The notes under the pieces were generated by a model. It had not been told where the DNA came from, ran no database searches, and worked only from the letters and a program-made list of their open reading frames with translations. From a virus: a DNA stretch of 64,000 bases. Shown in pieces: positions 1 through 64,000 of this stretch. Location of the stretch: the IMG/VR virus record IMGVR_UViG_3300042731_009409, positions 29,817 through 93,816 of that record. One strand, 5' to 3'. A program made the translations under genes and the position numbers. How positions within the stretch are numbered: position 1 is the first letter of the stretch; each line of letters opens with the position of its first letter.

Positions 1-588
1 CTTTAAACCGTTTGCATCAGAAGAATAATGATTTCCATGCTCATCTACTAATGTAGCAGCACCATTTTCAGCATCAAGATAGATCATGGACCCGTTTGCG
101 TTTGCAATTGTCATCGAACCTTTTTCATCCATTGCAATGTACTGATATTTTCCGTCCTGATGCCACGTTATATTTATTTTCTGACCATCTGATGTATCGT
201 CAAAAAAAATCATATGCCCATTTGGAGTTGCAAACCCTCTTCTTTTGCCATAATTTGTTTTGAATTCTTCATTTACCGGTCTAGCTTCATTCGAAGAATC
301 CACAACATCATCAGTCCAAGATCTTTTTCCCGTGTACCTTATTTCCATATTCTCTATTGACGATTGACCAAAAACTTCGTCTTGATCGTTTCCAGCAATA
401 GTCTCTACTTCTATAATTTCGCCAACATCCGGAATAACAAACCAACCCCAATCCAAATTTGGTTCAATCCAATCCGGAAGTTCCGTATCTTCGTCGCCTA
501 ACAAACCAGCACAAGCTATTTTTATTCTTCCTCTCTTTTCCGGATCTTCTACAGACATAACAGTCGCTTCGTGCTTTTCAACAATCAT
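1..588 (-). CDS. Baseplate spike, gp5/VgrG-like OB-fold (runs off window, not in ORF track)
   Basis: Manual translation MIVEKHEATVMSVEDPEKRGRIKIACAGLLG...WGWFVIPDVGEIIEV matches the gp5 N-terminal OB pattern; ATGA overlap with upstream hub gene. Confidence 0.85.
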   Translation of the reverse strand, partial: MIVEKHEATVMSVEDPEKRGRIKIACAGLLGDEDTELPDWIEPNLDWGWFVIPDVGEIIEVETIAGNDQDEVFGQSSIENMEIRYTGKRSWTDDVVDSSNEARPVNEEFKTNYGKRRGFATPNGHMIFFDDTSDGQKINITWHQDGKYQYIAMDEKGSMTIANANGSMIYLDAENGAATLVDEHGNHYSSDANGLK

Positions 589-1736
589 GGAGTAGCCTTT
601 CTGCAACTAAAATAACAATTGTATCCCTGGTTATTAAAAACATGCTTTACTTTCGAAAAGTAATAATCGCCATCATAAGCTGTTCCAATATTCGAAATTT
701 TATGTATTTGTCTAGACATTAAAGTTTCTGTTCCTATACATTTACAATTGTTCGCCAATATAAAATTTTCTCTATTTCTCCTGAACCATTGCTCTGCCCA
801 CAGTTTAGCTTGTTTCTGGTTTTTAAACCTTTTGTTTGAAATAGCTTCGAAAGAATAATCTCCAAAATACAGCTTTATATCACTGGCAGTTGTAAAATTT
901 CCTTTTACGACTGTTTGTGGATCGCCAGAAACCTGAATGTCTGGCGAGTTATTGTTTTCTTCTTCAACCTCTGCTTTTATAATTTTTCCTGTTTTTCTGT
1001 CCTTTGTAACAACAGATATTTTTGTTGTTGCGCCGGTAACAAGCATTTCTGGTTTAAAACTAAGCAAAGTAGTGTAATCACCATCATTATATGTGAATGT
1101 ATATTTTTTTTCCTGGTCAGTTATGTTATTTGGATTTTTAAAATGTAAATACCATTTTCCAACGCTATCACCGTCAATCCAAAAGACATAACCTGACAAG
1201 TTAGCCATACCTTGAACTAATTCATAATCAGTTACGCCTGACTTTTGAAACCAGTTGTGAGGTTCTTCTTCTGTATCGTCTATATCATATTCCATATCAT
1301 AGCGATCGGCAATCTCATATACAGCGTCGCTATATCTGTAGTCTTTAAACCTTCTTTTTTTAGACTCTTCTGGCGAACCAGTCATCGACGAATCTTTTGT
1401 ATAACCTATTACATTTATAGTTGGTATTCCCGATTCTGGAAAATCAAGAACCGGCCTTTGAATTATTACTCTACCCACATGTTTTAATGGTTCTTTATAT
1501 CCAAAATATACAGAAACTTCATTTCCAGGTTGAAAAATTTTTGCATTCGAAATCATTCCATCAGGATTGTTACAACGCAATCTTAGAACGTCGGCTATAC
1601 CATCACAACTTTCATATTCTACACTTGTAATAAAATCTTTTATATTTCCATCGACGTTTGTGTTTGCAACATCGATAGAAAATTTTGGAGCAAGCGTTTT
1701 ATCATTAACGCCATTTATATTGTCTAAAAGTGTCAT
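585..1736 (-). CDS. Baseplate hub, late control D / gp27-like protein
   Basis: FQKSGVTDYELVQGMANLSGYVFWID and YDGDYYFSKVKHVF motifs; position between tube initiator and spike. Confidence 0.85.
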   Translation of the reverse strand: MTLLDNINGVNDKTLAPKFSIDVANTNVDGNIKDFITSVEYESCDGIADVLRLRCNNPDGMISNAKIFQPGNEVSVYFGYKEPLKHVGRVIIQRPVLDFPESGIPTINVIGYTKDSSMTGSPEESKKRRFKDYRYSDAVYEIADRYDMEYDIDDTEEEPHNWFQKSGVTDYELVQGMANLSGYVFWIDGDSVGKWYLHFKNPNNITDQEKKYTFTYNDGDYTTLLSFKPEMLVTGATTKISVVTKDRKTGKIIKAEVEEENNNSPDIQVSGDPQTVVKGNFTTASDIKLYFGDYSFEAISNKRFKNQKQAKLWAEQWFRRNRENFILANNCKCIGTETLMSRQIHKISNIGTAYDGDYYFSKVKHVFNNQGYNCYFSCRKATP

Positions 1737-2500
1737 ATTATATAGCTCGTATAATCATCATCTCTTCGTTCTAGCATTGAAATACGCAAGCTTCTTTGCT
1801 CTGTTTCTTTTTTGCCATAAGCTGTTTTAAAAACATTACTTTTTTGCGTAATTACTTCGGTTCTTATAGCTTCTACAGACGGCAATTTTATTACATCAGC
1901 AACTTGTATGTTTAACTTGTCTGGATGTCTTTGTCTTATTATGTCTCCCATTTCAGCTGAACCATATTCGTTATATGTAAGCATTTCAAAATAATCTCTG
2001 GTTTTTGCTATATGATACCGAGTTTCGCCAGGTTCTTCCGATTCAAGACTATATCCTTTGTATTTGGCGAGTGTTATATCACATACAACACCTTTTAATT
2101 TGCCTGTTTTATAAGGCATCATAAAGCGCTTTGACAAACGTCGAAGTGTACACGATCCCATAGACAAATGGCCGTCACCAATTGAAAACGAAAGGATTGG
2201 CGGTCTTGTCAGAGAATTGTCTCTTTCTATCCAACTATCCAAAAGATCAATATCATCCCCGGCCTGACCGAATACAATATCTCGATTAAAAAATGTTGCT
2301 TGAAAAGAAATTGTGTCCAGTTCTCCATTCACAAATTGGCTTATTGGAGTCTGCATATTCAGAGAAACAGTTTCGGAATAATTTGACGATTTGTTTTCAA
2401 CTACATTTTGTGCAGGAAATTGTCCTTGCAATTCCTGCCCCGTATCTTTATTTCTTAAAAAGAACGTTCTTTTTCCAAATATTGCGTCAATAAGTCCCAT
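1733..2500 (-). CDS. Tail tube initiator (CIS-tube-like domain plus LysM/tail-X-like domain)
   Basis: N-terminal PISQFVNGELDTISFQATF/RPPILSFSIG; C-terminal YHIAKTRDYFEMLTYNEYG LysM-like segment; directly after tape measure. Confidence 0.75.
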   Translation of the reverse strand: MGLIDAIFGKRTFFLRNKDTGQELQGQFPAQNVVENKSSNYSETVSLNMQTPISQFVNGELDTISFQATFFNRDIVFGQAGDDIDLLDSWIERDNSLTRPPILSFSIGDGHLSMGSCTLRRLSKRFMMPYKTGKLKGVVCDITLAKYKGYSLESEEPGETRYHIAKTRDYFEMLTYNEYGSAEMGDIIRQRHPDKLNIQVADVIKLPSVEAIRTEVITQKSNVFKTAYGKKETEQRSLRISMLERRDDDYTSYII

Positions 2501-2501
2501 T

Positions 2502-5210
2502 TTAACCTCTATTCATCGGTGCTGAACCGTGCTCCAACATAGCTCTTCTTTGCCACGGAGTTGATTTAAAACCAGATCTTTCCTGTATTTCAAGTCTTTT
2601 TCTCGAACTTGCTATATTCAAAGAATCTCCATCTATAGACAAATCATTCTTTACATCAATTTGTCTTTTGTCTTCTATTATGTTCTCAACTTTTATATCT
2701 TCTCTTTTCGCCGCTTCTTTTTTTGTTGCAATCGTAGAAGCTTGTGTAGCAAGTTTAGCAAGATCCGAATTTCTTTTAGAAATGTCTTCAGGTTCTACAA
2801 GTTTTTTTGTTTTAACAATACCTATCGACTCAAGCATTTCTTCTCTTGTGTTAAAAACTTTTTCGTTGGATGGCATATTAAATAAATTTCCACTCAACCC
2901 TTCTTTTGCAAAAGTTCTAACAGCGTCAGGTACATCAATATTGAAGGCATCGCCAAGAGCCAATGCTGCCTCTATTATCAACCTTAATGGTTTTAAAACA
3001 AAATCTAATATTGCGGTTCCAAGTTTTGCTAACCCTCTTACCATATCACCAGCAAAAACTTCCTCAAATGCAATTGCAATTTTTGCAAAACCTTCGCCGA
3101 ATTGTGTAGCTATCCAATCTACCACCGGCCAAACCATTTTCATAATTGTTTCTATAATCACGCCAACAACTTTTAATAATGTCCATATTATATCAACAAC
3201 AACTTTTACAACTGTATAGATCGCTATCACAATTGATGCAATCAATGGTATTGCATATTTAACAAAAACTAAAATCGCCTGTGCAATTGCCCCTATTATC
3301 GATCCTATTACTCTTCCGACTTCCCGCCAATCTACTTTTGTTTTATCCATTTCGCCAAACAAAAACGTATATAAATCAGCAAATACAAGTTTTATGTTTA
3401 TAACTATTTCAGACCACACCTTTCCCAGTTCTTCCAAAATCGGTATAAACGCATCTTTAATACCTAGCCATAACGGTTTTAAAACATTTTGATAAACATC
3501 TAAACCCCAAGTCTTAATGTTTTTCCATACTCTAACGGCTGTTTGAAAAAACGATTCATTTTCTTTCTTAAGTAATTGCCAAGCTAAAAGTAAAGCGCCA
3601 GCAACTATAACAACAGGCCAAAACACAGCAGCCAATATGGTTCCAATTCCGGAAACAATTGATACTATGCCACCAATTATAAATTTAACACCAATTAACC
3701 CTAATATAACCGGTGTGATTGCTGCCGCTGCAATCAAAAACAGTGATGCCATTTTTGTTATTTGTCTTAATGATGTAGAACCACCAAAAGTTTCTTTAAA
3801 CCAATTTGCACCTTCTTTTATTTTTGTAGTAAGCCAATCCCAAGCATTTCCGATTGTATCTATAGCGTCTCTCAAACCACGCGCTATATCTAAAGCTGTT
3901 TGGCCATATTTTTTTACTGCATCAATGCTTATGCCAATGGATTTAGGATCTTCCGCCGCTTCATTTATTTCCATGAGCGCAAGCAATACATTGTTAAAAC
4001 CTTCTGTAAATTGCCTTAACGATGTAGCAAAGGGTTTTAGCAGTGGTTCAAAAAAGTTAACAGATAGACCTTCTAAGGAACTTTTGAGAAGCGTTACAGA
4101 ACCGGCAAAATTATCCAATCTTCTTTTGGCCATCTCCAAAGCGGCACCTTCGCCTTCGGACGATTTTTTATATTGTTCCTCAAGAGAAAGAATACTTTTT
4201 CTGCCAGCAATAGCAAGAGCATTATATGCTTTTGCTCCTCTTTGGCCAAACACCTCAGAAATAATCGCTTGTTTTTCAACAACGTCTTTTATTCCTGACA
4301 TTTTTTTACTAAAGTCGTCAACAATATCAGCAACTTTTCTTAAACTACCATCACTGTTTGTTAATTCTAATCCAAATTTTTTTAATATTTTTTGAGCTTT
4401 CTGAGAAGGTTTGGCAAGTTTAATCATCATATTTGAAAATGCCGTACCACCAATAGAACCTCTTAAACCAGCATTTGCAGCAGCCGCGAACAGAGATGTT
4501 ACTTCTTCTATCGACAAATTTAAAGATTTTGCGCTTGAAGCGCCATAAACAAACGTTTCGCCTAAAGACAATATATTTGTGTTTGCGGTTGCACTTGCCA
4601 AAGCCAAAACATCCGCAATGTGGCCAGCGTCACTCCATTCCTTGCCCATGCCTTTTACTACTCTTGCAACAACGTCGGCACTCTGTCCCAATTCTATTCC
4701 GTCTGCTGCCGCTGCATTCATAACGCCACCAAGAGACGCTACAATCTCAGTCGGTCTTGCCCCTGCCCTTGCTAAGTATTCCATACCTTCGCCTGCCTGT
4801 GAGGCAGAGAACACGGATACAATACCCATTCTCTTTGCCTCTCTAGACAGCATTGACATTTCTTCCCCGGTGGCTCTGGATACGGCACCAACGGCCGACA
4901 TTTGTTTTTCATAGTTTATCGCTTGGTTTAAACCTGCACCAATGGCAAGAGATAGAGGGGCAAAACCCAATCCGACACTTCCAATCCCTGACGCTATTTT
5001 CGATGCACCCGATGATACACCAAGAGCCATAGCTTTCATTTTGGCTGTTAATTGCGACGAGGATTGAGATATTTTACTCATAGAATTTGGAACTGTATTT
5101 GTAATATTTACAAAACGACTATATGATTCTCTTGCTCTATCAACAGAAGAAACCATTTGTCTGGTATCAGTGGAAAAAATTGAACCTAAACCAATTTTTT
5201 CAAAAGCCAT
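2502..5210 (-). CDS. Tape measure protein (TP901-type core)
   Basis: YEKQMSAVGAVSRAT...ADVLALASATANTNILSLGETF...AGLRGSIGGTAF; 902 aa, helical and hydrophobic. Confidence 0.95.
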   Translation of the reverse strand: MAFEKIGLGSIFSTDTRQMVSSVDRARESYSRFVNITNTVPNSMSKISQSSSQLTAKMKAMALGVSSGASKIASGIGSVGLGFAPLSLAIGAGLNQAINYEKQMSAVGAVSRATGEEMSMLSREAKRMGIVSVFSASQAGEGMEYLARAGARPTEIVASLGGVMNAAAADGIELGQSADVVARVVKGMGKEWSDAGHIADVLALASATANTNILSLGETFVYGASSAKSLNLSIEEVTSLFAAAANAGLRGSIGGTAFSNMMIKLAKPSQKAQKILKKFGLELTNSDGSLRKVADIVDDFSKKMSGIKDVVEKQAIISEVFGQRGAKAYNALAIAGRKSILSLEEQYKKSSEGEGAALEMAKRRLDNFAGSVTLLKSSLEGLSVNFFEPLLKPFATSLRQFTEGFNNVLLALMEINEAAEDPKSIGISIDAVKKYGQTALDIARGLRDAIDTIGNAWDWLTTKIKEGANWFKETFGGSTSLRQITKMASLFLIAAAAITPVILGLIGVKFIIGGIVSIVSGIGTILAAVFWPVVIVAGALLLAWQLLKKENESFFQTAVRVWKNIKTWGLDVYQNVLKPLWLGIKDAFIPILEELGKVWSEIVINIKLVFADLYTFLFGEMDKTKVDWREVGRVIGSIIGAIAQAILVFVKYAIPLIASIVIAIYTVVKVVVDIIWTLLKVVGVIIETIMKMVWPVVDWIATQFGEGFAKIAIAFEEVFAGDMVRGLAKLGTAILDFVLKPLRLIIEAALALGDAFNIDVPDAVRTFAKEGLSGNLFNMPSNEKVFNTREEMLESIGIVKTKKLVEPEDISKRNSDLAKLATQASTIATKKEAAKREDIKVENIIEDKRQIDVKNDLSIDGDSLNIASSRKRLEIQERSGFKSTPWQRRAMLEHGSAPMNRG

Positions 5211-5419
5211 TATTTTTTACCTTTTTTAAGCATTTTTTCTTCGTCTTTCAGTTGTTTGCTTAAGCGTTTGAGATACCATTCTCTTTCCACAAATTCCATT
5301 TCCATTATTGACGAGTAATCCATTCCCTTCATGCAATAAGTTAATGTAAAAACTTGTTCCAATAAGTCGTCAAGTTTGCTTATTGGGAAGAAATTCCGAA
5401 AAAATTGGTATACTCCCAT
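5210..5419 (-). CDS. Tail assembly chaperone, downstream (T-like) frame; probably reached by -1 frameshift
   Basis: EQVFTLTYCMKGMDYSSIMEMEFVEREWYLKRL resembles gp51/DUF6760-like chaperone tails; lies in the -1 frame of the upstream ORF. Confidence 0.75.
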   Translation of the reverse strand: MGVYQFFRNFFPISKLDDLLEQVFTLTYCMKGMDYSSIMEMEFVEREWYLKRLSKQLKDEEKMLKKGKK

Positions 5420-6189
5420 GGTATAGTTCTTATAAATTTAGTTTTACAATTGTCGCAAACAGCTTCTATTGATAAATCTGGACCAAGCCTATTTTGGTCG
5501 ATTTTGTTTGACAACGTTTCTATATCTGCCTTTCCCATCTCATCAAGTTCGTGATCGACCAAATTTATACTTTCCTTTTCTTCATTCAGGCCAATTATGT
5601 GCGAAACAAATATTTTTGCTTTTAAGTCGCCAAAACCTTTCATGTTTTTATCCGTGAAAGATTCATACGAATTCCATCTTGACGGTGCTAATCTGAATTT
5701 ATTTATCTGTTTTTTTCTTATTTCAAATGGTTCTTTCAATTCATAAAACCATTTCGATTCTTCGAAATCACTGAAACAAGTGTTATCTATACTGCCAACA
5801 TCACCCTTAAATACAAATTCGTTTCCACACGCCCTTGTATTTGGACATGCAAGTTTAATGTCTATTTCAGGACCAAGAGATTTATATCTCATATAACAAT
5901 ATAGAAACATAACATCACCGGAAAACATGGTCATTATCTTTAAGATCTTCTCCTCTATTGATAATTTTTCAAAATCCCATGGTCCAAGCCTTGTAAACAT
6001 TGTCCCTATAAGCATTGCAACAAATCGGCCTGTGGTAGCATCTTTATTTTTTTCTGCCAACAGGCCGATTTCGCGTTCTTGTTTCATTGTCCAACGTTTA
6101 ATTGAAAATGTTTTGTTGTACGAATTGCCATCTCTAATTCCTAATGGCAATTCGTTCATGTCTTTTATTATCCTGGTTTCTTTTGGCAT
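5380..6189 (-). CDS. Tail/baseplate assembly chaperone (G-like, T4 gp26-like, Zn-binding Cys pairs)
   Basis: Between tube and tape measure; CPNTRAC and CDNC Cys pairs. Confidence 0.75.
   Translation of the reverse strand: MPKETRIIKDMNELPLGIRDGNSYNKTFSIKRWTMKQEREIGLLAEKNKDATTGRFVAMLIGTMFTRLGPWDFEKLSIEEKILKIMTMFSGDVMFLYCYMRYKSLGPEIDIKLACPNTRACGNEFVFKGDVGSIDNTCFSDFEESKWFYELKEPFEIRKKQINKFRLAPSRWNSYESFTDKNMKGFGDLKAKIFVSHIIGLNEEKESINLVDHELDEMGKADIETLSNKIDQNRLGPDLSIEAVCDNCKTKFIRTIPWEYTNFFGISSQ
5398..5404 (-). other. Predicted -1 ribosomal slippery heptamer T TTT TTC
   Basis: Minus strand reads AAT TTT TTC GGA in frame 0; a -1 shift gives TTT TTT CGG AAT, the frame of 5210..5419. Confidence 0.75.
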
Positions 6190-6243
6190 TTAGCTATCTC
6201 CATTTAGCACAATAGGCTTATGTTAGATCTGCTTTAATAAAAA

Positions 6244-6684
6244 TTACGGAAGGGGCTCAACACTATCAGCAGAAGCGGTCCACTCTATTAATTGTGCTTC
6301 GCCGTCATTTCCCATTTCCGAATCGGGTAAATTTCTTTTTGTCAAAAACATTCCATCTAAAAAATAACTTCTAACTGCCGTTTCAGATGCTGTTTTATAT
6401 GTCAATGTAGCAGGCCTTTTGTATGTTGGCGCTGAGTTTTTACATTCTAACCACCACTCCTCTAGAGCCAAAACTTCAACTGCATGGTGCAGAGGAATAG
6501 AAAAAGTGAATTCTACAGGATTCGAATCACCACCACTTGCCTTTGTGTTATCAGGCAAATCAACGGTTTTTAATTCTTCCTCTATATTGCCGTGCATTGT
6601 TACGGTCAAATCAACCATACCATTAACACTGAGTGTATATTTGTTCTTCGCTGCGTGATCCGGAAGGATTAATCCTTTTAACAT
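6244..6684 (-). CDS. Tail tube protein (T4 gp19-like)
   Basis: LEEWW...YKRPATLTY...SYFLDGMFLTK...IEWTASAD; downstream of sheath. Confidence 0.85.
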   Translation of the reverse strand: MLKGLILPDHAAKNKYTLSVNGMVDLTVTMHGNIEEELKTVDLPDNTKASGGDSNPVEFTFSIPLHHAVEVLALEEWWLECKNSAPTYKRPATLTYKTASETAVRSYFLDGMFLTKRNLPDSEMGNDGEAQLIEWTASADSVEPLP

Positions 6685-6697
6685 AATTTACCTCCCT

Positions 6698-6919
6698 TTA
6701 TTCGATCGTAAACTGAGTGGTTACAGATGATGCTGACGAATCGGTATGGTCAGCATCAGTTTCTGCATTATAGTCTGTTATTAATTGGTTTAGGGCGGTT
6801 GTCAAAGCTGCAACTTGTGTTGCAATTGCCGCAATTGCATCATACAGCGTAGCAGTGCCGTGTGATTTGTCCAAACCCGCTCCAGCGTCGCCAATAATCT
6901 TTTTTATACTTACGGTCAT
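6698..6919 (-). CDS. Small hypothetical virion protein with coiled coil
   Basis: 73 aa between sheath and tube, with GGAG RBS. Confidence 0.65.
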   Translation of the reverse strand: MTVSIKKIIGDAGAGLDKSHGTATLYDAIAAIATQVAALTTALNQLITDYNAETDADHTDSSASSVTTQFTIE

Positions 6920-6931
6920 TTTATGCTCCTT

Positions 6932-9214
6932 TTAATTAGCAGAATCAAAAATTCCTTGTTTTCCAATTTCTATAATAAATCTTTCAACTGTATCGGCCAA
7001 TCTTAATGAAATTGATGCATTAAAATCACCTTGGGCCATCGTTGCATCAGTATTATTTTCGCCATCGATTTTGATTATACATGCTTCGGAAAATGTATCT
7101 CCGCGAATTGCATTTTTCTTTCTCCATTCGGGCAAGAAAAATGATCTTAGCGATGATTTTGTTGGCCCCCACAAGTTAGAATCATTTATTTGGAAAATGA
7201 TCCAATCGTAATTTTCAGAAAGAACGTGCTCGTAATAAGACATCTGCTCGCGTTGATGTTTCCATTTCCAGGTAGAATCCAGATATAAAGTTCTATCACC
7301 CCAAATAATATAATTTCCCTTTACCTTTTTGATAACAGAAATCCCAACCGGGTTTAGACTTTCTTCGTCAAGCAAAGTGTTGCCGGTAGTCAAAGAAAGA
7401 ATTTCTGGCAACGTTGCGTCAATACCAGCTTGCGCTTTATGATAACCCTCATAATCTCCAGAAAACCTTGCTTCACGACCATGAACCATACCCGTATTCG
7501 TAACAAGTTTTCTTTTTCCTTCTCCGCTTCCTAGTGGATCGGCAACATAACAGTAAGATGGAAATGAACAAACGGCAAAATCATTTCTTCCATACGTGTC
7601 ATTTATTTGAGAGATCGCACCAATTTCGGTTGTTATGTTTGATGGAATTTCGTATCTGTATTGATGGTTTTTTGCTTCTGCATATGCAACTCCCGCCTGA
7701 GCGACAGTTGTAGAAGTTACACCAGGGGTGGCCATTTTTACTAAACCAGCATTGGTTCCTTTGAGTCTATTAAACGGACTTGAAGATGTATCCCACGCTT
7801 GTTGTGTATAATCACTATCTGCAATATCTGCATTGCCGTCAATCCCGCCAGCCAATTCCGTTGTTGCAACAACCATAAATTGATCGTCTGCTTCAGAAAT
7901 CGAAGTCATATCAGAACCATCAGCAACGGTTATAGTGTTGTATGCATTTGATACAATTCTGTATTTTTTCAGTTTTTCATTCGCTTTATCTGGATACAAA
8001 TAACCATTTGCATATTCGCCATTTTCCAGAGGCTTATAATACACAATAATTACGTCTGCAGCAACACATGCAGTTGACCCAGCCGTGATTGTAAAAGGAG
8101 GAACAAATCTGTGACCAGAATCAAACTCTGTTCCAAAAGTTATTGTCCCGAGAGAACCAAATTCAGACGAAACAACACCGCCCTCTGTTGCCGATGTCAT
8201 TGTAATCGTAAGCGTTTGTCGTACCATTTCGGCGTTAACAGTCCCCAAAGCAATTGTAGGGTCGCCAGTTGCGCCAGACAAATCCATATAATGTATGTTT
8301 GCTGTCAAAATAGTATCTGTTACGCTTGAAACAGTTCCATAATAATTTGCTGGACGAACGTTTGCTACGTGAGCACCAGTCCAAAGATCTTCAGCTTCGA
8401 TTTCATAATTCGAATCATCGTTGTTTATGATCGAAACCCAATATTTTGTCGAAGTTGGGTCAGTTGACAAATCAGAATATTTTTTGACAAACTCGCCATC
8501 AACATAAACTGATAACGAAAATTCTGTGTCCGGATTTTGTTCGCCGTCCCCAATTTCAAAAGAAACCGCTTTGTCGTCATTGTCTAAAAACAGAGTATAA
8601 CCGGTTTCAGAACCAGCGCCTAAATCAGTGTCCATTGTTTGATCTGCCGCAACCTGGATAACACCGGCAGAAGTATTTCCAATAATCGGATATTGAGTAT
8701 TTGCAACACCTTCAAGTTCTACATATCCGCCTTTCCATTGATCTGTTACCCATGTAGTAATACCAGTTGTAATTTCTGTTTCATCAATATCTGCTACGTC
8801 CGAAACATCGCCATCATACTTTTGTTTTTTTCCACCCCAACGGCCACCGTTATGAGCTTTGATTTTTCCCATAGCAACAGGAATTACACCATCTTTTCTC
8901 GCATATATAGTTTTTTCAGCTTGAACTTCGTTCCCATCAGTTACTCTAACCAAGTACAAACCACCAGCGCCATTGGCAATCCTGTAATAACTAAAGCAGT
9001 TGTCAGGCAATAGCGAATCGTCTATGTAAGATCCGCATTTTTTCAAAAAACTTGCTCTGCTTTGACACTGTATTAATTCACCGACCGGTCCTTTTTCAAG
9101 CAAACCGGCATAACCACACCAGCCATATGGTGCAAGCTCAATGCTTTTTTGGCCAGATTTTTCTATTATTACTGTGCCAGCGCCCCTAGTAGGTCCAAAA
9201 CGTCTTTGAGCCAT
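6932..9214 (-). CDS. Tail sheath protein
   Basis: GLLEKGPVGELI N-terminus; LNPVGISVIKKVKGNYIIWGDRTL and IIFQINDSNLW C-terminal sheath motifs. Confidence 0.95.
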   Translation of the reverse strand: MAQRRFGPTRGAGTVIIEKSGQKSIELAPYGWCGYAGLLEKGPVGELIQCQSRASFLKKCGSYIDDSLLPDNCFSYYRIANGAGGLYLVRVTDGNEVQAEKTIYARKDGVIPVAMGKIKAHNGGRWGGKKQKYDGDVSDVADIDETEITTGITTWVTDQWKGGYVELEGVANTQYPIIGNTSAGVIQVAADQTMDTDLGAGSETGYTLFLDNDDKAVSFEIGDGEQNPDTEFSLSVYVDGEFVKKYSDLSTDPTSTKYWVSIINNDDSNYEIEAEDLWTGAHVANVRPANYYGTVSSVTDTILTANIHYMDLSGATGDPTIALGTVNAEMVRQTLTITMTSATEGGVVSSEFGSLGTITFGTEFDSGHRFVPPFTITAGSTACVAADVIIVYYKPLENGEYANGYLYPDKANEKLKKYRIVSNAYNTITVADGSDMTSISEADDQFMVVATTELAGGIDGNADIADSDYTQQAWDTSSSPFNRLKGTNAGLVKMATPGVTSTTVAQAGVAYAEAKNHQYRYEIPSNITTEIGAISQINDTYGRNDFAVCSFPSYCYVADPLGSGEGKRKLVTNTGMVHGREARFSGDYEGYHKAQAGIDATLPEILSLTTGNTLLDEESLNPVGISVIKKVKGNYIIWGDRTLYLDSTWKWKHQREQMSYYEHVLSENYDWIIFQINDSNLWGPTKSSLRSFFLPEWRKKNAIRGDTFSEACIIKIDGENNTDATMAQGDFNASISLRLADTVERFIIEIGKQGIFDSAN

Positions 9215-9222
9215 ATTACCTC

Positions 9223-10461
9223 CTAAATTATAGTGATAGACAAATCACCAGCAATATTAAAACTTTGTACAAGTTCATTAGTTTCATCACTGTAAGAAAA
9301 TACAATATTTTTTACCAAAAATCTAAAAATAGATGAAAATACTCCAGAATTTTTTCCTCCTTGTCCAGTAAAATCAGAGCTTATAAACCAATTATAAGAC
9401 TCGTCCAAACCAACTAGATTAAGTTTTTCATTTTCTTCGAATAATTTTTGTATAGAATCTTGCAACCTTTGCAAATCAAAAGAACTGTTTGTTATAACCG
9501 AAACTATAAACTCATAATCTCTCTGCCTTGATTTTATTATACTTGTAGCAGTGTAATTGAATTTGTTTCTAACAGAAGTTTTAAAGGAAGCCGGAATGTT
9601 CTTTAAAACTTCCGTGTTCAATATATGGATAGCTGGAACTTTGCTTACTTCTATATAATCGTCATCAGTCGTAAATGCCACCAAAGGTTTATATGTAAAT
9701 TTTATCCAAACTTTTTTATCTTCTGAAACAGTTGTATTAAGCGTTATTATTTTTGTGTTGGAATCATAACTTGAATATATATCGGTGTATTTGCTTGGAT
9801 CGTCAGTGTAATTAAAACAGCTGTCGATTGCAATTATTTCATAATCTGTGTCAAGTTCGAAATCGTTTAAGTCAATTGTGTCACTATCGTTTGGCATTAC
9901 AATTATGTGATCAGATATTGGTCTTAATTCTTTCAATTTTGGGATTATTGAATTATATATAAGGTCGTCTTGAAAATCTATTGTAGATTCGTATAAAACC
10001 CTTATCTCGTAAATTTTTGGAGTATATCTAATATCATTGGAAGTTAAATTTATTATTATTTGTAATTTCTTTTCTGTTGCATCAAACGAATTTATATTTT
10101 CTGCAATTTCATCTTCTGTATTCCAGTCGGTCGTGTTTATTTCCCATGTTGCACCGTTCCAATAATACTCGTTTGTACCATTCCCGATTCTAAAATTATA
10201 TCCTGTAAGTTCTGTATTATCATAATCTTTTGTTATATCTCCCAAAACATCAAAACCAATAAATCTAACAACACTGCCAGGATTAAAAACCCAACTTTTA
10301 ACATAAAGATCTGAATCAGTTGGATATTCCTTTGTACTTTCGTTATACAAAAGTTGTATACAATTGTCACTTGGATTTAATCTGGTATCAGTTCCCAATT
10401 CTATTTCACTTCTATTTGTTTCGTAAAACAAAAATCTTTTTACTATTTTTTTGACTATCAT
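9223..10461 (-). CDS. Tail completion/terminator-like protein with N-terminal extra domain
   Basis: Position between neck genes and sheath; C-terminal beta-sheet pattern (KVPAIHI...RDYEFIVSVIT). Confidence 0.55.
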   Translation of the reverse strand: MIVKKIVKRFLFYETNRSEIELGTDTRLNPSDNCIQLLYNESTKEYPTDSDLYVKSWVFNPGSVVRFIGFDVLGDITKDYDNTELTGYNFRIGNGTNEYYWNGATWEINTTDWNTEDEIAENINSFDATEKKLQIIINLTSNDIRYTPKIYEIRVLYESTIDFQDDLIYNSIIPKLKELRPISDHIIVMPNDSDTIDLNDFELDTDYEIIAIDSCFNYTDDPSKYTDIYSSYDSNTKIITLNTTVSEDKKVWIKFTYKPLVAFTTDDDYIEVSKVPAIHILNTEVLKNIPASFKTSVRNKFNYTATSIIKSRQRDYEFIVSVITNSSFDLQRLQDSIQKLFEENEKLNLVGLDESYNWFISSDFTGQGGKNSGVFSSIFRFLVKNIVFSYSDETNELVQSFNIAGDLSITII

Positions 10462-11099
10462 GTCATTGATACCAATTCTTTATAGGCTGATTTGAATGCT
10501 TTAAACCAGTTATCAATCAAAACATTTTTTATACCGCCATCTTTAAATGCCTCATCAACAAATTCTCTTGGGGGGATTATTATTTTTGTAGTATTGTTAT
10601 TTAGAGGTTTCCATTTTTTAAAATAACCAAACAAAGTTTTTGCACGTCCTGTCAATTTCGATGAATCTAATTTGCCTTGACTTGCGCTTGCTAACACCAA
10701 AAATAATCCTCTCATTTTTTCAGTAACGCTTATTGTTTTTCCATAATGCACTGTCAAAGCAATATTGTAGTTTTCACTGGTTCTCAATACACCGACAAAA
10801 ACAAAATCTAAAAAAGGATTGTTTGTACCAAGCACTTTCGATGTTACCGATTTAAACAAAGTCGCCCCTGGTTCAAATCCAACCAACGGTTTGTTATCAC
10901 CCTTTATAAGTTGTGTTAATTGCGCATTGTCTTCAAATTTTCCACTCTTTATAGTATTTCTAAGATGTTTTTCATAAATTTTACCATTAAGTCTACTAGC
11001 CGTTCTTATATTTTTTCTAACTATTTTATTAAGCACATTTGTACCTAGTATTTTTTCTAGTTTTTTCCAATTTTTATCTTTTTTAAAAATAGTTTTCAT
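10458..11099 (-). CDS. Neck/virion morphogenesis protein (Mu gpG / HK97 gp10-like)
   Basis: KGDNKPLV...TLFKSV and IIIPPREFVDEAF motifs. Confidence 0.7.
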   Translation of the reverse strand: MKTIFKKDKNWKKLEKILGTNVLNKIVRKNIRTASRLNGKIYEKHLRNTIKSGKFEDNAQLTQLIKGDNKPLVGFEPGATLFKSVTSKVLGTNNPFLDFVFVGVLRTSENYNIALTVHYGKTISVTEKMRGLFLVLASASQGKLDSSKLTGRAKTLFGYFKKWKPLNNNTTKIIIPPREFVDEAFKDGGIKNVLIDNWFKAFKSAYKELVSMT

Positions 11100-11503
11100 A
11101 TCGCATAATTGTTCTGTGCAGGATGTTTATCATTAAAAAATGCTTTTACCATCGTAGCACCTAATTGATCTGTATAATGACCTGCTGGCGTCAATCCATT
11201 TATATAATATACACAATCTAGTTTTCCAATCTTTGTAATTTTGTCATCAGTTTTTAAAGTTATTGATTGATATTCTAAATCCGAATACCTAAACAATACA
11301 TATCCAGTTGCCTTTATTATCTTACCGCCGATATCAACTTCCTTTTCTCTTCCAAAATATTTTGGTTGTCCTAAAACCGTTTGTGAACTGTTTCTTGACG
11401 TTTGTGGTATTGGTTCCCTGTGGTTTTCATCATACACTGTGTTTGCAGTATCTAAAGTTTGTATTATCACGTTTACGGGATGTATTAGATTTGGCAATAC
11501 CAT
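11096..11503 (-). CDS. Head closure (stopper) protein
   Basis: 135 aa after adaptor; ATGYVLFRYSDL...KTDDKI pattern. Confidence 0.65.
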   Translation of the reverse strand: MVLPNLIHPVNVIIQTLDTANTVYDENHREPIPQTSRNSSQTVLGQPKYFGREKEVDIGGKIIKATGYVLFRYSDLEYQSITLKTDDKITKIGKLDCVYYINGLTPAGHYTDQLGATMVKAFFNDKHPAQNNYAI

Positions 11504-11508
11504 TTATG

Positions 11509-12612
11509 TTACCTGTAACTTGGATTTGCTTGAGTTGCACAGCCGATTGGCGCTTTATACAATTTCAAAATATTTAATATTTCAGGATCATTCGTTATTC
11601 CTCTGAGCCCCTGTGCAATTGGTTTTGTAGTTCCACCAGGCGCAGAATATTTTATTTTATGACCATCCGTCCATTCTTCAAGAATATTTCCCAATATTGG
11701 TGGGATTGTTCCAGTGGAAAAACCGCTTGTCGAATACAAAGGTGTGGTCAATTTTTCAATAACCAATTTTGTTAAAGCTCTTTGTATTAATTTTGGCGGA
11801 CTATTGTCATCTTCTACATAGCCAAAAACACCACTTATTACCTGATTTTGTCTGCCTTTCCTAAATATCAGGCTTCTACCGGTTATTGGGGCAGTAAAAA
11901 TATCAGTATATTCCAGAGAATTTACAAGCTTTATCCTTGGATTCCAACGATCTGAAAAGTCATTTAATCTATTATACACTTTATATAATGACGTATCTAA
12001 TTCTGTCGTACTATCGTTTATTTTTATATATGATATGCTTATAATCGGAACGCCAAAATGTAAAGTGTCACTGTCGGTCCCATCAACACTCAAAATTAAA
12101 GATCTTGGGTTAAACCATTGTCTACAAGCTCTATCAATAAACGCTTGCCACATTTCTATCGCTGCCAAAACGGTTTCATCGTCATAATCTGCTTCGAGCA
12201 AACCTTGATCTCTTATGTCCTGTATAGATATATATGTATCGACAGATGAGCCAGCGCTTTGAACCAATACCTCAAAGTCTTCTTGCCCCGACTGATAAGG
12301 CGCAGCAGCAGTTATCTTCCATCTCCACTCGATCCTATGTGTACCTATGGGTTCAGCAATAGACGGCGTCCAACCCTTACTCTCGGTGTTATCATAAGCA
12401 TAATATGAACCTACAGCAAAATGGCCTGGCAAACTACTTACATCTTCATATTCTCCTTCTGTTGTCGGGAATACTTGGGTTCCCGGTAAACCTCCGGTTA
12501 TATCAATTATCCTGTATCCAACTTCATATGCATCTGTTTTGACCCCATTTACCAGGATAAACCAGTTTAATACAGATGTAGTATTCGATTCACCTCTTGC
12601 TAAAGATGCCAT
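11509..12612 (-). CDS. Head-tail adaptor with N-terminal Ig/BppU-like domain
   Basis: C-terminal YISIQDIR...FIDRACRQWF...SGVFGY...PPKLIQRALTKL adaptor pattern. Confidence 0.75.
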   Translation of the reverse strand: MASLARGESNTTSVLNWFILVNGVKTDAYEVGYRIIDITGGLPGTQVFPTTEGEYEDVSSLPGHFAVGSYYAYDNTESKGWTPSIAEPIGTHRIEWRWKITAAAPYQSGQEDFEVLVQSAGSSVDTYISIQDIRDQGLLEADYDDETVLAAIEMWQAFIDRACRQWFNPRSLILSVDGTDSDTLHFGVPIISISYIKINDSTTELDTSLYKVYNRLNDFSDRWNPRIKLVNSLEYTDIFTAPITGRSLIFRKGRQNQVISGVFGYVEDDNSPPKLIQRALTKLVIEKLTTPLYSTSGFSTGTIPPILGNILEEWTDGHKIKYSAPGGTTKPIAQGLRGITNDPEILNILKLYKAPIGCATQANPSYR

Positions 12613-12613
12613 T

Positions 12614-12916
12614 TTATATTACTCCATACCAAAAGCTTTTTTTAATTTCTCTTTTACTTGCAACTTCCAGGTTTGTTTTAAAACCATGTTCTTTTAGCCA
12701 TCTTTTAGCTTCTTCTGGAGTCCATTTGTTAGACTTAAATCTGATTGTTTGAATCTCTGAAACTGTCTTGCCATTTATTTTTTTTAAACCTATTATCACA
12801 TCCACACCCTTTGGAAATCCTTTTGGTCTAAACCTTCTGAACGAATCATATTGGCTCGGTTCTGTTTGTCTAGCTGCGTGTTCGTTTGGAAACGGTTTTG
12901 ATACAATTTCTTCCAT
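12614..12916 (-). CDS. Conserved phage head-associated small protein (PFPNEHAAR...IRFKSNKWTPEEAKRWL domain)
   Basis: Recognisable conserved motif; C-terminus resembles that of the scaffold. Confidence 0.6.
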   Translation of the reverse strand: MEEIVSKPFPNEHAARQTEPSQYDSFRRFRPKGFPKGVDVIIGLKKINGKTVSEIQTIRFKSNKWTPEEAKRWLKEHGFKTNLEVASKREIKKSFWYGVI

Positions 12917-12927
12917 TTTTATTAAAC

Positions 12928-13230
12928 CTAAGGCAAAATACCGTCCGGATCGAACGGTGTGCCTATTACGTTGTTCAGACCAAGATGTTCTGTATCCAAA
13001 TCTTGATAAAACGCTTGCAACACATCATCTGCAATTGGCGCAGTTACTAGATCGATTGATTGATCGCTAGTTTCTGTCCAACCAAAATTTTCGTCGTCCG
13101 GTTCGTAAACTTGTCCATTTACAACTATTTTAATTGTACCGGATACAAACTTCGACGGCGTATTAAATGATTTATTTACACCGTCGATAGTTCCGCTAAG
13201 TTTTTCCAAAACAGAATTGTAAAGAGACAT
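12928..13230 (-). CDS. Virion structural protein (small beta-sandwich)
   Basis: SGTIDGVNKSF...IVVNGQVYEP pattern typical of virion domains. Confidence 0.6.
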   Translation of the reverse strand: MSLYNSVLEKLSGTIDGVNKSFNTPSKFVSGTIKIVVNGQVYEPDDENFGWTETSDQSIDLVTAPIADDVLQAFYQDLDTEHLGLNNVIGTPFDPDGILP

Positions 13231-13688
13231 TATTCCTCTTCTATCTTTTTCTTTATCTCGTCAACCTTAGTCAATAGAATTCTTATAGTTGCATTTCTTT
13301 CTTCTTGTTTTTCGCTATTTATTCTTATTTTTTGTACATCTTTTTCTAAAGATATTAATTGTTGTTTTTGTTCACCTATTGTGTTTTTTGAATATTCTGT
13401 ATCAGCTTTTAAAGTTGTAAAAGATATTATAGCAGCCACTATAGCGAATAACAATGTAGTTACAGCACCTATCAAGAATTTACGAAAATTCTTCCAAGAA
13501 TTTATCTCAGAAATCAAATTTGGTAATTTCTTCAACGTTTCCTCTGTGTTTTTTATTCTTTCTTCGTTTACACATTTGTGTATTCTTATTCTGTCTATTG
13601 TGGACCAAACAGAATCTAGATTTTTTTCTATTGGTTCTATTTTAGAATCAAACAACCATTTTATATTTTCGTCAATTTTGTTGGTCAT
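13230..13688 (-). CDS. Single-TM coiled-coil membrane protein (holin or spanin-like candidate)
   Basis: TM segment FLIGAVTTLLFAIVAAIISF flanked by coiled coils. Confidence 0.5.
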   Translation of the reverse strand: MTNKIDENIKWLFDSKIEPIEKNLDSVWSTIDRIRIHKCVNEERIKNTEETLKKLPNLISEINSWKNFRKFLIGAVTTLLFAIVAAIISFTTLKADTEYSKNTIGEQKQQLISLEKDVQKIRINSEKQEERNATIRILLTKVDEIKKKIEEE

Positions 13689-13691
13689 TTT

Positions 13692-14240
13692 CTACTCATA
13701 ATCCGGGTCTTCATAAACAGACGTAAAATATCTAGCTCTTGCCAATTCAGCATTTTCGTTCGGGTTTGACAACTTTTTATAAGGTGTGTGATTTTCAAGA
13801 TGTACAGTCATTCTGTTTATTTTTGGTATGCCAAAAATATCTAAACCAGCAGACGACCAAATAATTGGTTGCGGTGGAGCAAAATCTAAATCCAATTGTA
13901 AAATTGAACCAGTTATTACACCACCAGTATTTAATTCTGTTTTTGTCTTTTTATATGATCTTGTAATCCAGTCCTTCAAATTGTGATAATAAACTGTTTT
14001 TAATGGCTGTTGTATGTTGTTTGACCAAAATTTTACAATAATGGCATTGCCCGTTTTGGGAGTATTTATATCTTCCGAAAAATCAATCTGAGCAGATTGT
14101 ATTTCTATTGCTTCACCAGCGTTCGGTTTTAGTTCCCACGTGCTATCTTCTAAAGTTGTCCATGTTTCTGGGTCATCAAAATAATGTGTCCCGATTGTGT
14201 CAGAGCGTTTAGTTATGTCAGGTAAACCGTTGTATTGCAT
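13692..14240 (-). CDS. Hypothetical protein
   Basis: 182 aa, tightly packed in operon. Confidence 0.6.
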   Translation of the reverse strand: MQYNGLPDITKRSDTIGTHYFDDPETWTTLEDSTWELKPNAGEAIEIQSAQIDFSEDINTPKTGNAIIVKFWSNNIQQPLKTVYYHNLKDWITRSYKKTKTELNTGGVITGSILQLDLDFAPPQPIIWSSAGLDIFGIPKINRMTVHLENHTPYKKLSNPNENAELARARYFTSVYEDPDYE

Positions 14241-14515
14241 CAGAAAATTGCCTCCCAGTCGAAAGATACTGTTCTTATTCCTCTTTTATTTTTCCCCCCG
14301 TTTGCAGACACAGAAAATGTGAAAAATCTGTTAGTTATATTTATAACCCTTAAATTGCCAGAACCATCAAACCTTACATTTGAAAATTTTATTTTTTTTG
14401 GTATATCAGCAGAAATAAATGGAAATTGCACGTTATTTGTTAAATCAACCCAACCCCTGTTCGGGTAAATTGTCATCGAAAAAATTTCAGAACCAGATAG
14501 TGAATGATTTTTCAA
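14240..14515 (-). CDS. Hypothetical protein
   Basis: 91 aa, coupled to neighbour; GGAG RBS. Confidence 0.55.
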   Translation of the reverse strand: MKNHSLSGSEIFSMTIYPNRGWVDLTNNVQFPFISADIPKKIKFSNVRFDGSGNLRVINITNRFFTFSVSANGGKNKRGIRTVSFDWEAIF

Positions 14516-14523
14516 TTTTGCTC

Positions 14524-16710
14524 CTAAGTTGTTTCCGGCCCAAGAATCATCGCTTTAACAAGGCCTGAACCGGTTCTGTTTGCCACTGCTTGAGCAAACA
14601 CACCTACACTACCATTTGTGTTTGGCGCGGCCGCTTTAGCAGTCGTGCTTGTATATAGACCGTCTCCTATTGATGTAGTTGCTGTAACATTTACATCCCA
14701 AACTCCTTTAGTTGCAACCGTGATATATTCGGTGTCATCACCTCCAATCGCTATAACGCCTATAACATTTATATCATTTGCGGTTGTTGTATCATCACAA
14801 CTTTCGGCTGTGCTTTGATGCAAAATAACAACATCACCAGCAACTAATGTTCCACCGCTATTATTTACCAATTTTATAGTTTGCTCGGACAGCCAAATAT
14901 TGCCGTCATACCAACATGGCAAATTCCAATCCGTGTTAAAACAGGTATCGCCTATTTTAGGATTTAAAACTGAAATCATTTCGGCTGTTGATTTTGGTCC
15001 ATATGTATAAGGCAGAAGTCCTTTATGGTAAACTATTTCAGATTTTTGATTATTTGAGTCGGAAAAATCAAGTTTTAGTTCTCCATGTTCTACAAATCTC
15101 GTATAAAGATCTGTATCTACTAAATCAACCTGTATAGAAGGGCTATTTGTGTAAATTTTGCCTAGCGGAGTCATATCACTTCTGGGCCAATATTTTACAG
15201 CGGCAGAACTTGCTCCATAATATTGATCGGAAGTTCCCCACGCTTCTAAACACCACATCAAAGCGGAAAGTTCGCCAAAATTATATAGATCTTGTCCAAT
15301 TGAATTGCTATTACTTATAACACCAACAGCAGCAAGATTAATTCCCATTGAATAGCGGTAACTATTCGCTGCAACACCCCTGTTTGCCCAATCTGTTTTT
15401 GATTCATATCCATCTGGCGTTGATGCAGTATAAGCAAGATCGTTTATTGGGAATGATTCCAACAAATACCAATCGTTATAAGTCAAATTTGATGGATCGG
15501 AATCGGGATTCCAAGTTGCGTCATAATCACTTGATAAAATATCGTCTATATCCCAAGCATTTACAAAACAAATATTGGCCGAACTAAGACCATGTACATG
15601 ATCAACTTTTGCATTAAATGCGTCTCTACCATTTGTTGCAGCAGAACCATAATCCCAGCCAGCTTCATCCATGAAAATACCGCTGGTTCCAAGAGTATTC
15701 CAATCATCTGCTTTATCATCAAAATTTGCATCTGTTTGATTTACTGAAACATAACCAAAAATTTTTACGCTTGGTTTTACAGTTTTTATTCTTTGTATAA
15801 TTCTCCAGGTATTCGCTATATCTCCATGATCACCTACCAAATATTCGTCATCAGTATCCCAGTCATTATCCGTTCCACCAGACAAAGTTGCTGTTATTGT
15901 TGTAGAAGTATTTGCGGTAATAGTTCCACTACTGCCATCAGTAGTATTTATAATCACCTTGCCAACAAATTCGTTTGTCGTCCAACTTTTTGAACTATCT
16001 GTCAAAACGGATTGCCCATCTGAGCCAGTATGAGATCCTTGCGTTAATAATTCCTGCAAAGAATTCCCAAGAACGATCAAATCATATTTGCACATATCGA
16101 GTGCAACTTTCTTCCAATCCCAACCATTTTGCGCTGAATTAAAACTTCCTGGCCACCCATAATAAATAAGTAATTTTTTAGGTCCTGTATACAATGATTG
16201 GTCAATTTGCAATTGATGCCAGCCAGTATTGCCATTATGCAAACCTTCCAAAATTGAAACACGATCATTAATGCAAACAAAAGTCGAAACATAAAGAGGA
16301 TTTGCAGATGGATTAAGAATTTCACGTTCATTATGCAGCGCAAGCATAAAAGGCGGCGGACCTTTTTTGCCTGTTACAGAATCTGTCCAAATAGGTGAAC
16401 CCTCCAACAATGTTTGAATTTCTGTACTTATTGCTGTTGGATTTAATACAGCAACATTTCTTACAATATCATCCTCAAGTTGATCTTGTTCTTGTTGAGC
16501 AATAATTGCGTCAACAGCATCTTTTTCGGCTTGAGACATTTCTACTACAGTGTCTGAAACAACTTTCCAATACTTTTGGGCAACACCACTAACGCCTGAT
16601 AAATTAGGATTTATCAGCCAGGTGCCCGATGGATATTCAGGCGTATTCACTGTTGTTAAGTATTCATATATACCGTTTGCATCTGCCGTTCTTTTTATTA
16701 CATCTGCCAT
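14524..16710 (-). CDS. Fibre-like virion protein with TIM-barrel glycoside hydrolase (GH114/GH135-like) domain and C-terminal beta-clip (DUF2190-like) domain
   Basis: Start moved from 16764 to ATG 16710 (GGAGG RBS); LLIYYGWP...KIFGYVS...GIFMDEAG...FVNAW barrel motifs. Confidence 0.7.
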   Translation of the reverse strand: MADVIKRTADANGIYEYLTTVNTPEYPSGTWLINPNLSGVSGVAQKYWKVVSDTVVEMSQAEKDAVDAIIAQQEQDQLEDDIVRNVAVLNPTAISTEIQTLLEGSPIWTDSVTGKKGPPPFMLALHNEREILNPSANPLYVSTFVCINDRVSILEGLHNGNTGWHQLQIDQSLYTGPKKLLIYYGWPGSFNSAQNGWDWKKVALDMCKYDLIVLGNSLQELLTQGSHTGSDGQSVLTDSSKSWTTNEFVGKVIINTTDGSSGTITANTSTTITATLSGGTDNDWDTDDEYLVGDHGDIANTWRIIQRIKTVKPSVKIFGYVSVNQTDANFDDKADDWNTLGTSGIFMDEAGWDYGSAATNGRDAFNAKVDHVHGLSSANICFVNAWDIDDILSSDYDATWNPDSDPSNLTYNDWYLLESFPINDLAYTASTPDGYESKTDWANRGVAANSYRYSMGINLAAVGVISNSNSIGQDLYNFGELSALMWCLEAWGTSDQYYGASSAAVKYWPRSDMTPLGKIYTNSPSIQVDLVDTDLYTRFVEHGELKLDFSDSNNQKSEIVYHKGLLPYTYGPKSTAEMISVLNPKIGDTCFNTDWNLPCWYDGNIWLSEQTIKLVNNSGGTLVAGDVVILHQSTAESCDDTTTANDINVIGVIAIGGDDTEYITVATKGVWDVNVTATTSIGDGLYTSTTAKAAAPNTNGSVGVFAQAVANRTGSGLVKAMILGPETT

Positions 16711-16711
16711 A

Positions 16712-17413
16712 TTATCCCCTCCTGCGTGGCGCAAGAACGTTGAAAGTCCAATATGAACTTGCATATATTGAACTTCCTGTTACTAAATAATTTGTTCTAT
16801 CTTTCATATTAGCGTCAGTTCCGGTAGTAGTTTGTGGCACTCCTTCATTCAATGGTGCATCAAAAAGTTTGTCATAAACCCTATCGTGTCCTCTGGCATA
16901 ATAGATTTGGCCAATTTCAGAATCGCTTAATTCTCGATTAAAAATTTGTAATCCAGAAAGCCTGCCAAAAAAACCTCTTGAATAACCAGACCTATTGCCA
17001 GCAATTAAATTTGTTCCACTGTCCGAAACGTTCGAACCAGAACCGGCCACGGACGTTTGAAGTGATACCGACTCTCCATTGATATATAATTTGCCAAATG
17101 TAGAAGTATATACAGCCGCAACATGCTGCCATTGATTTAACGTAATAGAATAATCTACAGCCCTATAATTTGCATTTCCTGTTTCACGGTATCTATAAAA
17201 AGCCAACGTCTCATTACTTGCATTATCATCCACAAAAAACATCCAACCTGTGGATACACCTTCTTTGCACAATATTCTTCCATAAGAAGATTGACCCCAA
17301 CCTAATGGATAAATCCAAGCACTAACGGCAAGGGGATCTAAATCTTCAAGATGGGATGGAGCACCAAAATCTATTCCAGAAGTAGAAAAAGAGCTATCTA
17401 AACGAACACCCAT
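16712..17413 (-). CDS. LamG/ConA-like jelly-roll virion protein
   Basis: AVSAWIYP...NQWQHVAAVY...KLYING...FFGRLSGLQIFNRELSDSEIGQIY. Confidence 0.9.
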   Translation of the reverse strand: MGVRLDSSFSTSGIDFGAPSHLEDLDPLAVSAWIYPLGWGQSSYGRILCKEGVSTGWMFFVDDNASNETLAFYRYRETGNANYRAVDYSITLNQWQHVAAVYTSTFGKLYINGESVSLQTSVAGSGSNVSDSGTNLIAGNRSGYSRGFFGRLSGLQIFNRELSDSEIGQIYYARGHDRVYDKLFDAPLNEGVPQTTTGTDANMKDRTNYLVTGSSIYASSYWTFNVLAPRRRG

Positions 17414-18600
17414 TAGCTAAACCTTATTCCTAACATCAATAGCGTCCAATCGCCGCTCAATTCTGTTCCAGCTTGTGGGTTTACACGTGTCATTTCGAAC
17501 TGCACTATTTCACCAGCACTAACAGACAAAGAAGAAATAGCAATTGTTTCTGAATCGTATTGCCATTGTTCGTTATCTGGAATGTCAATGTCATCCATTG
17601 TAAAACCAGCTGTCCAACTGTCAACCGTGTTTGGCAAACCCCTATTATAAAGTTTTAATCCGACCGTTCTAGATCCGCCTGGAGCAGTTTCAGCCCTGGA
17701 TACAATATCTATAATTATATTTGTAATTCCTGACGGCAATCTGACAGTAAAGCCAATGCCCTCCTCGGTAGTATCGTCAAACCGCCTAACATAAAAAGCC
17801 GAGTTGTTAGAATCTACACCACCACCAGCGTGCACATTAACTGTCCAATCCGAATTAATAGGGAACTCTAATTGATCAGCAAAGATTTGAAATTCTGGAT
17901 AAGACGAACCGCCACCAGGAGGTTCTGACCAACTTCCATCAGCCCTTAAATAGTTAGTTGTACCACCACCTAATTTAGGCAATAAACCATGTGCTGATGT
18001 AGTAGCGTTTAAATCTGTGTTGTCATCAGGAGCGCTTAAATCATCTAATTTTATAGCATCTCCACCACCACTCTCATGTGAAGTATTGTGTGAAGTAGGC
18101 GTCCTTGAATCGCTCAAACGGCTATCATTTCCTTCGCAAGCCGTATTCGCAGACGAACCATAAACTTGTTGAGAACCAGTTAATTTACTGCTACCATCTA
18201 AACCTGCATAACCGCTAGCAGCATTTTTGTTAGCCGTCATTTCGGCTCCTGCTGCCGCTACATTAGTAGCATCTGTTACGTCAGCATTTGCCTCAATATT
18301 ATCTAACTTGCTACCATCTGTCGACAAATCTCTTCCGTCTACAGTTCCAGAAGTCGCAATATTTCCGGAATCATCAACGGTAACAGAACTGTTTTGTAAA
18401 ACTTTTCCGGTCGTACCGTCGAATCTTGCTACGGCGTTATCAGTTGAACTTGCATCACCAACAACATTACCTTTTATTTCCGTTTCGGTTCCGCCATCAT
18501 CTTTTATATACAAACTGCCATCGGTTTTAACATAAAGTTTTTGATAACCAGTTGCTGGTATATCATGGCTGTCAGTTTCCTTTAGTGTTATTTCTGACAT
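17413..18600 (-). CDS. Fibre-like virion protein
   Basis: STDNAVARFDGTTGKVLQNS, TVDGRDLSTDGSKLDNIEANADVTD and ACEGNDSRLSD fibre repeat motifs. Confidence 0.75.
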   Translation of the reverse strand: MSEITLKETDSHDIPATGYQKLYVKTDGSLYIKDDGGTETEIKGNVVGDASSTDNAVARFDGTTGKVLQNSSVTVDDSGNIATSGTVDGRDLSTDGSKLDNIEANADVTDATNVAAAGAEMTANKNAASGYAGLDGSSKLTGSQQVYGSSANTACEGNDSRLSDSRTPTSHNTSHESGGGDAIKLDDLSAPDDNTDLNATTSAHGLLPKLGGGTTNYLRADGSWSEPPGGGSSYPEFQIFADQLEFPINSDWTVNVHAGGGVDSNNSAFYVRRFDDTTEEGIGFTVRLPSGITNIIIDIVSRAETAPGGSRTVGLKLYNRGLPNTVDSWTAGFTMDDIDIPDNEQWQYDSETIAISSLSVSAGEIVQFEMTRVNPQAGTELSGDWTLLMLGIRFS

Positions 18601-18602
18601 TA

Positions 18603-19010
18603 TTACTCCAATACAACAAGCTCACCATCTAATATTAAATTACCTTCGATTGTAATATTGTGATGTACAATATATTGATAATGCTCCAAAACAGAAACTG
18701 TTGTGCCAACTGGAATAAACTTTCTAACGCCAACTGCAACGTTAGCCATTAAATCTGTCAGAGTATGACCAGGATATTGATTACTTGCGTTATCATTATC
18801 GAACAAACAGAGATTATTACCGTTTCTATAAATGCCAACATTTTCATCTCTGTTCGATTCGTCTTGTAAAAAAATACCTGCTGTTTCTATAGCATCTTCT
18901 TGTGGCTCAATTGGCGTAGGAGCACCAAACGGATTAATATCATTATCATCACCTCCAAGAGCTGTTGATTCTACTTTTGTAACTTGTACTCTATCTACGC
19001 CAATAGCCAT
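18603..19010 (-). CDS. Hypothetical virion protein
   Basis: In fibre cluster; C-terminal ITIEGNLILDGELVVL. Confidence 0.6.
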   Translation of the reverse strand: MAIGVDRVQVTKVESTALGGDDNDINPFGAPTPIEPQEDAIETAGIFLQDESNRDENVGIYRNGNNLCLFDNDNASNQYPGHTLTDLMANVAVGVRKFIPVGTTVSVLEHYQYIVHHNITIEGNLILDGELVVLE

Positions 19011-19015
19011 TTTAT

Positions 19016-20710
19016 TTATGCAGCTTTCTTACCAATATATTGAGGAGCAACATCAAGATCGGTGGCATTTTTTGCCGTCCCTACAAAAATAACGTGATTT
19101 CCTGCTGAGACATTTCCAATCCCACTTACCAAACCGCCAGAATCGCCGACATAATATCTATCACCAACTGTTGCGCCAGAAATAACACCAACCGCAACAC
19201 CAAGTTTTACAACCGTACCAGTACCAGATGCGGAGATTCCACCAGACTCTTCAACAACTCCGATTATATCAATCCTGCCAGTTACACTTGCTTGGCATTC
19301 TCGGATTTCATCATTGGTGGTTCCCCATTCAACAGCATCGCCCTGCGCCAAAGTTTCTTCAGCAGTTAATTCATCTTCCAAACGATCTGCACTTCCAATC
19401 GCGTGAGTGTGCAAAGTAGTTGCACCACCACCAGTCAACTCGTTTAAATTTGCAGCAGTTACATTTGTAGTCGTTGAAACTCCGTTAACAGTAAATTGCA
19501 AAGGAACGCCAAGAACATTTAGAGACGTTGCTTTAGAAATAGTAGTCCCATCAACCAAAGCTTCTAAATCGCCAGACCCATCAAATTGCAAACCTGGATC
19601 GGATGCTGCTAAATCAATACCGATGCCACTAGAAGTAATTTCAATTCCTGCACTGGTATTTGCTTTTGCCTGCAAATCTCCACTTGAAAACTCCAAGCCC
19701 GGATCGGTCGCAAGAGAAATAGCAGCGATTCCGCTTGTGACAACAAGACCATAATCAGAATCAAAAGTGACTTTACCTTTTGTTCCACCACCACTTGCCG
19801 ATGTAGCATCAGGAATCGAACTTGCACCCGTCATTGCCTGCCAGGTATCAGCATCATCATCCCAGATATAAGCTTGATCGAGATTTTCGATTGTATGAAT
19901 TTCGCCCGGAATCAAAGAACTTTGCGTTCTATTAAATCCAAAATTGGTGCTCCCGGGAACGGACGAAGGCAGAGTGGATAATGTCTTTTTGGTATATTGA
20001 GTTTCGCCGCCAAAATCTACAATTTGACAATCTGCTTGAGTTCCCCAAGTTCCGTAAATTGAAGATGCAGAACCATCATTGTCATCCTCGATTATTACGA
20101 CAACGCCATCAGTGTCAATTGCATCTAAATCTGTGGAAAAATAAGCTCCCCAAATCGCAGAACCATCACCTTGAATTGCTGCAGCAAGGTTTGTCATGCT
20201 GTCGGCTACAGTTGCACCAATCGTATACTGCACATCGCCGCCTGTGCCCGCTCCATATGTTCTTGTAGTAGTTCCATCCGTAACAACAATCGTGTCACCA
20301 GAAGAAGGGTTTGAAGCCATCGTGAGAGCCACAGAAGCTAATACGCCTTCGGTATCATCTAGCTGATTCTCGTGCAACACAAGCTCCTTTACCTGACCAC
20401 CAGTAATTACAGCAGTATCTAATTGCCCTTTGTTAACGGCATCTGTTGCAACAGTACCATCGGCTAAGCCAGTGATTTTGTTGGTACCCATTGCCAGGTT
20501 AGATGTAAGGGTCAAGCCGGCAAGACTCGCTCCACTTTGCCCATAAGACAAAGCATCGCCAGATGCACTTGCACTTGCAAGCCCAGTCACCTTGTTTGTA
20601 CCCATTGTAATATTGCCAGACATTGCCAAACCGCCAAGAGCAATATCATCTGATGTTGCCATTTCCTCAGCGCCATAGTCACCTAAAAATAGAGGTTTTC
20701 GTGTTGCCAT
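19016..20710 (-). CDS. Head or tail fibre-like protein with adhesin-neck motif and C-terminal beta-clip domain
   Basis: TNKITGLADGTVATDAVNKGQLD; repeated GLEFSSGDL units; Gly/Ser/Thr-rich. Confidence 0.75.
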   Translation of the reverse strand: MATRKPLFLGDYGAEEMATSDDIALGGLAMSGNITMGTNKVTGLASASASGDALSYGQSGASLAGLTLTSNLAMGTNKITGLADGTVATDAVNKGQLDTAVITGGQVKELVLHENQLDDTEGVLASVALTMASNPSSGDTIVVTDGTTTRTYGAGTGGDVQYTIGATVADSMTNLAAAIQGDGSAIWGAYFSTDLDAIDTDGVVVIIEDDNDGSASSIYGTWGTQADCQIVDFGGETQYTKKTLSTLPSSVPGSTNFGFNRTQSSLIPGEIHTIENLDQAYIWDDDADTWQAMTGASSIPDATSASGGGTKGKVTFDSDYGLVVTSGIAAISLATDPGLEFSSGDLQAKANTSAGIEITSSGIGIDLAASDPGLQFDGSGDLEALVDGTTISKATSLNVLGVPLQFTVNGVSTTTNVTAANLNELTGGGATTLHTHAIGSADRLEDELTAEETLAQGDAVEWGTTNDEIRECQASVTGRIDIIGVVEESGGISASGTGTVVKLGVAVGVISGATVGDRYYVGDSGGLVSGIGNVSAGNHVIFVGTAKNATDLDVAPQYIGKKAA

Positions 20711-20736
20711 TTTTTAAATCCTTTCCTCGTTATGTA

Positions 20737-21141
20737 TCACGTACTATTTTTCTTATTTTTTTTACGTTCTACTTTTTCTTTTATGTTGTCTTCAATAAAA
20801 GTAATGATTCCCGTATCAGAATCATATGTGACTTTTGAAAAATCTATTTTATATAAATCACCTAATTTGTTCCAAAATCGTTTATTATCATCTCTTAATT
20901 TTGAAGATTCGTCGTTAAGATGAGCTATCTCTCTTCTCAAAGCATCTATTCTTAATTTTGCCTCGTTTTCAACCTTTTGCGCTTCAAATGTTCGAGCCCT
21001 TATAGCTTCTACAATTGCCGATTGTTTATAGTTCATCAATTCTGCTTCTAGCAAATGTTCTTTTGACAAACAGGGCTTATCAACTCCTTCGATAGTAATA
21101 AAAGGTTCTATTTTTTCTTTCTGTTTCTTTTTCTTTGGCAT
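20737..21141 (-). CDS. Hypothetical coiled-coil protein
   Basis: 134 aa, GGA RBS, operon position. Confidence 0.6.
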   Translation of the reverse strand: MPKKKKQKEKIEPFITIEGVDKPCLSKEHLLEAELMNYKQSAIVEAIRARTFEAQKVENEAKLRIDALRREIAHLNDESSKLRDDNKRFWNKLGDLYKIDFSKVTYDSDTGIITFIEDNIKEKVERKKNKKNST

Positions 21142-21142
21142 T

Positions 21143-21739
21143 TTAATTTGTCCTTTTTATCATTTCCAATGATCCGGTTATCCAAAATATGTTATTAGCC
21201 ATTGGTTTTCCAAGTTTTTGCGCCATAACATATCCGCCCGAATTTGCAATCGGTGGCATATATTGCAATCCAGAATCGCCTAGCCAAGCAAGTGGTTTTG
21301 TATAATCTAGACTTGTAAAAGATTCGCACGGTCCCATTATTTGCATAACGCCGACTGTAGGTGTTGATTTTGAAATCAGCACACCTATTGCTGGCATTTT
21401 ATCTATATCCCTTGGATCGGCCTTGTGCACTCTCCATTTTCCGTTTACTCTATCGCCACGTGTGCACATCCAATCCCCAACAGAATCAGACGCAAGGCAC
21501 GCAACATCTTGTTTATAGACCAACCAACGGACATCACCTATAAGACTTATCGGGTCATCAAACCAATTGCCCGGATCGTTACCGTGGATTATCCTTTTTA
21601 TCTGAGACAATAAAGCTTCAAAAAATTGAGATAAATTTTCCGAAACAGTTTCAGAATTTGCAATTTCAGAAGCAGTTTTTTGATCGTCAAAACTGTCTGG
21701 TTTTGCTATCTGGGATAATCTTTGTAAACTTTTAACCAT
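21143..21739 (-). CDS. Hypothetical virion protein
   Basis: HKADPRDIDKMPAIGVLISK beta-clip-like motif. Confidence 0.6.
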   Translation of the reverse strand: MVKSLQRLSQIAKPDSFDDQKTASEIANSETVSENLSQFFEALLSQIKRIIHGNDPGNWFDDPISLIGDVRWLVYKQDVACLASDSVGDWMCTRGDRVNGKWRVHKADPRDIDKMPAIGVLISKSTPTVGVMQIMGPCESFTSLDYTKPLAWLGDSGLQYMPPIANSGGYVMAQKLGKPMANNIFWITGSLEMIKRTN

Positions 21740-22157
21740 TTTTGTTAAATCTTAAATTTCCATATTTACTTACAGAATAAACTGATGAATTCTGCGATTT
21801 ATGAACTGTCAAAACTGTTTTTATACCATCATTGAGTATTACTATTCTTTCACCTCCATTTGTTTTTTCATTTTCTTCTATAATTTCTGGAAAAAATGAT
21901 TCTCTTCTGAAGCCTTTCGGTTTTAATAAAACGTTTGTAAAAGTGTTGTTACATCTTTTGTCTATAATATTGTTTCCACAGCCCTTACAAACAACAAGCC
22001 CGCTTCCACAAAATTCACATCTCAATCTTTTATTACAATTTTTTAAAATTGAGATAGAAGTTATTTCATTTTGATTTAAAAACTCATTCATTTCTTCCTC
22101 ATTTTCTTTTAAATCAAAAATTTTAGTGGAACCAGACTTGGTTTGTATTTTTATCAA
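21732..22157 (-). CDS. Hypothetical protein with Zn-ribbon (CEFC/CKGC)
   Basis: Cys pairs; coupled genes. Confidence 0.55.
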   Translation of the reverse strand: MIKIQTKSGSTKIFDLKENEEEMNEFLNQNEITSISILKNCNKRLRCEFCGSGLVVCKGCGNNIIDKRCNNTFTNVLLKPKGFRRESFFPEIIEENEKTNGGERIVILNDGIKTVLTVHKSQNSSVYSVSKYGNLRFNKNG

Positions 22158-22483
22158 TCTTTGTTCTCTTCTGATTTTTCTTTATCTTTTTTTTTGGTCT
22201 TTTTGTAAAGCGATGTCTCGATAATATTTGGAATAATATTTGGAACAGGTTTGTTTATTTTTTTATTGCTCTTTTTTTTCTCAAGTAACAAAAACATAAA
22301 CTCATATCCATTCTTACAAATAAAATCCCATTCTTGAAGAGTAAGCGTTTTTACAGAGTTTGGGATAAAATGTATAGACCCTTTTTTGCTTCTGCATTTT
22401 TGTTCTACACCAAAAAAATCGATTTGGAACGGAGCGTTAAAACATACTTTGACAGTTATATTTTTATTCATCTTCCTCATCAT
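22154..22483 (-). CDS. Hypothetical protein
   Basis: 109 aa, basic tail. Confidence 0.5.
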   Translation of the reverse strand: MMRKMNKNITVKVCFNAPFQIDFFGVEQKCRSKKGSIHFIPNSVKTLTLQEWDFICKNGYEFMFLLLEKKKSNKKINKPVPNIIPNIIETSLYKKTKKKDKEKSEENKD

Positions 22484-22838
22484 CTTCTTCTTGAGCCAAA
22501 AGAATAGATTCTATTATTGCTTTTTTCTTTTCATTTCCTATCAGGGGTATATTAAATTTAGAAGCAATTGTTTGTAAAACAGATTTCTTCATCTCTTTAA
22601 GACTATCTTTTGTGTAAATTTCATCTTCTTCTTTTTGTTCTTGTTTTTCTTCTTGTTTTTTTTCGATTTGAGAGCCACTTCCACTCAAATAAGTAACGCT
22701 GAAACCATATTCATTTTTATAATATTCAATTTCAGAATTACTAGTTAATGTTTGTGGTTGTCCTCTAAGAAATTTCCTTCCTCTCCTTGTATGGGTTGAT
22801 GGACCTTTACTTGTTAAAACAATTCTTGCTATTGGCAT
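22464..22838 (-). CDS. Rho-N/HeH-like domain protein downstream of capsid gene
   Basis: YTKDSLKEMKKSVLQTIASKFNI...KKKAIIESIL. Confidence 0.7.
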   Translation of the reverse strand: MPIARIVLTSKGPSTHTRRGRKFLRGQPQTLTSNSEIEYYKNEYGFSVTYLSGSGSQIEKKQEEKQEQKEEDEIYTKDSLKEMKKSVLQTIASKFNIPLIGNEKKKAIIESILLAQEEDDEEDE

Positions 22839-22877
22839 TTATAAACTCCTTTTGTTAAAATGGTGGCCAAAATTAAA

Positions 22878-24071
22878 TTAGACCCCTTCGCCGATATTTT
22901 TAACTTTTACTATAGCAGTAGGCTCTTCAATCTGACACGAAATTTTTGCGGTAATAGCAAATTGATCAACAGATTTGTAGATATCTCGATCTTTTTCGAT
23001 CCGTATATCTCTTCCAATACCTATGATAAAATTGCTCATATGAGTGAGTAAAAGTTGGGGAGAAGCCAAATAAGTAACTTTTACCGTGTCGCCGTCACCA
23101 ATACTTCCACCAGCATCTCTAGCAATCGTTCCGGCAGTAGCATCAAGGGTATAATCAGTGCCGGAAATATACGGAGTCGAAGGTGTATCAGACAAAGTGT
23201 TTGGAAGAACGATAACACTTGTAATGTTTTTATATTTTAGAGTTACTGCAGTTGTACCGCTAAGAACAACATGTTCGACCACTTTAGAATTAAAATCCCA
23301 CAAAGGAACTTCTACAAGTTTAATACCGAAGGGTTGCATTACCATACCTCTGCCCGCTTCATCACCCGCCATAGTCGCCCTTGTGGTCAATCTTTCTGCA
23401 TATGTTTGTGCAAGGTCAGGGCTCATAAACCAACGTAGATTTTTTTTATTTCTTCGAAATTTCGTAGGCATCGCTTTGATTGCGTCCGAAAAAACAGAAA
23501 ATCCAATGTTGGTACCTTCAGCATCGACAACATTTCCACTGTCAGCCAAAAGCTGCCAACCATCCTGCAAGGCAAGATAACTGTCTTTTACATATTGGGT
23601 CGAAGAGCCATTGTCAATAATATCGCCCTCAAGAACAGCTGGTCCGTTTTGATCGCCAATAATATAAAGTTCCTCCATATCGTTGGCCAGTTGGGTGGCA
23701 AACATTCTAATAGCGTGATCTTCAAAGTTATCACCTTCGATATTCAACTCTTTAAAGTTATCACTAATCTCGGCAGGGACCATAATTTCGGCAGGGGTCA
23801 AAGTGATTTTAGATGTAGTGATACCCCTTCTGATTCCCGGATCCCTTGCTTCATTCTTTGGTACAGCAACTCTCGTTCCAATCCCAACCTTGTCGATATT
23901 CATGTTTTCATTGCGAAATCTTACAATCCTTACGTTGTTTTTAAGGCTCGTTTCGTCGATAACATAATCAATAAATCGATCGCTTTGGGCATCATTAAGT
24001 TTCCCGCTTGACGCAAGAGCGTCCGCAGCAGTAATAGTTTTTCTGACAAGCTCTTCATTCGTGATAGTCAT
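22878..24071 (-). CDS. Major capsid protein (HK97 fold) with inserted Ig-like domain
   Basis: SGKLNDAQSDRFIDYV...EISDNFKELNIEG...FATQLANDMEEL...IGIGRDIRIEKD. Confidence 0.93.
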   Translation of the reverse strand: MTITNEELVRKTITAADALASSGKLNDAQSDRFIDYVIDETSLKNNVRIVRFRNENMNIDKVGIGTRVAVPKNEARDPGIRRGITTSKITLTPAEIMVPAEISDNFKELNIEGDNFEDHAIRMFATQLANDMEELYIIGDQNGPAVLEGDIIDNGSSTQYVKDSYLALQDGWQLLADSGNVVDAEGTNIGFSVFSDAIKAMPTKFRRNKKNLRWFMSPDLAQTYAERLTTRATMAGDEAGRGMVMQPFGIKLVEVPLWDFNSKVVEHVVLSGTTAVTLKYKNITSVIVLPNTLSDTPSTPYISGTDYTLDATAGTIARDAGGSIGDGDTVKVTYLASPQLLLTHMSNFIIGIGRDIRIEKDRDIYKSVDQFAITAKISCQIEEPTAIVKVKNIGEGV

Positions 24072-24100
24072 TATTTTTTTCTCCTTTATATAACACTCTC

Positions 24101-24880
24101 TTAGAGCGATTGGTTAAATATTCCACCCCAAAGATTATCTGATTTCTTCACTTCTTTTTGTTCGGACTTGTCTAGTGTTTTACTGGGTTGTCCTATTTTT
24201 TCAAACTGTTCGACTTTGTTTTTCAACACATTTACAGTTTCGGCAAGTTTTGAAAAATTTTGCCCAATGTCTTCTACACTTTTCATAATCTGTTTGATTC
24301 CAGAATCGCCAAATTGAGAATTTGCTGGGAGATTGTTTTTGGGAGATTGACCAACACCGATTTGTTTAATTTCGTCCATAAGTTTTGTAAGAAGTTCAGA
24401 AGCTTCTTCTAACTTTTTAATTCTGCTAGGTGTAAAAGTTTTTGCCTTTGTAAGTTCAGTTGTAAGCTCATCAATAAGGCTTTGTTCATCCTTTTTTACA
24501 TTTTGCTCTTTCAACTTTTCTACAACCATTTTTACAACTTCATCATTGGCTTGACTTTTTTCATCTTCCTTTTTTACAACTTGTTCTTCAAGTTTAATAG
24601 CTTCGATTTTACTTTCAATATCACCAATCTTTTTGATAATATCACTTATATTCCCACTATCAAATTCACTTTCTTCTTCTTTCTTGACTTCTTCAATCTC
24701 TTGTTTTTTTTCGGCCATTATTTTTTTCTCCAATTCGCTGTTATTTTCGACTCTTTTAATTACGGCAAACTCTTCTTGATTTGCTGGCAAATCAACGATC
24801 GAAATTTCGTTCACTTCTAGATCGGTATATTCATGTTTCACGCCAATACTAGAAGACTTTTTTACATCAGACAAGTTCAT
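24101..24880 (-). CDS. Scaffolding protein with N-terminal protease-like strand; likely internal start at 24718
   Basis: EISIVDLPAN motif followed by acidic coiled coils; GGAG 9 nt before ATG 24718. Confidence 0.8.
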   Translation of the reverse strand: MNLSDVKKSSSIGVKHEYTDLEVNEISIVDLPANQEEFAVIKRVENNSELEKKIMAEKKQEIEEVKKEEESEFDSGNISDIIKKIGDIESKIEAIKLEEQVVKKEDEKSQANDEVVKMVVEKLKEQNVKKDEQSLIDELTTELTKAKTFTPSRIKKLEEASELLTKLMDEIKQIGVGQSPKNNLPANSQFGDSGIKQIMKSVEDIGQNFSKLAETVNVLKNKVEQFEKIGQPSKTLDKSEQKEVKKSDNLWGGIFNQSL

Positions 24881-25373
24881 TCTCCTTTTCTAATCTTTTT
24901 ATTTTTGCTTTACCGCCGATTGAAAACCCGGTAAGTTCTCCTTTTTTTACTTTGTCCCACAAACTATCACTATTGACCTTGGCGACTATATACCATGTGC
25001 CTTTTGTAATAGTTTTATCGCCGAACGAAAAATCAACTGGTGCAATTGCAGATTCGCACAGTTCTATAGGCTGTTTAAAATCCAAATGTTGCAAACCCAT
25101 AGTATTTTTTTTATTGTAGCTTGATAAAAATTTATGTGCAGCATTTCTTATAACAACATCACTTATCGTTGTTTTTTGTGCGTCAAAAACATTAGGTCTA
25201 AGTACTACACCAGTAACTTTTCTTTCTTCTCCGGAAACCTTTATTGTTTCAACATATGCTAAAACCTTTTGTTCAGTAATTTCTCCATTGCTCGAAGATT
25301 CATTATTTTTTGACAAAATTGTTTTGCTATTGTTTTTTAATTTTTCGTATTGTTGAGCTGACATACGTTTCAT
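24867..25373 (-). CDS. Prohead protease, XkdF-like serine peptidase
   Basis: AAHKFL...GLQH...TKGTWYIVAKV...WDKVKKGELTGFSIGG; start moved from 25451 to ATG 25373 (GGAG RBS). Confidence 0.88.
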   Translation of the reverse strand: MKRMSAQQYEKLKNNSKTILSKNNESSSNGEITEQKVLAYVETIKVSGEERKVTGVVLRPNVFDAQKTTISDVVIRNAAHKFLSSYNKKNTMGLQHLDFKQPIELCESAIAPVDFSFGDKTITKGTWYIVAKVNSDSLWDKVKKGELTGFSIGGKAKIKRLEKENELV

Positions 25374-25421
25374 TTCATAAACTCCTGTATAAATACTATA
25401 CAAATAGTATTTAATAGTAAA

Positions 25422-25451
25422 ATTATAAACAAAAATTACTTTTTGCTGCAA
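25422..25451 (-). promoter_or_regulatory. Putative sigma70-type promoter for protease-scaffold-capsid genes
   Basis: TTGCAG-N18-TATAAT. Confidence 0.5.
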
Positions 25452-25492
25452 TTTCCTACAAAGCGATTTTAGTGTTATATGTTTGTTTTTAT

Positions 25493-26620
25493 TTAGCTTT
25501 TTGACTTTTTGTTGAGTAATGGCATAGACAAAGGCTGTAGATTTTCAAACGTACTAGATTCAGTAGATATATCTACAGTGCACCGACATTTAAAATGGTA
25601 TGGAGGCAAAGACAAACCGGCCTTTGCCAGTTTTTCCGAATCCCTAAGACCATCACTTCCACTTATAAAGCCACCCTTTGATGATATTTTTTTTATCTCG
25701 GACAAAGAAGGCCATGGGTGTACTTCTTTTATTTTTTTTGGATCTTTGAGCGACAATTCTTTGACAATTTGTTCAACCCCGTTTTCTGTTCGGAATACTT
25801 TTCCATCGAAATGAGCGCACCTAGAACATGTTCTTTTATCACCAGGGTTGCTTATTTCATACGATGTTATTCCAATTTCCGAAAAAGATCTCATTTGGCC
25901 GTGAATCCTGGCAACGGTGTAAGAATTTGCGGCCAAACCTGAAAAATAACTTTCTGGGGTTCCAACAAAACCAGTTGGTAAGATTATAGTTTCAAATATT
26001 TTTTCCAAGTTTTCTCTTAATAATTTTGAAGCTTCATCTGGACCTAATCCCGACTCGACCATAGTTTCTCTGACTGTTCTGGCGATTTCATCTGACATTT
26101 TTTCGTTATATACTTCGCCAACCCAAAATGTCTGATGTTGTATTATTGACTCTACCGTTTTTTCATCAACCAAGTCAAACTCTGGCAAAACAACTTTTGC
26201 TTTTTTTATATTTTGCTTTGGCAAGCCATATCTAAGAGGCTCCTTTGTTTGTTCAGTTGCTTTTTTATAACCAGCAATTCTTGCAAGTTTATAAACATTG
26301 GAAAGCTCTAAGGAAAAAACCTTTGAAACGTCGTGTTTCCAGCTATTCATATTTTTGTTTATCTTTTTTATTATTGTAGAAACACTTTTAATATTTTTTA
26401 TTATTGTATAATTTTTTTTAACCCTGTCGCTCCATGTTTTTAAAAAAAAACTTCTAATTCTTTTTTCAGATCTTCCTATTTGAGTTATTTCCGAAACGTT
26501 TGCTGTTTTTGATATAATTCTATCAACTATAGACAACCTTATATAATCCAATTCAGTATCAATCATCTTCGCATTCATAATCATGTTCTTCAGATAAATT
26601 TTCTGTCCACTTTTTCTCAA
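25493..26620 (-). CDS. Head morphogenesis protein (SPP1 gp7 / Mu gpF family); true start probably a little downstream
   Basis: DKRTCSRCAHFDGKVF and PPYHFKCRC. Confidence 0.92.
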   Translation of the reverse strand: MRKSGQKIYLKNMIMNAKMIDTELDYIRLSIVDRIISKTANVSEITQIGRSEKRIRSFFLKTWSDRVKKNYTIIKNIKSVSTIIKKINKNMNSWKHDVSKVFSLELSNVYKLARIAGYKKATEQTKEPLRYGLPKQNIKKAKVVLPEFDLVDEKTVESIIQHQTFWVGEVYNEKMSDEIARTVRETMVESGLGPDEASKLLRENLEKIFETIILPTGFVGTPESYFSGLAANSYTVARIHGQMRSFSEIGITSYEISNPGDKRTCSRCAHFDGKVFRTENGVEQIVKELSLKDPKKIKEVHPWPSLSEIKKISSKGGFISGSDGLRDSEKLAKAGLSLPPYHFKCRCTVDISTESSTFENLQPLSMPLLNKKSKS

Positions 26621-28271
26621 TCAAACTTTGTACTTCTAATAGATGTTCTATTAAAGGATCCCGTTCTTTCAGGTTCTTTGCAAGTTGTACAAGCATATTA
26701 GATTCTTCTAAATTTTTAATAGCAGTAACTTGTTGTCCTGGTTCGGTTGGATCGGCTTTATTTTTTACAGCCTCGGCCATTGTCAAACTAAAAGGTACAT
26801 GTGGATCAAATTCTTCTTTAAACTCTGGCAGATCTCTTCCCAAAATTTCTTCCAACATTTTTCTCGCAATATAAGGCGTCATGCCGCCAGTTTTTTCTGA
26901 AGTAGCCAGCATTTTAACAAGTTGTTCGTTATCTGTTGTGTTAGGTGAATTCGATGTATACTTGTGATAAATAGCTCCAAGCTCAGGCATTATTTTTTTA
27001 TTCATCAGAGAATCAAATTCGCTTCTTTCTGGAGCAAAAACTTGTTCGTCAGTTATTCTTCTTGATATATCGGCAGTACTTTTGTTATAGTCATCTGTAC
27101 TTCCGATAAAAATAGGTGGCATTCTAAAACATTTTCTTACATTTTCCTTATTGTTCTTCGAATACTCTTGAAACAAAGCATCGGTGTGTTGTTCTCTTGT
27201 CAACGGTTTTAAATCTAATTTTATCTGATTCCCTTCTTCCCCCTCTTCTTCCCCTTCTGCTTCCACAATCAATATTTTGCTATAATTGTTTGAACCTTGT
27301 ACTTGAGACTCCAAAAAACTTTCTATTCTCTGTATAGTCCCTTCAGTAACTTGACCATTTGAACACAACAGAGCCATAGACGGAATATTGTTGTTCTGAA
27401 ACGTTGTATAATTTATTTCTTCTGCCGCTCGATCGCCAAACATGGACAAAAGCGAACCTATATATCTTGGTAAACCATAAGAACTTCTGGCTGAATAAAG
27501 TGATAAACAAATTATTTCGTTGGCCATGTTTTCGGGTTTTGTATTTGGATCGAATTCGCCTGTTTTATTATTTAAAATTCTTTCATCGCCAAATTCTTTA
27601 AACCATACTATTCTGTCTGACGGAACTATTTCTAGATTGTGTCTATGATTCAGTCTAGATTGGACATAGGTTCTAAACCTTGTCCAATATTTCATTGTTT
27701 TGATTTTTACAGATCCGTTTTCTTGCAGTTCGTAAATTTTTCTTTTTGCAAGTACTTGTTCATCTTCTTTTTTGCCGAGTCTAACTTGATAAGACGGCAT
27801 ATGGACAAACCTTTGCAAGCTTCCGGTTTGACTCCTTATTACCTCAAAATAAGCCATGCCGGTTGTCTCAAGATCTTTTCGCAGTTTTCTTCGAAACGAA
27901 ATAAAAGATTCTTCAGTACAATTCTCGAAAAAATTTTGTAGTCTTATATTCTCCTTTTTGATTTCGTTTCTGATTTCATCTGGAATTTCTATTCTCGGAT
28001 CGCTTTTTGTTCTTGGGACAAACCTGTGCCCAAAACCATCTATGTTTACCTCCATAGCTTCTATTGATGGGCCAAGCTCGGTACATCGCTCCAACATCAA
28101 GGTCAAAGAGAATGGGTCAAATGGCGCTTCTATAACCTTGCCAGATTCGCCAAGAGTAACAAGAGGATCGTCATTGGCTTTTGTTGATTTTGATTGGGTG
28201 TTGAATTGTTTTCTAACTTCAACCACTCTGGCTTTTACATTTTTTAAAACTTTCTTATTTGTATCATTCAT
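26559..28271 (-). CDS. Portal protein (PBSX-like)
   Basis: DLETTGMAYFEVIR, YGLPRYIG, NNNIPSM, FRMPPIFIG...YNKSTAD. Confidence 0.93.
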   Translation of the reverse strand: MNDTNKKVLKNVKARVVEVRKQFNTQSKSTKANDDPLVTLGESGKVIEAPFDPFSLTLMLERCTELGPSIEAMEVNIDGFGHRFVPRTKSDPRIEIPDEIRNEIKKENIRLQNFFENCTEESFISFRRKLRKDLETTGMAYFEVIRSQTGSLQRFVHMPSYQVRLGKKEDEQVLAKRKIYELQENGSVKIKTMKYWTRFRTYVQSRLNHRHNLEIVPSDRIVWFKEFGDERILNNKTGEFDPNTKPENMANEIICLSLYSARSSYGLPRYIGSLLSMFGDRAAEEINYTTFQNNNIPSMALLCSNGQVTEGTIQRIESFLESQVQGSNNYSKILIVEAEGEEEGEEGNQIKLDLKPLTREQHTDALFQEYSKNNKENVRKCFRMPPIFIGSTDDYNKSTADISRRITDEQVFAPERSEFDSLMNKKIMPELGAIYHKYTSNSPNTTDNEQLVKMLATSEKTGGMTPYIARKMLEEILGRDLPEFKEEFDPHVPFSLTMAEAVKNKADPTEPGQQVTAIKNLEESNMLVQLAKNLKERDPLIEHLLEVQSLIEKKWTENLSEEHDYECEDD

Positions 28272-28275
28272 TTTT

Positions 28276-29775
28276 TTATCCTAATAAACCAGGTTCGTAA
28301 TTCCTTCTCTTTCTTCTTTTTGCTTTAGATGCGCTAAAAGCCAAATCCATCGCGTCAAAAAAATCTTTAGACCCAGGGCCATCAGGGAATAAAACTAAAT
28401 GCTCTATTATTTGGTGTGATTTTGGTATATCCAAAACAAATACCCGTTTATCATCAAATTCAGCAGATCTTTTCCATGCTCTAGACACTTTATCTTTGTT
28501 TTGTTTTTTTGGTTTTAATCTCATGTCCGGATATTTATCTTTTAAGTTTTGATATTGTGCTTCTTGATATGCATTTGTCTCTATGTGTGCTTTTATAGGA
28601 TCGTATCTTTTGTAATAGTCTCTTATTTTTCTTGTTTGATCGCTAAATCTTATTTGGCCTTCATAAAAATCAACTATATAATAGTATTCTTCTTTTTTCC
28701 CAATGACCACTATAACAAAATTATCATTTTGCTCTTTTTCGCCAATGGCTAGATCAACACCCATATAATAAGATAAGTCTTTAGGAAGGTCTTCTCTTTT
28801 TATCAATTGACAATCGTCATACTTAAAAATCTTGCCCTTCATAGCTTCGGCATCACATAAATATTGGGCGTTAAACCTTATTATACCAAGCTCCTTGCGT
28901 TGTTTTTCGAACCATTCTGGTGGATGTTTTTCCGGCCATACGGTTTTACCCTCTTTGTTTATCCCCATTATTCTTTGATAGTGATCTTTTAATTCATTTT
29001 CGATTAAATGACCATACAAGTCGTTGTAATGAAACCTGGTCCCTTGTCTATGGTGTTCGCCCCTATGTGGCACGTTAGGATCTGGAGGCTCTAAAGTTGG
29101 TAAAATTGCAGAATAATAAAAGTCCTTTGTTTTTTCCCTCATATATTCAGTCAGAGAATTATTCTGATCGACCAAGTCATCAGAAAATATTATGTCATAG
29201 TGTTTTGAGACAATCGTTCCATCCACACCTATGCATGTTATTGTAGACTCTTTTGTTATTTTTGTTCTTTGCGCAATTTCTATTTCGCGGTTGTCCCATT
29301 TTCTATTTTTGTCATAGTATGGGCCAAATATTTCTATAAGTTTTTCGTTCTTTTCGAAATGTGCTTTTATTTCTTTCAAAAACGACTCTGCATTTCCAGT
29401 CGTTTTTGAAGCAATTAAAATTCTAAGGTTCGGATCTTTTAGTAGAAGGTGTACTGATTTACAAATTGTACATATGCTTGTTTTTCCGGAACCCCTATAA
29501 ACCAGTTGAAGATTGTCAGGATGCAAAAATTGAAATTGCATCATCGAAAGATGAAAAGGTTTTATTATATAATCCAATATTTCTGACGCTAAAAGATCTA
29601 TTCTATTGTTTTCTAATATTTGTTTTTTTAACCATTGGTTATATAAAGTTTTCGAAAATCCATAATATTCTAACAGCTCTGAACGCTCTGCATTTTTTAT
29701 TTTATCTCTATCGATAAACGGAATTTTACGGGCCTTCGAGTTACTTCTCAAGAATTGGACTTCTGGATTTTTCAT
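28276..29775 (-). CDS. terL: Terminase large subunit
   Basis: Walker A YRGSGKT, IFSDDL, GTRFHYNDL, nuclease GVDLA and KDFFDAM. Confidence 0.96.
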   Translation of the reverse strand: MKNPEVQFLRSNSKARKIPFIDRDKIKNAERSELLEYYGFSKTLYNQWLKKQILENNRIDLLASEILDYIIKPFHLSMMQFQFLHPDNLQLVYRGSGKTSICTICKSVHLLLKDPNLRILIASKTTGNAESFLKEIKAHFEKNEKLIEIFGPYYDKNRKWDNREIEIAQRTKITKESTITCIGVDGTIVSKHYDIIFSDDLVDQNNSLTEYMREKTKDFYYSAILPTLEPPDPNVPHRGEHHRQGTRFHYNDLYGHLIENELKDHYQRIMGINKEGKTVWPEKHPPEWFEKQRKELGIIRFNAQYLCDAEAMKGKIFKYDDCQLIKREDLPKDLSYYMGVDLAIGEKEQNDNFVIVVIGKKEEYYYIVDFYEGQIRFSDQTRKIRDYYKRYDPIKAHIETNAYQEAQYQNLKDKYPDMRLKPKKQNKDKVSRAWKRSAEFDDKRVFVLDIPKSHQIIEHLVLFPDGPGSKDFFDAMDLAFSASKAKRRKRRNYEPGLLG

Positions 29776-29778
29776 GTT

Positions 29779-30147
29779 TTACTCGGGGTGAGACGGATCG
29801 GCACCAGATACCAAAATATCAACTGTACCAGCTGTCAACGCTGTAATTGCAACAAACATGGTCCGACGCAAACAGTCTACGCTAAATTCAAACGGTGTAT
29901 TTACTCCAATACCAGCTTTTTCCAGCGCAGTATGTTCGCTTATAAAAGAGTCAGCAGTTTCGGACCACCACATAACTTCTACTGTCGGATTTGCCCCCCC
30001 TGACGGAATGACTTGTATGTTTGCCTTATTATGATACGATGTATTTATACCACGATCATAATTGTCAAAAGAAGAATCTACAGTTGTAATTCCGTCACGG
30101 TGCAAAACGTAGTTTGGAGAATATTTAATAAATTGAGGCATTGGCAA
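29779..30147 (-). CDS. Hypothetical beta-rich protein
   Basis: 122 aa in operon. Confidence 0.65.
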   Translation of the reverse strand: MPMPQFIKYSPNYVLHRDGITTVDSSFDNYDRGINTSYHNKANIQVIPSGGANPTVEVMWWSETADSFISEHTALEKAGIGVNTPFEFSVDCLRRTMFVAITALTAGTVDILVSGADPSHPE

Positions 30148-30150
30148 TCC

Positions 30151-30450
30151 TTATTCGGACGCATGCCAATAAAATAACTCGCCGTCAACGTTTAGATCGG
30201 TATCTGCGCCAAGAGTAAAACCGTTACTCAACGGAGTAATTCCACCGCTTGTGACAAACGATGTGGTTCCGGCCGTAACGGTTTTCATAGCTGAAGCATC
30301 TGGCATTGGGGCAAACCAGACGGCAAAACAAACACCGCCTCTGTTCACAATTTCAACTCTTTTGGGTCGAAATCCAACTGTTCGCACATTGATAGCTGCA
30401 CCAGTACCGGTAAAAGCACCACTCATATTTCTATTAACACCACTGCTCAT
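30151..30450 (-). CDS. Small beta-rich protein, possible virion decoration
   Basis: GAFTGTGAAINVRTVGFRPKRVEI; AGGAGG RBS. Confidence 0.65.
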   Translation of the reverse strand: MSSGVNRNMSGAFTGTGAAINVRTVGFRPKRVEIVNRGGVCFAVWFAPMPDASAMKTVTAGTTSFVTSGGITPLSNGFTLGADTDLNVDGELFYWHASE

Positions 30451-30566
30451 TTTACACCTCCTAGTGTATTATGTCCTTGACAGCCCTTGGCATCTGAGCG
30501 ACAACGCGGGCCTGTGGCTTTATGCCACTGGGACGATATTTTTGATATTAATAGATAACAGAATGG

Positions 30567-30586
30567 TTTGTCTAATATTAGACAAA
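30567..30586. repeat. Perfect 20-bp palindrome TTTGTCTAATATTAGACAAA
   Basis: Read directly; just after the endolysin stop. Confidence 0.85.
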
Positions 30587-30593
30587 AATAGGA

Positions 30594-31391
30594 TCAGAGT
30601 TGAAAATTAGAGTTGAAAATATTCCAATATTTTTCAACTCTTTCTTCGAATTCATAAAAATCCATACCGGCAGGATCCCATTTTCTTTTGGAGCAATGTC
30701 GATGAGCTATTAAACCATAATGTTCTCTTGGCCTAAAAATTGTATCCCAAGGTATTTCCCCTTCACGGTTTTTCGGGAACTTTGGAGGTTCTTTAAACGT
30801 CCATGGAACCACTCCTGTAAGGTGTTTATCGTGTTTCAATGCCACCCAACAACCAGCATATAAACGAGCAACAGCATCGATCGTAGCATCTGTCATTTTA
30901 AAAATTTTCCTTTTAACGCTAAACACTGGTTGTTCAACAATTTCATGCGGAACATTTCCATTTTTATCATTTCTTGCTTGATTATAATAATCCGGCTTTT
31001 GCCACGCTGATGGATAATGACAAATTTCTATCCCTACAGATGTAGAATTCATTTTCCCCGCGTGCAAACAAACCCAATCAGCATCGACAAATTGATATAT
31101 AGTTGGCACGCCAAAAGGTTCATCGTATGCAAAATGAACTGACAATTTTCTAATATCCCATAACACATGATACATTACTCCAGGGTTCAATCTATCTTGT
31201 CCGGCATGATGCACAAGCAGTTGTCTAACATCTCTATTTCTTTTTTTTATTCTAAGAGGTCTTTTATATCCGTCATAACCATCGATTTCAAACCATTTTT
31301 TTACCCTTACGCCTATATCATACTGTCTTCTTGCATACACAAAAGTGTTTTTCTCATCAAAACTTCCCGTAAGGCTATACTTATTCATCAC
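30594..31391 (-). CDS. Endolysin, N-acetylmuramoyl-L-alanine amidase (Amidase_2)
   Basis: LLVHHAG, SVHF, HAGKMNSTSVGIEI, IAHRHCSKRKWDPAG. Confidence 0.92.
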   Translation of the reverse strand: MMNKYSLTGSFDEKNTFVYARRQYDIGVRVKKWFEIDGYDGYKRPLRIKKRNRDVRQLLVHHAGQDRLNPGVMYHVLWDIRKLSVHFAYDEPFGVPTIYQFVDADWVCLHAGKMNSTSVGIEICHYPSAWQKPDYYNQARNDKNGNVPHEIVEQPVFSVKRKIFKMTDATIDAVARLYAGCWVALKHDKHLTGVVPWTFKEPPKFPKNREGEIPWDTIFRPREHYGLIAHRHCSKRKWDPAGMDFYEFEERVEKYWNIFNSNFQL

Positions 31392-32046
31392 TTTTCTTTC
31401 TTTTTTTCTTTTTCTTCTTCTTTTTGGGTTTTATATATTCAGGTTCGGTTATTATTTCTGCATCTACAACTTCTGGCAAGGCTTTTGCTTCTCCATAATG
31501 CAAATTACCAATTTGTAAATTTACTATATTATCGTCTGTTGTACTGGTTGTTATCTTTGCAAATTTTCTAGACTGTTTTATAATTGCTTTTCTAAGTTCG
31601 CTTGATGATAGTTCAGTAACAATCGAATATTCGCTTTTTTGCGTTATGGTCTTTTTGATAACACCTAGCTCTTGTCCATTTTTCAAAATTTTATCAAGTA
31701 TTTCTGATCTTGCACGAATGGCAGACACCACCCCGCCATAATTGCGCGAATTACCATCAAATCCCTTTATTAATTTGCTCAATTCAACAACGTTGTCCAG
31801 TTGATTAAGATAATATTCAAAATATATATGTTCTATTGGCTTGTTTTTTATCTCAGACGATTTTTCTTCTACCACCTCTTTTTTGAGAGACAAAAGTTCA
31901 TCATTATCAAGCCCCATTATTTCACTAATTTCACTTAAATTTCTGCCTTCAGACGCAAGTTCATAAAACAAGCCTATTTTTTCCAACCGTTTTGTTATTT
32001 TATTCTTCTTCATCGTTTGCAATAGACCGCTCGGTTTTCCAACCAA
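31381..32046 (-). CDS. Probable terminase small subunit (HTH plus helical)
   Basis: GRNLSEISEIMGL HTH; upstream of packaging genes. Confidence 0.55.
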   Translation of the reverse strand: MVGKPSGLLQTMKKNKITKRLEKIGLFYELASEGRNLSEISEIMGLDNDELLSLKKEVVEEKSSEIKNKPIEHIYFEYYLNQLDNVVELSKLIKGFDGNSRNYGGVVSAIRARSEILDKILKNGQELGVIKKTITQKSEYSIVTELSSSELRKAIIKQSRKFAKITTSTTDDNIVNLQIGNLHYGEAKALPEVVDAEIITEPEYIKPKKKKKKKKRKKSDE

Positions 32047-32254
32047 CCAATTCTACAAATTTCGTTTCATTTTTAAAAATTTTATCAAGATCGCTATCTC
32101 TAATATAAACAAGATTTTTAACTCCGTTAAAATCTGTTTTTATAAGAATGCCGTCCTCAGGATAAAAACTGTTGGCGTAAGAATTAGATGCCAATTGTCT
32201 AATTCCGTTATCGCCCCCTTTTACACATTTCCCCGATACAATAATTTTATTCAT
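32000..32254 (-). CDS. Hypothetical protein
   Basis: ORF track, coupled. Confidence 0.5.
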   Translation of the reverse strand: MNKIIVSGKCVKGGDNGIRQLASNSYANSFYPEDGILIKTDFNGVKNLVYIRDSDLDKIFKNETKFVELVGWKTERSIANDEEE

Positions 32255-32447
32255 TACATGCCTCTACGGTCTTTATTTTCATATGACTTTCTGGATGGTT
32301 TTTTCTAATTTTTTCATACACTTCATTTTTTGAATTAGCACAAAGTATATGACTTCCGCCGCCACATTCGAGTGCAAAAATTATTTTATACAAAGAGATT
32401 TTGGATTTCTTCGAGGTATTTATTTTCATTTCAAAACCTCCTTTCAC
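32247..32447 (-). CDS. Hypothetical protein
   Basis: GGAGG RBS suggests internal Met start. Confidence 0.5.
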   Translation of the reverse strand: MKGGFEMKINTSKKSKISLYKIIFALECGGGSHILCANSKNEVYEKIRKNHPESHMKIKTVEACNE

Positions 32448-32485
32448 ATTTCCACATTAATTGTTTGTTAAATAAAAGTAAAGTA

Positions 32486-32845
32486 TTAAACTTTTTCAGA
32501 CAGTATTTTTTTAACTATGTCTATTTTTGTATCATATTCATATATACAAGCCGAATAATCAAACCAATCTTTTTCATTGTCCAAAACAATAATTTTTCGT
32601 TTTGTGCAAATAGTTTTTTTAAAAAACAAAAAATCATATGATTTTAACAACAAAAATCTTTTACAGTCAGAAATTGCAGAAACCAACTTCTGCAATTCAA
32701 TCAAATCGTTTATTTCTTCGGAGCTATACCTAGAGACAACAACGGAATGTTTTGTATTGACATGCCTTGTCTTTATATCATTTTTAGACACATATATCCA
32801 TTTTTGATTTTTTTTGAAGTATTTTCCAAAAATATATTTTTTCAA
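32486..32845 (-). CDS. Hypothetical protein
   Basis: ATGA-coupled. Confidence 0.5.
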   Translation of the reverse strand: MKKYIFGKYFKKNQKWIYVSKNDIKTRHVNTKHSVVVSRYSSEEINDLIELQKLVSAISDCKRFLLLKSYDFLFFKKTICTKRKIIVLDNEKDWFDYSACIYEYDTKIDIVKKILSEKV

Positions 32846-33432
32846 TTTTCTAAAATTTTCTTAACGGCTCGATATGGATAGTCATTTCTATCGTGCAAAT
32901 ATATATCGTCAGCAACGGAAAATGGCCACATGTAATAATAAACTGGCCCTGAGAATTTTTTATCAATCGATTTTAATACAACATTATTGTTCCCCCTTAA
33001 TGCTTTTATCATATAGGTCATAGAGTAGCCTCTAAATTCAAAATAAGTTCTAAACGGGGCAGGAATCGGCAGCAAAAATAACAAAAATAACAAAAACCAT
33101 AAATTGTAAAATGCAAAAAATGCAAAAAGCGATAATATTTGTGGAAACAAATAACCTAGTTCAAATAAAATCGGTAATTTTTTACTGTCATAAACGTGAA
33201 CATATTCGTGAGACAATATCCGGAAGGTTCTATCACAATCTTTCTCAAAAAAATCTTTATTTGGAAAATATACTTTTCCAAATAAAGTTGTTGTATTTCT
33301 TGTCATATAATCTTTAGCAAAAAACAATATTTTAGATATTGCTTTGTTCATTTTAGATTCGTTCTTGAATCTGATCTCGAATTTCGGATTAACTTTTTTT
33401 ATTTCTCTTATCAATTCGTCTATTTTCTTCAT
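32842..33432 (-). CDS. Putative Zn metallopeptidase (HExxH) with hydrophobic segment
   Basis: ILSHEYVHVYD; later FEFRGY third-ligand-like motif. Confidence 0.65.
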   Translation of the reverse strand: MKKIDELIREIKKVNPKFEIRFKNESKMNKAISKILFFAKDYMTRNTTTLFGKVYFPNKDFFEKDCDRTFRILSHEYVHVYDSKKLPILFELGYLFPQILSLFAFFAFYNLWFLLFLLFLLPIPAPFRTYFEFRGYSMTYMIKALRGNNNVVLKSIDKKFSGPVYYYMWPFSVADDIYLHDRNDYPYRAVKKILEN

Positions 33433-33451
33433 CGTTATTCAACTTCTTTCA

Positions 33452-33886
33452 TCAACTTTTGCTCAAAAAAATCTTTAAATCGTCAATTACACCCTGGAGA
33501 TCCGCAACAATCTCTTCTCGTTCTTCTTGTCCAGAATGCTCACTCCACAAACGCATGAGATCATATACACCTTCATATTCGAAAGCTGTCCTGACCACTG
33601 CCACAATAAATGAGGTGGGCAATCCGCTTTTCTTCATCTGACAGCCTATTTCACATAGTTCCGCTTGTCTGTCTGGGTTGAGAATTGCTTGAGAACTCAT
33701 AACAACATCCCTTGTATTATATTCATCGCATACAAAATAATCATATACGTTACATTTAAAATATACACACTTTTTATTTCTGTAGTTTTTACAGTTACTG
33801 CAAGTTTCTTTGCCAAAAGTAATCCTATATCTTCTTTTGGCTCTTTCAATTATATCTTTCATAAAAACCCTTTTTTGCTTTAGCAA
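33452..33886 (-). CDS. Hypothetical protein with Cys cluster
   Basis: CSNCKNY...C...C. Confidence 0.5.
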   Translation of the reverse strand: MLKQKRVFMKDIIERAKRRYRITFGKETCSNCKNYRNKKCVYFKCNVYDYFVCDEYNTRDVVMSSQAILNPDRQAELCEIGCQMKKSGLPTSFIVAVVRTAFEYEGVYDLMRLWSEHSGQEEREEIVADLQGVIDDLKIFLSKS

Positions 33887-33895
33887 TTATAAAAA

Positions 33896-33917
33896 TCGGC
33901 TTTTAAGGAAAAGCCGA
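33896..33917 (-). terminator. Intrinsic terminator-like hairpin
   Basis: TCGGCTTTT-N4-AAAAGCCGA followed by a T run on the minus strand. Confidence 0.6.
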
Positions 33918-34039
33918 AAACCAAGTGTGCATATAAAATATTTCTAATGACAACCTTTAAAGGTGTTGTCTTTTAAAACAACTAAAGCCAACCATAAATA
34001 TCACCTCCAATCAAAATACTTTTAAAATTTTTAAAAAAC

Positions 34040-34075
34040 ACTTCTGTTTAGAATAATATTATTCTAAACAGAAGT
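34040..34075 (-). terminator. Perfect 36-bp palindrome, probable terminator
   Basis: ACTTCTGTTTAGAATAATATTATTCTAAACAGAAGT; 5 nt after stop of 34081..34647, followed by a T run on the minus strand. Confidence 0.7.
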
Positions 34076-34080
34076 CAACG

Positions 34081-34647
34081 TCAATAATTTCTAACTTCCC
34101 AAATCAGCGTATTTATTTTAAACAAACCTACAGGTATATTAAAACAAGTAAACTCAATTACAGGACAATTAGTGTTTGCTTCACCGCAATACAAATCTAT
34201 TAAGTCAAAGATCATGTCATATGACCGTGGGTCACAATATCTTTTTAATCTCTGTTTGGCAAGCAAATTGGTCTCAAAAGATATGTCTCCAGTTGCCATT
34301 GCCAAACCCAAAGGCATTTTTAAATAAGTGTAATGGAGATATAGTTTATCCGCATAAACAATTTCTCCTTGCAAGGTTCTATTCTTATCTAGTGGGCCTT
34401 CAAAAAAAATATAATCCTCTACTAAATAGCCATATTTTTTTATTATGTTTTTTAAATTATGTTTTTTTTCATAATAAATTCTTTTCTTTTGCGGGATTTT
34501 GTTTCCATCTAATTTTGTATTCCGAGCCGAAACATATCCGTCATAACTATCTTCAAGCAATTCATTTATGTTTTTCCAAGCTTTTAGAGTATTGCCGGTT
34601 CTGTACAATTCAGTTTGTTTATAATAATCAGATTTGGTTTTTATCAT
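34081..34647 (-). CDS. Conserved phage hypothetical protein (IEF...VG...TLIWEVRNY C-terminus)
   Basis: Motif seen by eye. Confidence 0.6.
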   Translation of the reverse strand: MIKTKSDYYKQTELYRTGNTLKAWKNINELLEDSYDGYVSARNTKLDGNKIPQKKRIYYEKKHNLKNIIKKYGYLVEDYIFFEGPLDKNRTLQGEIVYADKLYLHYTYLKMPLGLAMATGDISFETNLLAKQRLKRYCDPRSYDMIFDLIDLYCGEANTNCPVIEFTCFNIPVGLFKINTLIWEVRNY

Positions 34648-34978
34648 TATCGATTTTCTTCAAAAGCTGCTCAAGATCTGTGTCGTATGGAATATTATGA
34701 TAACAACAACAGCCCACCTCTGCCATTGTGCCATTGCTATCTTTCCAGCCTGGTAGCAACAGCATGCCGTCGCACCTTTTCAGCAATTTTAATAATCCTT
34801 GTAACACTTTTCCTTCATGCAATTCACCGTAAAAATTTTTTCCCAAAAGATGTGGTGTAACGGGCACATTTCCACTCTTCCATATTTCGAGAGTTTTCTC
34901 TTCGGACCTTCTTACGTTTTTTTGTATCAACCAGTTTGTATTAGCTCTAAACGGCCCCGCAATATAAATTATTTTCAT
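34628..34978 (-). CDS. DUF4406/DUF1937-like (nucleoside deoxyribosyltransferase-like) protein
   Basis: IIYIAGPF...PVTPHL...LKRCDGMLLLPGWKDSNGTMAE. Confidence 0.85.
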   Translation of the reverse strand: MKIIYIAGPFRANTNWLIQKNVRRSEEKTLEIWKSGNVPVTPHLLGKNFYGELHEGKVLQGLLKLLKRCDGMLLLPGWKDSNGTMAEVGCCCYHNIPYDTDLEQLLKKIDNDKNQI

Positions 34979-34992
34979 TTTTTAATAGTATC

Positions 34993-35235
34993 CTAATTTT
35001 CACACTCTATCTTAGATTTTTCCATATTATAAACCATGTCGGAAAATTTTTTTTCATTTTTTAAAATTAATTTTTTATTTTTTTTATCAATTTTTGCGAG
35101 ATGCCTCGTTTTAAAAAAAATAAAATTTTTGAAATCAACTTTTTCTTCACAACGTAGAGTTATATAAACATGGTAGTCTGTTTCGGTTTTGTATAACATA
35201 TACCTTTTATTGCCGATATTATTAAAAGCCAACAT
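34993..35235 (-). CDS. Hypothetical protein
   Basis: ORF track. Confidence 0.45.
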   Translation of the reverse strand: MLAFNNIGNKRYMLYKTETDYHVYITLRCEEKVDFKNFIFFKTRHLAKIDKKNKKLILKNEKKFSDMVYNMEKSKIECEN

Positions 35236-35454
35236 TTATTTATTCCTCTGCTTTCTTCTATTCCTTTTGTTTCTATTTCGCTCCGTTTTTGTCTGAGCGA
35301 ATGGGTTTGGTGATTTGTCAAATTCCTTTCTAAACCTTTTCATTTCGTCGTTGTATTTTTTTTGGAGCCTTACGGTTGACATCTTTAAGGTAACGTTCAT
35401 GCCGCGTTCATTTAAAAAATTTACCATTTGTTGACGTTTTTCTTTTACAGACAT
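35236..35454 (-). CDS. Basic hypothetical protein
   Basis: ORF track, RBS. Confidence 0.55.
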   Translation of the reverse strand: MSVKEKRQQMVNFLNERGMNVTLKMSTVRLQKKYNDEMKRFRKEFDKSPNPFAQTKTERNRNKRNRRKQRNK

Positions 35455-35605
35455 TTTTTGTCCCTTTGTTCAGAAATTAACAAAAACAGAAACAAAGTCC
35501 AACTATCGTTACCAGTTCTAGTGACGCCAAAAAGATTGTTGTTTTTACTATGTTGTACATTGTTTCCCCCGTTTCGACATTGTTTTTCAATGTCCTTCTA
35601 ATATT

Positions 35606-35633
35606 ATGATAGCTCAAACAACAAGGTCGTCAA
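35606..35633 (-). promoter_or_regulatory. Putative sigma70-type promoter
   Basis: TTGACG-N16-TATCAT. Confidence 0.45.
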
Positions 35634-35645
35634 CAAAAAAAATCA

Positions 35646-35885
35646 TTATTCAAATTTTTCAATCTCTTTTTCCAAACACTGATATTCTCTTATTTTTTCT
35701 ATAATATTTTTGTTTATACCCCGCTCTTCCCAACGTTCTATAAAAGTTTCTAACTTTTCATGTTTGAACGGAATTTGTTTGCAAGCAAAATATCCGGCCA
35801 ATTCCAACATTTTCCTTTTTATATCATTCTCGTTCATTCTCGTTTTGTTCCGCCAAATTTTCAAATAAATGATAAACGGGCACAA
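35646..35885 (-). CDS. Hypothetical protein
   Basis: ORF track. Confidence 0.45.
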   Translation of the reverse strand: MCPFIIYLKIWRNKTRMNENDIKRKMLELAGYFACKQIPFKHEKLETFIERWEERGINKNIIEKIREYQCLEKEIEKFE

Positions 35886-36147
35886 TTTCTTCTAACATTT
35901 TATTTAGACAAAATTTACAACATACTGCAGATTTTAAAAATTTCCATCCAAATTTCATAACAATGTGAGTGCCATATTCCTCATTGTCCGAATATATTCT
36001 TTCAACACAACCACAATAATCGCATTTGTAAACAAATTCAAAGTTCTCGGAATCCATAATATTTATCAACACCATTTGACATATTTTTTGTGGCCAGCCA
36101 GACAACGGTTTTTTCCTTGGCCAACACGAAACACGCAAATTTTTCAC
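35824..36147 (-). CDS. Hypothetical protein with Zn-finger (CDYC/CCKFC)
   Basis: Cys pairs; true start probably internal. Confidence 0.45.
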   Translation of the reverse strand: MKNLRVSCWPRKKPLSGWPQKICQMVLINIMDSENFEFVYKCDYCGCVERIYSDNEEYGTHIVMKFGWKFLKSAVCCKFCLNKMLEEIVPVYHLFENLAEQNENERE

Positions 36148-36316
36148 CGATGGTTTTTTTTAAAATCGGAAAAAACCGACAGTTAAAGATAACATAATCT
36201 TCGCCATACGTCCATACTGTATTATATGACACAATATTTTTGTATTGTAAAAAATCTTTATGTTTAAAGTTCAAACTGTTGCACAATGCCTTCAAAGATG
36301 GCCTAAAAGGTATCAT
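36038..36316 (-). CDS. Hypothetical protein
   Basis: ORF track. Confidence 0.4.
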   Translation of the reverse strand: MIPFRPSLKALCNSLNFKHKDFLQYKNIVSYNTVWTYGEDYVIFNCRFFPILKKTIGEKFACFVLAKEKTVVWLATKNMSNGVDKYYGFREL

Positions 36317-36318
36317 TT

Positions 36319-36810
36319 TTAAACTGCCTCGTCGTGTTCGTATGAAACGAACAGGTCTTTTCCTATTTTATGATAGGAAAAAATTACCGATTCTTGAACT
36401 ATTTTAAAATTCGACAAACCTTTTTTTTCAAAAGGATGTACCCAAACATCTATTTTTTGTTTATCTGGCAAAGAATCATATATTTTTGTTATTTTTTTTA
36501 ATCGTCTAGCCATAGTTTTCCTATTTGCTGTATACGGTTCTAACAGAGATTTTAAAAAGGCTCTTTTACACCTTCCATACACTTCGTAATATATTTCTAA
36601 ATCACCGTCACAATCAATCCGAGTATTATTTGCGACAAGAAAAAATTCGTCAAACCTTTCTGCGTTTTTCTTGTCGCGAACTGGAACTAGATCACGTATA
36701 CTTAAAGAATAAGATTCATTTTGAAAAACACCAAGAGATTCCATGTATTCTTTGGCTTTTTCGCTTCCCGATCTCCATCCAGACAATTCTTTTGCTTCTT
36801 TGTAGTTCAT
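36319..36810 (-). CDS. Hypothetical protein
   Basis: 163 aa, RBS. Confidence 0.6.
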   Translation of the reverse strand: MNYKEAKELSGWRSGSEKAKEYMESLGVFQNESYSLSIRDLVPVRDKKNAERFDEFFLVANNTRIDCDGDLEIYYEVYGRCKRAFLKSLLEPYTANRKTMARRLKKITKIYDSLPDKQKIDVWVHPFEKKGLSNFKIVQESVIFSYHKIGKDLFVSYEHDEAV

Positions 36811-37331
36811 TTTGCTTTCCTTTGTTTTATTGTTATTGCATGGTTTTCAAGCAAATATTCTACCTCTGTGTCACCACAAACCCACTTGTCATTATCATTT
36901 TTGCAATTTTTTAAATAGCGATTTATTAATGGATTAAAATCAGCTAAAAATTGTGTATCAAACCAACCCATTACACAATACAGACCATACTCGTCAAAAA
37001 TCAATTGTATCTGGGGATAAGAAGAAACTATATCAATTAAAAACAGATCGTCAACAGCTATGACTATCACCCTATTTTTGCCTTGTTTTATTGTTTCATG
37101 ATATATTTTTGCATCGGTCAAAACTTTTTTCACTTGTTCTCTGGTCATTCCCCATTCGAAAGGTCCAATTCCTTTATCATGGACATGCCAAATTTTCATT
37201 TGTTTTTTTCTTGCTTCAAAATAACCATATTCGTTCGACAAATAAGAAAAATCAAATTTTTCAAAATAATTTTTCTTTGCACATGCCATTGTTAAAACCA
37301 ACAACATAAACAATAATACAATTTTTTTCAT
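36807..37331 (-). CDS. Putative lipoprotein
   Basis: MKKIVLLFMLLVLTMAC signal and lipobox; start moved from 37370 to 37331. Confidence 0.65.
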   Translation of the reverse strand: MKKIVLLFMLLVLTMACAKKNYFEKFDFSYLSNEYGYFEARKKQMKIWHVHDKGIGPFEWGMTREQVKKVLTDAKIYHETIKQGKNRVIVIAVDDLFLIDIVSSYPQIQLIFDEYGLYCVMGWFDTQFLADFNPLINRYLKNCKNDNDKWVCGDTEVEYLLENHAITIKQRKAK

Positions 37332-37351
37332 TTTATTACCCTTTCCTTTAT

Positions 37352-37828
37352 TTACAACCAATTGAAACAAGAATCATGTTTTTCACGATCTTTTGTAAGA
37401 CCTACCTCTCTAAGATCTGTTCCTGTCAGATCTGCTCCTGTAAAGTTTACCTCTCTAAGATCTGCCCCTGTCAGGTTTGCCAATCTAAGATCTACATTTT
37501 CTAAATTTGATTTGTATAGGTTTGACCGTCTAAGATCTGCCCATCTAAGATCAGACCGTCTAAAATCTGCCCCCCTAAGATCTGCCCATCTAAGATCCAC
37601 CCACCTAAGATCCGCCCACCTAAGTTCTGCCCCTCTAAGTTCTGCTCCTCTGAGATCTGCTCCTCTAAGATCTGCCCAACTAAGATCTGCCCCTCTAAGA
37701 TCTGCCCCTCTAAGATCCGCTCCGCTCAAATCCGCTCCGCTCAAAGTGGCTTCGCACAAATCAGCACATTGCAAATCTCTTCTCCCACGTTTTATTTCGT
37801 CTATTAAGCTCATTCTACCCCCCCCCAA
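37352..37828 (-). CDS. Pentapeptide repeat protein
   Basis: A(D/E)L(S/R)G repeats throughout. Confidence 0.92.
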   Translation of the reverse strand: MGGGRMSLIDEIKRGRRDLQCADLCEATLSGADLSGADLRGADLRGADLSWADLRGADLRGAELRGAELRWADLRWVDLRWADLRGADFRRSDLRWADLRRSNLYKSNLENVDLRLANLTGADLREVNFTGADLTGTDLREVGLTKDREKHDSCFNWL

Positions 37829-38619
37829 ACTAAGAATTCGGTGACTCGGTACTTCGATCCCGCTTTGTGGAGATTATGAGCCTCGAAAAGCACGGAGATC
37901 ACCTCTGAGCGGTATCGAGCTTCGCGCTTCGCTTCTTGAAATGTAGGAAAAACATAAAGCCCGGGATGACATTCGGTGTCGCAAGTCGAAAACACTGGCG
38001 CTTTGTACAACTCGCCTACTTCGTATATCGTCGATCCAATATACTTTGATTCCCGAGTCCTATACCCGATCTTCCAACTGGCGTCGTGGTCTACGAAATT
38101 GTCAGCCAAGCCGTTTGGGGGATTTGTCGGATCTAAGCATGTTTGGGACAAATCGGCTCCGCTCAAATAGGCTTCTCTCAAACAGGCTTCTCTAAGATCG
38201 GCTCCGCTCAAACAGGCTTCTCTAAGATCGGCTCCGCTCAAATAGGCTTCTCTCAAACAGGCTTCTCTAAGATCGGCTTCTCTAAGATCGGCTCCGCTCA
38301 AATAGGCTCCGAGCAAATCGGCTCCGCTCAAATAGGCTCCGAGCAAATCGGCTCCGCTCAAATCGGCTCCGAGCAAATCGGCTCCGCTCAAATCGGCTCC
38401 GAGCAAATCGGCTCCGCTCAAATCGGCCCTTCGCAAATCGGCTCCGCTCAAATCGGCTCCGCTCAAATCGGCTCCTCTAAGATCTGCCCAACTAAGAACT
38501 GCTCCTCTAAGAACTGCTCCTCTAAGATCCAACCACCTAAGATCCAACCACCTAAGATCTGCCCAAGAAAAATCTCTTTCTCCATTTTTATATTTTTTTA
38601 GAAGTTCTTCGCGCATCAT
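37810..38619 (-). CDS. Pentapeptide repeat protein with C-terminal phage domain (...YEVGELY...ECHPGLYVF)
   Basis: ADLSG/AYLSG/ACLRE repeats plus globular C-terminus. Confidence 0.92.
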   Translation of the reverse strand: MMREELLKKYKNGERDFSWADLRWLDLRWLDLRGAVLRGAVLSWADLRGADLSGADLSGADLRRADLSGADLLGADLSGADLLGADLSGADLLGAYLSGADLLGAYLSGADLREADLREACLREAYLSGADLREACLSGADLREACLREAYLSGADLSQTCLDPTNPPNGLADNFVDHDASWKIGYRTRESKYIGSTIYEVGELYKAPVFSTCDTECHPGLYVFPTFQEAKREARYRSEVISVLFEAHNLHKAGSKYRVTEFLVWGGVE

Positions 38620-39056
38620 TTTGTTTTATTTTCCTTTGCCTTGTCATGTTTGTGTTTTGTTGGCCAAAAATATTCTAAATTATCAGTTTCTTTCCAGCCA
38701 AATTTTTTATAATATTCAAAATCTTTTCGCAAAAGATTTGACCGATGCGAAGCATGGAATTTTTCAACACCAAACCACCAAGGTCTTTTTGGGTTTTTTT
38801 CGAAACTCCAAAGCGGCATTGTGTTGTTATATCCTCTCCTGACCCATTCAATTATCATACGATTGCCATATTCGATCAAAGATTGTTCGTAGTCTCGCCA
38901 CATGAGTACAGCTGGATGATTTCTCCAACGACTTTTTGCTGGATACATCAACGCATTATATATCTGCCTTGCTTCAACCCTTTGCTTTCCAAGACGCCTA
39001 TAATCCAAAATTCTAGCCGTCTCTACAAAAGACCGAACAGGCAAAAACGTTTGCAT
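38616..39056 (-). CDS. Pyrimidine-dimer DNA glycosylase family (DenV / MSMEG_6728-like)
   Basis: MQTFLP...LDYRRLGKQRVEARQI...HPAVLMW...SHRSNLLRKD. Confidence 0.9.
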   Translation of the reverse strand: MQTFLPVRSFVETARILDYRRLGKQRVEARQIYNALMYPAKSRWRNHPAVLMWRDYEQSLIEYGNRMIIEWVRRGYNNTMPLWSFEKNPKRPWWFGVEKFHASHRSNLLRKDFEYYKKFGWKETDNLEYFWPTKHKHDKAKENKTK

Positions 39057-39057
39057 T

Positions 39058-39204
39058 TTAAATCGCTTTCAAGGCAAAATTTATCAGTATCAACAAAATT
39101 GTAAAAAATAAAGGAGATAACAAGATGCCTAACAAAACAGAAACCAAAATCATTAAGGTTTTTTCCCTGTCTGTAAGATAATAATATCTGTCGTCCCTAT
39201 TCAT
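39058..39204 (-). CDS. Small membrane protein, 48 aa (not in ORF track)
   Basis: MNRDDRYYYLTDREKTLMILVSVLLGILLSPLFFTILLILINFALKAI. Confidence 0.45.
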   Translation of the reverse strand: MNRDDRYYYLTDREKTLMILVSVLLGILLSPLFFTILLILINFALKAI

Positions 39205-39370
39205 AAATAACTACTGTGGGTTTCCCGTCAACGGGAATTTTTGCCCATAGATCTTCCGAATCATCTAAGATTGCCGAATCTATCCAAGTTTTTGATCTGC
39301 GCATTCTGTTAAGGATTTTTTTTTCTTCTTCAAGCTCGACCGAATCAAATTGTCTAGTTTTATCTGGCAT
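39197..39370 (-). CDS. Small hypothetical protein, 57 aa (not in ORF track)
   Basis: GGAGGT RBS; MPDKTRQFDSVELEEEKKIL...; TTGACA-N17-AATAAT upstream. Confidence 0.6.
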   Translation of the reverse strand: MPDKTRQFDSVELEEEKKILNRMRRSKTWIDSAILDDSEDLWAKIPVDGKPTVVIYE

Positions 39371-39458
39371 TTGTTACCTCCTATATTTATTATTTAATAT
39401 GTTTTGTTGGTTGTCAATAAAATAAATTTTTATTTTATTTTTACAATGCGATTGGAAT

Positions 39459-39811
39459 TCAATTTGCAAGCAAAACAACATAAATTTCATCGTAAAAAGC
39501 CACAATATTTTCCAAAATAGCTTTTGACAGTTTTAGAGTTGTTATGTCATTACCATTCTCAATATCAAGAGCGAGTGCTTCTATTGTTTTGTTAATCGGC
39601 ATATAAACTAGTTCAGCATTATAAATATCATTAACAAGAGTATTTGTTTCAACTAGAACTTTGCAATTTTTTTTCTATTTTCTGTTTGTAATTTTAATAA
39701 ATTCGGAATTGGCTCAACCTTTTCCAAGTCAATCGAAACAAGGGTGTCCAAATACAGATTTTTTCCAGTTCTAAAAACCCTGCCAACATAAAAATTTGCC
39801 GAATAACCCAT
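39459..39811 (-). pseudogene. Hypothetical gene split by a one-base frameshift at an A8 run
   Basis: 52-aa ORF stops at 39653; one extra A at 39667-39674 gives a continuous 117-aa product. Confidence 0.55.
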
Positions 39812-39860
39812 TTTTTTCCTTTCTATAAAAAAATTGTCTAGTTTTCAAATTCGGTAGGTT

Positions 39861-40145
39861 TTAAAAACGGATCGTCGAATCCTTAAACAAAAACCCTTGG
39901 CATACCGAAAAATGTACAGCTTTTCCACTCGGATTTTTTCCAATCATGTCAAATTTTGCAGCATCTGAATTGCTACAACCCTGCAAAGCAACAAATAAAT
40001 AATGATGTTGCAAAACATTAACTTCCGAAAACCCCGCTTTCACAGACGCTTCAATGGCAGATTCTGGCGCATTACACGAACCCCTTACTGTCAAAAGAAT
40101 TAAAAGCAAAACCATAACAATCGAATAAAACAGTTTTGAATACAT
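39861..40145 (-). CDS. Small secreted or membrane-anchored phage protein
   Basis: N-terminal TM; GCSNSD...NPSGKAVHFSVCQGFLFKDSTIRF. Confidence 0.7.
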   Translation of the reverse strand: MYSKLFYSIVMVLLLILLTVRGSCNAPESAIEASVKAGFSEVNVLQHHYLFVALQGCSNSDAAKFDMIGKNPSGKAVHFSVCQGFLFKDSTIRF

Positions 40146-40236
40146 TTTTTTCCTTTCTATAAAAAAAATTGTCTAGTTTTTATAAAACAAAAAATATTTT
40201 TATTCAACAGATATTTATTGGTTTAAAAAGAAATGA

Positions 40237-41211
40237 TTAGTAGCATTCTGGGAGCAAATTAACAACGGTCAGAACCGCGTTGATTCGTTCGGCCAAACCG
40301 GTTTCTGGTGCTTTATCAGCATCCAACAAACGCAATTGTAAATTTTCTTGCATTGCAGCCTTTTCAATATTTGCTACATATTTCATACCTTTTAAAAACG
40401 CAATTTGATCGGCCTGAACTTGGATCGGACCATTGTTGATAATATGATCGGCCATTGGAAACCAATCATTTTTACCACACACATCGATCGTGGGAAGCAT
40501 CAGGTTGACACACAGATGGTCTCCACACTTAACCAGCGCATAATATTGGTTTGTCTCTTCATTTCCGCTGTGACAACAACGACACCACATCATATACTCC
40601 CCCGGAGGAATGTCCAATTCGAAATGATTAACAATTTGGCCAGTGCCAGGCCAAATATTGATTCTCTTTGCGCCAACATAATTGCGCCAGTGAACACGCC
40701 ACCCTGAACCATCGGTAAAACAAAACGCAAGGTCGCAATTATTTGACGCCCCAAAGGAAATTGTACAATCAGGGCCACAGTCAATTGATTCAATCATGAT
40801 TTGCCCATCAACAATCGATACAATCGCCATATCTGATATTGCCGCTTTGATTTGGCAGGCAATTTGTTGCGGCGTGACAGCGGGCGCTGTAAATGTTACA
40901 CTTTTGGTAACGGAATATGCAATTCCCTTGCCATAAGTTGCACTTGCTGTATTCTCATCGGTTTTAAAACCATCAAAAACCAATTCCAATGTTTTAGTTG
41001 CTTGATCCGTCAAACTGCTATAATCAGTAATATCCCTTGCGATTGCAGGTTTTGCGTATTTTGATTTCAATTGCCCGATAACTTCCGGATAAAAGTCAAC
41101 CAGCCACTCACCCGAACCATTGCAGCGCTGAATAGCAAAGTCAATCATCCATGCTTCAAGCAATTTACCCGTTCTTCCCTTGATCCACGTGTTTAATGTA
41201 CCAGTAGTCAT
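40237..41211 (-). CDS. Hypothetical Cys-containing beta-rich protein
   Basis: 324 aa, visibly higher GC than flanks. Confidence 0.75.
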   Translation of the reverse strand: MTTGTLNTWIKGRTGKLLEAWMIDFAIQRCNGSGEWLVDFYPEVIGQLKSKYAKPAIARDITDYSSLTDQATKTLELVFDGFKTDENTASATYGKGIAYSVTKSVTFTAPAVTPQQIACQIKAAISDMAIVSIVDGQIMIESIDCGPDCTISFGASNNCDLAFCFTDGSGWRVHWRNYVGAKRINIWPGTGQIVNHFELDIPPGEYMMWCRCCHSGNEETNQYYALVKCGDHLCVNLMLPTIDVCGKNDWFPMADHIINNGPIQVQADQIAFLKGMKYVANIEKAAMQENLQLRLLDADKAPETGLAERINAVLTVVNLLPECY

Positions 41212-41600
41212 TTTTCTTCTCCTTTTTTTGGTAAAAATTTATTGTATGCATACGAGCGCAGTATAACAAAAGGACAAGAAAAATTCAACATTTGTTTTTA
41301 ATCAAATTTAGATATAATCGCAAATAAACCTAATGATCAAATTCCTTATAACCAGCTATTTGTATATTTATTTTTTCAAACAAAACCGGCTTAAGGGGAT
41401 CTTTTTCTGATATATAATGCAAAATGCCTTCCTTAATTTCAATTTCTTTCAGTTCACTATCTGTAAACTCTATATAACCAGAGATTTCCCCTTCTCCGAT
41501 TGGAAATGATTCTCCAGAAAGGTTTTTATTATATTCTAGTTCTCTTTACAACAAAATTCTTTTGTCATTTCCTTTTCCTTAAATTCTATTCCCATCTTCC

Positions 41601-41801
41601 TCATTTCCTCTTTGCTATCAATTTTTTCCACTCTTCAATACACAAATCACGTGCCATTTCCATTTTGATTATGTCTTGTCGTTCGGTTGGCCACATGTAA
41701 AAACAATTTTCTTCAGTAAAATACTCCTCGATTTCTTCTTCCGATTCGAAATCTTCTACTTTCTTTTTTCCTAACCATTCGCCCAAAATAATAACCTTCA
41801 T
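41601..41801 (-). CDS. Hypothetical protein
   Basis: AGGA RBS, downstream of promoter-like cassette. Confidence 0.55.
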   Translation of the reverse strand: MKVIILGEWLGKKKVEDFESEEEIEEYFTEENCFYMWPTERQDIIKMEMARDLCIEEWKKLIAKRK

Positions 41802-41895
41802 TTTTTCTTATCCTTCTGGAATAATGTTTCCCGCTCATATTATAAATATGACATAGTACTTTTATTTTTCTTTATGAAATATCAAAAACAATTCT

Positions 41896-42297
41896 TTAAA
41901 ACCCCCAATTCCAAGTTTTAGTAATTGGATTATAAACCATACCTTTATTGTCATCTTCCTTTTCTATTCTACAATTAAGTATCTTGTCTTTTGCTTCCGC
42001 AAAAGTTAATATATTATTTGTTCCTGAGTAAAAATATTTAAACATTTTAAGTAATCCTTGTTTTGTTGTCCTGGTGTAATAGTGACTTAAATAATTGTCT
42101 TTCAGGAGCAAAACATTATACGTACCAAATCTTGGGGCATATTTAGTCGGTTTACCCACACCTTTCGCCCAAACAAAGTCGGTATTTTCTTCCAACCACT
42201 GGAGAATTTCTTTAAGTTCTTCTACCGTTCTATATTCGATTAATATTATCTCTTTTAGTTGGTTTATTTCACTTTTTCTGTGTATATCAGTTCTCAT
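41896..42297 (-). CDS. Hypothetical protein, paralog of 49191..49553
   Basis: EILQWLEENTDF and GMVYNP..WNWGF shared; start moved from 42330 to MRTDI at 42297. Confidence 0.75.
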   Translation of the reverse strand: MRTDIHRKSEINQLKEIILIEYRTVEELKEILQWLEENTDFVWAKGVGKPTKYAPRFGTYNVLLLKDNYLSHYYTRTTKQGLLKMFKYFYSGTNNILTFAEAKDKILNCRIEKEDDNKGMVYNPITKTWNWGF

Positions 42298-42336
42298 TCT
42301 TTTCCCCTTTGTTTGTATTTCCCGACTCATATTATG

Positions 42337-42364
42337 AATATGACATAGCGTTTGGCTGGTGCAA
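42337..42364 (-). promoter_or_regulatory. Class A repeated promoter
   Basis: TTGCAC-N16-CATATT. Confidence 0.7.
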
Positions 42365-42367
42365 GTA

Positions 42368-42910
42368 TTATTTTGATTTTATTAATATGTCGTTCTCATC
42401 TCTCACCCAAGCTTTTCCAAATGGTTGATTTTTATAATGCGAGCCAATCCCCTGTAACAGTTTTAACCGAAGCACTTCCTCCGCTTCCATACCGAGATGT
42501 TTAGCAATTTGTTTTTCTTTCCAACCTAGTGTTAACAATTTTTCTACCATATCCCCCATTAAATCTATTTGATGTTTTCCTCTAGCCCGATTATGTCTTA
42601 TCGTTGACGCCATGCGATCTTTTATATTTTTATTTATAACAACAATAGGAATTTTCTCGCATTTAAATTCTCTAGTCAAAACTATAAAACGATGGAATCC
42701 ATCTACAACTATATATTTATTTATTTCCGAATCAAAATAAGTAACTATAGGTTGCGTAACACCATCCTCAGAAATAGAGTGTTTCAGTAAAGATAATTCC
42801 TTGCTTGCAACTTTGTTAGGGTTATAATCATTTGAAATAACTCTGTTTGATTCTACCATTTTAACTTTCAAAACCGGGAATTTTATTTTTTTCATAATAT
42901 TTTCATCCAT
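42368..42910 (-). CDS. ibrB: IbrB-like ParB/Srx-domain protein
   Basis: NDYNPNKVA...SISEDGVTQPIV...VVDGFHR...MASTIRHNRARGKH. Confidence 0.9.
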   Translation of the reverse strand: MDENIMKKIKFPVLKVKMVESNRVISNDYNPNKVASKELSLLKHSISEDGVTQPIVTYFDSEINKYIVVDGFHRFIVLTREFKCEKIPIVVINKNIKDRMASTIRHNRARGKHQIDLMGDMVEKLLTLGWKEKQIAKHLGMEAEEVLRLKLLQGIGSHYKNQPFGKAWVRDENDILIKSK

Positions 42911-43983
42911 TTTTCTTTTATATTTTCTGTTTTTTCTTTTGTTTTAGAAGTATTGACGGAAATATTGTTTTCCCAATCATTTATCAACAACTGTCTGACT
43001 TGTTGTCTATGGACATTTATATCATTAGGTTGTTTATCAAATCTATTTTTAAATCTTTTCTTCCTATGCTCGGCCATTTCTTCTAATAAAAAATTTCTAT
43101 ATTCCAACCATGATTTAAATTTTTTCGGCAATTTTTTTGCAGAATACATTTGGTGTTCTTTCGAATATATCCCTGCTGTATGGGCACCTTTTATTCTTTT
43201 TGTTAATTTATCATAATTCTCTGGTTCGAATTCTTGAAGTGTAGCCAGGCTTTTATATGATTTTTCGTGCAACAAAAAACTCACTCTAAAATCATTTATA
43301 CTTACATTTTTCACCCATAAATAATCATATATTCTATTATATTCTATATTATATTTCCCCATATATGTCCAAATATCTTCAAAAGACCAATCATAAACTG
43401 GATAGAATCTGATTGATTTTCCTTTTCCTTTTGACGACCAATTAATATTTTTTATTGCCGGATTTCTAGTTACAGCACCAAATCTATTCAAACTTTCTTC
43501 TGTTCTCAATCCGACAAGAAATGCAGTTTTTTTATCTTGGATTCCTTCAAACCAATCCATAAAATCATAAAATCTTTCTGGTGCATTTGGTTCGCTGTGT
43601 ATTGCTATAGAATCTTTTTCTCTCAACCAATTTTCGTTTTTTCCCCAAGCATAAAACCATTCGCTTTCGTAAGATGTTGCATTTGTCATTTTTATTGGTA
43701 CCTGATACCAGTAAGGTTCTACATTTTTTTTATTCATTATTTGTTTTACAACCTTTATGCTAGAATCATATTCTGCTTCTTGATCCAAAAAAAATACCTT
43801 AATAATTCTGTCAGATTCTAAAGCAATTTTATACGCTATTTCAAATACAACATGACTATCTTTTCCGCCCGAAATTGATACTATTATGTTTTCATATTTA
43901 TTGAAAATCCATCTTATTCTTTTTTTTGCCGCTTCTAAAACGTTACAATTTATATATAATTTTCTACCATCTTTATTTTTCAT
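42892..43983 (-). CDS. ibrA: IbrA-like PAPS-reductase/PP-loop protein (DUF3440-type)
   Basis: VSISGGKDS, FFLDQEAEY, LVGLRTEESLNRF, YPVYDWSFEDIW. Confidence 0.9.
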   Translation of the reverse strand: MKNKDGRKLYINCNVLEAAKKRIRWIFNKYENIIVSISGGKDSHVVFEIAYKIALESDRIIKVFFLDQEAEYDSSIKVVKQIMNKKNVEPYWYQVPIKMTNATSYESEWFYAWGKNENWLREKDSIAIHSEPNAPERFYDFMDWFEGIQDKKTAFLVGLRTEESLNRFGAVTRNPAIKNINWSSKGKGKSIRFYPVYDWSFEDIWTYMGKYNIEYNRIYDYLWVKNVSINDFRVSFLLHEKSYKSLATLQEFEPENYDKLTKRIKGAHTAGIYSKEHQMYSAKKLPKKFKSWLEYRNFLLEEMAEHRKKRFKNRFDKQPNDINVHRQQVRQLLINDWENNISVNTSKTKEKTENIKEKWMKIL

Positions 43984-44998
43984 ATTTCCACAACTCCTTT
44001 GTATAAGAATCTATTTGATTTAATTCATTGTTTATTAAATTGAACAAATATTTGTCTACATTTGAATCGCCCAATATGTGAAAAACATTTTTACCTTCTG
44101 TCAACGTCATAGTGTCTAGAAAATAATAACTATTGGTTATTGGGCTTTCCATATATATAACATTTTGTATACCTGACAGATCAACATTGCCCAATTGATA
44201 AGAAATGGCTTTTGTATTCCTTATTTTATTTTTTTTTATTAATTTGTTTATGTTATTAGCATAATTTGATAGATTTGTATAAACAATCGTATTTTTCTTT
44301 AAATTCAACATCAACTCTAATAAAAACTCAAGTCTACTTTGATCTGCATGTGCTAAATCTGCCAATTTTGTAATTATTCTTCTATAAGACAAATCGGATT
44401 CAAAAAGACGTTTCTTTAATTTGGCATATTTTTTTTTCTCGTCATCGGTAGTATTAAATTTTTTTATTATTCTTTTAGTTGAAAAAAATTCATAATCTAT
44501 TTCTACATAATCTTTCGTCTTATACGCCAGCAAATCAGAATCGTGACAATGTTTTATTTTTCCGTTCCAATATTCTTCATAATTTTCTCTAAAAGCGTAC
44601 CAATGAGGATAACCTAATATTTGCCTCCCTATATAGCAAAATGTAGTATATATATATTCTTTTGATATTGTAAACGGAACTATATCTGTTATATAAGCAT
44701 TTTCTTCACCACACCTCATACTCAATCTCTGCAAATTTTGAAACTTTGGACTAGTTATTTTTGGATACCTGGTGGGGTTCTCCAACATTATTTTTACACC
44801 ATCACCAACCAAAGAATTTATATGCAACCAAACATCTTTATCATTTATAGATTCGTATGTGGTTTTATAAATTCCATCCAAATTAAAATTTTTTCTATCT
44901 AAATTTTTTGGATAGATGTATATTCCATTATTTTTTTCTAAAATCTTTTTTATAAAATCTTCTCTTCTTTTTTTAGATTTTGAAATAAAAATTTTCAT
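43973..44998 (-). CDS. Degenerate SNF2-like helicase paralog
   Basis: RQILGYPHWYAFRENYEEY parallels HKILGYRSFYSFANNHLEY of the adjacent SNF2; no Walker A/B visible. Confidence 0.65.
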   Translation of the reverse strand: MKIFISKSKKRREDFIKKILEKNNGIYIYPKNLDRKNFNLDGIYKTTYESINDKDVWLHINSLVGDGVKIMLENPTRYPKITSPKFQNLQRLSMRCGEENAYITDIVPFTISKEYIYTTFCYIGRQILGYPHWYAFRENYEEYWNGKIKHCHDSDLLAYKTKDYVEIDYEFFSTKRIIKKFNTTDDEKKKYAKLKKRLFESDLSYRRIITKLADLAHADQSRLEFLLELMLNLKKNTIVYTNLSNYANNINKLIKKNKIRNTKAISYQLGNVDLSGIQNVIYMESPITNSYYFLDTMTLTEGKNVFHILGDSNVDKYLFNLINNELNQIDSYTKELWKYEK

Positions 44999-46374
44999 AA
45001 TTCTTCAACTATTTTTTTTATATCATCAAAATTTTTACATTTTTCTAAAACTTTTCTAAATGTTTCAGAAGTATCTCTTTTTTTAGATATATTTGAACTT
45101 ATTTTGTCTTCGATACCACAATCAGCCCAAATACTAATGTAAAACACTTCGTTTTTTTGTCCTATTCTATGAATTCTATTTTCAGCTTGTATTCTATCTG
45201 AATATTTAAATTTATTATCATAAAATATACAATAAGAAGCATTTGTTAAATTCAAACCATAACCTCCAACACCATATGTTGCAACCAATATTCTGCCATT
45301 TTTTTTCCATTTTTCTATAACCGTATTTCTTGTTATATGGTCTATATTTCCGTTTATCAAAAAACAATTTTCAAGATTATTATAAATATATTCTGAACAT
45401 TTTAAATATTTGGTAAAAATTATAATTTTATCAGTTTTTTTTATTTCTTTTGTTATTGTTTTTAGCATACGAAATCTATTGTCAAAACAAACGGTTTCAC
45501 CATCTTCATTTATATATATCCCTGAAACAATTTTTTGTAAAGTAGAAAAAAGTTTAAATATATAAAAAGAATACATATATTCTTCACATGAACACATTTT
45601 GTCCAAAGCCAATTCTTTTTCTATTTCATAAGTCTTCCTTTGTAACTCTTCTAAATCAAAAATCTTATTTATATAATTTTTGTCTGGCAAATTCACATAT
45701 TCTTCTTTGGTAGCCTGGAAAATAAATGGTTTTATTTTGTTAGTCAATGTGTCTATATTAAAACTTCTAACAATCAAACCGGGATATTTATCGGAATACT
45801 CCAAATGATTATTTGCAAAACTATAAAAAGATCTATAACCAAGTATTTTATGACTTAAAAACTTCATTTGTGAAAACAAATCTACTATTCCTTGAGACAA
45901 TGGAGTTCCTGTCAATATAAAGCGATACCTTGATATAGATGATAATTCAGTTATCCTTTTCGTTCTTTTGCTGTTGTGTGTTTTTATATACAAAGATTCA
46001 TCAACAATTACAAATGTCTTTTCTGTAACCAAATTCGAAATAGAAAAATATACATTATTACTACTGCTAATTGATTCTATTCCAACACCATACCAATCAT
46101 ATTGCCTATTCGGTTTTTTCGAATAATCGAACAAATACAGATCAGGTTCGATTAAGTGTTTATTCAATTCGCTTTCAAAAGTTTTCAACAAAGAAACGGG
46201 ACAAAACCAAATTACTTTATCAATATTTTTTTGCCTTTGTTCTATAAGCAAAAACGCAGTAAATGTTTTGCCCAGACCCATATCCATAAACAAACCACCT
46301 ACTTTATTTTTTTTCAAATATTTTAACGCTTTTATTTGATGTTCAAGGGGTTTAGTTTTCAAACAAACTTTCAT
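44995..46374 (-). CDS. SNF2-family helicase/ATPase
   Basis: FMDMGLGKT, VIVDES, LTGTP, GGYGLNLT, QAENRIHRIGQ. Confidence 0.95.
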   Translation of the reverse strand: MKVCLKTKPLEHQIKALKYLKKNKVGGLFMDMGLGKTFTAFLLIEQRQKNIDKVIWFCPVSLLKTFESELNKHLIEPDLYLFDYSKKPNRQYDWYGVGIESISSSNNVYFSISNLVTEKTFVIVDESLYIKTHNSKRTKRITELSSISRYRFILTGTPLSQGIVDLFSQMKFLSHKILGYRSFYSFANNHLEYSDKYPGLIVRSFNIDTLTNKIKPFIFQATKEEYVNLPDKNYINKIFDLEELQRKTYEIEKELALDKMCSCEEYMYSFYIFKLFSTLQKIVSGIYINEDGETVCFDNRFRMLKTITKEIKKTDKIIIFTKYLKCSEYIYNNLENCFLINGNIDHITRNTVIEKWKKNGRILVATYGVGGYGLNLTNASYCIFYDNKFKYSDRIQAENRIHRIGQKNEVFYISIWADCGIEDKISSNISKKRDTSETFRKVLEKCKNFDDIKKIVEEL

Positions 46375-46978
46375 TTTTTATATCAGTATTTATTTCTACA
46401 TTTCCCTTTTTTAAAATAGAGTCGATTTCTTTAATACGTTGTACCAACCTTTCTCTTTCCTTTTTTAATGCTTCGGGATTGATGCTATTAGGTTCTATTA
46501 TATCTATGCTTGCCCAACATTTTTCTTCGCGCTTTATTTTTTTTGCTATGCCAAGCGGAATATCTCTCAGCTCTATTGTAGAATTTTCATCGAGCGATAC
46601 ATACCAGTTTTTTAGTGAACCTGCCGAATCCACATTGCCATTTTTCAAAATAGCTTTCCCGGACATTTTAGCACCAGAATCTCTTCCATAAGCTCGCGCA
46701 ATTTCTACCGGTCCACAAAATAATGCTTTTCTATATCCCGACTCTATTTTTGTGTTGTTTTTTAGTATTATACAACAATTTTCTTCTTTACCGGTTCCGT
46801 CTACACCAAAACAATCTAAAAGAACGTCCTTTATATCAGATTCGTCTCTTTCATCAAAAACCCAGCACTTGTCGATCGAATTCCATTTGCCATTTAGGTT
46901 TTTGGCAGTTGATATAAAATTTTTATTGTATGGCGTATACGTAAATAACTTACCATCTTTTTTTTTCAATTTTACCAT
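46352..46978 (-). CDS. Protein with N-terminal HARP-like domain
   Basis: TPYNKNFISTAKNLNGKWNSIDKCWVF. Confidence 0.65.
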   Translation of the reverse strand: MVKLKKKDGKLFTYTPYNKNFISTAKNLNGKWNSIDKCWVFDERDESDIKDVLLDCFGVDGTGKEENCCIILKNNTKIESGYRKALFCGPVEIARAYGRDSGAKMSGKAILKNGNVDSAGSLKNWYVSLDENSTIELRDIPLGIAKKIKREEKCWASIDIIEPNSINPEALKKERERLVQRIKEIDSILKKGNVEINTDIKNESLFEN

Positions 46979-46995
46979 TGTTTTATATTTTATGA

Positions 46996-47493
46996 TCAGT
47001 TAGCTTCACAATCACCAAAACAGTATGTTTCACACTTTTCACAATACCCAAAGCTGTTGGACAGCTCTGTTTCTTTGCAATCTGACTTTTTGTGTGCAAC
47101 AATCTCATTCCAATCAATAAACACGGAAAATGTACCGCCACCACACCACATACAATTAACAACCGCAACTGATATGGCTTTGGCAACAGAAACTTCTTTT
47201 TTGTCTAGCGTTGAACCAATTTTTTTGACAAAACCGTAATTATTATCGTTACGAATAGCAATGTTTCCAAATTTTTTTTGTAAGTTCTGGAAACATTCAT
47301 CTAATGATATACCATACAAATCGGTACTAGGTACCGATTTGTCATTGTCGACCGTACCATCATCTTTCAAAACAAGTTCATTCCAAAAATAGCCAGCAGC
47401 ATTTCTAGGACAGCCATCATAATCATCCGGGATAAGGTTTATTGTTTCGCGTTTCATTTTACTTTCTCCCTTTGTTTGTGTTTTGCTGTTCAT
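46996..47493 (-). CDS. Hypothetical protein with Cys pairs; start probably MKRETI
   Basis: CMWC, CEKC; first gene after class A promoter. Confidence 0.6.
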   Translation of the reverse strand: MNSKTQTKGESKMKRETINLIPDDYDGCPRNAAGYFWNELVLKDDGTVDNDKSVPSTDLYGISLDECFQNLQKKFGNIAIRNDNNYGFVKKIGSTLDKKEVSVAKAISVAVVNCMWCGGGTFSVFIDWNEIVAHKKSDCKETELSNSFGYCEKCETYCFGDCEAN

Positions 47494-47499
47494 AATATT

Positions 47500-47527
47500 A
47501 TTATGACACGGTATTTGGTTGGTGCAA
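47500..47527 (-). promoter_or_regulatory. Class A repeated promoter
   Basis: TTGCAC-N16-CATAAT with TG extension. Confidence 0.75.
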
Positions 47528-47561
47528 GTATTTTTCTTTATGAAATATCAAGAGCAATTCT

Positions 47562-48407
47562 TTATTCCGAAATTATTTTTGCGCCAGCTGGACGTTTAAA
47601 AAAAGCAAAGTGCTCGTCCCTTGTCCTACTCAGAGTAGCTTTCAAGCGCACCACTTTGCCTTTCAAACCTTGGCCCAGAAGATTCCCTGGGACAGTCCCA
47701 TTGGCCAGCCAAACCCCTTCCTCGGTCTCCACTTTGATCGTCATTCTGGTGTTTAATCCAAAGTTGGTGTGTGACGTCTTTGTACATAACACAACACCTT
47801 CGAATTCAACCCTGCCTTGTGGAGCCTTAACGTGTTTTTCTTCTGCCTTGTTTTTGCTTTCGTTAAACAGCTTGAAAACAAGATCAATCTGTTTTGCAGA
47901 TATATTACAATAGCGGTCAAATCTGCTTTTTATATCCTGTACAATATAATGGTCACACTCAAAAGCTTCTTTCAAACCCTGGTGCTTCGACAAAATTTCT
48001 TCTTTTTCAATATTTTTTCTGATCTTCTCAATTTCATAAGCTTTCAAGCCCTTGAGCTTTTTATATTTCGAATTAGCAATTTCTGAAACCATTCCATATT
48101 TACCGGCACAGATATGTCCAACGTGGATATGTTCACCAGTTTCGATATGTTTCCAGATCTCGCCATAGATATAACGTGTTCCACAAACCGTACACTTTCC
48201 CGTGCTGCCATGTAATGCAAAATTTACTTTTGCTATATTGCGCAGAGCAACAATACAACACGTTCCATCTTCTGAGTGTTTTTTTTCACAATTTATATTT
48301 TGAGAAGGAACTTCCCAACCATCAAATGTAGTGGCCAAAGAATAAGATAAAATATATTCATAATTTTCTGGTTTTATTTCACTTTTTCTGTGTATATCAG
48401 TTCTCAT
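47562..48407 (-). CDS. Hypothetical protein with Zn-finger and C-terminal OB-fold-like domain
   Basis: CTVCG...VGHICA; RVEFEGVVL...GKVVRLKATL. Confidence 0.75.
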   Translation of the reverse strand: MRTDIHRKSEIKPENYEYILSYSLATTFDGWEVPSQNINCEKKHSEDGTCCIVALRNIAKVNFALHGSTGKCTVCGTRYIYGEIWKHIETGEHIHVGHICAGKYGMVSEIANSKYKKLKGLKAYEIEKIRKNIEKEEILSKHQGLKEAFECDHYIVQDIKSRFDRYCNISAKQIDLVFKLFNESKNKAEEKHVKAPQGRVEFEGVVLCTKTSHTNFGLNTRMTIKVETEEGVWLANGTVPGNLLGQGLKGKVVRLKATLSRTRDEHFAFFKRPAGAKIISE

Positions 48408-48444
48408 TCTTTTTCCCTTTGTTTGTTGTGTCGTTCATATTATA

Positions 48445-48487
48445 AATATAGTTGATAAAATACTTCCATGCAACTGAACATTTGTTC
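48445..48487 (-). promoter_or_regulatory. Class B promoter with GAAC-N4-GTTC box (48476..48487)
   Basis: GAACAAATGTTC-AG-TTGCAT-N17-TATATT. Confidence 0.7.
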
Positions 48488-48960
48488 TAAAAAAGTATAT
48501 TTCTCACATAATCATCAATATAGGTTTCGGCACTAATTCTGGAACGAATAACATCAAACAGGTATTCAGTTCTAAGATATTGTCCCCTCCTTATATATTC
48601 TTCGATCGAATTGTCAAAAAACAAGTGTGTAAATTTTAATCCCAAAAACTCTCTTGGATAAGGACCAAGAATGATAAAATTCAGATTTTGAATAAAACCA
48701 CAAAAGTTTTTATATTCAAAATTAATACCCTTATCAGAGCACATATTTTGTAATCGCTTTGTCAAATATATAGTTGTATTTTTTGTATTACAAACCAACA
48801 CAACCGGACCTTTCTCTGATTTGAGCGCAAGATCAATTATTTTGTTCAGGATAATACTTGTTTTTCCTTTATTTGCATCCATTTTCACATTCCGTAGTAA
48901 ACAATGAGGTATATGCTCTACCTCCACATTTAGGACAGATACTGTTATATTCAGATTCAA
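48487..48960 (-). CDS. Hypothetical protein, possible degenerate P-loop fragment
   Basis: NKGKTS...GLKFTHLFFD. Confidence 0.5.
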   Translation of the reverse strand: MNLNITVSVLNVEVEHIPHCLLRNVKMDANKGKTSIILNKIIDLALKSEKGPVVLVCNTKNTTIYLTKRLQNMCSDKGINFEYKNFCGFIQNLNFIILGPYPREFLGLKFTHLFFDNSIEEYIRRGQYLRTEYLFDVIRSRISAETYIDDYVRNILF

Positions 48961-49297
48961 ATGGAGGCATTTTCGTTTCCGGAAGAGATAAATAAATATA
49001 TATAAAGAGTGTATCTAAAAAACTAGTTGTTAAAATAAAATTTATTTTTAGAGTATTATTTGTAAATTCGACAAGACCATTATTTAAGATATTTGTCACT
49101 TCGAGATAAGAACCTTTTGGTATTTTTGTTTTAGAGGAAAGTTCAAATTCCTTTAACACTTCAAACCTGTATCCTTTTTTATATTCCATTTTAAAACCCC
49201 CAGTTCCATTTACCTGATACTGGGTTATAGACCATACCTCTATTATGGTCTTCTTTTTCTTTTTCAACACCAAGAATTTTGTCTTTTGCTTCTTCAA
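48869..49297 (-). CDS. Hypothetical protein with C-terminal Zn-ribbon; start probably MEYKKG
   Basis: CPKCGG...CENGC. Confidence 0.55.
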   Translation of the reverse strand: MKKQKTKFLVLKKKKKTIIEVWSITQYQVNGTGGFKMEYKKGYRFEVLKEFELSSKTKIPKGSYLEVTNILNNGLVEFTNNTLKINFILTTSFLDTLFIYIYLSLPETKMPPFESEYNSICPKCGGRAYTSLFTTECENGCK

Positions 49298-49553
49298 AGG
49301 TTAATATTTCACGGATCCCCGAACAAGTTTTCAAAAAACCTAGTGCTTCTTTTTTTTTGTCGAAGCGGGCATAACCCAAAGTATCGTCGCTTATCAATAT
49401 CAGGATATTATAGTTCTTGATAAAATTGGGGATATATGCAGTTGGTTTATCCATGCTATAGTGCCAAATGAAATCAGTATTTTCTTCTAACCACTGGAGT
49501 ATTTCGTTTACTTCTTCTTTTGTTTTATATTCGATGGCAAATTTTTTTGACAT
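49191..49553 (-). CDS. Hypothetical protein (WLEENT family)
   Basis: Paralog of 41896..42297. Confidence 0.75.
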   Translation of the reverse strand: MSKKFAIEYKTKEEVNEILQWLEENTDFIWHYSMDKPTAYIPNFIKNYNILILISDDTLGYARFDKKKEALGFLKTCSGIREILTFEEAKDKILGVEKEKEDHNRGMVYNPVSGKWNWGF

Positions 49554-49813
49554 TTCTCTTCTCCTTCTTCTGTTTTATATTGAAGATAAAACATCTCTTT
49601 TGGTATACTTTTACCACAAAACGGGCAAAATCTAAATGGAAAGTTTAGTTTCCACTGAGGATTGCCTTCATTCCACCCTCTATATTTCTCGAAAGAGATA
49701 CCTTTGCTGGAAATTTGTACACACGTATCACATTCGTATATAGCGGACATATTCCAAGAACGGATGTTTTTGTCAAATTCGCTCATTTTTTTACAGCAAT
49801 ATTTTCGTTTCAT
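49508..49813 (-). CDS. Hypothetical Cys-containing protein
   Basis: YCCKKM...FRFCPFCG. Confidence 0.65.
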   Translation of the reverse strand: MKRKYCCKKMSEFDKNIRSWNMSAIYECDTCVQISSKGISFEKYRGWNEGNPQWKLNFPFRFCPFCGKSIPKEMFYLQYKTEEGEEKCQKNLPSNIKQKKK

Positions 49814-50103
49814 TTTTTCAGGAACTGTTTTGGTATATTTTCTTCTAGATCTTCGAAATTAACAACAGTTGGATAAACTGTTGTCGCACCAATCACAAAA
49901 TCAAAATGTGGTTTGTGTGTGTATAATATCAGAACGCCTTGGTTGTCCAACCTGTCTATTTCCGGAAACCGGGATAATGGCGAGCCATCAATAACCCACC
50001 TATATATCGTATTTTCTTCTAGCCATTTCGAAGCCTTTTTTGTAAAATTTATGTATATTCTATTGTTTTCTTTCATTATTTTTTTCTCCTTGGTTATTTG
50101 CAT
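49810..50103 (-). CDS. Hypothetical protein (WLEENT family, distant)
   Basis: ASKWLEENTIYRW. Confidence 0.6.
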   Translation of the reverse strand: MQITKEKKIMKENNRIYINFTKKASKWLEENTIYRWVIDGSPLSRFPEIDRLDNQGVLILYTHKPHFDFVIGATTVYPTVVNFEDLEENIPKQFLKK

Positions 50104-50219
50104 AATTTAGTGGGGTAGTATTTTGGCTATTTTCAAAAAAATTATTTGCATTATATGATGGGGTGCTATGCCTCCAATAAAAGCCACCCGGCCCAGAACC
50201 GATCGTGAGTGGGGGCCTA

Positions 50220-50417
50220 TCAACCTATTGTCCCATTTCTATTCCACAATAATACATCATTATATAATGACAGTACTTCAGATAGCGTATCTACTCTGGT
50301 TTGGAGCTCTATTATGCTTAAGTACTTTTCATCACAAAAATCTATATTCCGGATGTATTCTAGATCTCTTGTGGTTGTTCTAATTAATCTTTCTAGTACT
50401 TTTTCAAAGGCTACCAT
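50220..50417 (-). CDS. Hypothetical protein
   Basis: AGGA RBS. Confidence 0.45.
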   Translation of the reverse strand: MVAFEKVLERLIRTTTRDLEYIRNIDFCDEKYLSIIELQTRVDTLSEVLSLYNDVLLWNRNGTIG

Positions 50418-50589
50418 TTTATTTATTTTCCTTGGGGTGGTTCCGTATGGGTATTGTGTTTCTCCTCTGCTTGTTCAGCTATTATTTTGAGCAAAATACT
50501 TAAAATACAAATACACACAAATACGCCCATAACAGCGATTATACCCAACATGATCATTAATATAATAGCAAATATATCCATTTTATTTA

Positions 50590-50814
50590 TCAATCCCAAC
50601 AATCGTCATAATCATCGTCGTCATCATACTCATCTTCGATATAGTCGTCATTATCAACGTCATCCTCATCATCAACACAAACAATCTCTGTTTTCACGCT
50701 TTGGATAAATTGTTTTTTACTTTTTGTTTTTTCTTCCCGGAAGAAATAATTCTCGGTATTCTTGTTTGTGGGTTTGGCCGAATATTTCTCGATTATTTTA
50801 TCTAGATAGTCCAC
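50590..50814 (-). CDS. Small protein with acidic tail
   Basis: DDEDDVDNDDYIEDEYDDDDDYDD. Confidence 0.55.
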   Translation of the reverse strand: MDYLDKIIEKYSAKPTNKNTENYFFREEKTKSKKQFIQSVKTEIVCVDDEDDVDNDDYIEDEYDDDDDYDDCWD

Positions 50815-50903
50815 TTTCTTTTTTTTCCTCTTTGTTTCTCACGGTATTTCTCCGCGTACCACTATGGAGCGGATGGAGAAGACATCGATCCCAGTCTAGC
50901 TTC

Positions 50904-51290
50904 TTACCCCTTCCCATGCCTCTGTCTCCCGCTAAGGTCAAAGACGTCCCCGACACGCATATTCCCGACAGGACAACTCTCACCAGTCTCGGACAGGTAC
51001 TCTGCCAACTGTTCGGCCGGGACCGCCTCAAGCCTCGTCCCTGGGTAATGCTGATACAGCCACGCGCTGAACATTCGACCAAGCTCACCACAGGGGAAAC
51101 TCCGCTGTATCCTCACCTGTTGCTGAATACCACGGATGATAGAGGCGATGTCAGCCACCATCGCCTGGTCGAACCAGTTGAGCTGCTGCCCCCTCGATGC
51201 CCGCTCCAACGCGTCTAGCTGGTCGTCAAAGTCCTCTGGAACAGGGTCGAGCCCCTCTTTGCCTGCCTTTACCTCAATAATAATCTTCAT
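50904..51290 (-). CDS. Hypothetical protein in a GC-rich insert
   Basis: AGGT RBS after class A promoter; GC-rich codons. Confidence 0.65.
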   Translation of the reverse strand: MKIIIEVKAGKEGLDPVPEDFDDQLDALERASRGQQLNWFDQAMVADIASIIRGIQQQVRIQRSFPCGELGRMFSAWLYQHYPGTRLEAVPAEQLAEYLSETGESCPVGNMRVGDVFDLSGRQRHGKG

Positions 51291-51334
51291 TTATAACCTA
51301 CTTACTTTCCTTTATTTATTTCTCTGCTCACATT

Positions 51335-51362
51335 ATTATGACACGGCGTTTGGCTGGCGCAA
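51335..51362 (-). promoter_or_regulatory. Class A repeated promoter
   Basis: TTGCGC-N16-CATAAT. Confidence 0.75.
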
Positions 51363-51445
51363 GTATTTTATCTAAATAGTCTATTACCTTTTCATCCAAT
51401 CTTCGTATTCTGCTTCTGTGAATTTTTACCTCTTTATTTCTTGCG

Positions 51446-51622
51446 CTAAGCGCAAGCGCATTTAAACCCATGACGCTTCAAAGCAGTTTCGGCCGCTTTG
51501 ATTGATTCAAATAGCATTTTGTCGCCAGTAATTTGGTTAATCACCCAGGTTTGTTTTTTGGTTTGGCCGAGCATATTGGAAACTTCCTTTTGCATTATTG
51601 TGTAGATCCCTTTTTCAAACAT
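51446..51622 (-). CDS. Small protein, 58 aa, NUMOD1-like segment (not in ORF track)
   Basis: MFEKGIYT...VINQITGDKMLFESIKAAETAL; GGAG-containing RBS. Confidence 0.45.
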   Translation of the reverse strand: MFEKGIYTIMQKEVSNMLGQTKKQTWVINQITGDKMLFESIKAAETALKRHGFKCACA

Positions 51623-51689
51623 TTTTCCTCTCCTTGTTTCTCACGGTATTTCTCCGTGTCTCATTTCTGGTACACGTAAGGCTATAAGG

Positions 51690-51926
51690 CTAAGCAACGC
51701 TCATTTTACTAAAAGTACAAACAAAGGCTTTCCAGGTCAGCTTGAAATACTCAAGCTTTAAATACCCGATTACTTCGCGAATATCTTGGGTTTCTTTGCT
51801 GTCGCTGGAAAGCATTAAACGAGTAAATTGACCGTTTAGAGCACAAGTGATCATGTTTTTGGCCATTTCGCTGTCATCCCATTGTTTACGCCATGCAATT
51901 GCTTCGTTTATATTTGTTATTTGCAT
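51690..51926 (-). CDS. Hypothetical protein
   Basis: AAGGAAAG RBS after class A promoter. Confidence 0.65.
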   Translation of the reverse strand: MQITNINEAIAWRKQWDDSEMAKNMITCALNGQFTRLMLSSDSKETQDIREVIGYLKLEYFKLTWKAFVCTFSKMSVA

Positions 51927-51963
51927 TTTACTTTCCTTTGTTTGTTTCTCTGCTCACATTATT

Positions 51964-51991
51964 ATTATGACATAGTATTTGGCTGGCGCAA
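51964..51991 (-). promoter_or_regulatory. Class A repeated promoter
   Basis: TTGCGC-N16-CATAAT. Confidence 0.75.
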
Positions 51992-52012
51992 GTATTTTAT
52001 CTAAATAGTCTA

Positions 52013-52411
52013 TTACCTTTTCATCCAATCTTCGTATTCTGCTTCTGTGAATTGGATGTTTTTTATCATGTATCTTGAATCTTGAATATTTGAACAGTTT
52101 GAGCATTTTGAGCAATCTGAGCAGTCTGAGCAGTCAGAACAATCTGAACAACCTGAGCATTCTGAACAACCATAACAATCTGAACAATTTGAGCAGTCTG
52201 AGCAGTCTGAGCAACCATAACAATCTGAACAATTTGAGCAGTCTGAGCAGTCTGAGCAACCATAACAATCTGAACAATTTGAGCAGTCTGAGCAGTCTGA
52301 GCAATTTGAGCAGTCTGAGCATCCAAAACAATCTGAACAACGTATACAGTCTTTGTTCGTTTTTTTCAAAAAACCTGTTCTTCCCAATTTTAATATTTCT
52401 TCTTTTTTCAT
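52013..52411 (-). CDS. Cys-X-X repeat protein, 29 units
   Basis: MKKEEILKLGRTGFL-(CXX)29-IQDSRYMIKNIQFTEAEYEDWMKR; start moved from 52441 to 52411. Confidence 0.85.
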   Translation of the reverse strand: MKKEEILKLGRTGFLKKTNKDCIRCSDCFGCSDCSNCSDCSDCSNCSDCYGCSDCSDCSNCSDCYGCSDCSDCSNCSDCYGCSECSGCSDCSDCSDCSDCSKCSNCSNIQDSRYMIKNIQFTEAEYEDWMKR

Positions 52412-52447
52412 TTTACTTTCCTTTGTTTGTTTGTTGCTCACAATATT

Positions 52448-52475
52448 ATTATGACACGGTGTTTAGTTGGTGCAA
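52448..52475 (-). promoter_or_regulatory. Class A repeated promoter
   Basis: TTGCAC-N16-CATAAT. Confidence 0.75.
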
Positions 52476-52478
52476 CTT

Positions 52479-52643
52479 TTATTTGAAAATTTCTGAATTT
52501 ATGGCCATATCCATAAAAGCGTTCCCGGCGTCAATAAGTGTTTTCGAACAGTGGTCACAAAATAGTTCGTTATCCTCGGACAACCAGCCATTTTCGCTCA
52601 AATCTACTTCTTTGCCACAGATTTCACATTTCAAAGTTTCCAT
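52479..52643 (-). CDS. Small Zn-finger protein (METLKCEICG...FCDHC)
   Basis: C-terminal part of track ORF 52479..52826; RBS AAGGAAAATAAA before this Met. Confidence 0.6.
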   Translation of the reverse strand: METLKCEICGKEVDLSENGWLSEDNELFCDHCSKTLIDAGNAFMDMAINSEIFK

Positions 52644-52687
52644 TTTATTTTCCTTTGTTTGTTTGTTTGTTTGTTGCTCACAATATA

Positions 52688-52729
52688 AATATAGCTGGTA
52701 AAATACTTCCCGCAACTGAACATTTGTTC
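52688..52729 (-). promoter_or_regulatory. Class B promoter with GAAC-N4-GTTC box (52718..52729)
   Basis: GAACAAATGTTC-AG-TTGCGG-N16-TATATT. Confidence 0.7.
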
Positions 52730-52747
52730 TAAAAAAGTACTTTAAAT

Positions 52748-52807
52748 GCATAATCCTTGCTCTTTGATTTGCAAGGATTATGCCCGGTAGGCGCGAAGCG
52801 CCTACCG
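52748..52807. repeat. Two adjacent perfect hairpins (13-bp and 10-bp stems)
   Basis: GCATAATCCTTGC-N10-GCAAGGATTATGC and CGGTAGGCGC-GAA-GCGCCTACCG. Confidence 0.85.
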
Positions 52808-52867
52808 TATATTCTGTGTTCTTCAAATATGTATTTCTCCGTGGCTCATTTCTGGTACACGGGTATT

Positions 52868-53056
52868 TTAGTTTGTTTTAGATTTTTCTGATTTCTGAAA
52901 TTCTTCCCATTCCTTTAATTCTTTCCGGGCAGATATAAGCATTTCTTCAATCTTTTCCGGAGTGGTATTTGATTCTAGATACAGATCAATAATCTTGGTT
53001 ATTCTTTTTCCGTATTCCTCTATATTCAACATTTTGCTTCCTTTCCCGTGTACCAT
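52868..53056 (-). CDS. Small hypothetical protein
   Basis: Coiled-coil like; flanked by 22-bp motifs. Confidence 0.5.
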   Translation of the reverse strand: MVHGKGSKMLNIEEYGKRITKIIDLYLESNTTPEKIEEMLISARKELKEWEEFQKSEKSKTN

Positions 53057-53319
53057 AAATGAGCCACGGAGTAGTTTGTGGGGTTGGCTTTATATTATCC
53101 GAATACTTATTTATTCGGATATTTCCCCGTGTCTCATTTTTGGTACACAGCAACTCCATTTATTATTGTGGCATACAAAAGTACTTGTGCAAACATAAAA
53201 GTACTTTTTCAAATATTTTCCCGTGTACCATTTTTGGGCCACGGAGATATTCTGGGATAAGTATCCTATTGTCCTATTTGCCTATTTTGGTTTACTTTTA
53301 AAAAGGTGAGCCGCCACAA

Positions 53320-53381
53320 GCTCATTTCACCAGAATAAACTATTCTCACTCGCTCATTTCACCAGAATAAACTATTCTCAC
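53320..53381 (+). repeat. 30-bp direct repeat x2 (GCTCATTTCACCAGAATAAACTATTCTCAC) separated by 2 bp
   Basis: Read directly. Confidence 0.9.
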
Positions 53382-53929
53382 CAACAAGAATCACCATATT
53401 CTCACTAACCTGTTTCACCTATCCTCACTAACTTATATCCTCTACTATCATATTCTTACCAGTTCATTTTATTATATTCTCTCTCTTCTTGTATATATAT
53501 TGGGAGGTAAAGAAGTGTTTTTCCTATATATATCCTTTATATTGTTCTTATCTCTCTTTATATCCTCTCTCTCTTATATAGGAGAACTTTATTTTTATAT
53601 TGTGGGGGATTTGGAATATGGTATGTTTTTGAAAGAATAGATGATTTGAAAGTACTTAATATATCTTCCTTCTCTATATATACTCTCGTGTCTCATTTCT
53701 GGTACACGATGGTTTATTCTTTATATTCTTTTATGGGGGAAATATTTATATTTTTTATTTTATTTTGTGTTTATTTTGTGTTTATTTTGGAAAAGAATGT
53801 AACTAGTTGAAATCATTGAAGAAAATTGTATTTAAGCAAAATATGTTAAAAATATGGCTCCGTGTACCAGAAATGAGACACGAGAGCGTATTTTCAACCG
53901 TCTACATTTATGTTTCATCAGCAAGTATT

Positions 53930-54154
53930 TTACCTACTCATCCAGTCTTCGTATTCTTCTTGCGTGAATTGGATGTTGTTTATCTTGTATTTTGAATTTT
54001 GAATATTTAAGCAATCAAAACACTTATAACAATCTGAGCAGTCGGAGTTTTCGCAGTCCAAACAATATAAGCAATACGTGCAATTCTTGTTTGGACCGTT
54101 CCATTGTCTTAAATATCCTGTTCTTCCTAGTTTTAGTAATTCGGTTTTTTCCAT
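53930..54154 (-). CDS. Cys-X-X repeat protein, 8 Cys
   Basis: MEKTELLKLGRTGYL...IQNSKYKINNIQFTQEEYEDWMSR. Confidence 0.85.
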   Translation of the reverse strand: MEKTELLKLGRTGYLRQWNGPNKNCTYCLYCLDCENSDCSDCYKCFDCLNIQNSKYKINNIQFTQEEYEDWMSR

Positions 54155-54194
54155 TATTGTTTCTTTCTTTTTTTGTTGTGTCGTTCACATTATA

Positions 54195-54236
54195 AATATA
54201 GTACTTCAAATACTTTCGACAACTGAACATTTGTTC
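54195..54236 (-). promoter_or_regulatory. Class B promoter with GAAC-N4-GTTC box (54225..54236)
   Basis: GAACAAATGTTC-AG-TTGTCG-N16-TATATT. Confidence 0.7.
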
Positions 54237-54242
54237 TATTTT

Positions 54243-54605
54243 TCAGACAAGCCTTAAAAAAGGGGGATCTTTCTGCGTTTTTTCTGCAGAAGCTTGAGGA
54301 ATGGAATTTTCAATCGTTCCTGCCAACGAATTGAGGTTGATACAATCATAATTGATGTCGATGTAAGTAAATGGAACATCATAGTTTCCACATGCACATG
54401 GTTCTGCACGCAAACCGCGTCGATTTTTTCCTGCAAAAGGCACGATTACTTCTAGTAGACTGTCACAATCCATGCATTTTGCCTTAAATGGTGCAAGATC
54501 ATATTCCTTGCACCATTTTTCTAGATCGACATTATAGATCACCATATGATGAAAACCCAGATCAATATGCTTTCTTTTCCATTTTTGAGTTCTGTTCTTT
54601 TTCAT
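54243..54605 (-). CDS. Hypothetical Zn-finger protein
   Basis: CMDC...CACG. Confidence 0.6.
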   Translation of the reverse strand: MKKNRTQKWKRKHIDLGFHHMVIYNVDLEKWCKEYDLAPFKAKCMDCDSLLEVIVPFAGKNRRGLRAEPCACGNYDVPFTYIDINYDCINLNSLAGTIENSIPQASAEKTQKDPPFLRLV

Positions 54606-54642
54606 TTTCTTTGCTCAAATATAATCATTTGGTATTATCTTT

Positions 54643-54855
54643 CTATTTGTATGGATATATCATTTCGCTTAAATTTTTGTCTTTCTTTCGTTGGACATAA
54701 AATTTACCACCATTTTCAGTTATTTCAGAAAAATACTTTTCCAACCCAATTGCATGCCGAATAACCGATGATACAGTTATTTCATTATCCTCGGCTATTT
54801 TCTCCAAAATTTTCCAAACCTTTTCTGGCAGAGTAGCTTCTATTCTCTTTTTCAT
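54643..54855 (-). CDS. Ribbon-helix-helix (CopG-like) DNA-binding protein, copy 1
   Basis: RIEATLPEKVWKILEKIAEDNEITVSSVIRHAI. Confidence 0.8.
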   Translation of the reverse strand: MKKRIEATLPEKVWKILEKIAEDNEITVSSVIRHAIGLEKYFSEITENGGKFYVQRKKDKNLSEMIYPYK

Positions 54856-54857
54856 TT

Positions 54858-55184
54858 TTACCTACTCATCCAGTCTTTATATTCTGTTTCTGTGAATTGG
54901 ATATTTTTTATCATGAATTTTGAATTTTTAATATTTGAACAACCAAAACAATTTGAGCATTTAGAACAATTTAAACAACCAGAACAACCAGAACAACCAG
55001 AACAACCAATACAATCTAAACAATCTTGGCATTTAGAACAATCTAAACAATCTTGGCATTTAGAACAATCTAAACAATCTTGGCATTCTGAGCAATCAAA
55101 ACAATCTATGCAACGGTGGCAGTCCTTATTTGTTCTTTTCAAAAATCCAGTTTTTCCTAATTTTAACAATTCGGTTTTTTCCAT
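54858..55184 (-). CDS. Cys-X-X repeat protein, 21 units
   Basis: MEKTELLKLGKTGFL-(CXX)21-IKNSKFMIKNIQFTETEYKDWMSR. Confidence 0.85.
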   Translation of the reverse strand: MEKTELLKLGKTGFLKRTNKDCHRCIDCFDCSECQDCLDCSKCQDCLDCSKCQDCLDCIGCSGCSGCSGCLNCSKCSNCFGCSNIKNSKFMIKNIQFTETEYKDWMSR

Positions 55185-55369
55185 TGCTTTTCCACTTTCG
55201 TTTCTATCTTTCCATAATATTCTGGAAACTCACTGATATGTCTCAATCTGGCTTGATAAATGGTTTCATCATCCTTTTTATAACCTTCCGGAAGAGATGG
55301 AATTAAATATACTTCTCCTTCGTCGATATTTTCATTTACAACAAATTCAAAGTTAAATGTCTTGTTCAT
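55163..55369 (-). CDS. Hypothetical protein
   Basis: Coupled ORF. Confidence 0.5.
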   Translation of the reverse strand: MNKTFNFEFVVNENIDEGEVYLIPSLPEGYKKDDETIYQARLRHISEFPEYYGKIETKVEKQWKKPNC

Positions 55370-55640
55370 GTATCCCGTATCTTTCTTTTATTTTGTTCTT
55401 TTGTCCATCAAGGGGCAAATTTATTTCTTTCGGCTTGCCCCACAGTAATTTCCCGCAATTCCATCTGTCAATCCCAATTGACAATGATACTGGTGTTTCT
55501 GGTGGAATAAACTCGGTTGGCATTAAACCATTAAACCACTTTATGCACGTGTTTGATTCAATCCATTTCAGAGTTTTTACTAATTTTTCGCGATTTCTAC
55601 AAAATATTCTAATTTTTTCCATTTTCATAATATTTATCAA
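55353..55640 (-). CDS. Hypothetical protein (WLEENT family, distant)
   Basis: LKWIESNTCIKW. Confidence 0.55.
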   Translation of the reverse strand: MINIMKMEKIRIFCRNREKLVKTLKWIESNTCIKWFNGLMPTEFIPPETPVSLSIGIDRWNCGKLLWGKPKEINLPLDGQKNKIKERYGIHEQDI

Positions 55641-56029
55641 CCCATTTTTTTATATATTTCTCGTATTCTTTGGACATATTCCTCAAACCCAGGCATTTTT
55701 ACGCCGTCTTCATCCTGCATTTTTAAAAAAATGCCCCAAGCTCTTCTACTAACATAATGTGCTTTCATTGCTTCGCGTTTATTTTTGAATGGGCCTAAAG
55801 TATGACTTCCACAAATATTGCAGATATATGAAAGGCTTATAATGTCCTTTGGTTTGTTTGAATGATCACCACAATCCTGACAGACATAAAAATGCAAGTC
55901 TTCCTCATTTTCTGGCCCTAAAATAAAATCGAATTCATTAAACAATTTGTAGTCTTCTTTATTTTTTGACATTTTTGGTTTTCTTAGTTTATTTTCCGAC
56001 TGCCCAACCTCTTTTTTCATACGTTCCAT
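55637..56029 (-). CDS. Zn-ribbon protein
   Basis: CQDCG...CNICGS. Confidence 0.65.
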   Translation of the reverse strand: MERMKKEVGQSENKLRKPKMSKNKEDYKLFNEFDFILGPENEEDLHFYVCQDCGDHSNKPKDIISLSYICNICGSHTLGPFKNKREAMKAHYVSRRAWGIFLKMQDEDGVKMPGFEEYVQRIREIYKKMG

Positions 56030-56183
56030 GTTTATAATGTACTTTTATGACAATTGGATATATTTGTTCACCTTCTTTTCTTTCGTCAAATACTTTAGAG
56101 TACTCTGCATCATCATAAATTTTTCTGCAAGTTAGTTTTTTATCTTTTTCATATTCTGGTGTGATTTCTATTCTCTTTTTCAT
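55989..56183 (-). CDS. Hypothetical protein sharing MKKRIE start with RHH gene
   Basis: Same junction sequence as at 54841-54880. Confidence 0.55.
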   Translation of the reverse strand: MKKRIEITPEYEKDKKLTCRKIYDDAEYSKVFDERKEGEQIYPIVIKVHYKHGTYEKRGWAVGK

Positions 56184-56185
56184 TT

Positions 56186-56656
56186 TTACCTACCCATCCA
56201 GTTTTCGTATTCTTCTTGCGTAAATTGGATATTATCTATCATATACTTTGAATTTTGAATATCAGAACAACCAGCGCAATCAGAACAGCGTGAACACTCT
56301 GAACAACTTAAACATTTTTTACAGCCCGAACACTCTAAACAACCTAAACACTCTGAACAGTTTGAACAGTCTAAACAGTCTAAACAGTCTAAACAACGTG
56401 AGCAGTCTAAACAGTATAAACAGTATAAACAATGTGAGCAACGCGAACAGTCCGAACAACGTGAACAGTCCGAACAACCAGAGCAAGACGAACAACCAGA
56501 ACAACCAGAGCAAGACGAACAACTATAACAATGCGAGCAATCAGAGCATTCTGAACAATCTAAACAATACAAGCATTTGGAACAATTCTTATTTGAATTG
56601 TTCCATTGTCTTAAATATCCTGTTCTTCCTAGTTTTAGTAATTCGGTTTTTTCCAT
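56186..56656 (-). CDS. Cys-X-X repeat protein, 36 units
   Basis: MEKTELLKLGRTGYL-(CXX)36-IQNSKYMIDNIQFTQEEYENWMGR; start moved from 56710 to 56656. Confidence 0.85.
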   Translation of the reverse strand: MEKTELLKLGRTGYLRQWNNSNKNCSKCLYCLDCSECSDCSHCYSCSSCSGCSGCSSCSGCSDCSRCSDCSRCSHCLYCLYCLDCSRCLDCLDCLDCSNCSECLGCLECSGCKKCLSCSECSRCSDCAGCSDIQNSKYMIDNIQFTQEEYENWMGR

Positions 56657-56922
56657 TATTGTTTCTTTCTTTTTTTGTACCGGTATCGGATATGAAAAGC
56701 CGATGAACAACCCATCACATCACAATTATGCGTTTCATCGATTGGGTCGCCTAATACTATAATTTCTGTGTCCGTTTCATAACATTCTCTTAGTATACCC
56801 TCCGGGAAATTCGACAAGGGGACATGGACAATAATTTTATCGTCCCTAAGAATATGTAAAGATGTATTCATTGCCATTTCCTTACTAAAACAAAATATCC
56901 AGACGTTTATTTTCGAATTCAA
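56656..56922 (-). CDS. Hypothetical protein
   Basis: HNCDVMGCSS motif. Confidence 0.55.
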   Translation of the reverse strand: MNSKINVWIFCFSKEMAMNTSLHILRDDKIIVHVPLSNFPEGILRECYETDTEIIVLGDPIDETHNCDVMGCSSAFHIRYRYKKRKKQ

Positions 56923-57103
56923 TTATTTTTTCAACATCTCCGGTCATCTCGATATAATCTGCAATTTCATTGTATTTTTTAAAATTGCAAGATCTCAAAT
57001 ATTTACAAAACTCAGTTATACAAGCGTTAAATTTGTTTTTATCAAATTTAAGATATCTTGTTTTCCTCACAAAATTATCTATAGTTTCAATATGTTTAAT
57101 CAT
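56885..57103 (-). CDS. Hypothetical protein
   Basis: AAGGA RBS. Confidence 0.5.
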   Translation of the reverse strand: MIKHIETIDNFVRKTRYLKFDKNKFNACITEFCKYLRSCNFKKYNEIADYIEMTGDVEKIIEFENKRLDILF

Positions 57104-57115
57104 TTATCATTTCCT

Positions 57116-57328
57116 TTATCTATATGGATATATCATTTCGCTTAAATTTTTGTCTTTCTTTCGTTGGACATAAAATTTACCACCATTTTCAGTTATTTCA
57201 GAAAAATACTTTTCCAACCCAATTGCATGCCGAATAACCGATGATACAGTTATTTCATTATCCTCGGCTATTTTCTCCAAAATTTTCCAAACCTTTTCTG
57301 GCAGAGTGAATTCTATTCTCTTTTCCAT
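57116..57328 (-). CDS. Ribbon-helix-helix protein, copy 2
   Basis: 67/70 aa identical to 54643..54855. Confidence 0.8.
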   Translation of the reverse strand: MEKRIEFTLPEKVWKILEKIAEDNEITVSSVIRHAIGLEKYFSEITENGGKFYVQRKKDKNLSEMIYPYR

Positions 57329-57329
57329 T

Positions 57330-57737
57330 TTACACTACCGTTCCGGTTGTAATCACCAGATCAAATGAGCCTTTCGGAAGACCTTTTGATACATCAATTT
57401 TATTTTTGTTCCACTTTGAAAACCATTCAGTTAATTTTTTAAATTTTGTTTTAGAGACTGTTTCATCTTCCTCCCACCATTCTTGATAATCCTTTATTTC
57501 ATCGCAAGATCTTGTTGCGGCTTGCACCAAATACAGATCTAAAGGCAAATCATCTGTATTAATAATATATTTTTGATTTACGTTTAAAAGACTCAATTCT
57601 TCCTTGGTTGGGTCTTTAATTTTAATGTATTCTTGGTTTACGCGTTTCAAAACCCTCAATTCCTCTTCGGTTGGTTTCTCAATTTTAAAATATGATGCCA
57701 CTTCGGGCATTTCGTTCCAAATCAGTAATACATTCAT
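57330..57737 (-). CDS. Hypothetical protein
   Basis: GGAG RBS, coupled. Confidence 0.6.
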   Translation of the reverse strand: MNVLLIWNEMPEVASYFKIEKPTEEELRVLKRVNQEYIKIKDPTKEELSLLNVNQKYIINTDDLPLDLYLVQAATRSCDEIKDYQEWWEEDETVSKTKFKKLTEWFSKWNKNKIDVSKGLPKGSFDLVITTGTVV

Positions 57738-58270
57738 TTCTTACACTCCTTTTTTTGTTTCAAATAATCATACGCTTCTGCAAAGCTCTCGGCTCTAAAC
57801 CTCTCCTGTTTGGCTAAACATTTGCTGCATATGGTTATATGTGGGTCTCCATCTTTGCGCGGCCAGGATGCCCCACAATGTCTGCAACAAGTATCTTGTC
57901 TTAAAACTACGAGATAACCATCTTTCTCACATTTGTGTAAAATGTCGCACAAAGAGTCGGAAATCTCTTCGACCGACTTTCCGGTTGCATCAAACCATTC
58001 GAATTTTTCCAACCAATCCAAAAATATCGCTTTGATCGTGTCCCAACTTGCCAATTTTGCACGCTTTTTGTCTTCTGCCAAACAAAGTGGACATTCATCT
58101 ATATTATCTGTCCACGATATATTTATTGATTTTGGATGATTCAGACATTTAGTATAATATTTTTTATTCATTATTTTTGGCCTTTTGACAAAAAATATAA
58201 TATCCAGCATGAAACACCAAAACTCGAAGAATTGTCGCATACCATTGCGCATTCTTCGGGGTGAACCCAA
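57734..58270 (-). CDS. Hypothetical Cys-rich protein; start probably MNKKYY near 58171
   Basis: CPLC, CRHCG, CSKC. Confidence 0.55.
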   Translation of the reverse strand: MGSPRRMRNGMRQFFEFWCFMLDIIFFVKRPKIMNKKYYTKCLNHPKSINISWTDNIDECPLCLAEDKKRAKLASWDTIKAIFLDWLEKFEWFDATGKSVEEISDSLCDILHKCEKDGYLVVLRQDTCCRHCGASWPRKDGDPHITICSKCLAKQERFRAESFAEAYDYLKQKKECKK

Positions 58271-58473
58271 TCACCATCACTATAATCGTGTGGACACGTG
58301 CCAGTATGATCGGCAACAAATTGACAAGCTCTTTTTAAGGCCTGTTCAAATTCGTTTTCTTCTGAATCTGAACATTCGCAACCAAAACATTTATCGAATT
58401 TTACCCTACAAATCGGGCAAATTTGGTTTTTTAGTTTGTCTTCCATGTTTTTTTCCTTTCCATTCCATTCCAT
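58171..58473 (-). CDS. Hypothetical Cys-rich protein
   Basis: CPICR, TCPHD. Confidence 0.55.
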   Translation of the reverse strand: MEWNGKEKNMEDKLKNQICPICRVKFDKCFGCECSDSEENEFEQALKRACQFVADHTGTCPHDYSDGDWVHPEECAMVCDNSSSFGVSCWILYFLSKGQK

Positions 58474-58981
58474 TCTAAGGTCCCTTAATATTCAGTTTAT
58501 TGTTTTTTTTTGATTTGAGCAAATCATTTTTTTTGCTTGCAAGCAAAAAAAATTATGGCACAATAATATTGCAGATGGGCAAACACAAAAGGAAAATAAA
58601 ATGCAAAAAGAAGAGCCAAAATCAAAAAAAAGAAAAGTCAAAATTGAAAAATATACTAAAAACGTCGGCTGGAGAACAAACTCTCTGGTAGGCAATTCGG
58701 TTTTGTTTGGTTTCGAAAAAGTAAAAAAAGGAATTGTTTACAAAACTGTAGAACGAAAACCATTAGAAGAAGAAGGAGAAAAAAATGTTTTTACAAAAGT
58801 TGGCCTATAAAACACAAACGGGCGAAATCGACATAAAAAAATTTGAATTTTTATGTGATATAGAAGGTTTGCCACACAAACCACAAAGATGTGTGGCCGT
58901 GGCCACCGAAAAGGATAAAAAAGGAAATATAATTAAGACTTATATTTCTACACTAAAAATTAATTTCGGAAGAAGTTAACA

Positions 58982-59242
58982 ATGGAAATAGATTTTAACA
59001 AACTTTCAGAACAACTGACGGCTGCGATCATAAAAGAATCTGAAAAATATACCGGCTTACATGAAAAAATAGTAAATGAAGTTGTAAATGAAGCAATCAT
59101 GCAACAACGCGGTATTTTTTCCGAACTGTGTGAAAAAATATTGACAACATACACAAGCGAGTGTAGAAAAGTTTTTAAACAAACTGTTAGCGATATTGTG
59201 TTGGAATATGCCACTAAAGATCAGGCCGGCCCATCGGCTTGA
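58982..59242 (+). CDS. Hypothetical helical protein
   Basis: GGAAG RBS; natural-looking composition. Confidence 0.55.
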   Translation: MEIDFNKLSEQLTAAIIKESEKYTGLHEKIVNEVVNEAIMQQRGIFSELCEKILTTYTSECRKVFKQTVSDIVLEYATKDQAGPSA

Positions 59243-59505
59243 AAAACCAATCTAACCGTATTCAAATCACCTATAAAATAGATACACCCTACATACGGCC
59301 CCACAGCCCCATCCTGAAGGATTTTGTAAATATCCGTACCAACCCCTACATAATACCGTTTTCGGCCACCAGACCGACAATATTCCAGTTCAACAATGGA
59401 ATTTTTCGGCAAGTTAAGGATTTGCCGTTTGGATAAGACTTTTTTTACAGGTATTTTGCAAATTTCCTCAAAATTCATTTTTTGCAACCTCCAACACATT
59501 GGCAA
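59221..59505 (-). CDS. Hypothetical protein
   Basis: GAGG RBS before MNFEEI. Confidence 0.5.
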   Translation of the reverse strand: MPMCWRLQKMNFEEICKIPVKKVLSKRQILNLPKNSIVELEYCRSGGRKRYYVGVGTDIYKILQDGAVGPYVGCIYFIGDLNTVRLVFQADGPA

Positions 59506-59762
59506 TTTTTACAACTGTCTTCTTTTTCGTCCAAAAACTTTTTGAGATCCGGAGATTGCTGAAAATCAAACAATTCACACGCATTTTTCAATTTGTTTAC
59601 AAATCTACACTTCTTTTTTGCATTAAATGGAATGTCTGACTTTTCATTCCGACAACTGCTGAATAAATAACTATAATATCGACAATCACAACACGTTTTT
59701 TCACCAATCATTTTAAAACCCTTTCTAAGGGAAAGTTTAAACTGTTTTGAAATCCTATGCAA
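59475..59762 (-). CDS. Hypothetical Cys-rich protein
   Basis: TCCDCRYY...C...C; start probably MIGEK. Confidence 0.5.
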   Translation of the reverse strand: MHRISKQFKLSLRKGFKMIGEKTCCDCRYYSYLFSSCRNEKSDIPFNAKKKCRFVNKLKNACELFDFQQSPDLKKFLDEKEDSCKNCQCVGGCKK

Positions 59763-59802
59763 ATATTATTGACATATTAAAAAAAACAAACAAACTTATA
59801 TA

Positions 59803-60159
59803 TTGACGAAAGGAAGCAAAATGAAAAACAAAATCTCAAAAATTTTACAAAAAAACTTCGAAAAAAACATTTCGATTCCAGCAATCGATTCTGGAAATGG
59901 TTCGAGCGGATCTTTTTTAATGGAACCCGACATTTATATGAATATCGATTTAGTCGATCCAAGAGATTGTGAAAGGGTCGAAATGGACAAAAAACTATTT
60001 GTCAAGGTGTTTGAAGATTTATTGATTTCCGGCGAAATGTCAAAGGATTGGGAACAATGGCAGATTTTAAAAGGGAGTGGAGATAACCCTTACACCATTA
60101 CATTTTGGGTTAAAGAAATTTTCAAAAACGTTGTTGTGCATTATGTACAAAAAATTTAG
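59803..60159 (+). CDS. Hypothetical protein; start probably MKNKIS
   Basis: AAGGAAG RBS; C-terminus homologous to a segment of the DnaC-like gene. Confidence 0.6.
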   Translation: MTKGSKMKNKISKILQKNFEKNISIPAIDSGNGSSGSFLMEPDIYMNIDLVDPRDCERVEMDKKLFVKVFEDLLISGEMSKDWEQWQILKGSGDNPYTITFWVKEIFKNVVVHYVQKI

Positions 60160-60383
60160 GAGTCTGTATCTTCGTCGCAATCCGGGACGCCATCGCCCCT
60201 TCCGTGTTCGTTTGTGTCTCCATAATCAGTAGCATCCCAATCGTCAGTATCGGCTATTCCGTCGCCGTCCATATCTCCGTTGTCCTCACACTGTTCGGCT
60301 TTGGCATTTCCAGCGCAGATTGTAATTATAAACGCAACTGCAAACAAAATTATCGAAATTAGTACAACTTTAAAATTTTTCAT
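60156..60383 (-). CDS. Small secreted protein with Ca-binding DxDGDG-type repeats
   Basis: Signal peptide ending AKA; DMDGDGIADTDD and GDGVPDCDED. Confidence 0.7.
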   Translation of the reverse strand: MKNFKVVLISIILFAVAFIITICAGNAKAEQCEDNGDMDGDGIADTDDWDATDYGDTNEHGRGDGVPDCDEDTDS

Positions 60384-60458
60384 TTTTTTTCCTTTGTTTG
60401 TGTTTTTCTGTTCATAATATTATTGTGACATTATTTTTTTTGTTTTCAAACAAAAAAC

Positions 60459-61955
60459 TTGTCTTTTCTAAAAAAACTTGTCTTTTCTAAAAAAATGCAA
60501 TATATTTGCATAGTTATGAAAAAAATAAAAATAGAAATAGAAAATTGTTATACAAAAATTTTTGGTATAAACAGAGAAACAGTGCGAAAATTATCGGATA
60601 TAACATCGTACATTTTAAAAGGTTCGTGGTTTTCAAAATCGTATCAAAAGGGGAATTGGAGCGGAAAGGAAAAATTGCTCGAAATGGTAAAAACCGGCGG
60701 TTACAGGTTTCCAACCGGCCTTTTATACGATGTTACAAAATATTTAGAAAAACAAAAAATCCAATATAAAATAATAGACAAGAGGCGAAAACCAAAACAC
60801 AAAGATTTTGTTCTTTATTCATGGAATCAAAAAATAAAGCTCAGAAATTATCAAAATAAAGCTTTCGAAAAAATATCAAAAAAAGATTTGTATTTCGGCA
60901 ATGGAATTTTAAAAATGCCAATCCGATCTGGAAAAACAAAAACAATTGCCTGGATAATAGGGTTTTTGTCTGTAAGGACATTGTTTATCGTACCATCAAA
61001 ATCCTTATTGTACCAAACCCAAAAAAGTCTAGAAGAATCTCTATTGTGCAAGGTTGGTTTGATCGGTGATGGAAAGTGGGAAGAACAAAATATAACAGTT
61101 GCCACAGCCCAGACTTTATCTAAATCCAGAATGTCCAATGATCCGAAGTGGAAAAAACTCATAAAGCGATATTTTTGTATAATTTTTGATGAAGCACACC
61201 ATTTGACAGCACCAACGTGGCATAAAACAATGATGGAGTTTGACGCTCCATATAAACTCGGTTTAAGTGCCACTGCATTCCCGGAAATGGATGGAAGCCA
61301 GTGGGATAAAGGATCGATATGGCTCAAGGCGTGTTGTGGCAGAATCCGTGTAAGTGTCGATACAAGTGATTTGATTGAACAAGGGTATCTGACAAAACCA
61401 ATCGTAAAACTTTATAAGATAGACAAGCCTGATTTAAGCGGCAAAGGTTGGTCTCAAAGCCTGAGAAACAAGGCAATTTACGAAAATAAAATACGAAACA
61501 AAAAAATAACGGAAGTAGCAAAAAAATATACAAAAAAAGGAAAACTCGTCCTAGTTGTAACAAATCGACTCAACCAAGTTAAAATATTGTCTGAAATGTT
61601 TGATAAAGCTGGAATAAATCACGAAACAATGACAAGCGCAGACTCGACTGAGTCGAGAGAAAACAAAGTTTCGGATTTCGTAAATCACAAAACAGACGCA
61701 TTGATTGGTACGATTTTATCTGAAGGCGTTGATATACCTGAAATTGATGTTGTGATAAATGCAGAAGGCGGAACCGATATAAAATCAACTGTCCAAAAGA
61801 TGAGAAATTTAACAGTTTGCGATGGAAAAAAGAATGCAATTTTTGTTGACTTTATTGATTTGACCAACAAATATTTCGCAAACCATTCAAAATCACGCCT
61901 ATCCGTATATAAATCTGAAAGAGCGTTTAGGGTAAAACTCGTGGCCCAAAAATGA
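60459..61955 (+). CDS. Superfamily-2 DNA helicase (UvsW/XPB-like); start probably MKKIKIEI
   Basis: MPIRSGKT, IIFDEAHH, GLSATA, LSEGVDIP. Confidence 0.93.
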   Translation: MSFLKKLVFSKKMQYICIVMKKIKIEIENCYTKIFGINRETVRKLSDITSYILKGSWFSKSYQKGNWSGKEKLLEMVKTGGYRFPTGLLYDVTKYLEKQKIQYKIIDKRRKPKHKDFVLYSWNQKIKLRNYQNKAFEKISKKDLYFGNGILKMPIRSGKTKTIAWIIGFLSVRTLFIVPSKSLLYQTQKSLEESLLCKVGLIGDGKWEEQNITVATAQTLSKSRMSNDPKWKKLIKRYFCIIFDEAHHLTAPTWHKTMMEFDAPYKLGLSATAFPEMDGSQWDKGSIWLKACCGRIRVSVDTSDLIEQGYLTKPIVKLYKIDKPDLSGKGWSQSLRNKAIYENKIRNKKITEVAKKYTKKGKLVLVVTNRLNQVKILSEMFDKAGINHETMTSADSTESRENKVSDFVNHKTDALIGTILSEGVDIPEIDVVINAEGGTDIKSTVQKMRNLTVCDGKKNAIFVDFIDLTNKYFANHSKSRLSVYKSERAFRVKLVAQK

Positions 61956-62047
61956 TACACGAGACTTCTCCGTGTACCAAAAATGAGCCACACGTGTACC
62001 AAAAATGAGCCACGGGAGAAAATGCCGTGTACCAGAAATGAGCCACG
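61940..62047. repeat. Four tandem copies of the 22-bp motif
   Basis: Copies at 61940 (inverted variant), 61971, 61993, 62026. Confidence 0.9.
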
Positions 62048-62137
62048 GGGAAATTTAAGCTTGTATAAGAATCTAAAAACATGTTAAAACCCTTATATTG
62101 GCTATGCATTTTTTTAATTTACAAAACAAAATAAAAA

Positions 62138-62437
62138 ATGATTAAAAAAGTAGGGATAAAGACAAAAACAGTTAGTTTGCCGGAAGCTTATAGCGAATTA
62201 TCGCCGAATGTTTTTGCTGCTTTTGTGGTACTTTCTACAATTCAAAAAAAGACGTACAAAAGAAACAAAATTCCTAAACTTTTGGGCAAAACAAGATCAA
62301 GTTGTTCCAGATTTCTGGAACAGTTGGTTGCATTAAAATACATTAAAATAAAAAATAAAGGAATTGGAAAACCATCAGTAATTTATTTTCTAAAACGCTT
62401 AGAGGTAGAAAAAGACTCAAGGTTTGTGATCTCATGA
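62138..62437 (+). CDS. Small winged-helix DNA-binding protein
   Basis: IPKLLGKTRSSCSRFLEQLVALKYIKI...SVIYF. Confidence 0.7.
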   Translation: MIKKVGIKTKTVSLPEAYSELSPNVFAAFVVLSTIQKKTYKRNKIPKLLGKTRSSCSRFLEQLVALKYIKIKNKGIGKPSVIYFLKRLEVEKDSRFVIS

Positions 62438-62581
62438 AGTATTTTAAAAGACCGAAGGTCAAGAATGATTATTCTTTTTTAAAGAATAATCATTCTTTTC
62501 TATATTCTGGGAGCAGTATTTCTTTTTTAAAAAACAGAAAAACAAAAAAATTTAAAAAAATGCACAGGAAGTGGATTTCTC

Positions 62582-62603
62582 CGTGTACCAAAAATGAGCC
62601 ACG
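62582..62603 (+). repeat. Single 22-bp motif copy followed by AT-rich low-complexity tract
   Basis: CGTGTACCAAAAATGAGCCACG. Confidence 0.9.
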
Positions 62604-62886
62604 GGGTTTTTCTTTCTTTCTTTTTTTCTTTCTTTCTTTAATAGCTTGTTATATAGCTTATTATATAACTTATTATATAACAGGTGACAAACTTTATATA
62701 TATATGACTCAGCTAAAGCTTCGTCATATATATATAAAGTTTCACTTCGTGATATTTTATATTATACACTTATTTATCTTATCTGCTCTATACAAACTAA
62801 TATACTTAGACATATGTTCTATGTTATATGTCAATTACGATTTGAATCTAATCTAAATCGTATGACTAGAAAAGGATTTCGGAAAG

Positions 62887-63576
62887 ATGCTCGTTGAAGA
62901 GATAAAAAAGATGAAAAATGGTGAAAGGATGAACCCAAAGAAAATTTTGAAGAGGGTTAAAGCAGAAAAGAAGAAAATTGATTGGGGAAAGTTCCCGGAA
63001 CCTGGAATATTTTTGACCAGAAATGAAAAAATGAATAAAGATCTTTCCCGGAAAGGAAAGGTAAAAAAAATTGCTCTTGATAAGCTTGGGAAAAAATTTG
63101 GCGAATGCTATGTGCTTTACAGGAATGCTGCTGAAATAGAATTGGGAAGAAAAAAGGTTTTTATCATAACCGTCAAAAATGAAAAATATTGTGTTGGTGG
63201 TGGGAGCTTTTGTTTTGCCAATATGTTTAACCCATTTTTGTTGTTTCGATATTGGCACGAAATGAAAGATCATTTTTTTGATTTCACGTTTCCACCACTT
63301 TCTTTTATTGCAAGTTCTTATGCTCTGGAAACTGCGTACAACAATGTTTCTCAAATAGAGTTTGGCAATTCTTATTCCAGCATTTGTTGTGGTCTGTCTA
63401 AAATAAAAACAATTTTGAAAAAAAACAATTTTGACATCCCGGATGATGACAGGTTTGTTTTGCAGATAAAACAAACGGCAGAATTTATTAAAAGCGGTAG
63501 AAAAATGTTTGTGACAGAAAATATTAAAAGAATGGTTGATTGTTTGGTGGAATATGAGAACAGAAAAAGAAGTTGA
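62887..63576 (+). CDS. Hypothetical protein, possible replication-initiator partner
   Basis: 229 aa overlapping the DnaC-like gene; GGA RBS. Confidence 0.6.
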   Translation: MLVEEIKKMKNGERMNPKKILKRVKAEKKKIDWGKFPEPGIFLTRNEKMNKDLSRKGKVKKIALDKLGKKFGECYVLYRNAAEIELGRKKVFIITVKNEKYCVGGGSFCFANMFNPFLLFRYWHEMKDHFFDFTFPPLSFIASSYALETAYNNVSQIEFGNSYSSICCGLSKIKTILKKNNFDIPDDDRFVLQIKQTAEFIKSGRKMFVTENIKRMVDCLVEYENRKRS

Positions 63577-64000
63577 AAAATTTTTTGAATCTGTAAACAG
63601 CAGAAATCTAAATAGCGAAAAAAAATATTTTTATAAACAAGCGTATGAGGGCTGTTTGCCTTTTGGTTTTTTTAATGTTTTGCACAAAAAAATAACACAC
63701 AATAAAGAAATTTTTGAAAACATTGTTGTGCGCTATGTGCAAAAAATAGATGTTGTTCTAAAAAATGGTTACGGTTTAATTTTTACTGGCGATAACGGAA
63801 CCGGGAAAACACATTTTGTTTCTTACATTTTGTCATCAGCGATTAAAAAAAGAAGGACCGTTTATTACACAACTCTTCCAGAGCTTGAAAATAATTTAAA
63901 GCGAGGGTTTTCAGAATGGGACATAAATAAAAGATTGGATTATTTTTTAAGTTCTGATTTTCTAGCAATAGACGAAGTCGGCAAAGAGCTTGTTGGAAAA
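63554..64000 (+). CDS. DnaC/IstB-like AAA+ helicase loader (runs off window, not in ORF track)
   Basis: Manual translation GLIFTGDNGTGKTH...YYTTLPEL...SDFLAIDEVGKE. Confidence 0.9.
   Translation, partial: MRTEKEVEKFFESVNSRNLNSEKKYFYKQAYEGCLPFGFFNVLHKKITHNKEIFENIVVRYVQKIDVVLKNGYGLIFTGDNGTGKTHFVSYILSSAIKKRRTVYYTTLPELENNLKRGFSEWDINKRLDYFLSSDFLAIDEVGKELVGK

Follow-up and report, generated by a model that had tools for sequence, protein, structure and literature searches.

A phage gene cassette joining an IbrA/IbrB pair to active-type and dead Snf2 proteins: a candidate DNA-modification operon

Gene order and flanking repeats

The window analyzed here, a 64,000-nucleotide stretch of DNA, belongs to an uncultured phage of 108 kb and carries a cassette of six co-oriented genes, g1 to g6, all confirmed on the (-) strand by the ORF list (Table 1). 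Four of the five junctions within the cassette overlap: g1 and g2 are separated by a 17-nt gap, and overlaps of 23 nt (g2/g3), 4 nt with the sequence ATGA (g3/g4), 11 nt (g4/g5) and 19 nt (g5/g6) follow. The last value applies to the listed g6 frame (42368-42910). The alignment of g6 homologs begins at residue 6, and the start matching them, at 42895, is most likely the genuine one, giving 175 aa and reducing the overlap to 4 nt, again ATGA. For g1, the listed frame (46996-47493, 165 aa) starts directly past the -10 element, and the ATG at 47457, located behind GGGAGAAAG, is the likely start, giving 153 aa.

Table 1. Features of the cassette, in the direction of transcription (window positions)
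Feature	Position	Strand	Evidence or remark
Promoter-like cassette	47500..47530	(-)	TTGCAC 47527-47522, 16-nt spacer, TGtCATAAT ending at 47500; then conserved 5′ leader and ribosome-binding site
g1, lineage-specific small protein with Cys-rich C-terminus	46996..47457	(-)	No Pfam or PHROG family
g2, 208-aa protein, phrog_18108	46352..46978	(-)	phrog_18108 E 1.7e-28; no Pfam family
g3, active-type Snf2-family ATPase, 459 aa	44995..46374	(-)	Pfam SNF2-rel_dom and Helicase_C
g4, dead Snf2 paralog (pseudo-ATPase), 341 aa, both RecA-like lobes	43973..44998	(-)	Profile, model and motif evidence
g5, IbrA-type PP-loop ATP pyrophosphatase, 363 aa	42892..43983	(-)	PAPS_reduct and DUF3440; Pfam and PHROG
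g6, IbrB-type ParB/Srx-fold protein, 175 aa from likely start	42368..42895	(-)	ParB_N, phrog_2159
Next copy of the same promoter-like cassette	42337..42367	(-)	Begins immediately past the g6 stop codon; marks the unit end

The six genes are bracketed by two copies of a repeated promoter-like motif. The sequence TACTTGCACCANCCAAA occurs four times in the window, always on the (-) strand, against an expectation of 0.06, and the copies at 47514-47530 and 42351-42367 are the two that bracket the cassette. When the four promoter-like copies were aligned, conservation was found to continue through the leader and the ribosome-binding site. The gene coordinates and motif copies confirm the frames, strand and bracketing repeats as first noted. 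The repeated motif probably functions as a promoter, and no convincing terminator was found inside the cassette. The stretch is probably a single phage operon.

Two Snf2-type proteins and an IbrA/IbrB pair

The g3 product has helicase motifs I, Ia, II, III, V and VI and the two RecA-like lobes of the Snf2 family, and it matches SNF2-rel_dom (PF00176, E 1.7e-25) and Helicase_C (PF00271, E 1.8e-14). Orthologs with 37-44% identity are present in every related cassette, and GLGKT, CPVSL, DES, TGTP, GGYGLNL and QAENRIHRIGQ are conserved in seven of them.

The earlier note had pointed out peptides of the g4 product that parallel the Snf2 protein, and this parallel is real (BLASTP of g3 against g4, E 1e-4 over 126 residues). 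Comparison of the two families by hhalign gave a probability of 98% (E 1.7e-13, 323 columns), and the AF2 model of g4 had a pLDDT of 94.3 and a pTM of 0.91. The top 50 Foldseek matches of g4 in the PDB were all Snf2 ATPase cores (E 5e-09 to 5e-07, query-TM mostly 0.5-0.68), and Mot1 and CSB were among the fold matches. The three methods agree that g4 is a RecA-fold Snf2 homolog, with two RecA-like lobes and Snf2-specific inserts. A Pfam search with g4 found no helicase domain and no family, and the family profile gave only a chance match to PDB sequences (E 0.44). Among 1.84 billion representative proteins, the family accounts for about 36 clusters (50% identity, E up to 1e-30), and there are shorter clades besides.

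The active-ATPase motifs, namely Walker A (GxGK[ST]), Walker B (DE) and the arginine fingers of motif VI, are not intact in g4. In the alignment of its family, the Walker-A Lys (K7) is kept in 51 of 51 sequences and both P-loop Gly are gone; DE has become [E/D]N, with the catalytic Glu replaced by Asn in 49 of 51; TGT has become [I/L/V]-x-D, with the Asp in all 51; and both arginine fingers are lost, R400 being replaced by Leu and R403 falling in a gap. These data show, in support of the earlier note, that g4 is a true two-lobe Snf2-fold protein without working ATPase motifs.

The g5 product has the domain order of IbrA (COG3969-type), PAPS_reduct (PF01507, E 3.4e-15) followed by DUF3440 (PF11922, E 2.4e-11), with an intact PP-loop SGGxDS. 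In the SGGKDS loop, S38, G40, K41, D42 and S43 are invariant in both of the alignments made (8 and 9 sequences), and G39 is invariant in the former but not in the latter. Among solved structures, IbrA is nearest to CysD, FAD synthase and PAPS reductases, each of which is only distantly related. The C-terminal catalytic cysteine (ECGLH-type) of CysH PAPS/APS reductases is missing, and scores against the CysH NCBIfam models are far under the cut-offs (e.g. 32 bits versus 165 for TIGR00434). Nor does g5 have the conserved cysteines that serve a sulfur relay or a [4Fe-4S] cluster in DndC, SspD and BrxP: the alignment of IbrA sequences contains not one conserved cysteine column, and the single Cys of g5 is not conserved. 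DndC-type phosphorothioation was considered for IbrA and rejected as unlikely because of this absence, and the analogy with DndC drawn in the earlier note fails on this defining point.

The g6 product contains a ParB N-terminal domain (PF02195, E 2.6e-08) and matches phrog_2159 (E 1.1e-59). It carries the DGxHR and arginine-rich nucleotide-binding motifs of IbrB and ParB/Srx proteins, and the invariant residues among IbrB sequences are D70, G71, F72, H73 and R74 (DGFHR) and N107, A109, R110 and G111 (NxARG). As in known IbrA/IbrB pairs, g5 and g6 are an overlapping gene pair with the defining domains (PAPS_reduct and DUF3440; ParB_N). We know of no experiment showing IbrA or IbrB acting on DNA. 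No mechanistic work on the two proteins was found in the searchable literature (SNF2, DUF3440, COG3969, PAPS reductase with ParB), which agrees with the earlier remark that IbrAB chemistry is unexplained; the mention of COG3969 in PMC8272295 is apparently a misprint for the CusA COG.

Linkage of the module across loci

A nucleotide search with the cassette and a tblastn search with the 341-aa protein, both against 50,697 phage records, gave no match. Scanning of viral contigs with a single protein also gave none, and alignment-based scans yielded four viral loci and one genome locus. In the neighborhood survey of related loci, Snf2, dead Snf2 and IbrA were found together in 10 of 10 distinct loci and IbrB in nine, so that the genes do co-occur elsewhere, as the earlier note had supposed, and these four form the conserved core. 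In every case examined, the gene of the g4 family stands directly upstream of IbrA; this holds also for the distant dead-Snf2 clades, where ParB adjoins.

The first two genes lie outside this core, and their place in the coupled unit of the earlier note is not supported as stated. Neither BLASTP nor jackhmmer found relatives of g1 or g2 in the related loci, and g1 had no reliable match in the Atlas. At the position of g2, other cassettes have a different Snf2-associated protein, and the relatives of g2 found elsewhere have neighbors without Snf2 and IbrAB. In the model of g2 (AF2, pLDDT 81.9), residues 1-63 fold into an N-terminal beta-beta-alpha-beta-beta-alpha domain, which is followed by a beta-rich middle domain and, at the C-terminus, a helix. 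The label "HARP-like", which had been given to this gene, was examined with both sequence and model. Pfam HARP (PF07443) was not matched even at E up to 5, the sole match being DUF5710 (E 0.1), and Foldseek found nothing in the PDB at E up to 0.001. With VIA-align, residues 1-63 matched best the XPB damage-recognition domain (Z 6.5 and 6.1; best, rmsd 2.5 with 55 aligned) and also the UvsW N-terminal domain (Z 5.0), but these matches were tied with ACT-like folds and all were below Z 8, under the reliable range. The HARP fold is reportedly the same as that of XPB-DRD and UvsW-N, a finding attributed to Mason et al. 2014 in PNAS, and low-TM leads in the Atlas were to viral Snf2 N-termini and HARP clusters. 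A HARP-type fold of g2 is thus a weak lead.

We surveyed 57 distinct IbrA loci in viral contigs. IbrB was present in 53 and a dead-Snf2-type gene in 35, and the IbrAB pair was alone in 17. In all the 35 viral dead-Snf2 loci, this gene abuts or overlaps the IbrA frame, and active Snf2 was absent from the DNA fetched in 22 of them, 10 of which had at least 5 kb on both sides. Because the dead motor always adjoins IbrA, and active Snf2 is so often not found nearby, the conserved pairing is that of dead Snf2 with IbrA, and the dead motor appears to serve IbrA as a subunit and not, in the first place, the active motor as a partner. The "active/inactive ATPase heterodimer" of the earlier note is not supported as stated. 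The same 22 loci indicate that translocation is not essential to the core reaction.

Complex prediction of IbrA with dead Snf2 gave a score of 0.53, compared with 0.00 for the best control (with partner pLDDT values of 82 or higher and a contact agreement of 19% or higher), and was classified as "weak support". Of 80 solved complexes, 58 reached the mark used, as did 2 of 110 mismatched pairs, and scores of 0.60 or less were obtained for only seven of the 80 solved complexes and for both of the passing mismatches. Physical contact between the predicted partners is thus weakly supported.

The same Snf2 subfamily adjoins IbrA/IbrB, but with no dead Snf2 gene, in triads of four cultured phage groups, Flavobacterium FCV-1/FCL-2 (gp07-09), Streptococcus CHPC877 (gp27-29), Lactobacillus AQ113 and Clostridium phiCs5676-1, in whose records the Snf2 gene is mostly annotated as "hypothetical protein". 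It is also found beside IbrA/IbrB without the dead copy in Listeria lmo1309-1311 (PMC5736727). IbrAB is found without Snf2 or dead Snf2 in mycobacteriophage Pipefish and in the copy from an E. coli phage (PhiR5_2), whereas both join the pair here. A further accessory partner of IbrAB, the Snf2-associated "U" family protein, is fused to the Snf2 N-terminus in some loci. It was not found in the genome of the present phage, and comparison of its profile with that of the g2 family was not significant (E 0.1-0.3).

These results bear on the explanation that the neighborhood is accidental, with Snf2 and the 208-aa protein being a replication-fork helicase pair beside an independent IbrAB. More distant members of the Snf2 group (24-29% identity) are indeed present, with no IbrAB, in the replication regions of phages such as Acinetobacter phage SH-Ab 15497. 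However, the closest relatives of g3 are all linked to IbrAB, the linkage holds throughout the 10 related loci and in the four cultured phage groups, where Snf2-IbrAB is at non-replication positions (past the lysis genes, or between terminase and portal), and the dead copy, derived from the same Snf2 subfamily as g3, lies between Snf2 and IbrA. The survey has already largely refuted this explanation, and we consider it very improbable.

Candidate function and comparison with known systems

The explanation we favor, with a probability of slightly less than one half, is that IbrAB and the dead and active Snf2 proteins of the operon make an ATP-dependent covalent DNA modification which shields the phage DNA. 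IbrA and IbrB would constitute the catalytic core, because the pair also occurs alone in other phages. IbrA, a PP-loop enzyme expected to convert ATP to AMP and PPi, presumably adenylates an oxygen of the substrate as its relatives do, and IbrB would contribute as a nucleotide-binding protein of the ParB/Srx fold. As a dedicated subunit of IbrA, the dead Snf2 may have kept the DNA-gripping two-lobe scaffold and lost ATP hydrolysis, so that it would put IbrA on duplex DNA, and the active Snf2 may be the dsDNA-translocase that moves the assembly along DNA. The output would most likely be an ATP-dependent covalent modification of a base carbonyl or backbone phosphate during infection, by chemistry without sulfur, and phage DNA carrying it would be protected against nucleases of the host or against other defenses that target DNA. 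In this scheme, gene structure, folds, motif status and conserved linkage are established by the analysis, whereas DNA as the substrate, adenylation as the chemistry and protection as the role are what we infer, as are the DNA-modification, anti-restriction and anti-competitor roles suggested in the earlier note.

The same adenylation chemistry is known on tRNA for TilS and on the backbone for DndC. GNAT acyltransferases were found in 7 of the 13 loci with both Snf2 and dead Snf2, and an Amidoligase_2 gene once, which is consistent with a group-transfer pathway. A more specific proposal is that IbrA, held on duplex DNA by the dead Snf2 and aided by IbrB, would install a novel, non-sulfur covalent DNA modification after replication by adenylating a base carbonyl or backbone phosphate, that acyl or amino-acid groups would be added where the cassette includes GNAT or amidoligase genes, and that the Snf2 motor would let marking proceed processively over the genome of the phage. 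We regard this proposal, with all its details, as rather unlikely.

PP-loop enzymes act also on small molecules, tRNA and proteins. IbrA and IbrB might act on a nucleotide, an immune signaling molecule, tRNA or a protein, with the Snf2-type proteins being only scaffolds or sensors. Such a target would accord with the substrates of PP-loop relatives (sulfate for CysD, FMN, tRNA and small molecules), with the serine kinases SerK and SbnI among the ParB/Srx relatives and with the viral loci where IbrAB is alone. On the other hand, the accessory partners recruited by IbrAB (Snf2, the "U" family protein and dead Snf2) are all engines of duplex DNA or what remains of one, and we judge a target other than DNA to be quite improbable.

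IbrAB reportedly raises the expression of prophage eib genes (Sandt, Hopper and Hill 2002, J Bacteriol). The name and these genetics, the only ones known to us, for which matching annotations were found, suggest a regulator or nucleoid remodeler, in which IbrAB and the Snf2 proteins load on DNA as ParB does, strip or block repressors or nucleoid proteins and activate silenced genes, with IbrA modifying a protein or a nucleotide cofactor. In line with this, the Snf2 enzymes RapA and Mot1 take proteins off DNA, Mot1 and CSB being fold matches of g4, and the cassette has its own promoter-like element in an accessory region. However, the invariant PP-loop and the frequent GNAT and amidoligase neighbors resemble a chemical pathway and not a plain DNA binder, and virulent phages, in which silencing by lysogeny is no issue, are among the carriers. 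FCL-2, for example, has no integrase and no detected lysogeny (PMC4541368). Such carriers favor a role in the phage's own cycle, and the regulatory explanation seems unlikely to us.

The favored explanation, DNA modification that protects the phage, shares its part list with systems that suggest another use, and a phage-borne defense or exclusion system is, in our estimation, just as unlikely as a regulator. Such a system would mark or damage competitor DNA, or mark self for a restriction partner, like Dnd, Ssp, type 4 BREX, DISARM and Dpd. The content of the window fits an offensive role as well as a self-protective one. DndBCDE, SspABCD and BrxP of type 4 BREX have in common with the present module a PAPS-reductase-like ATP pyrophosphatase, a ParB-like protein (DndB) and a motor ATPase. 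In PADLOC 2.0, IbrA gave weak matches to BrxP (E 1.5e-09) and to DndC (E 2.5e-04, spanning 62 residues), and Snf2 matched ZorD, DpdE and DrmD; in addition, copies occur in bacterial chromosomes and prophages. These PADLOC matches are nevertheless generic, with no fit at the system level and none for g1, g2 and g4. The cassettes have no conserved nuclease or other effector, and phages that lack lysogeny functions often carry the module. Unlike the phosphorothioation machinery, IbrA has no conserved Cys, and therefore no Fe-S cluster or persulfide site for sulfur chemistry; the motor is Snf2 and not SMC-like, and the cassettes carry no cysteine desulfurase.

Inactive Swi2/Snf2-type P-loop domains have been described in PglZ of BREX and in DndH (PMC12839542). 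This fits a defense role, and it is also a close parallel to g4, namely a Snf2-derived domain without ATP-hydrolysis motifs in a DNA-modification-linked system. The domains of PglZ and DndH are single shortened lobes fused within large effectors, whereas g4 is a free-standing two-lobe protein of 341 aa with a PP-loop partner, and it adds this form to the inactive Snf2 domains known from such systems. The IbrAB pair repeatedly recruits Snf2-type DNA engines, and an as yet unnamed family of pseudo-ATPases is firmly tied to IbrA; this makes duplex DNA a concrete and testable candidate substrate of IbrAB. The analysis also argues against two common readings of the family, namely DndC-like phosphorothioation and an auxiliary metabolic role as "PAPS reductase".

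A further comparison is with the CysD-CysN ATP sulfurylase (PDB 1zun). By sequence, no solved structure is closer to IbrA than CysD (E 1.1e-05, over only about 55 residues); CysD is likewise a PP-loop enzyme, and it works in a complex with a partner of P-loop fold. In contrast to the IbrA system, this partner, CysN, has GTPase activity, and CysD-CysN acts on sulfate.

Layout and promoter-like motif

The cassette comprises six genes (g1 to g6, in order of transcription) on the minus strand, from 47,530 to 42,368, and lies within an IMG/VR phage record of 108,355 bp. The gap between g1 and g2 is 17 nt, and the remaining junctions overlap, by 23 nt (g2/g3), 4 nt (g3/g4, ATGA), 11 nt (g4/g5) and, with the g6 start at 42895, which agrees with the homologs, 4 nt (g5/g6, ATGA). 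g3 is a standard Snf2 ATPase (Pfam), g5 has the PAPS_reduct and DUF3440 domains of the IbrA architecture, and g6 has the ParB_N domain of the IbrB type; no Pfam family was matched by g1, g2 or g4.

The window contains four copies of a 17-nt motif, TACTTGCACCANCCAAA, where 0.06 would be expected, and all four are on the minus strand. Two copies flank the cassette, the downstream one beginning directly 3′ of the g6 stop codon, and alignment of the four copies showed that their similarity extends across the leader and ribosome-binding site. The ATG of g1 in the ORF list (47493) directly follows the -10 element, and the true start is probably 47457. The listed start codons of both g1 and the next downstream gene fall inside this promoter and leader segment (table); the 'shared 5′ end' of these unrelated genes is therefore non-coding and consists of promoter, leader and ribosome-binding site. 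Because of the flanking motif copies and the gene overlaps, and since no convincing terminator was found within the cassette, a single transcription unit is plausible.

The 341-aa protein and its association with IbrA

The g4 product aligned with that of g3 in BLASTP at E 1e-4, and a Pfam domain was found in none of its 67 relatives (37-50% identity). When the profile of 51 relatives was compared with that of seven partner Snf2 proteins, they matched with 98% probability (E 1.7e-13, 323 columns). The AF2 model of g4 was confident (pLDDT 94.3, pTM 0.91), and each of its best 50 PDB matches was a Snf2 ATPase core; ISW1, PBAF, INO80, Mot1 and CSB were among them. According to motif mapping, the family keeps the Walker-A lysine (51/51 sequences) and the first Walker-B acid and has lost both P-loop glycines, the catalytic glutamate (Asn in 49/51), motif III and both arginine fingers. 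Judged from sequence, the Snf2 fold and homology combined with these losses make g4 a Snf2 pseudo-ATPase, confirming the dead SNF2 assignment of the earlier note; it would be dead for ATP hydrolysis and may still bind nucleotide.

Ten distinct loci were obtained from the contexts of g4-family genes in metagenomes, viral contigs and the genome of a cyanobacterium, Timaviella. Snf2, dead Snf2 and IbrA were present in all 10 and IbrB in nine, so that the coupling of these genes claimed before is borne out elsewhere. An exhaustive search of 1.84 billion representative proteins with the g4-family profile returned 36 clusters with E values no higher than 1e-30, and its weaker matches include partner-type active Snf2 proteins and shorter dead clades. 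In each of three distant dead-Snf2 clades checked, the gene was directly upstream of IbrA, with ParB adjoining. In the prophage-like copy of Timaviella obliquedivisa, IbrA is shortened and no IbrB remnant was found by tblastn, and this may be a decaying cassette. On one viral contig (L010) the Snf2 gene is split across two reading frames, which may reflect either a frameshift or faulty assembly. A related phage (L008) has a GpA-type large terminase with a LAGLIDADG_3 domain between two GpA_ATPase matches, which suggests an intein or homing-endonuclease insertion.

A survey centred on IbrA covered 70 viral loci, 57 of them distinct. A dead-Snf2-type gene was present in 35 of the 57, and in all 35 it abutted or overlapped the IbrA frame. 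Active Snf2 accompanied it in 13. The fetched DNA showed none at the other 22 loci, 10 of which extended 5 kb or more to each side, and the dead-Snf2 genes there belong to a short clade (about 270-300 aa). For the long clade, which includes g4, active Snf2 was present wherever the contig extended far enough. Snf2 without a dead copy was seen in five of the 57 loci and IbrAB alone in 17, and IbrB was present in 53. Two IMG/VR loci carry two tandem IbrA-IbrB pairs behind one Snf2 and a GNAT gene, where the catalytic pair appears to be duplicated. At several short-clade loci (L045/L046, L050, L052, L054 and L095) either the IbrB ORF is much extended, to 427-586 aa, or IbrA reaches about 600 aa, a hint of fusions with further domains.

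The pairing picked out by conservation is thus not the active/inactive ATPase heterodimer proposed in the earlier note; the invariant pair is dead Snf2 and IbrA. Complex prediction scored this pair at 0.53, with 0.00 for the best control, partner pLDDT of at least 82 and contact agreement of at least 19%, and the tool's verdict was weak support. Of 80 solved complexes, 58 reached its mark, as did 2 of 110 mismatched pairs, and scores up to 0.60 came from only seven of the solved complexes and from both mismatches. Since gene order by itself provides a strong prior, we take the prediction as mild support for contact.

Neighbours and candidate activity

In cultured phages, the Snf2 subfamily of g3 adjoins IbrA/IbrB in Flavobacterium phage FCV-1 (gp07 match, E 3.5e-36), Streptococcus phage CHPC877, Lactobacillus phage AQ113 and Clostridium phage phiCs5676-1; more distant Snf2 relatives (24-29% identity) were found without IbrAB. 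The Snf2-IbrAB cassettes follow the lysis genes or lie between the terminase and portal genes, outside replication modules. The genes lmo1309-1311 of Listeria have been listed as IbrB, IbrA and an SNF2 protein (PMC5736727). In Flavobacterium, IbrA and IbrB are noted to move as a group with two upstream ORFs (PMC4541368), and inactive Snf2-type domains are reported inside both PglZ and DndH (PMC12839542). We found no literature account of the dead-Snf2 family, or of the Snf2-IbrAB module as a unit.

A GNAT acyltransferase was encoded at 7 of the 13 viral loci with Snf2 and dead Snf2 and at none of the 22 with dead Snf2 only, and an Amidoligase_2 gene was present in one cassette. Related cassettes often have the small GNAT gene beside dead Snf2, or else inserted between the IbrA and IbrB genes; no such gene is present in the cassette of the window.

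The SGGKDS PP-loop is invariant in IbrA, and the IbrA alignment has no conserved cysteine, which rules out DndC-type Fe-S or persulfide chemistry as well as CysH-type reduction. What remains is the general PP-loop reaction, in which IbrA would split ATP to AMP and PPi, adenylating a substrate oxygen. IbrB keeps the ParB/Srx nucleotide-binding motifs, and each accessory protein recruited by IbrAB is a duplex-DNA engine or the remnant of one. Together with the invariant PP-loop, the lack of a conserved cysteine and the GNAT and amidoligase neighbours, this leads us to favour ATP-dependent, non-sulfur covalent DNA modification as the output. Dead Snf2 would then serve IbrA as a subunit that holds the DNA, and the motor, active Snf2, would be optional. 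That carriers lacking lysogeny functions are described (PMC4541368) favours a function within the phage's own cycle. Alternatively, the cassette may have a regulatory or remodelling role, may serve in defence or may act on a substrate other than DNA.

The first two genes and the U family

Neither g1 nor g2 had relatives in other cassettes, and neither belongs to the conserved module. The g2 family is small, and its other members have neither Snf2 nor IbrAB beside them. In the structure model, residues 1-63 of g2 form a beta-beta-alpha-beta-beta-alpha domain, whose best structural matches, at Z values of 5-6.5 that fall short of the reliable range, were the XPB damage-recognition domain and the UvsW N-domain. 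These two reportedly have the HARP fold in common, so that the label 'HARP-like' is a fair lead and, at such Z values, not a result.

At the g2 position, other cassettes have a different protein, the 'U' family, which bears no family name and combines an N-terminal zinc ribbon with a domain of about 190 aa. It lies upstream of IbrAB-linked Snf2, and at three loci its domain, which resembles viral Snf2 N-termini, is fused to the Snf2 N-terminus. The family was not found in the window's phage; gene 0028 of Clostridium phage phiCs5676-1 is a member.

Positions of features in the window and in related or surveyed loci (L handles, each with its own coordinates)
Locus	Feature	Position	Detail
Window	Listed g1 start codon	47491-47493	
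Window	Listed start codon, next downstream gene	42328-42330	gene 41896-42330
L003 (= L012)	Timaviella obliquedivisa copy	9034-10264	
L008	Large terminase	880-3810	
L010	Split Snf2	5866-7591	split near 6452-6477
L026, L027	Tandem IbrA-IbrB	about 5300-10500	
L009	Amidoligase_2	4696-5385	
L004	GNAT	7594-8013	
L005	GNAT	7624-8004	
L007	GNAT	10092-10511	
L009	GNAT	5492-6160	
L010	GNAT	7588-7986	
L013	GNAT	4051-4467	
L014	GNAT	3382-3852	
L020	GNAT	1042-1470	
L003	U	4632-5588	separate
L004	U	3962-4786	separate
L007	U	5538-6617	separate
L008	U	4308-5528	separate
L009	U	1837-3207	separate
L014	U	914-1961	separate
L005	U	4025-5689	fused
L010	U	5866-6501	fused
L013	U	992-3046	fused

Follow-up and report, generated by a model that had tools for sequence, protein, structure and literature searches.

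Twelve 22-bp repeats most likely mark a predicted replication origin and a second, distant binding locus of a phage's own initiator protein

The 108,355-bp phage genome studied here carries exactly 12 copies of a 22-bp repeat, CGTGTACCAnAAATGAGmCACG, in two clusters and none elsewhere. Judged from sequence, these repeats are most likely docking sites of the phage's own replication-initiator protein, and they most likely mark a predicted origin of replication and a second, distant binding locus. A similar layout is known from Bacillus phage SPP1, and uncultured relatives of the present phage show it again with repeats of other sequence. We consider it probable that the repeat is the iteron of an initiator split over two genes, with the origin at one cluster (cluster B) and an SPP1 oriR-like second locus at the other (cluster A).

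Coordinates below refer to the window, the whole 64,000-nt stretch of DNA that was analysed. Within it, CGTG-N14-CACG occurs ten times, against 0.19 matches expected from shuffles (largest shuffle value, 2), and two more copies carry a single end mismatch (TGTG... at 53128 and ...CACA at 61971). An earlier note on this DNA had placed seven copies at 51655-53882 in both orientations, four at 61940-62047 and one at 62582, and had proposed a motif scan of the full genome. That scan returned the same 12 copies and nothing beyond the two clusters: across all 108,355 bp, a weight matrix scored the true sites at 29-49 bits and found no further copy above 12 bits, and an exact-pattern search was concordant. 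The motif has both of the ends described in the note but is merely quasi-palindromic, with half-sites CGTGTACCA and CGTGGCTCA, 4 bp between them and an A-rich centre. The asymmetry of the half-sites is kept in 10 of the 12 copies, the central A-tract being flipped in those at 53222 and 61940.

Cluster B (61940-62603) sits inside the replication module, where the order is helicase, four sites, winged-helix gene, one site, AT-rich tract, 229-aa gene and DnaC-like loader.

60495..61955, plus strand: UvsW/SF2-type DNA helicase gene, its last codons overlapped by site 8
61940..61961, minus strand: site 8, a variant with the A-tract flipped
61971..61992, plus strand: site 9, CACA end variant, abutting site 10
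61993..62014, plus strand: site 10, exact consensus match
62026..62047, plus strand: site 11, final member of the phased array
62138..62437, plus strand: 99-aa winged-helix protein, the proposed origin-binding domain of a split initiator
62461..62497, plus strand: hairpin with a perfect 17-bp stem, then a T-run; terminator-like, after the winged-helix gene
62582..62603, plus strand: site 12, exact consensus copy abutting the CTTT tract; syntenic site in relative L007
62604..62860: candidate unwinding region, 24-27% GC
62887..63576, plus strand: 229-aa all-helical protein, matching the C-terminal domain of relatives' fused initiators
63554..64000, plus strand: DnaC-like helicase loader, continuing past the window end

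The stop of the 229-aa gene overlaps the start of the DnaC-like gene (phrog_50), downstream of which lie genes for a DnaB-like helicase (phrog_19), a primase and a DnaE-like polymerase. Start-to-start spacings of the four tandem sites are 31, 22 and 33 bp, or roughly 3, 2 and 3 helical turns. These copies are indeed upstream of the winged-helix gene, as had been reported, but end 91 bp ahead of its ATG. Likewise, site 12 does precede an AT-rich tract, but that tract is not directly upstream of the DnaC-like gene, since the 229-aa gene (62887-63576) intervenes. Within the candidate unwinding region lie a CTTT-repeat tract (62604-62637), one palindrome at 62647-62682, another at 62684-62745 and, at 62800-62870, a ~75-nt block also conserved in L007; together with site 12, these elements are kept in comparison with L007 amid otherwise diverged spacer DNA.

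The two genes flanking site 12 correspond to a single ORF in relatives L012, L014, L015, L018, L025, L029, G007 and G008, in which a winged-helix domain is followed, after a linker, by a homologue of the 229-aa protein, and which ends at the DnaC-like gene. Each of these phages has its own repeats, as tandem 15-22-bp arrays, in the linker-coding DNA. Repeats inside the linker of fused initiators, just ahead of the loader, bear out the earlier proposal that the sites are tied to a replication origin. The C-terminal-domain family was examined through its best 150 representatives: 61 of these are at least 430 aa long, 53 of them with a winged-helix N-terminus, and 60 are shorter than 320 aa, all without one. 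Searches with the C-terminal domain gave nothing in the PDB and, in the AlphaFold DB, only a member of its own family; neither half of the initiator is assigned to a Pfam or PHROG family. By sequence, the fused relatives share the layout of lambda O, SPP1 gp38 and RepA_N initiators; in the present phage the predicted initiator gene is split and the candidate origin is intergenic. The winged-helix protein is physically separate from the effector domain that it would recruit, which we counted against the split-initiator reading.

Comparison of the winged-helix gene with that of L007 gave pN 0.22 and pS 0.81, indicating purifying selection and thus a real gene; no Shine-Dalgarno sequence is visible before it. 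The best PDB fold matches of its model (pLDDT 79.8) are N-terminal domains of RepA_N plasmid initiators (4pql, 5kbj, 4pt7 and 4pta), a moderate likeness (TM 0.52-0.58) with general repressors close behind, and its Atlas structure neighbours are RepA_N, DnaD_N and HTH_36 proteins. Sequence profiles are weakly MarR- or CRP-like, with RepA_N absent from the matches, none to solved RepA_N chains, and none to PF06970 even at relaxed E-values. A homodimer model scored 0.85 against 0.40 for the best control; in the tool's calibration, 20 of 30 proteins solved as same-chain pairs reached that mark, compared with 1 of 23 of those solved as single chains. Contacts agreed 100% over three runs, with partner pLDDT of at least 88, and the modelled interface (residues 11-38 and 87-99) leaves the recognition helix free. 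Because winged-helix dimers have already been solved, this pass may reflect likeness to them.

Relatives L009, L018, L021, L025, L020, G007 and G008 each have a repeat of their own at the equivalent place, and in a cross-scan every repeat was enriched in its own genome only. Repeat sequence differs among relatives in step with the recognition helix of the winged-helix protein: the helix RSSCSR and the half-sites are common to the window and L007, and G002 and G008 have similar helix, wing and repeat. The repeat sequence itself is retained solely in the nearest relative. The earlier note had favoured the 99-aa protein as the one phage protein that binds all copies, and this co-variation supports its choice, as does the position of the winged-helix gene, the only gene beside the repeats in every relative inspected in detail. 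Another binder, such as a host factor or a 70-aa RHH protein encoded in duplicate (54643-54855 and 57116-57328) and also named in the earlier note, would make that proximity incidental. The RHH proteins do qualify as DNA-binding candidates (RHH_1 at 21.5 bits, cut-off 20.5), and their genes lie 0.8-3.5 kb from cluster A. However, the comparison gave the RHH protein no support as binder, since no protein is common to the second-cluster neighbourhoods of this genome (G000), G001 and G002, and the complete divergence of the repeat among relatives of 34% to 63% GC argues against one conserved host factor. We regard another binder as improbable.

Cluster A (51655-53882) lies among accessory genes and is made up as follows.

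51655..51676, minus strand: site 1, lying between gene 51690-51926 (stop codon 13 nt before the site) and gene 51446-51622 (ATG 33 nt after it)
52840..52861, minus strand: site 2, 6 nt past the stop of a 54-aa gene and ahead of a GC-rich hairpin (52785-52807)
53047..53068, plus strand: site 3; the leftward 54-aa gene begins (ATG, 53032) 14 nt downstream of it
53128..53149, minus strand: site 4, TGTG end variant; its start is ~12 nt past the -10 box of a promoter-like element directed leftward
53162..53189, minus strand: promoter-like element TTGCAC-N16-CACAAT, flanked by sites 5 and 4; a consensus match only
53222..53243, plus strand: site 5, a variant in which the A-tract at the centre is flipped
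53244..53686: non-coding stretch with further direct repeats, 2 x 32 bp in one case and 4 x 23 bp in another
53687..53708, minus strand: site 6, left arm of a perfect 26-bp inverted pair
53709..53860: AT-rich spacer of 152 bp, ~27% GC, between divergent sites 6 and 7
53861..53882, plus strand: site 7, right arm of the inverted pair

The inverted pair is real at 53683-53708 and 53861-53886, as previously described, and the spacer within it may be the unwinding element of the second locus. The non-coding stretch also has tracts of CT-rich and of TATATA sequence, and GC skew flips sharply there on a local scale; genome GC skew follows transcription direction and is uninformative on origins.

Several cluster A sites are promoter-proximal, as are second-cluster sites in G002, and such positions suit plain operators as well as an origin. 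Transcription control alone, in which the 99-aa protein would be a MarR-like repressor with 12 operators for its own and small accessory genes and the origin would be defined otherwise, accounts for the MarR and CRP-type profile matches, the promoter-like element bracketed by sites 3-5, the four sites upstream of the protein's own gene, and the G002 sites that coincide with or immediately follow -10-like boxes of several small genes. We nevertheless judge it rather unlikely. About 40% of family representatives combine in one protein the winged helix and the C-terminal domain encoded ahead of the DnaC-like loader, repeats of fused genes lie in the coding linker and not at promoters, the AT-rich palindromic tract immediately next to site 12 is conserved with L007, and plasmid initiators head the fold matches. 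Replication initiators commonly double as repressors, so the promoter positions are compatible with an initiator. Very improbable, in our estimate, is a phage-specific promoter or RNA-level signal, with the 22-mer either folding into an RNA hairpin or recognised by an RNA polymerase or sigma factor of the phage. Its length is promoter-like and many copies are followed by a purine-rich GGAGAAAT-type flank, but five copies are oriented against local transcription, site 7 points at the 3' end of a gene that converges on it, the transcript stem would be limited to 4-5 bp, no Rfam match was found, and the equivalent repeats of relatives lie within coding sequence.

Four of nine whole genomes have a second distant cluster with the same repeat as their origin, each with its own sequence and among small accessory genes: this genome (5 + 7 copies), G001 (4 + 4 copies, 41 kb apart, the repeat being the most frequent 14-mer of that genome), G002 (3-4 copies at the origin and about 12 elsewhere) and G008 (3 + 10-11 copies). 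The second cluster is always in the accessory region, 5-28 kb upstream of a p499 homolog. Its recurrence with genome-specific sequence argues that cluster A is a second initiator-binding locus, and the five of nine whole genomes in which no second cluster was found indicate that it is dispensable. Conservation in related phages, on which the earlier note had staked its proposal, thus extends to the layout, second distant cluster included, with the sequence co-varying. By analogy, cluster A is most likely an auxiliary origin or fork-arrest site like SPP1 oriR that also flanks a putative promoter.

In the mechanism that we propose, the 99-aa protein would be the DNA-binding part of a two-piece initiator, a homodimer of which would occupy each quasi-palindromic site, and the 229-aa protein would be its effector part. 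Cluster B would be the origin. Its four phased sites before the winged-helix gene may allow cooperative binding and autoregulation, and DNA opening and helicase loading would occur near site 12, at the adjacent CTTT tract and AT-rich palindromes; a DnaB-like helicase gene lies shortly downstream of the loader gene. Cluster A would be a second binding locus of the same protein, acting as an auxiliary origin and/or as a tightly bound barrier that stalls forks from the main origin. Because sites 3-5 bracket the putative promoter, they would repress the 54-aa gene once initiator accumulates.

Two reports (PMC6316719; PMC3485210) describe SPP1 gp38 as binding both oriL, inside gene 38, and oriR, ~13 kb away, and propose that replication forks colliding with oriR-bound gp38 trigger the switch to concatemer synthesis. 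As predicted here, SPP1 has one origin-binding protein with two loci that combine repeats and AT-rich DNA: the first is at the initiator gene or within it, with the loader and a DnaB-family helicase following, the second kilobases off in a non-coding or 'moron' segment. No sequence relationship to SPP1 was found, and a relative's fused initiator had no tblastn match in 50,697 phage records, a set that may not include SPP1. Unlike SPP1, with its direct AB boxes, the present phage has quasi-palindromic sites, an initiator split into two genes, and a second locus of seven scattered sites in both orientations, some at a promoter; the functions of both loci are predictions. Rep of pSK41 uses its N-terminal domain to bind four Rep boxes within the Rep gene itself, and the origin encodes the linker (PMC5703833). 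RepA_N initiators (pSK41 Rep, PF06970), whose N-terminal domains are the best fold matches of the 99-aa protein, resemble the relatives' fused proteins in their predicted tripartite build (repeat-binding winged helix, linker, C-terminal effector) and in a dispensable linker encoded by the origin itself, and their Rep boxes share the A-rich centre. They are plasmid initiators, whereas the present system is from a phage, with a DnaC-like loader gene, rather than a demonstrated DnaG, as the partner.

In phage lambda, ori-lambda lies inside gene O, which is followed by P, and iterons and an AT-rich region fall between the DNA-binding N-terminal and loader-interacting C-terminal parts of O. The fused layout likewise has iterons between the two parts of the initiator and the loader gene immediately after. 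Lambda O belongs to another fold family, without homology, whereas in the window the gene is physically split at the origin; we know of no second distant iteron cluster in lambda. Extra initiator sites in mixed orientation away from an origin are found at P1 incA, F incC and the R6K gamma/alpha/beta origins, control loci of Rep_3-type initiators that govern the copy number of stably kept plasmids. The extra sites here could, by analogy, titrate the initiator or pair with the origin (looping or handcuffing), although we saw no sign of plasmid lifestyle or handcuffing. New here are the co-varying second locus and the unannotated initiator family.

The replication block of this genome is inverted relative to all eight relatives. 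With the inverted copies, including the perfect 26-bp pair, this could suggest recombinase targets or mobile-repeat ends, perhaps linked to the inversion. We find such sites hardly credible as an explanation: the inversion ends at about 88.3 kb and 14.7 kb of the genome, away from the repeats, no recombinase was seen beside either cluster, and the two clusters persist in relatives without the inversion.

We found that a count of CGTG-N14-CACG repeats in the window agrees with the description in the earlier note, with 10 exact copies present against 0.19 expected; the copies at 53128 and 61971 join these when mismatches to the consensus CGTGTACCAAAAATGAGCCACG are allowed. The phage record is 108,355 bp long, the window being its bases 29817-93816, and a weight-matrix scan of the full genome recovered the same 12 copies and no other above 12 bits. 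The motif is a quasi-palindrome of two 9-bp half-sites, CGTGTACCA and CGTGGCTCA, with 4 bp between them; CGTG and the inner CA are invariant across copies, and a GGrGAAAT-like flank lies on one side. Sites 1-7 form cluster A (51655-53882), and sites 8-12 form cluster B (61940-62603). No further contig was matched by an exact motif scan of IMG/VR. A looser pattern run against metagenomes returned 21 contigs with one match each, the known relative L007 not among them, and these are taken to be chance matches. Among sequencing runs, the window sequence is present, as contigs, only in one wetland metagenome, its probable source, and no RNA run is listed among those that carry it.

Cluster B has the following layout.

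60495-61955, plus strand: SF2/UvsW-like helicase gene
61940, 61971, 61993 and 62026: four motif sites, at spacings of 31, 22 and 33 bp
62138-62437, plus strand: gene for a 99-aa winged-helix protein
62461-62497, plus strand: perfect hairpin with a 17-bp stem
62582-62603, plus strand: site 12
62604-62860: CTTT-repeat tract and AT-rich palindromes, 24-27% GC
62887-63576, plus strand: gene for a 229-aa protein, its stop overlapping the start of the DnaC-like loader gene

Iteron origins that lie in or next to initiator genes are well established. Such an origin has at least three phased repeat copies at or in the initiator gene, found here as the four tandem sites and the one at 62582, and an adjoining AT-rich region that would melt easily, with a candidate found at 62604-62860 and in the same layout in L007. 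The initiator gene is expected to lead into loader and helicase genes, and here it is followed by a DnaC-like gene (phrog_50, 2e-28) and a DnaB-like helicase gene (phrog_19, 1e-58), then by a primase and a DnaE-like polymerase. Finally, the sequence of the sites co-varies with the DNA-binding domain across relatives. On the basis of gene order, domain fusion, co-variation and fold, we consider that the motif is probably the iteron of a phage initiator and cluster B its replication origin. GC skew, which the earlier note had offered as a check for an origin, proved uninformative on origins, as it tracks transcription direction in all nine whole genomes.

An open reading frame of 140 aa over the AT-rich tract (62434-62856) was dismissed as spurious; it includes site 12 and low-complexity origin DNA. 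Rfam and tRNA scans of the region gave no tRNA, and only sub-threshold miRNA-like matches on the AT palindrome. L007 shares a block of about 75 nt (62800-62870; …AAACAAACTAA…CATATG…AATCTAATCTAAAT) that lies immediately before the 229-aa gene, amid diverged AT-rich spacer; the block may serve the initiator-loader-helicase operon as a promoter or leader, or may belong to the origin. No Shine-Dalgarno sequence is visible before the ATG of the winged-helix gene (62138) or of its L007 homolog, and the neighboring genes do have clear AGGA-type sites; translation of the winged-helix gene may be weak or leader-dependent.

Relatives were reached solely via the DnaC-like protein, whose own relatives sit on contigs of about 100-107 kb and whose alignment yielded 24 related IMG/VR loci. 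The helicase as a query found no viral relative, a word search with the 99-aa protein found only itself, and no cultured relative of the DnaE-like polymerase exceeds 35% identity. The nearest relative, L007 (DnaC 76% identical), has the same layout, with sites upstream of its 99-aa homolog that carry the half-sites of the window around a GATC center, and one site after that homolog, immediately before a CTTT tract and AT palindromes. When the window and L007 spacers are aligned, the conserved parts are this site, the CTTT tract, the palindromes and the block before the 229-aa gene. Purifying selection acts on the 99-aa gene (pN 0.22, pS 0.81 against L007).

The more distant locus L009 has four copies of TAGGCTCA-N4-TGAGCCTA between its winged-helix homolog and the next gene, and we therefore take GGCTCA-N4-TGAGCC to be the older core. 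Other relatives (L018, L021, L025, L020, G007 and G008) have wholly different repeats at the same place, such as four copies with a 22-bp period in L018, three with a 21-bp period in L021 and five with a 15-bp period in L025. In a cross-scan, each repeat was enriched in its own genome only. The relatives G002 and G008 are alike in recognition helix, wing and repeat, and the window and L007 share recognition helix and repeat half-sites.

In eight relatives (L012, L014, L015, L018, L025, L029, G007 and G008), a single open reading frame encodes a winged helix, a low-complexity linker and a C-terminal domain, and ends at the DnaC-like gene. This C-terminal domain aligns with the 229-aa protein of the window, with the motifs YWH..DF, PPLSF and DDRYLLTIQ in common. 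The repeats of the fused genes lie within linker-coding DNA (in L018, L025 and G008); the equivalent position in the window is intergenic. Searched exhaustively as a profile, the C-terminal domain gave 221 cluster representatives. Among the best 150 of these, 61 are at least 430 aa long and 53 of the 61 have a winged-helix N-terminus, versus 60 that are shorter than 320 aa, none with such an N-terminus; thus, fused and split forms are both common. By this sequence comparison, the window carries the split form of the putative initiator, with the predicted origin between the two genes. At one further locus, L021 (G002:C1:71380-72890), the winged-helix reading frame runs through the iteron array and then stops, and the C-terminal-domain frame begins in another frame, overlapping it, as if the gene had been split by a frameshift within the repeats.

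The 99-aa and 229-aa proteins are both without a Pfam or PHROG match (for the 99-aa protein, no Pfam family at E <= 0.01), and four fused relatives match no Pfam family at E <= 0.05 except for weak HTH_24, MarR_2 and Rrf2 matches. The MarR_2 and HTH_24 matches are sub-threshold and occur in one relative; a profile match to a MarR chain has an E of 0.0045. Structure prediction gave a winged helix for the 99-aa protein (pLDDT 79.8). The top Foldseek matches in the PDB are RepA_N N-terminal domains (4pql, 5kbj, 4pt7 and 4pta), at E 2e-4 to 1.5e-2 with TM scores of only 0.52-0.58, and the generic winged-helix proteins MarR, ArsR and CodY are close behind. Structure neighbors in the Atlas are RepA_N, DnaD_N and HTH_36. 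Modeled as a homodimer, the 99-aa protein scored 0.85 against 0.40 for the best control, a mark reached in calibration by 20 of 30 proteins solved as one-chain pairs and by 1 of 23 solved as single chains. All runs agreed (100%), partner pLDDT was at least 88, and the interface comprises residues 11-38 and 87-99, leaving the recognition helix free. The modeled homodimer fits a two-fold site, and its pass may stem from likeness to solved winged-helix dimers. The model of the 229-aa protein is all-helical (pLDDT 80.5) and has no PDB match at E <= 0.001 (best 0.6); in the AlphaFold DB its sole match, a protein of 597 aa, has a MarR-type HTH and, after it, the same domain.

A DNA-binding N-terminal domain, an origin-encoded linker and a C-terminal effector domain make up the architecture of RepA_N proteins and of gp38 of the Bacillus phage SPP1 (PMC5703833; PMC6316719), and the fused relatives match this layout of lambda O, SPP1 gp38 and RepA_N plasmid initiators. 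The likeness to RepA_N extends to origin repeats lying between the N- and C-terminal domains in the fused L018, L025 and G008. However, there is no PF06970 match, the 99-aa sequence is not a detectable RepA_N member, and the C-terminal domain showed no relation to that of RepA_N in a fold search (no PDB match at E <= 0.001).

Cluster A, read leftward in the local direction of transcription, is ordered as follows.

Site 7, then a 152-bp AT-rich spacer, then site 6; sites 6 and 7 are a divergent perfect pair
A non-coding stretch of about 440 bp that contains direct repeats of other kinds, CT-rich tracts and TATATA tracts, and where the skew makes a sharp local flip
Site 5, then a promoter-like TTGCAC-N16-CACAAT, then site 4, starting about 12 nt past the -10
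A small hairpin after site 4, then site 3, which precedes the ATG of a 54-aa gene by 14 nt
Site 2 just past the stop of the 54-aa gene; site 1 between the following two small genes

The 26-bp perfect inverted pair previously described in this cluster is indeed present. An AT-rich tract (26-29% GC) occupies 53400-53900, between and beside sites 5-7. Alignment of the flanks and tracts of clusters A and B revealed similarity confined to the sites, and a blastn search of 50,697 phage records with cluster A as the query found nothing. The direct repeats of the non-coding part (53315-53442) comprise 2 x 32 bp (CACAAGCTCATTTCACCAGAATAAACTATTCT) and 4 x 23 bp (TATTCTCAC…), and GC skew changes locally from -0.6 to +0.4 over 53300-53900. 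Just downstream of site 2 are a 10-bp GC-rich hairpin (52785-52807) and a second hairpin (52757-52790), which precede a promoter with a GAAC-AAAT-GTTC palindrome. Near-identical genes for a 70-aa ribbon-helix-helix protein (54643-54855 and 57116-57328; RHH_1, 21.5 bits) are interleaved with genes for Cys-repeat proteins; no link between them and the 22-bp motif was found.

We then compared nine whole genomes, taking a census of repeated 14-mers independently of this finding. The census combined with a mismatch-tolerant scan worked; a strict-palindrome census missed most repeats, and an 11-mer census was too noisy.

Repeat copies at the origin and in the second cluster, by genome
G000 (phage under study): 5 copies at the origin; 7 in the second cluster
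G001: 4 inside the initiator gene; 4 in tandem, 41 kb off; the 8 copies are the genome's top 14-mer
G002: 3-4 in tandem at the origin; about 12 over 2.6 kb, in both orientations
G008: 3 in tandem at the origin; 10-11 over 1.3 kb
G003 and G007: single cluster; no second cluster
G004, G005 and G006: no clear repeat defined; no second cluster

The second cluster is missing in five of the nine genomes and is therefore an accessory feature. Where found, its place is always the long accessory region, at a distance of 5-28 kb upstream from the homolog of a 499-aa structural-block gene. The neighborhoods of the second clusters have no protein in common, so the initiator is the only constant partner of the repeats. 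In G000, the block of replication genes, which runs from the helicase to the DnaE-like polymerase and further, has the opposite orientation to the structural and accessory blocks, whereas all eight related whole genomes are co-directional throughout; the inversion ends at about 88.3 kb (window 58300-58600) and 14.7 kb of G000. Because of this inversion, clusters A and B are separated here by only some 8 kb. In SPP1, an inversion variant of the replication genes, SPP1invmir, is viable (PMC6316719).

According to two accounts of SPP1 (PMC6316719; PMC3485210), gp38 binds repeats at two places, oriL within the gene that encodes it and oriR in a moron segment of non-coding DNA some 13 kb off, and forks colliding with gp38 at oriR are the proposed trigger for concatemer synthesis. 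The likeness here is that the same initiator repeats occur at two loci in G000 (5 + 7), G001 (4 + 4), G002 and G008; in contrast, the initiator of a fused relative found no match by tblastn in 50,697 phage records, a set in which the inclusion of SPP1 is unconfirmed. By this analogy, cluster A is most likely an oriR-like locus, a role less certain than that of cluster B. Its promoter-proximal sites would additionally repress transcription. In a comparison with MarR-type repressors, whose palindromic operators overlap promoters, sites 4 and 5 flank the promoter-like element, and the Pfam MarR matches stay sub-threshold. Other possible readings of cluster A are plasmid-style titration or handcuffing, or the looping proposed in the earlier note.

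Taking the oriR-like reading further, we tentatively suggest, as a possibility that we would not call probable, that phages of this uncultured ~105-kb DnaE-like-polymerase family use a lambda-O-like initiator, often split by its own origin, and repeatedly retain, among accessory genes, a second and distant array of its sites that functions in replication. The initiator would be an unannotated one, its C-terminal fold lacking a solved relative; the array would act as an additional origin, or else as a fork barrier programmed to flip circle-to-circle to concatemer replication, and would also switch off early accessory genes as initiator accumulates. If true, the oriL/oriR arrangement of SPP1, where the role of oriR has so far rested on a single phage, would be a general strategy rather than one phage's peculiarity.

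What is new is an unannotated initiator family with an unmatched C-terminal fold (some 220 cluster representatives of a domain that has no Pfam family, PHROG family or solved structure) and, as predicted from sequence, a gene that is often split where its own origin lies and, in several members that have diverged widely, a second binding locus that co-varies. Uncultured phages hardly ever have their origins and initiators annotated, and here origin, origin-binding domain, effector domain and loader receive a usable assignment. The comparative evidence, all of it from sequence, indicates that a second, distant predicted initiator-binding locus is kept in several members at 34-63% GC; members with and without it would allow a natural comparison to show whether these loci serve as auxiliary origins, as fork barriers or as gene switches. 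With the split form comes the question of how a separate origin-binding protein recruits the loader-facing domain.

In G002, second-cluster sites are often inverted pairs just past -10-like boxes of small genes. Two of its second-cluster sites (G002:C1:7780-7870 and 8650-8720) are followed by the same leader, about 27 nt long (GAAAACrTTTTTACCGCTTTGCCCAAA), and then by small genes, which suggests repeated promoter/leader cassettes carrying the putative initiator site.
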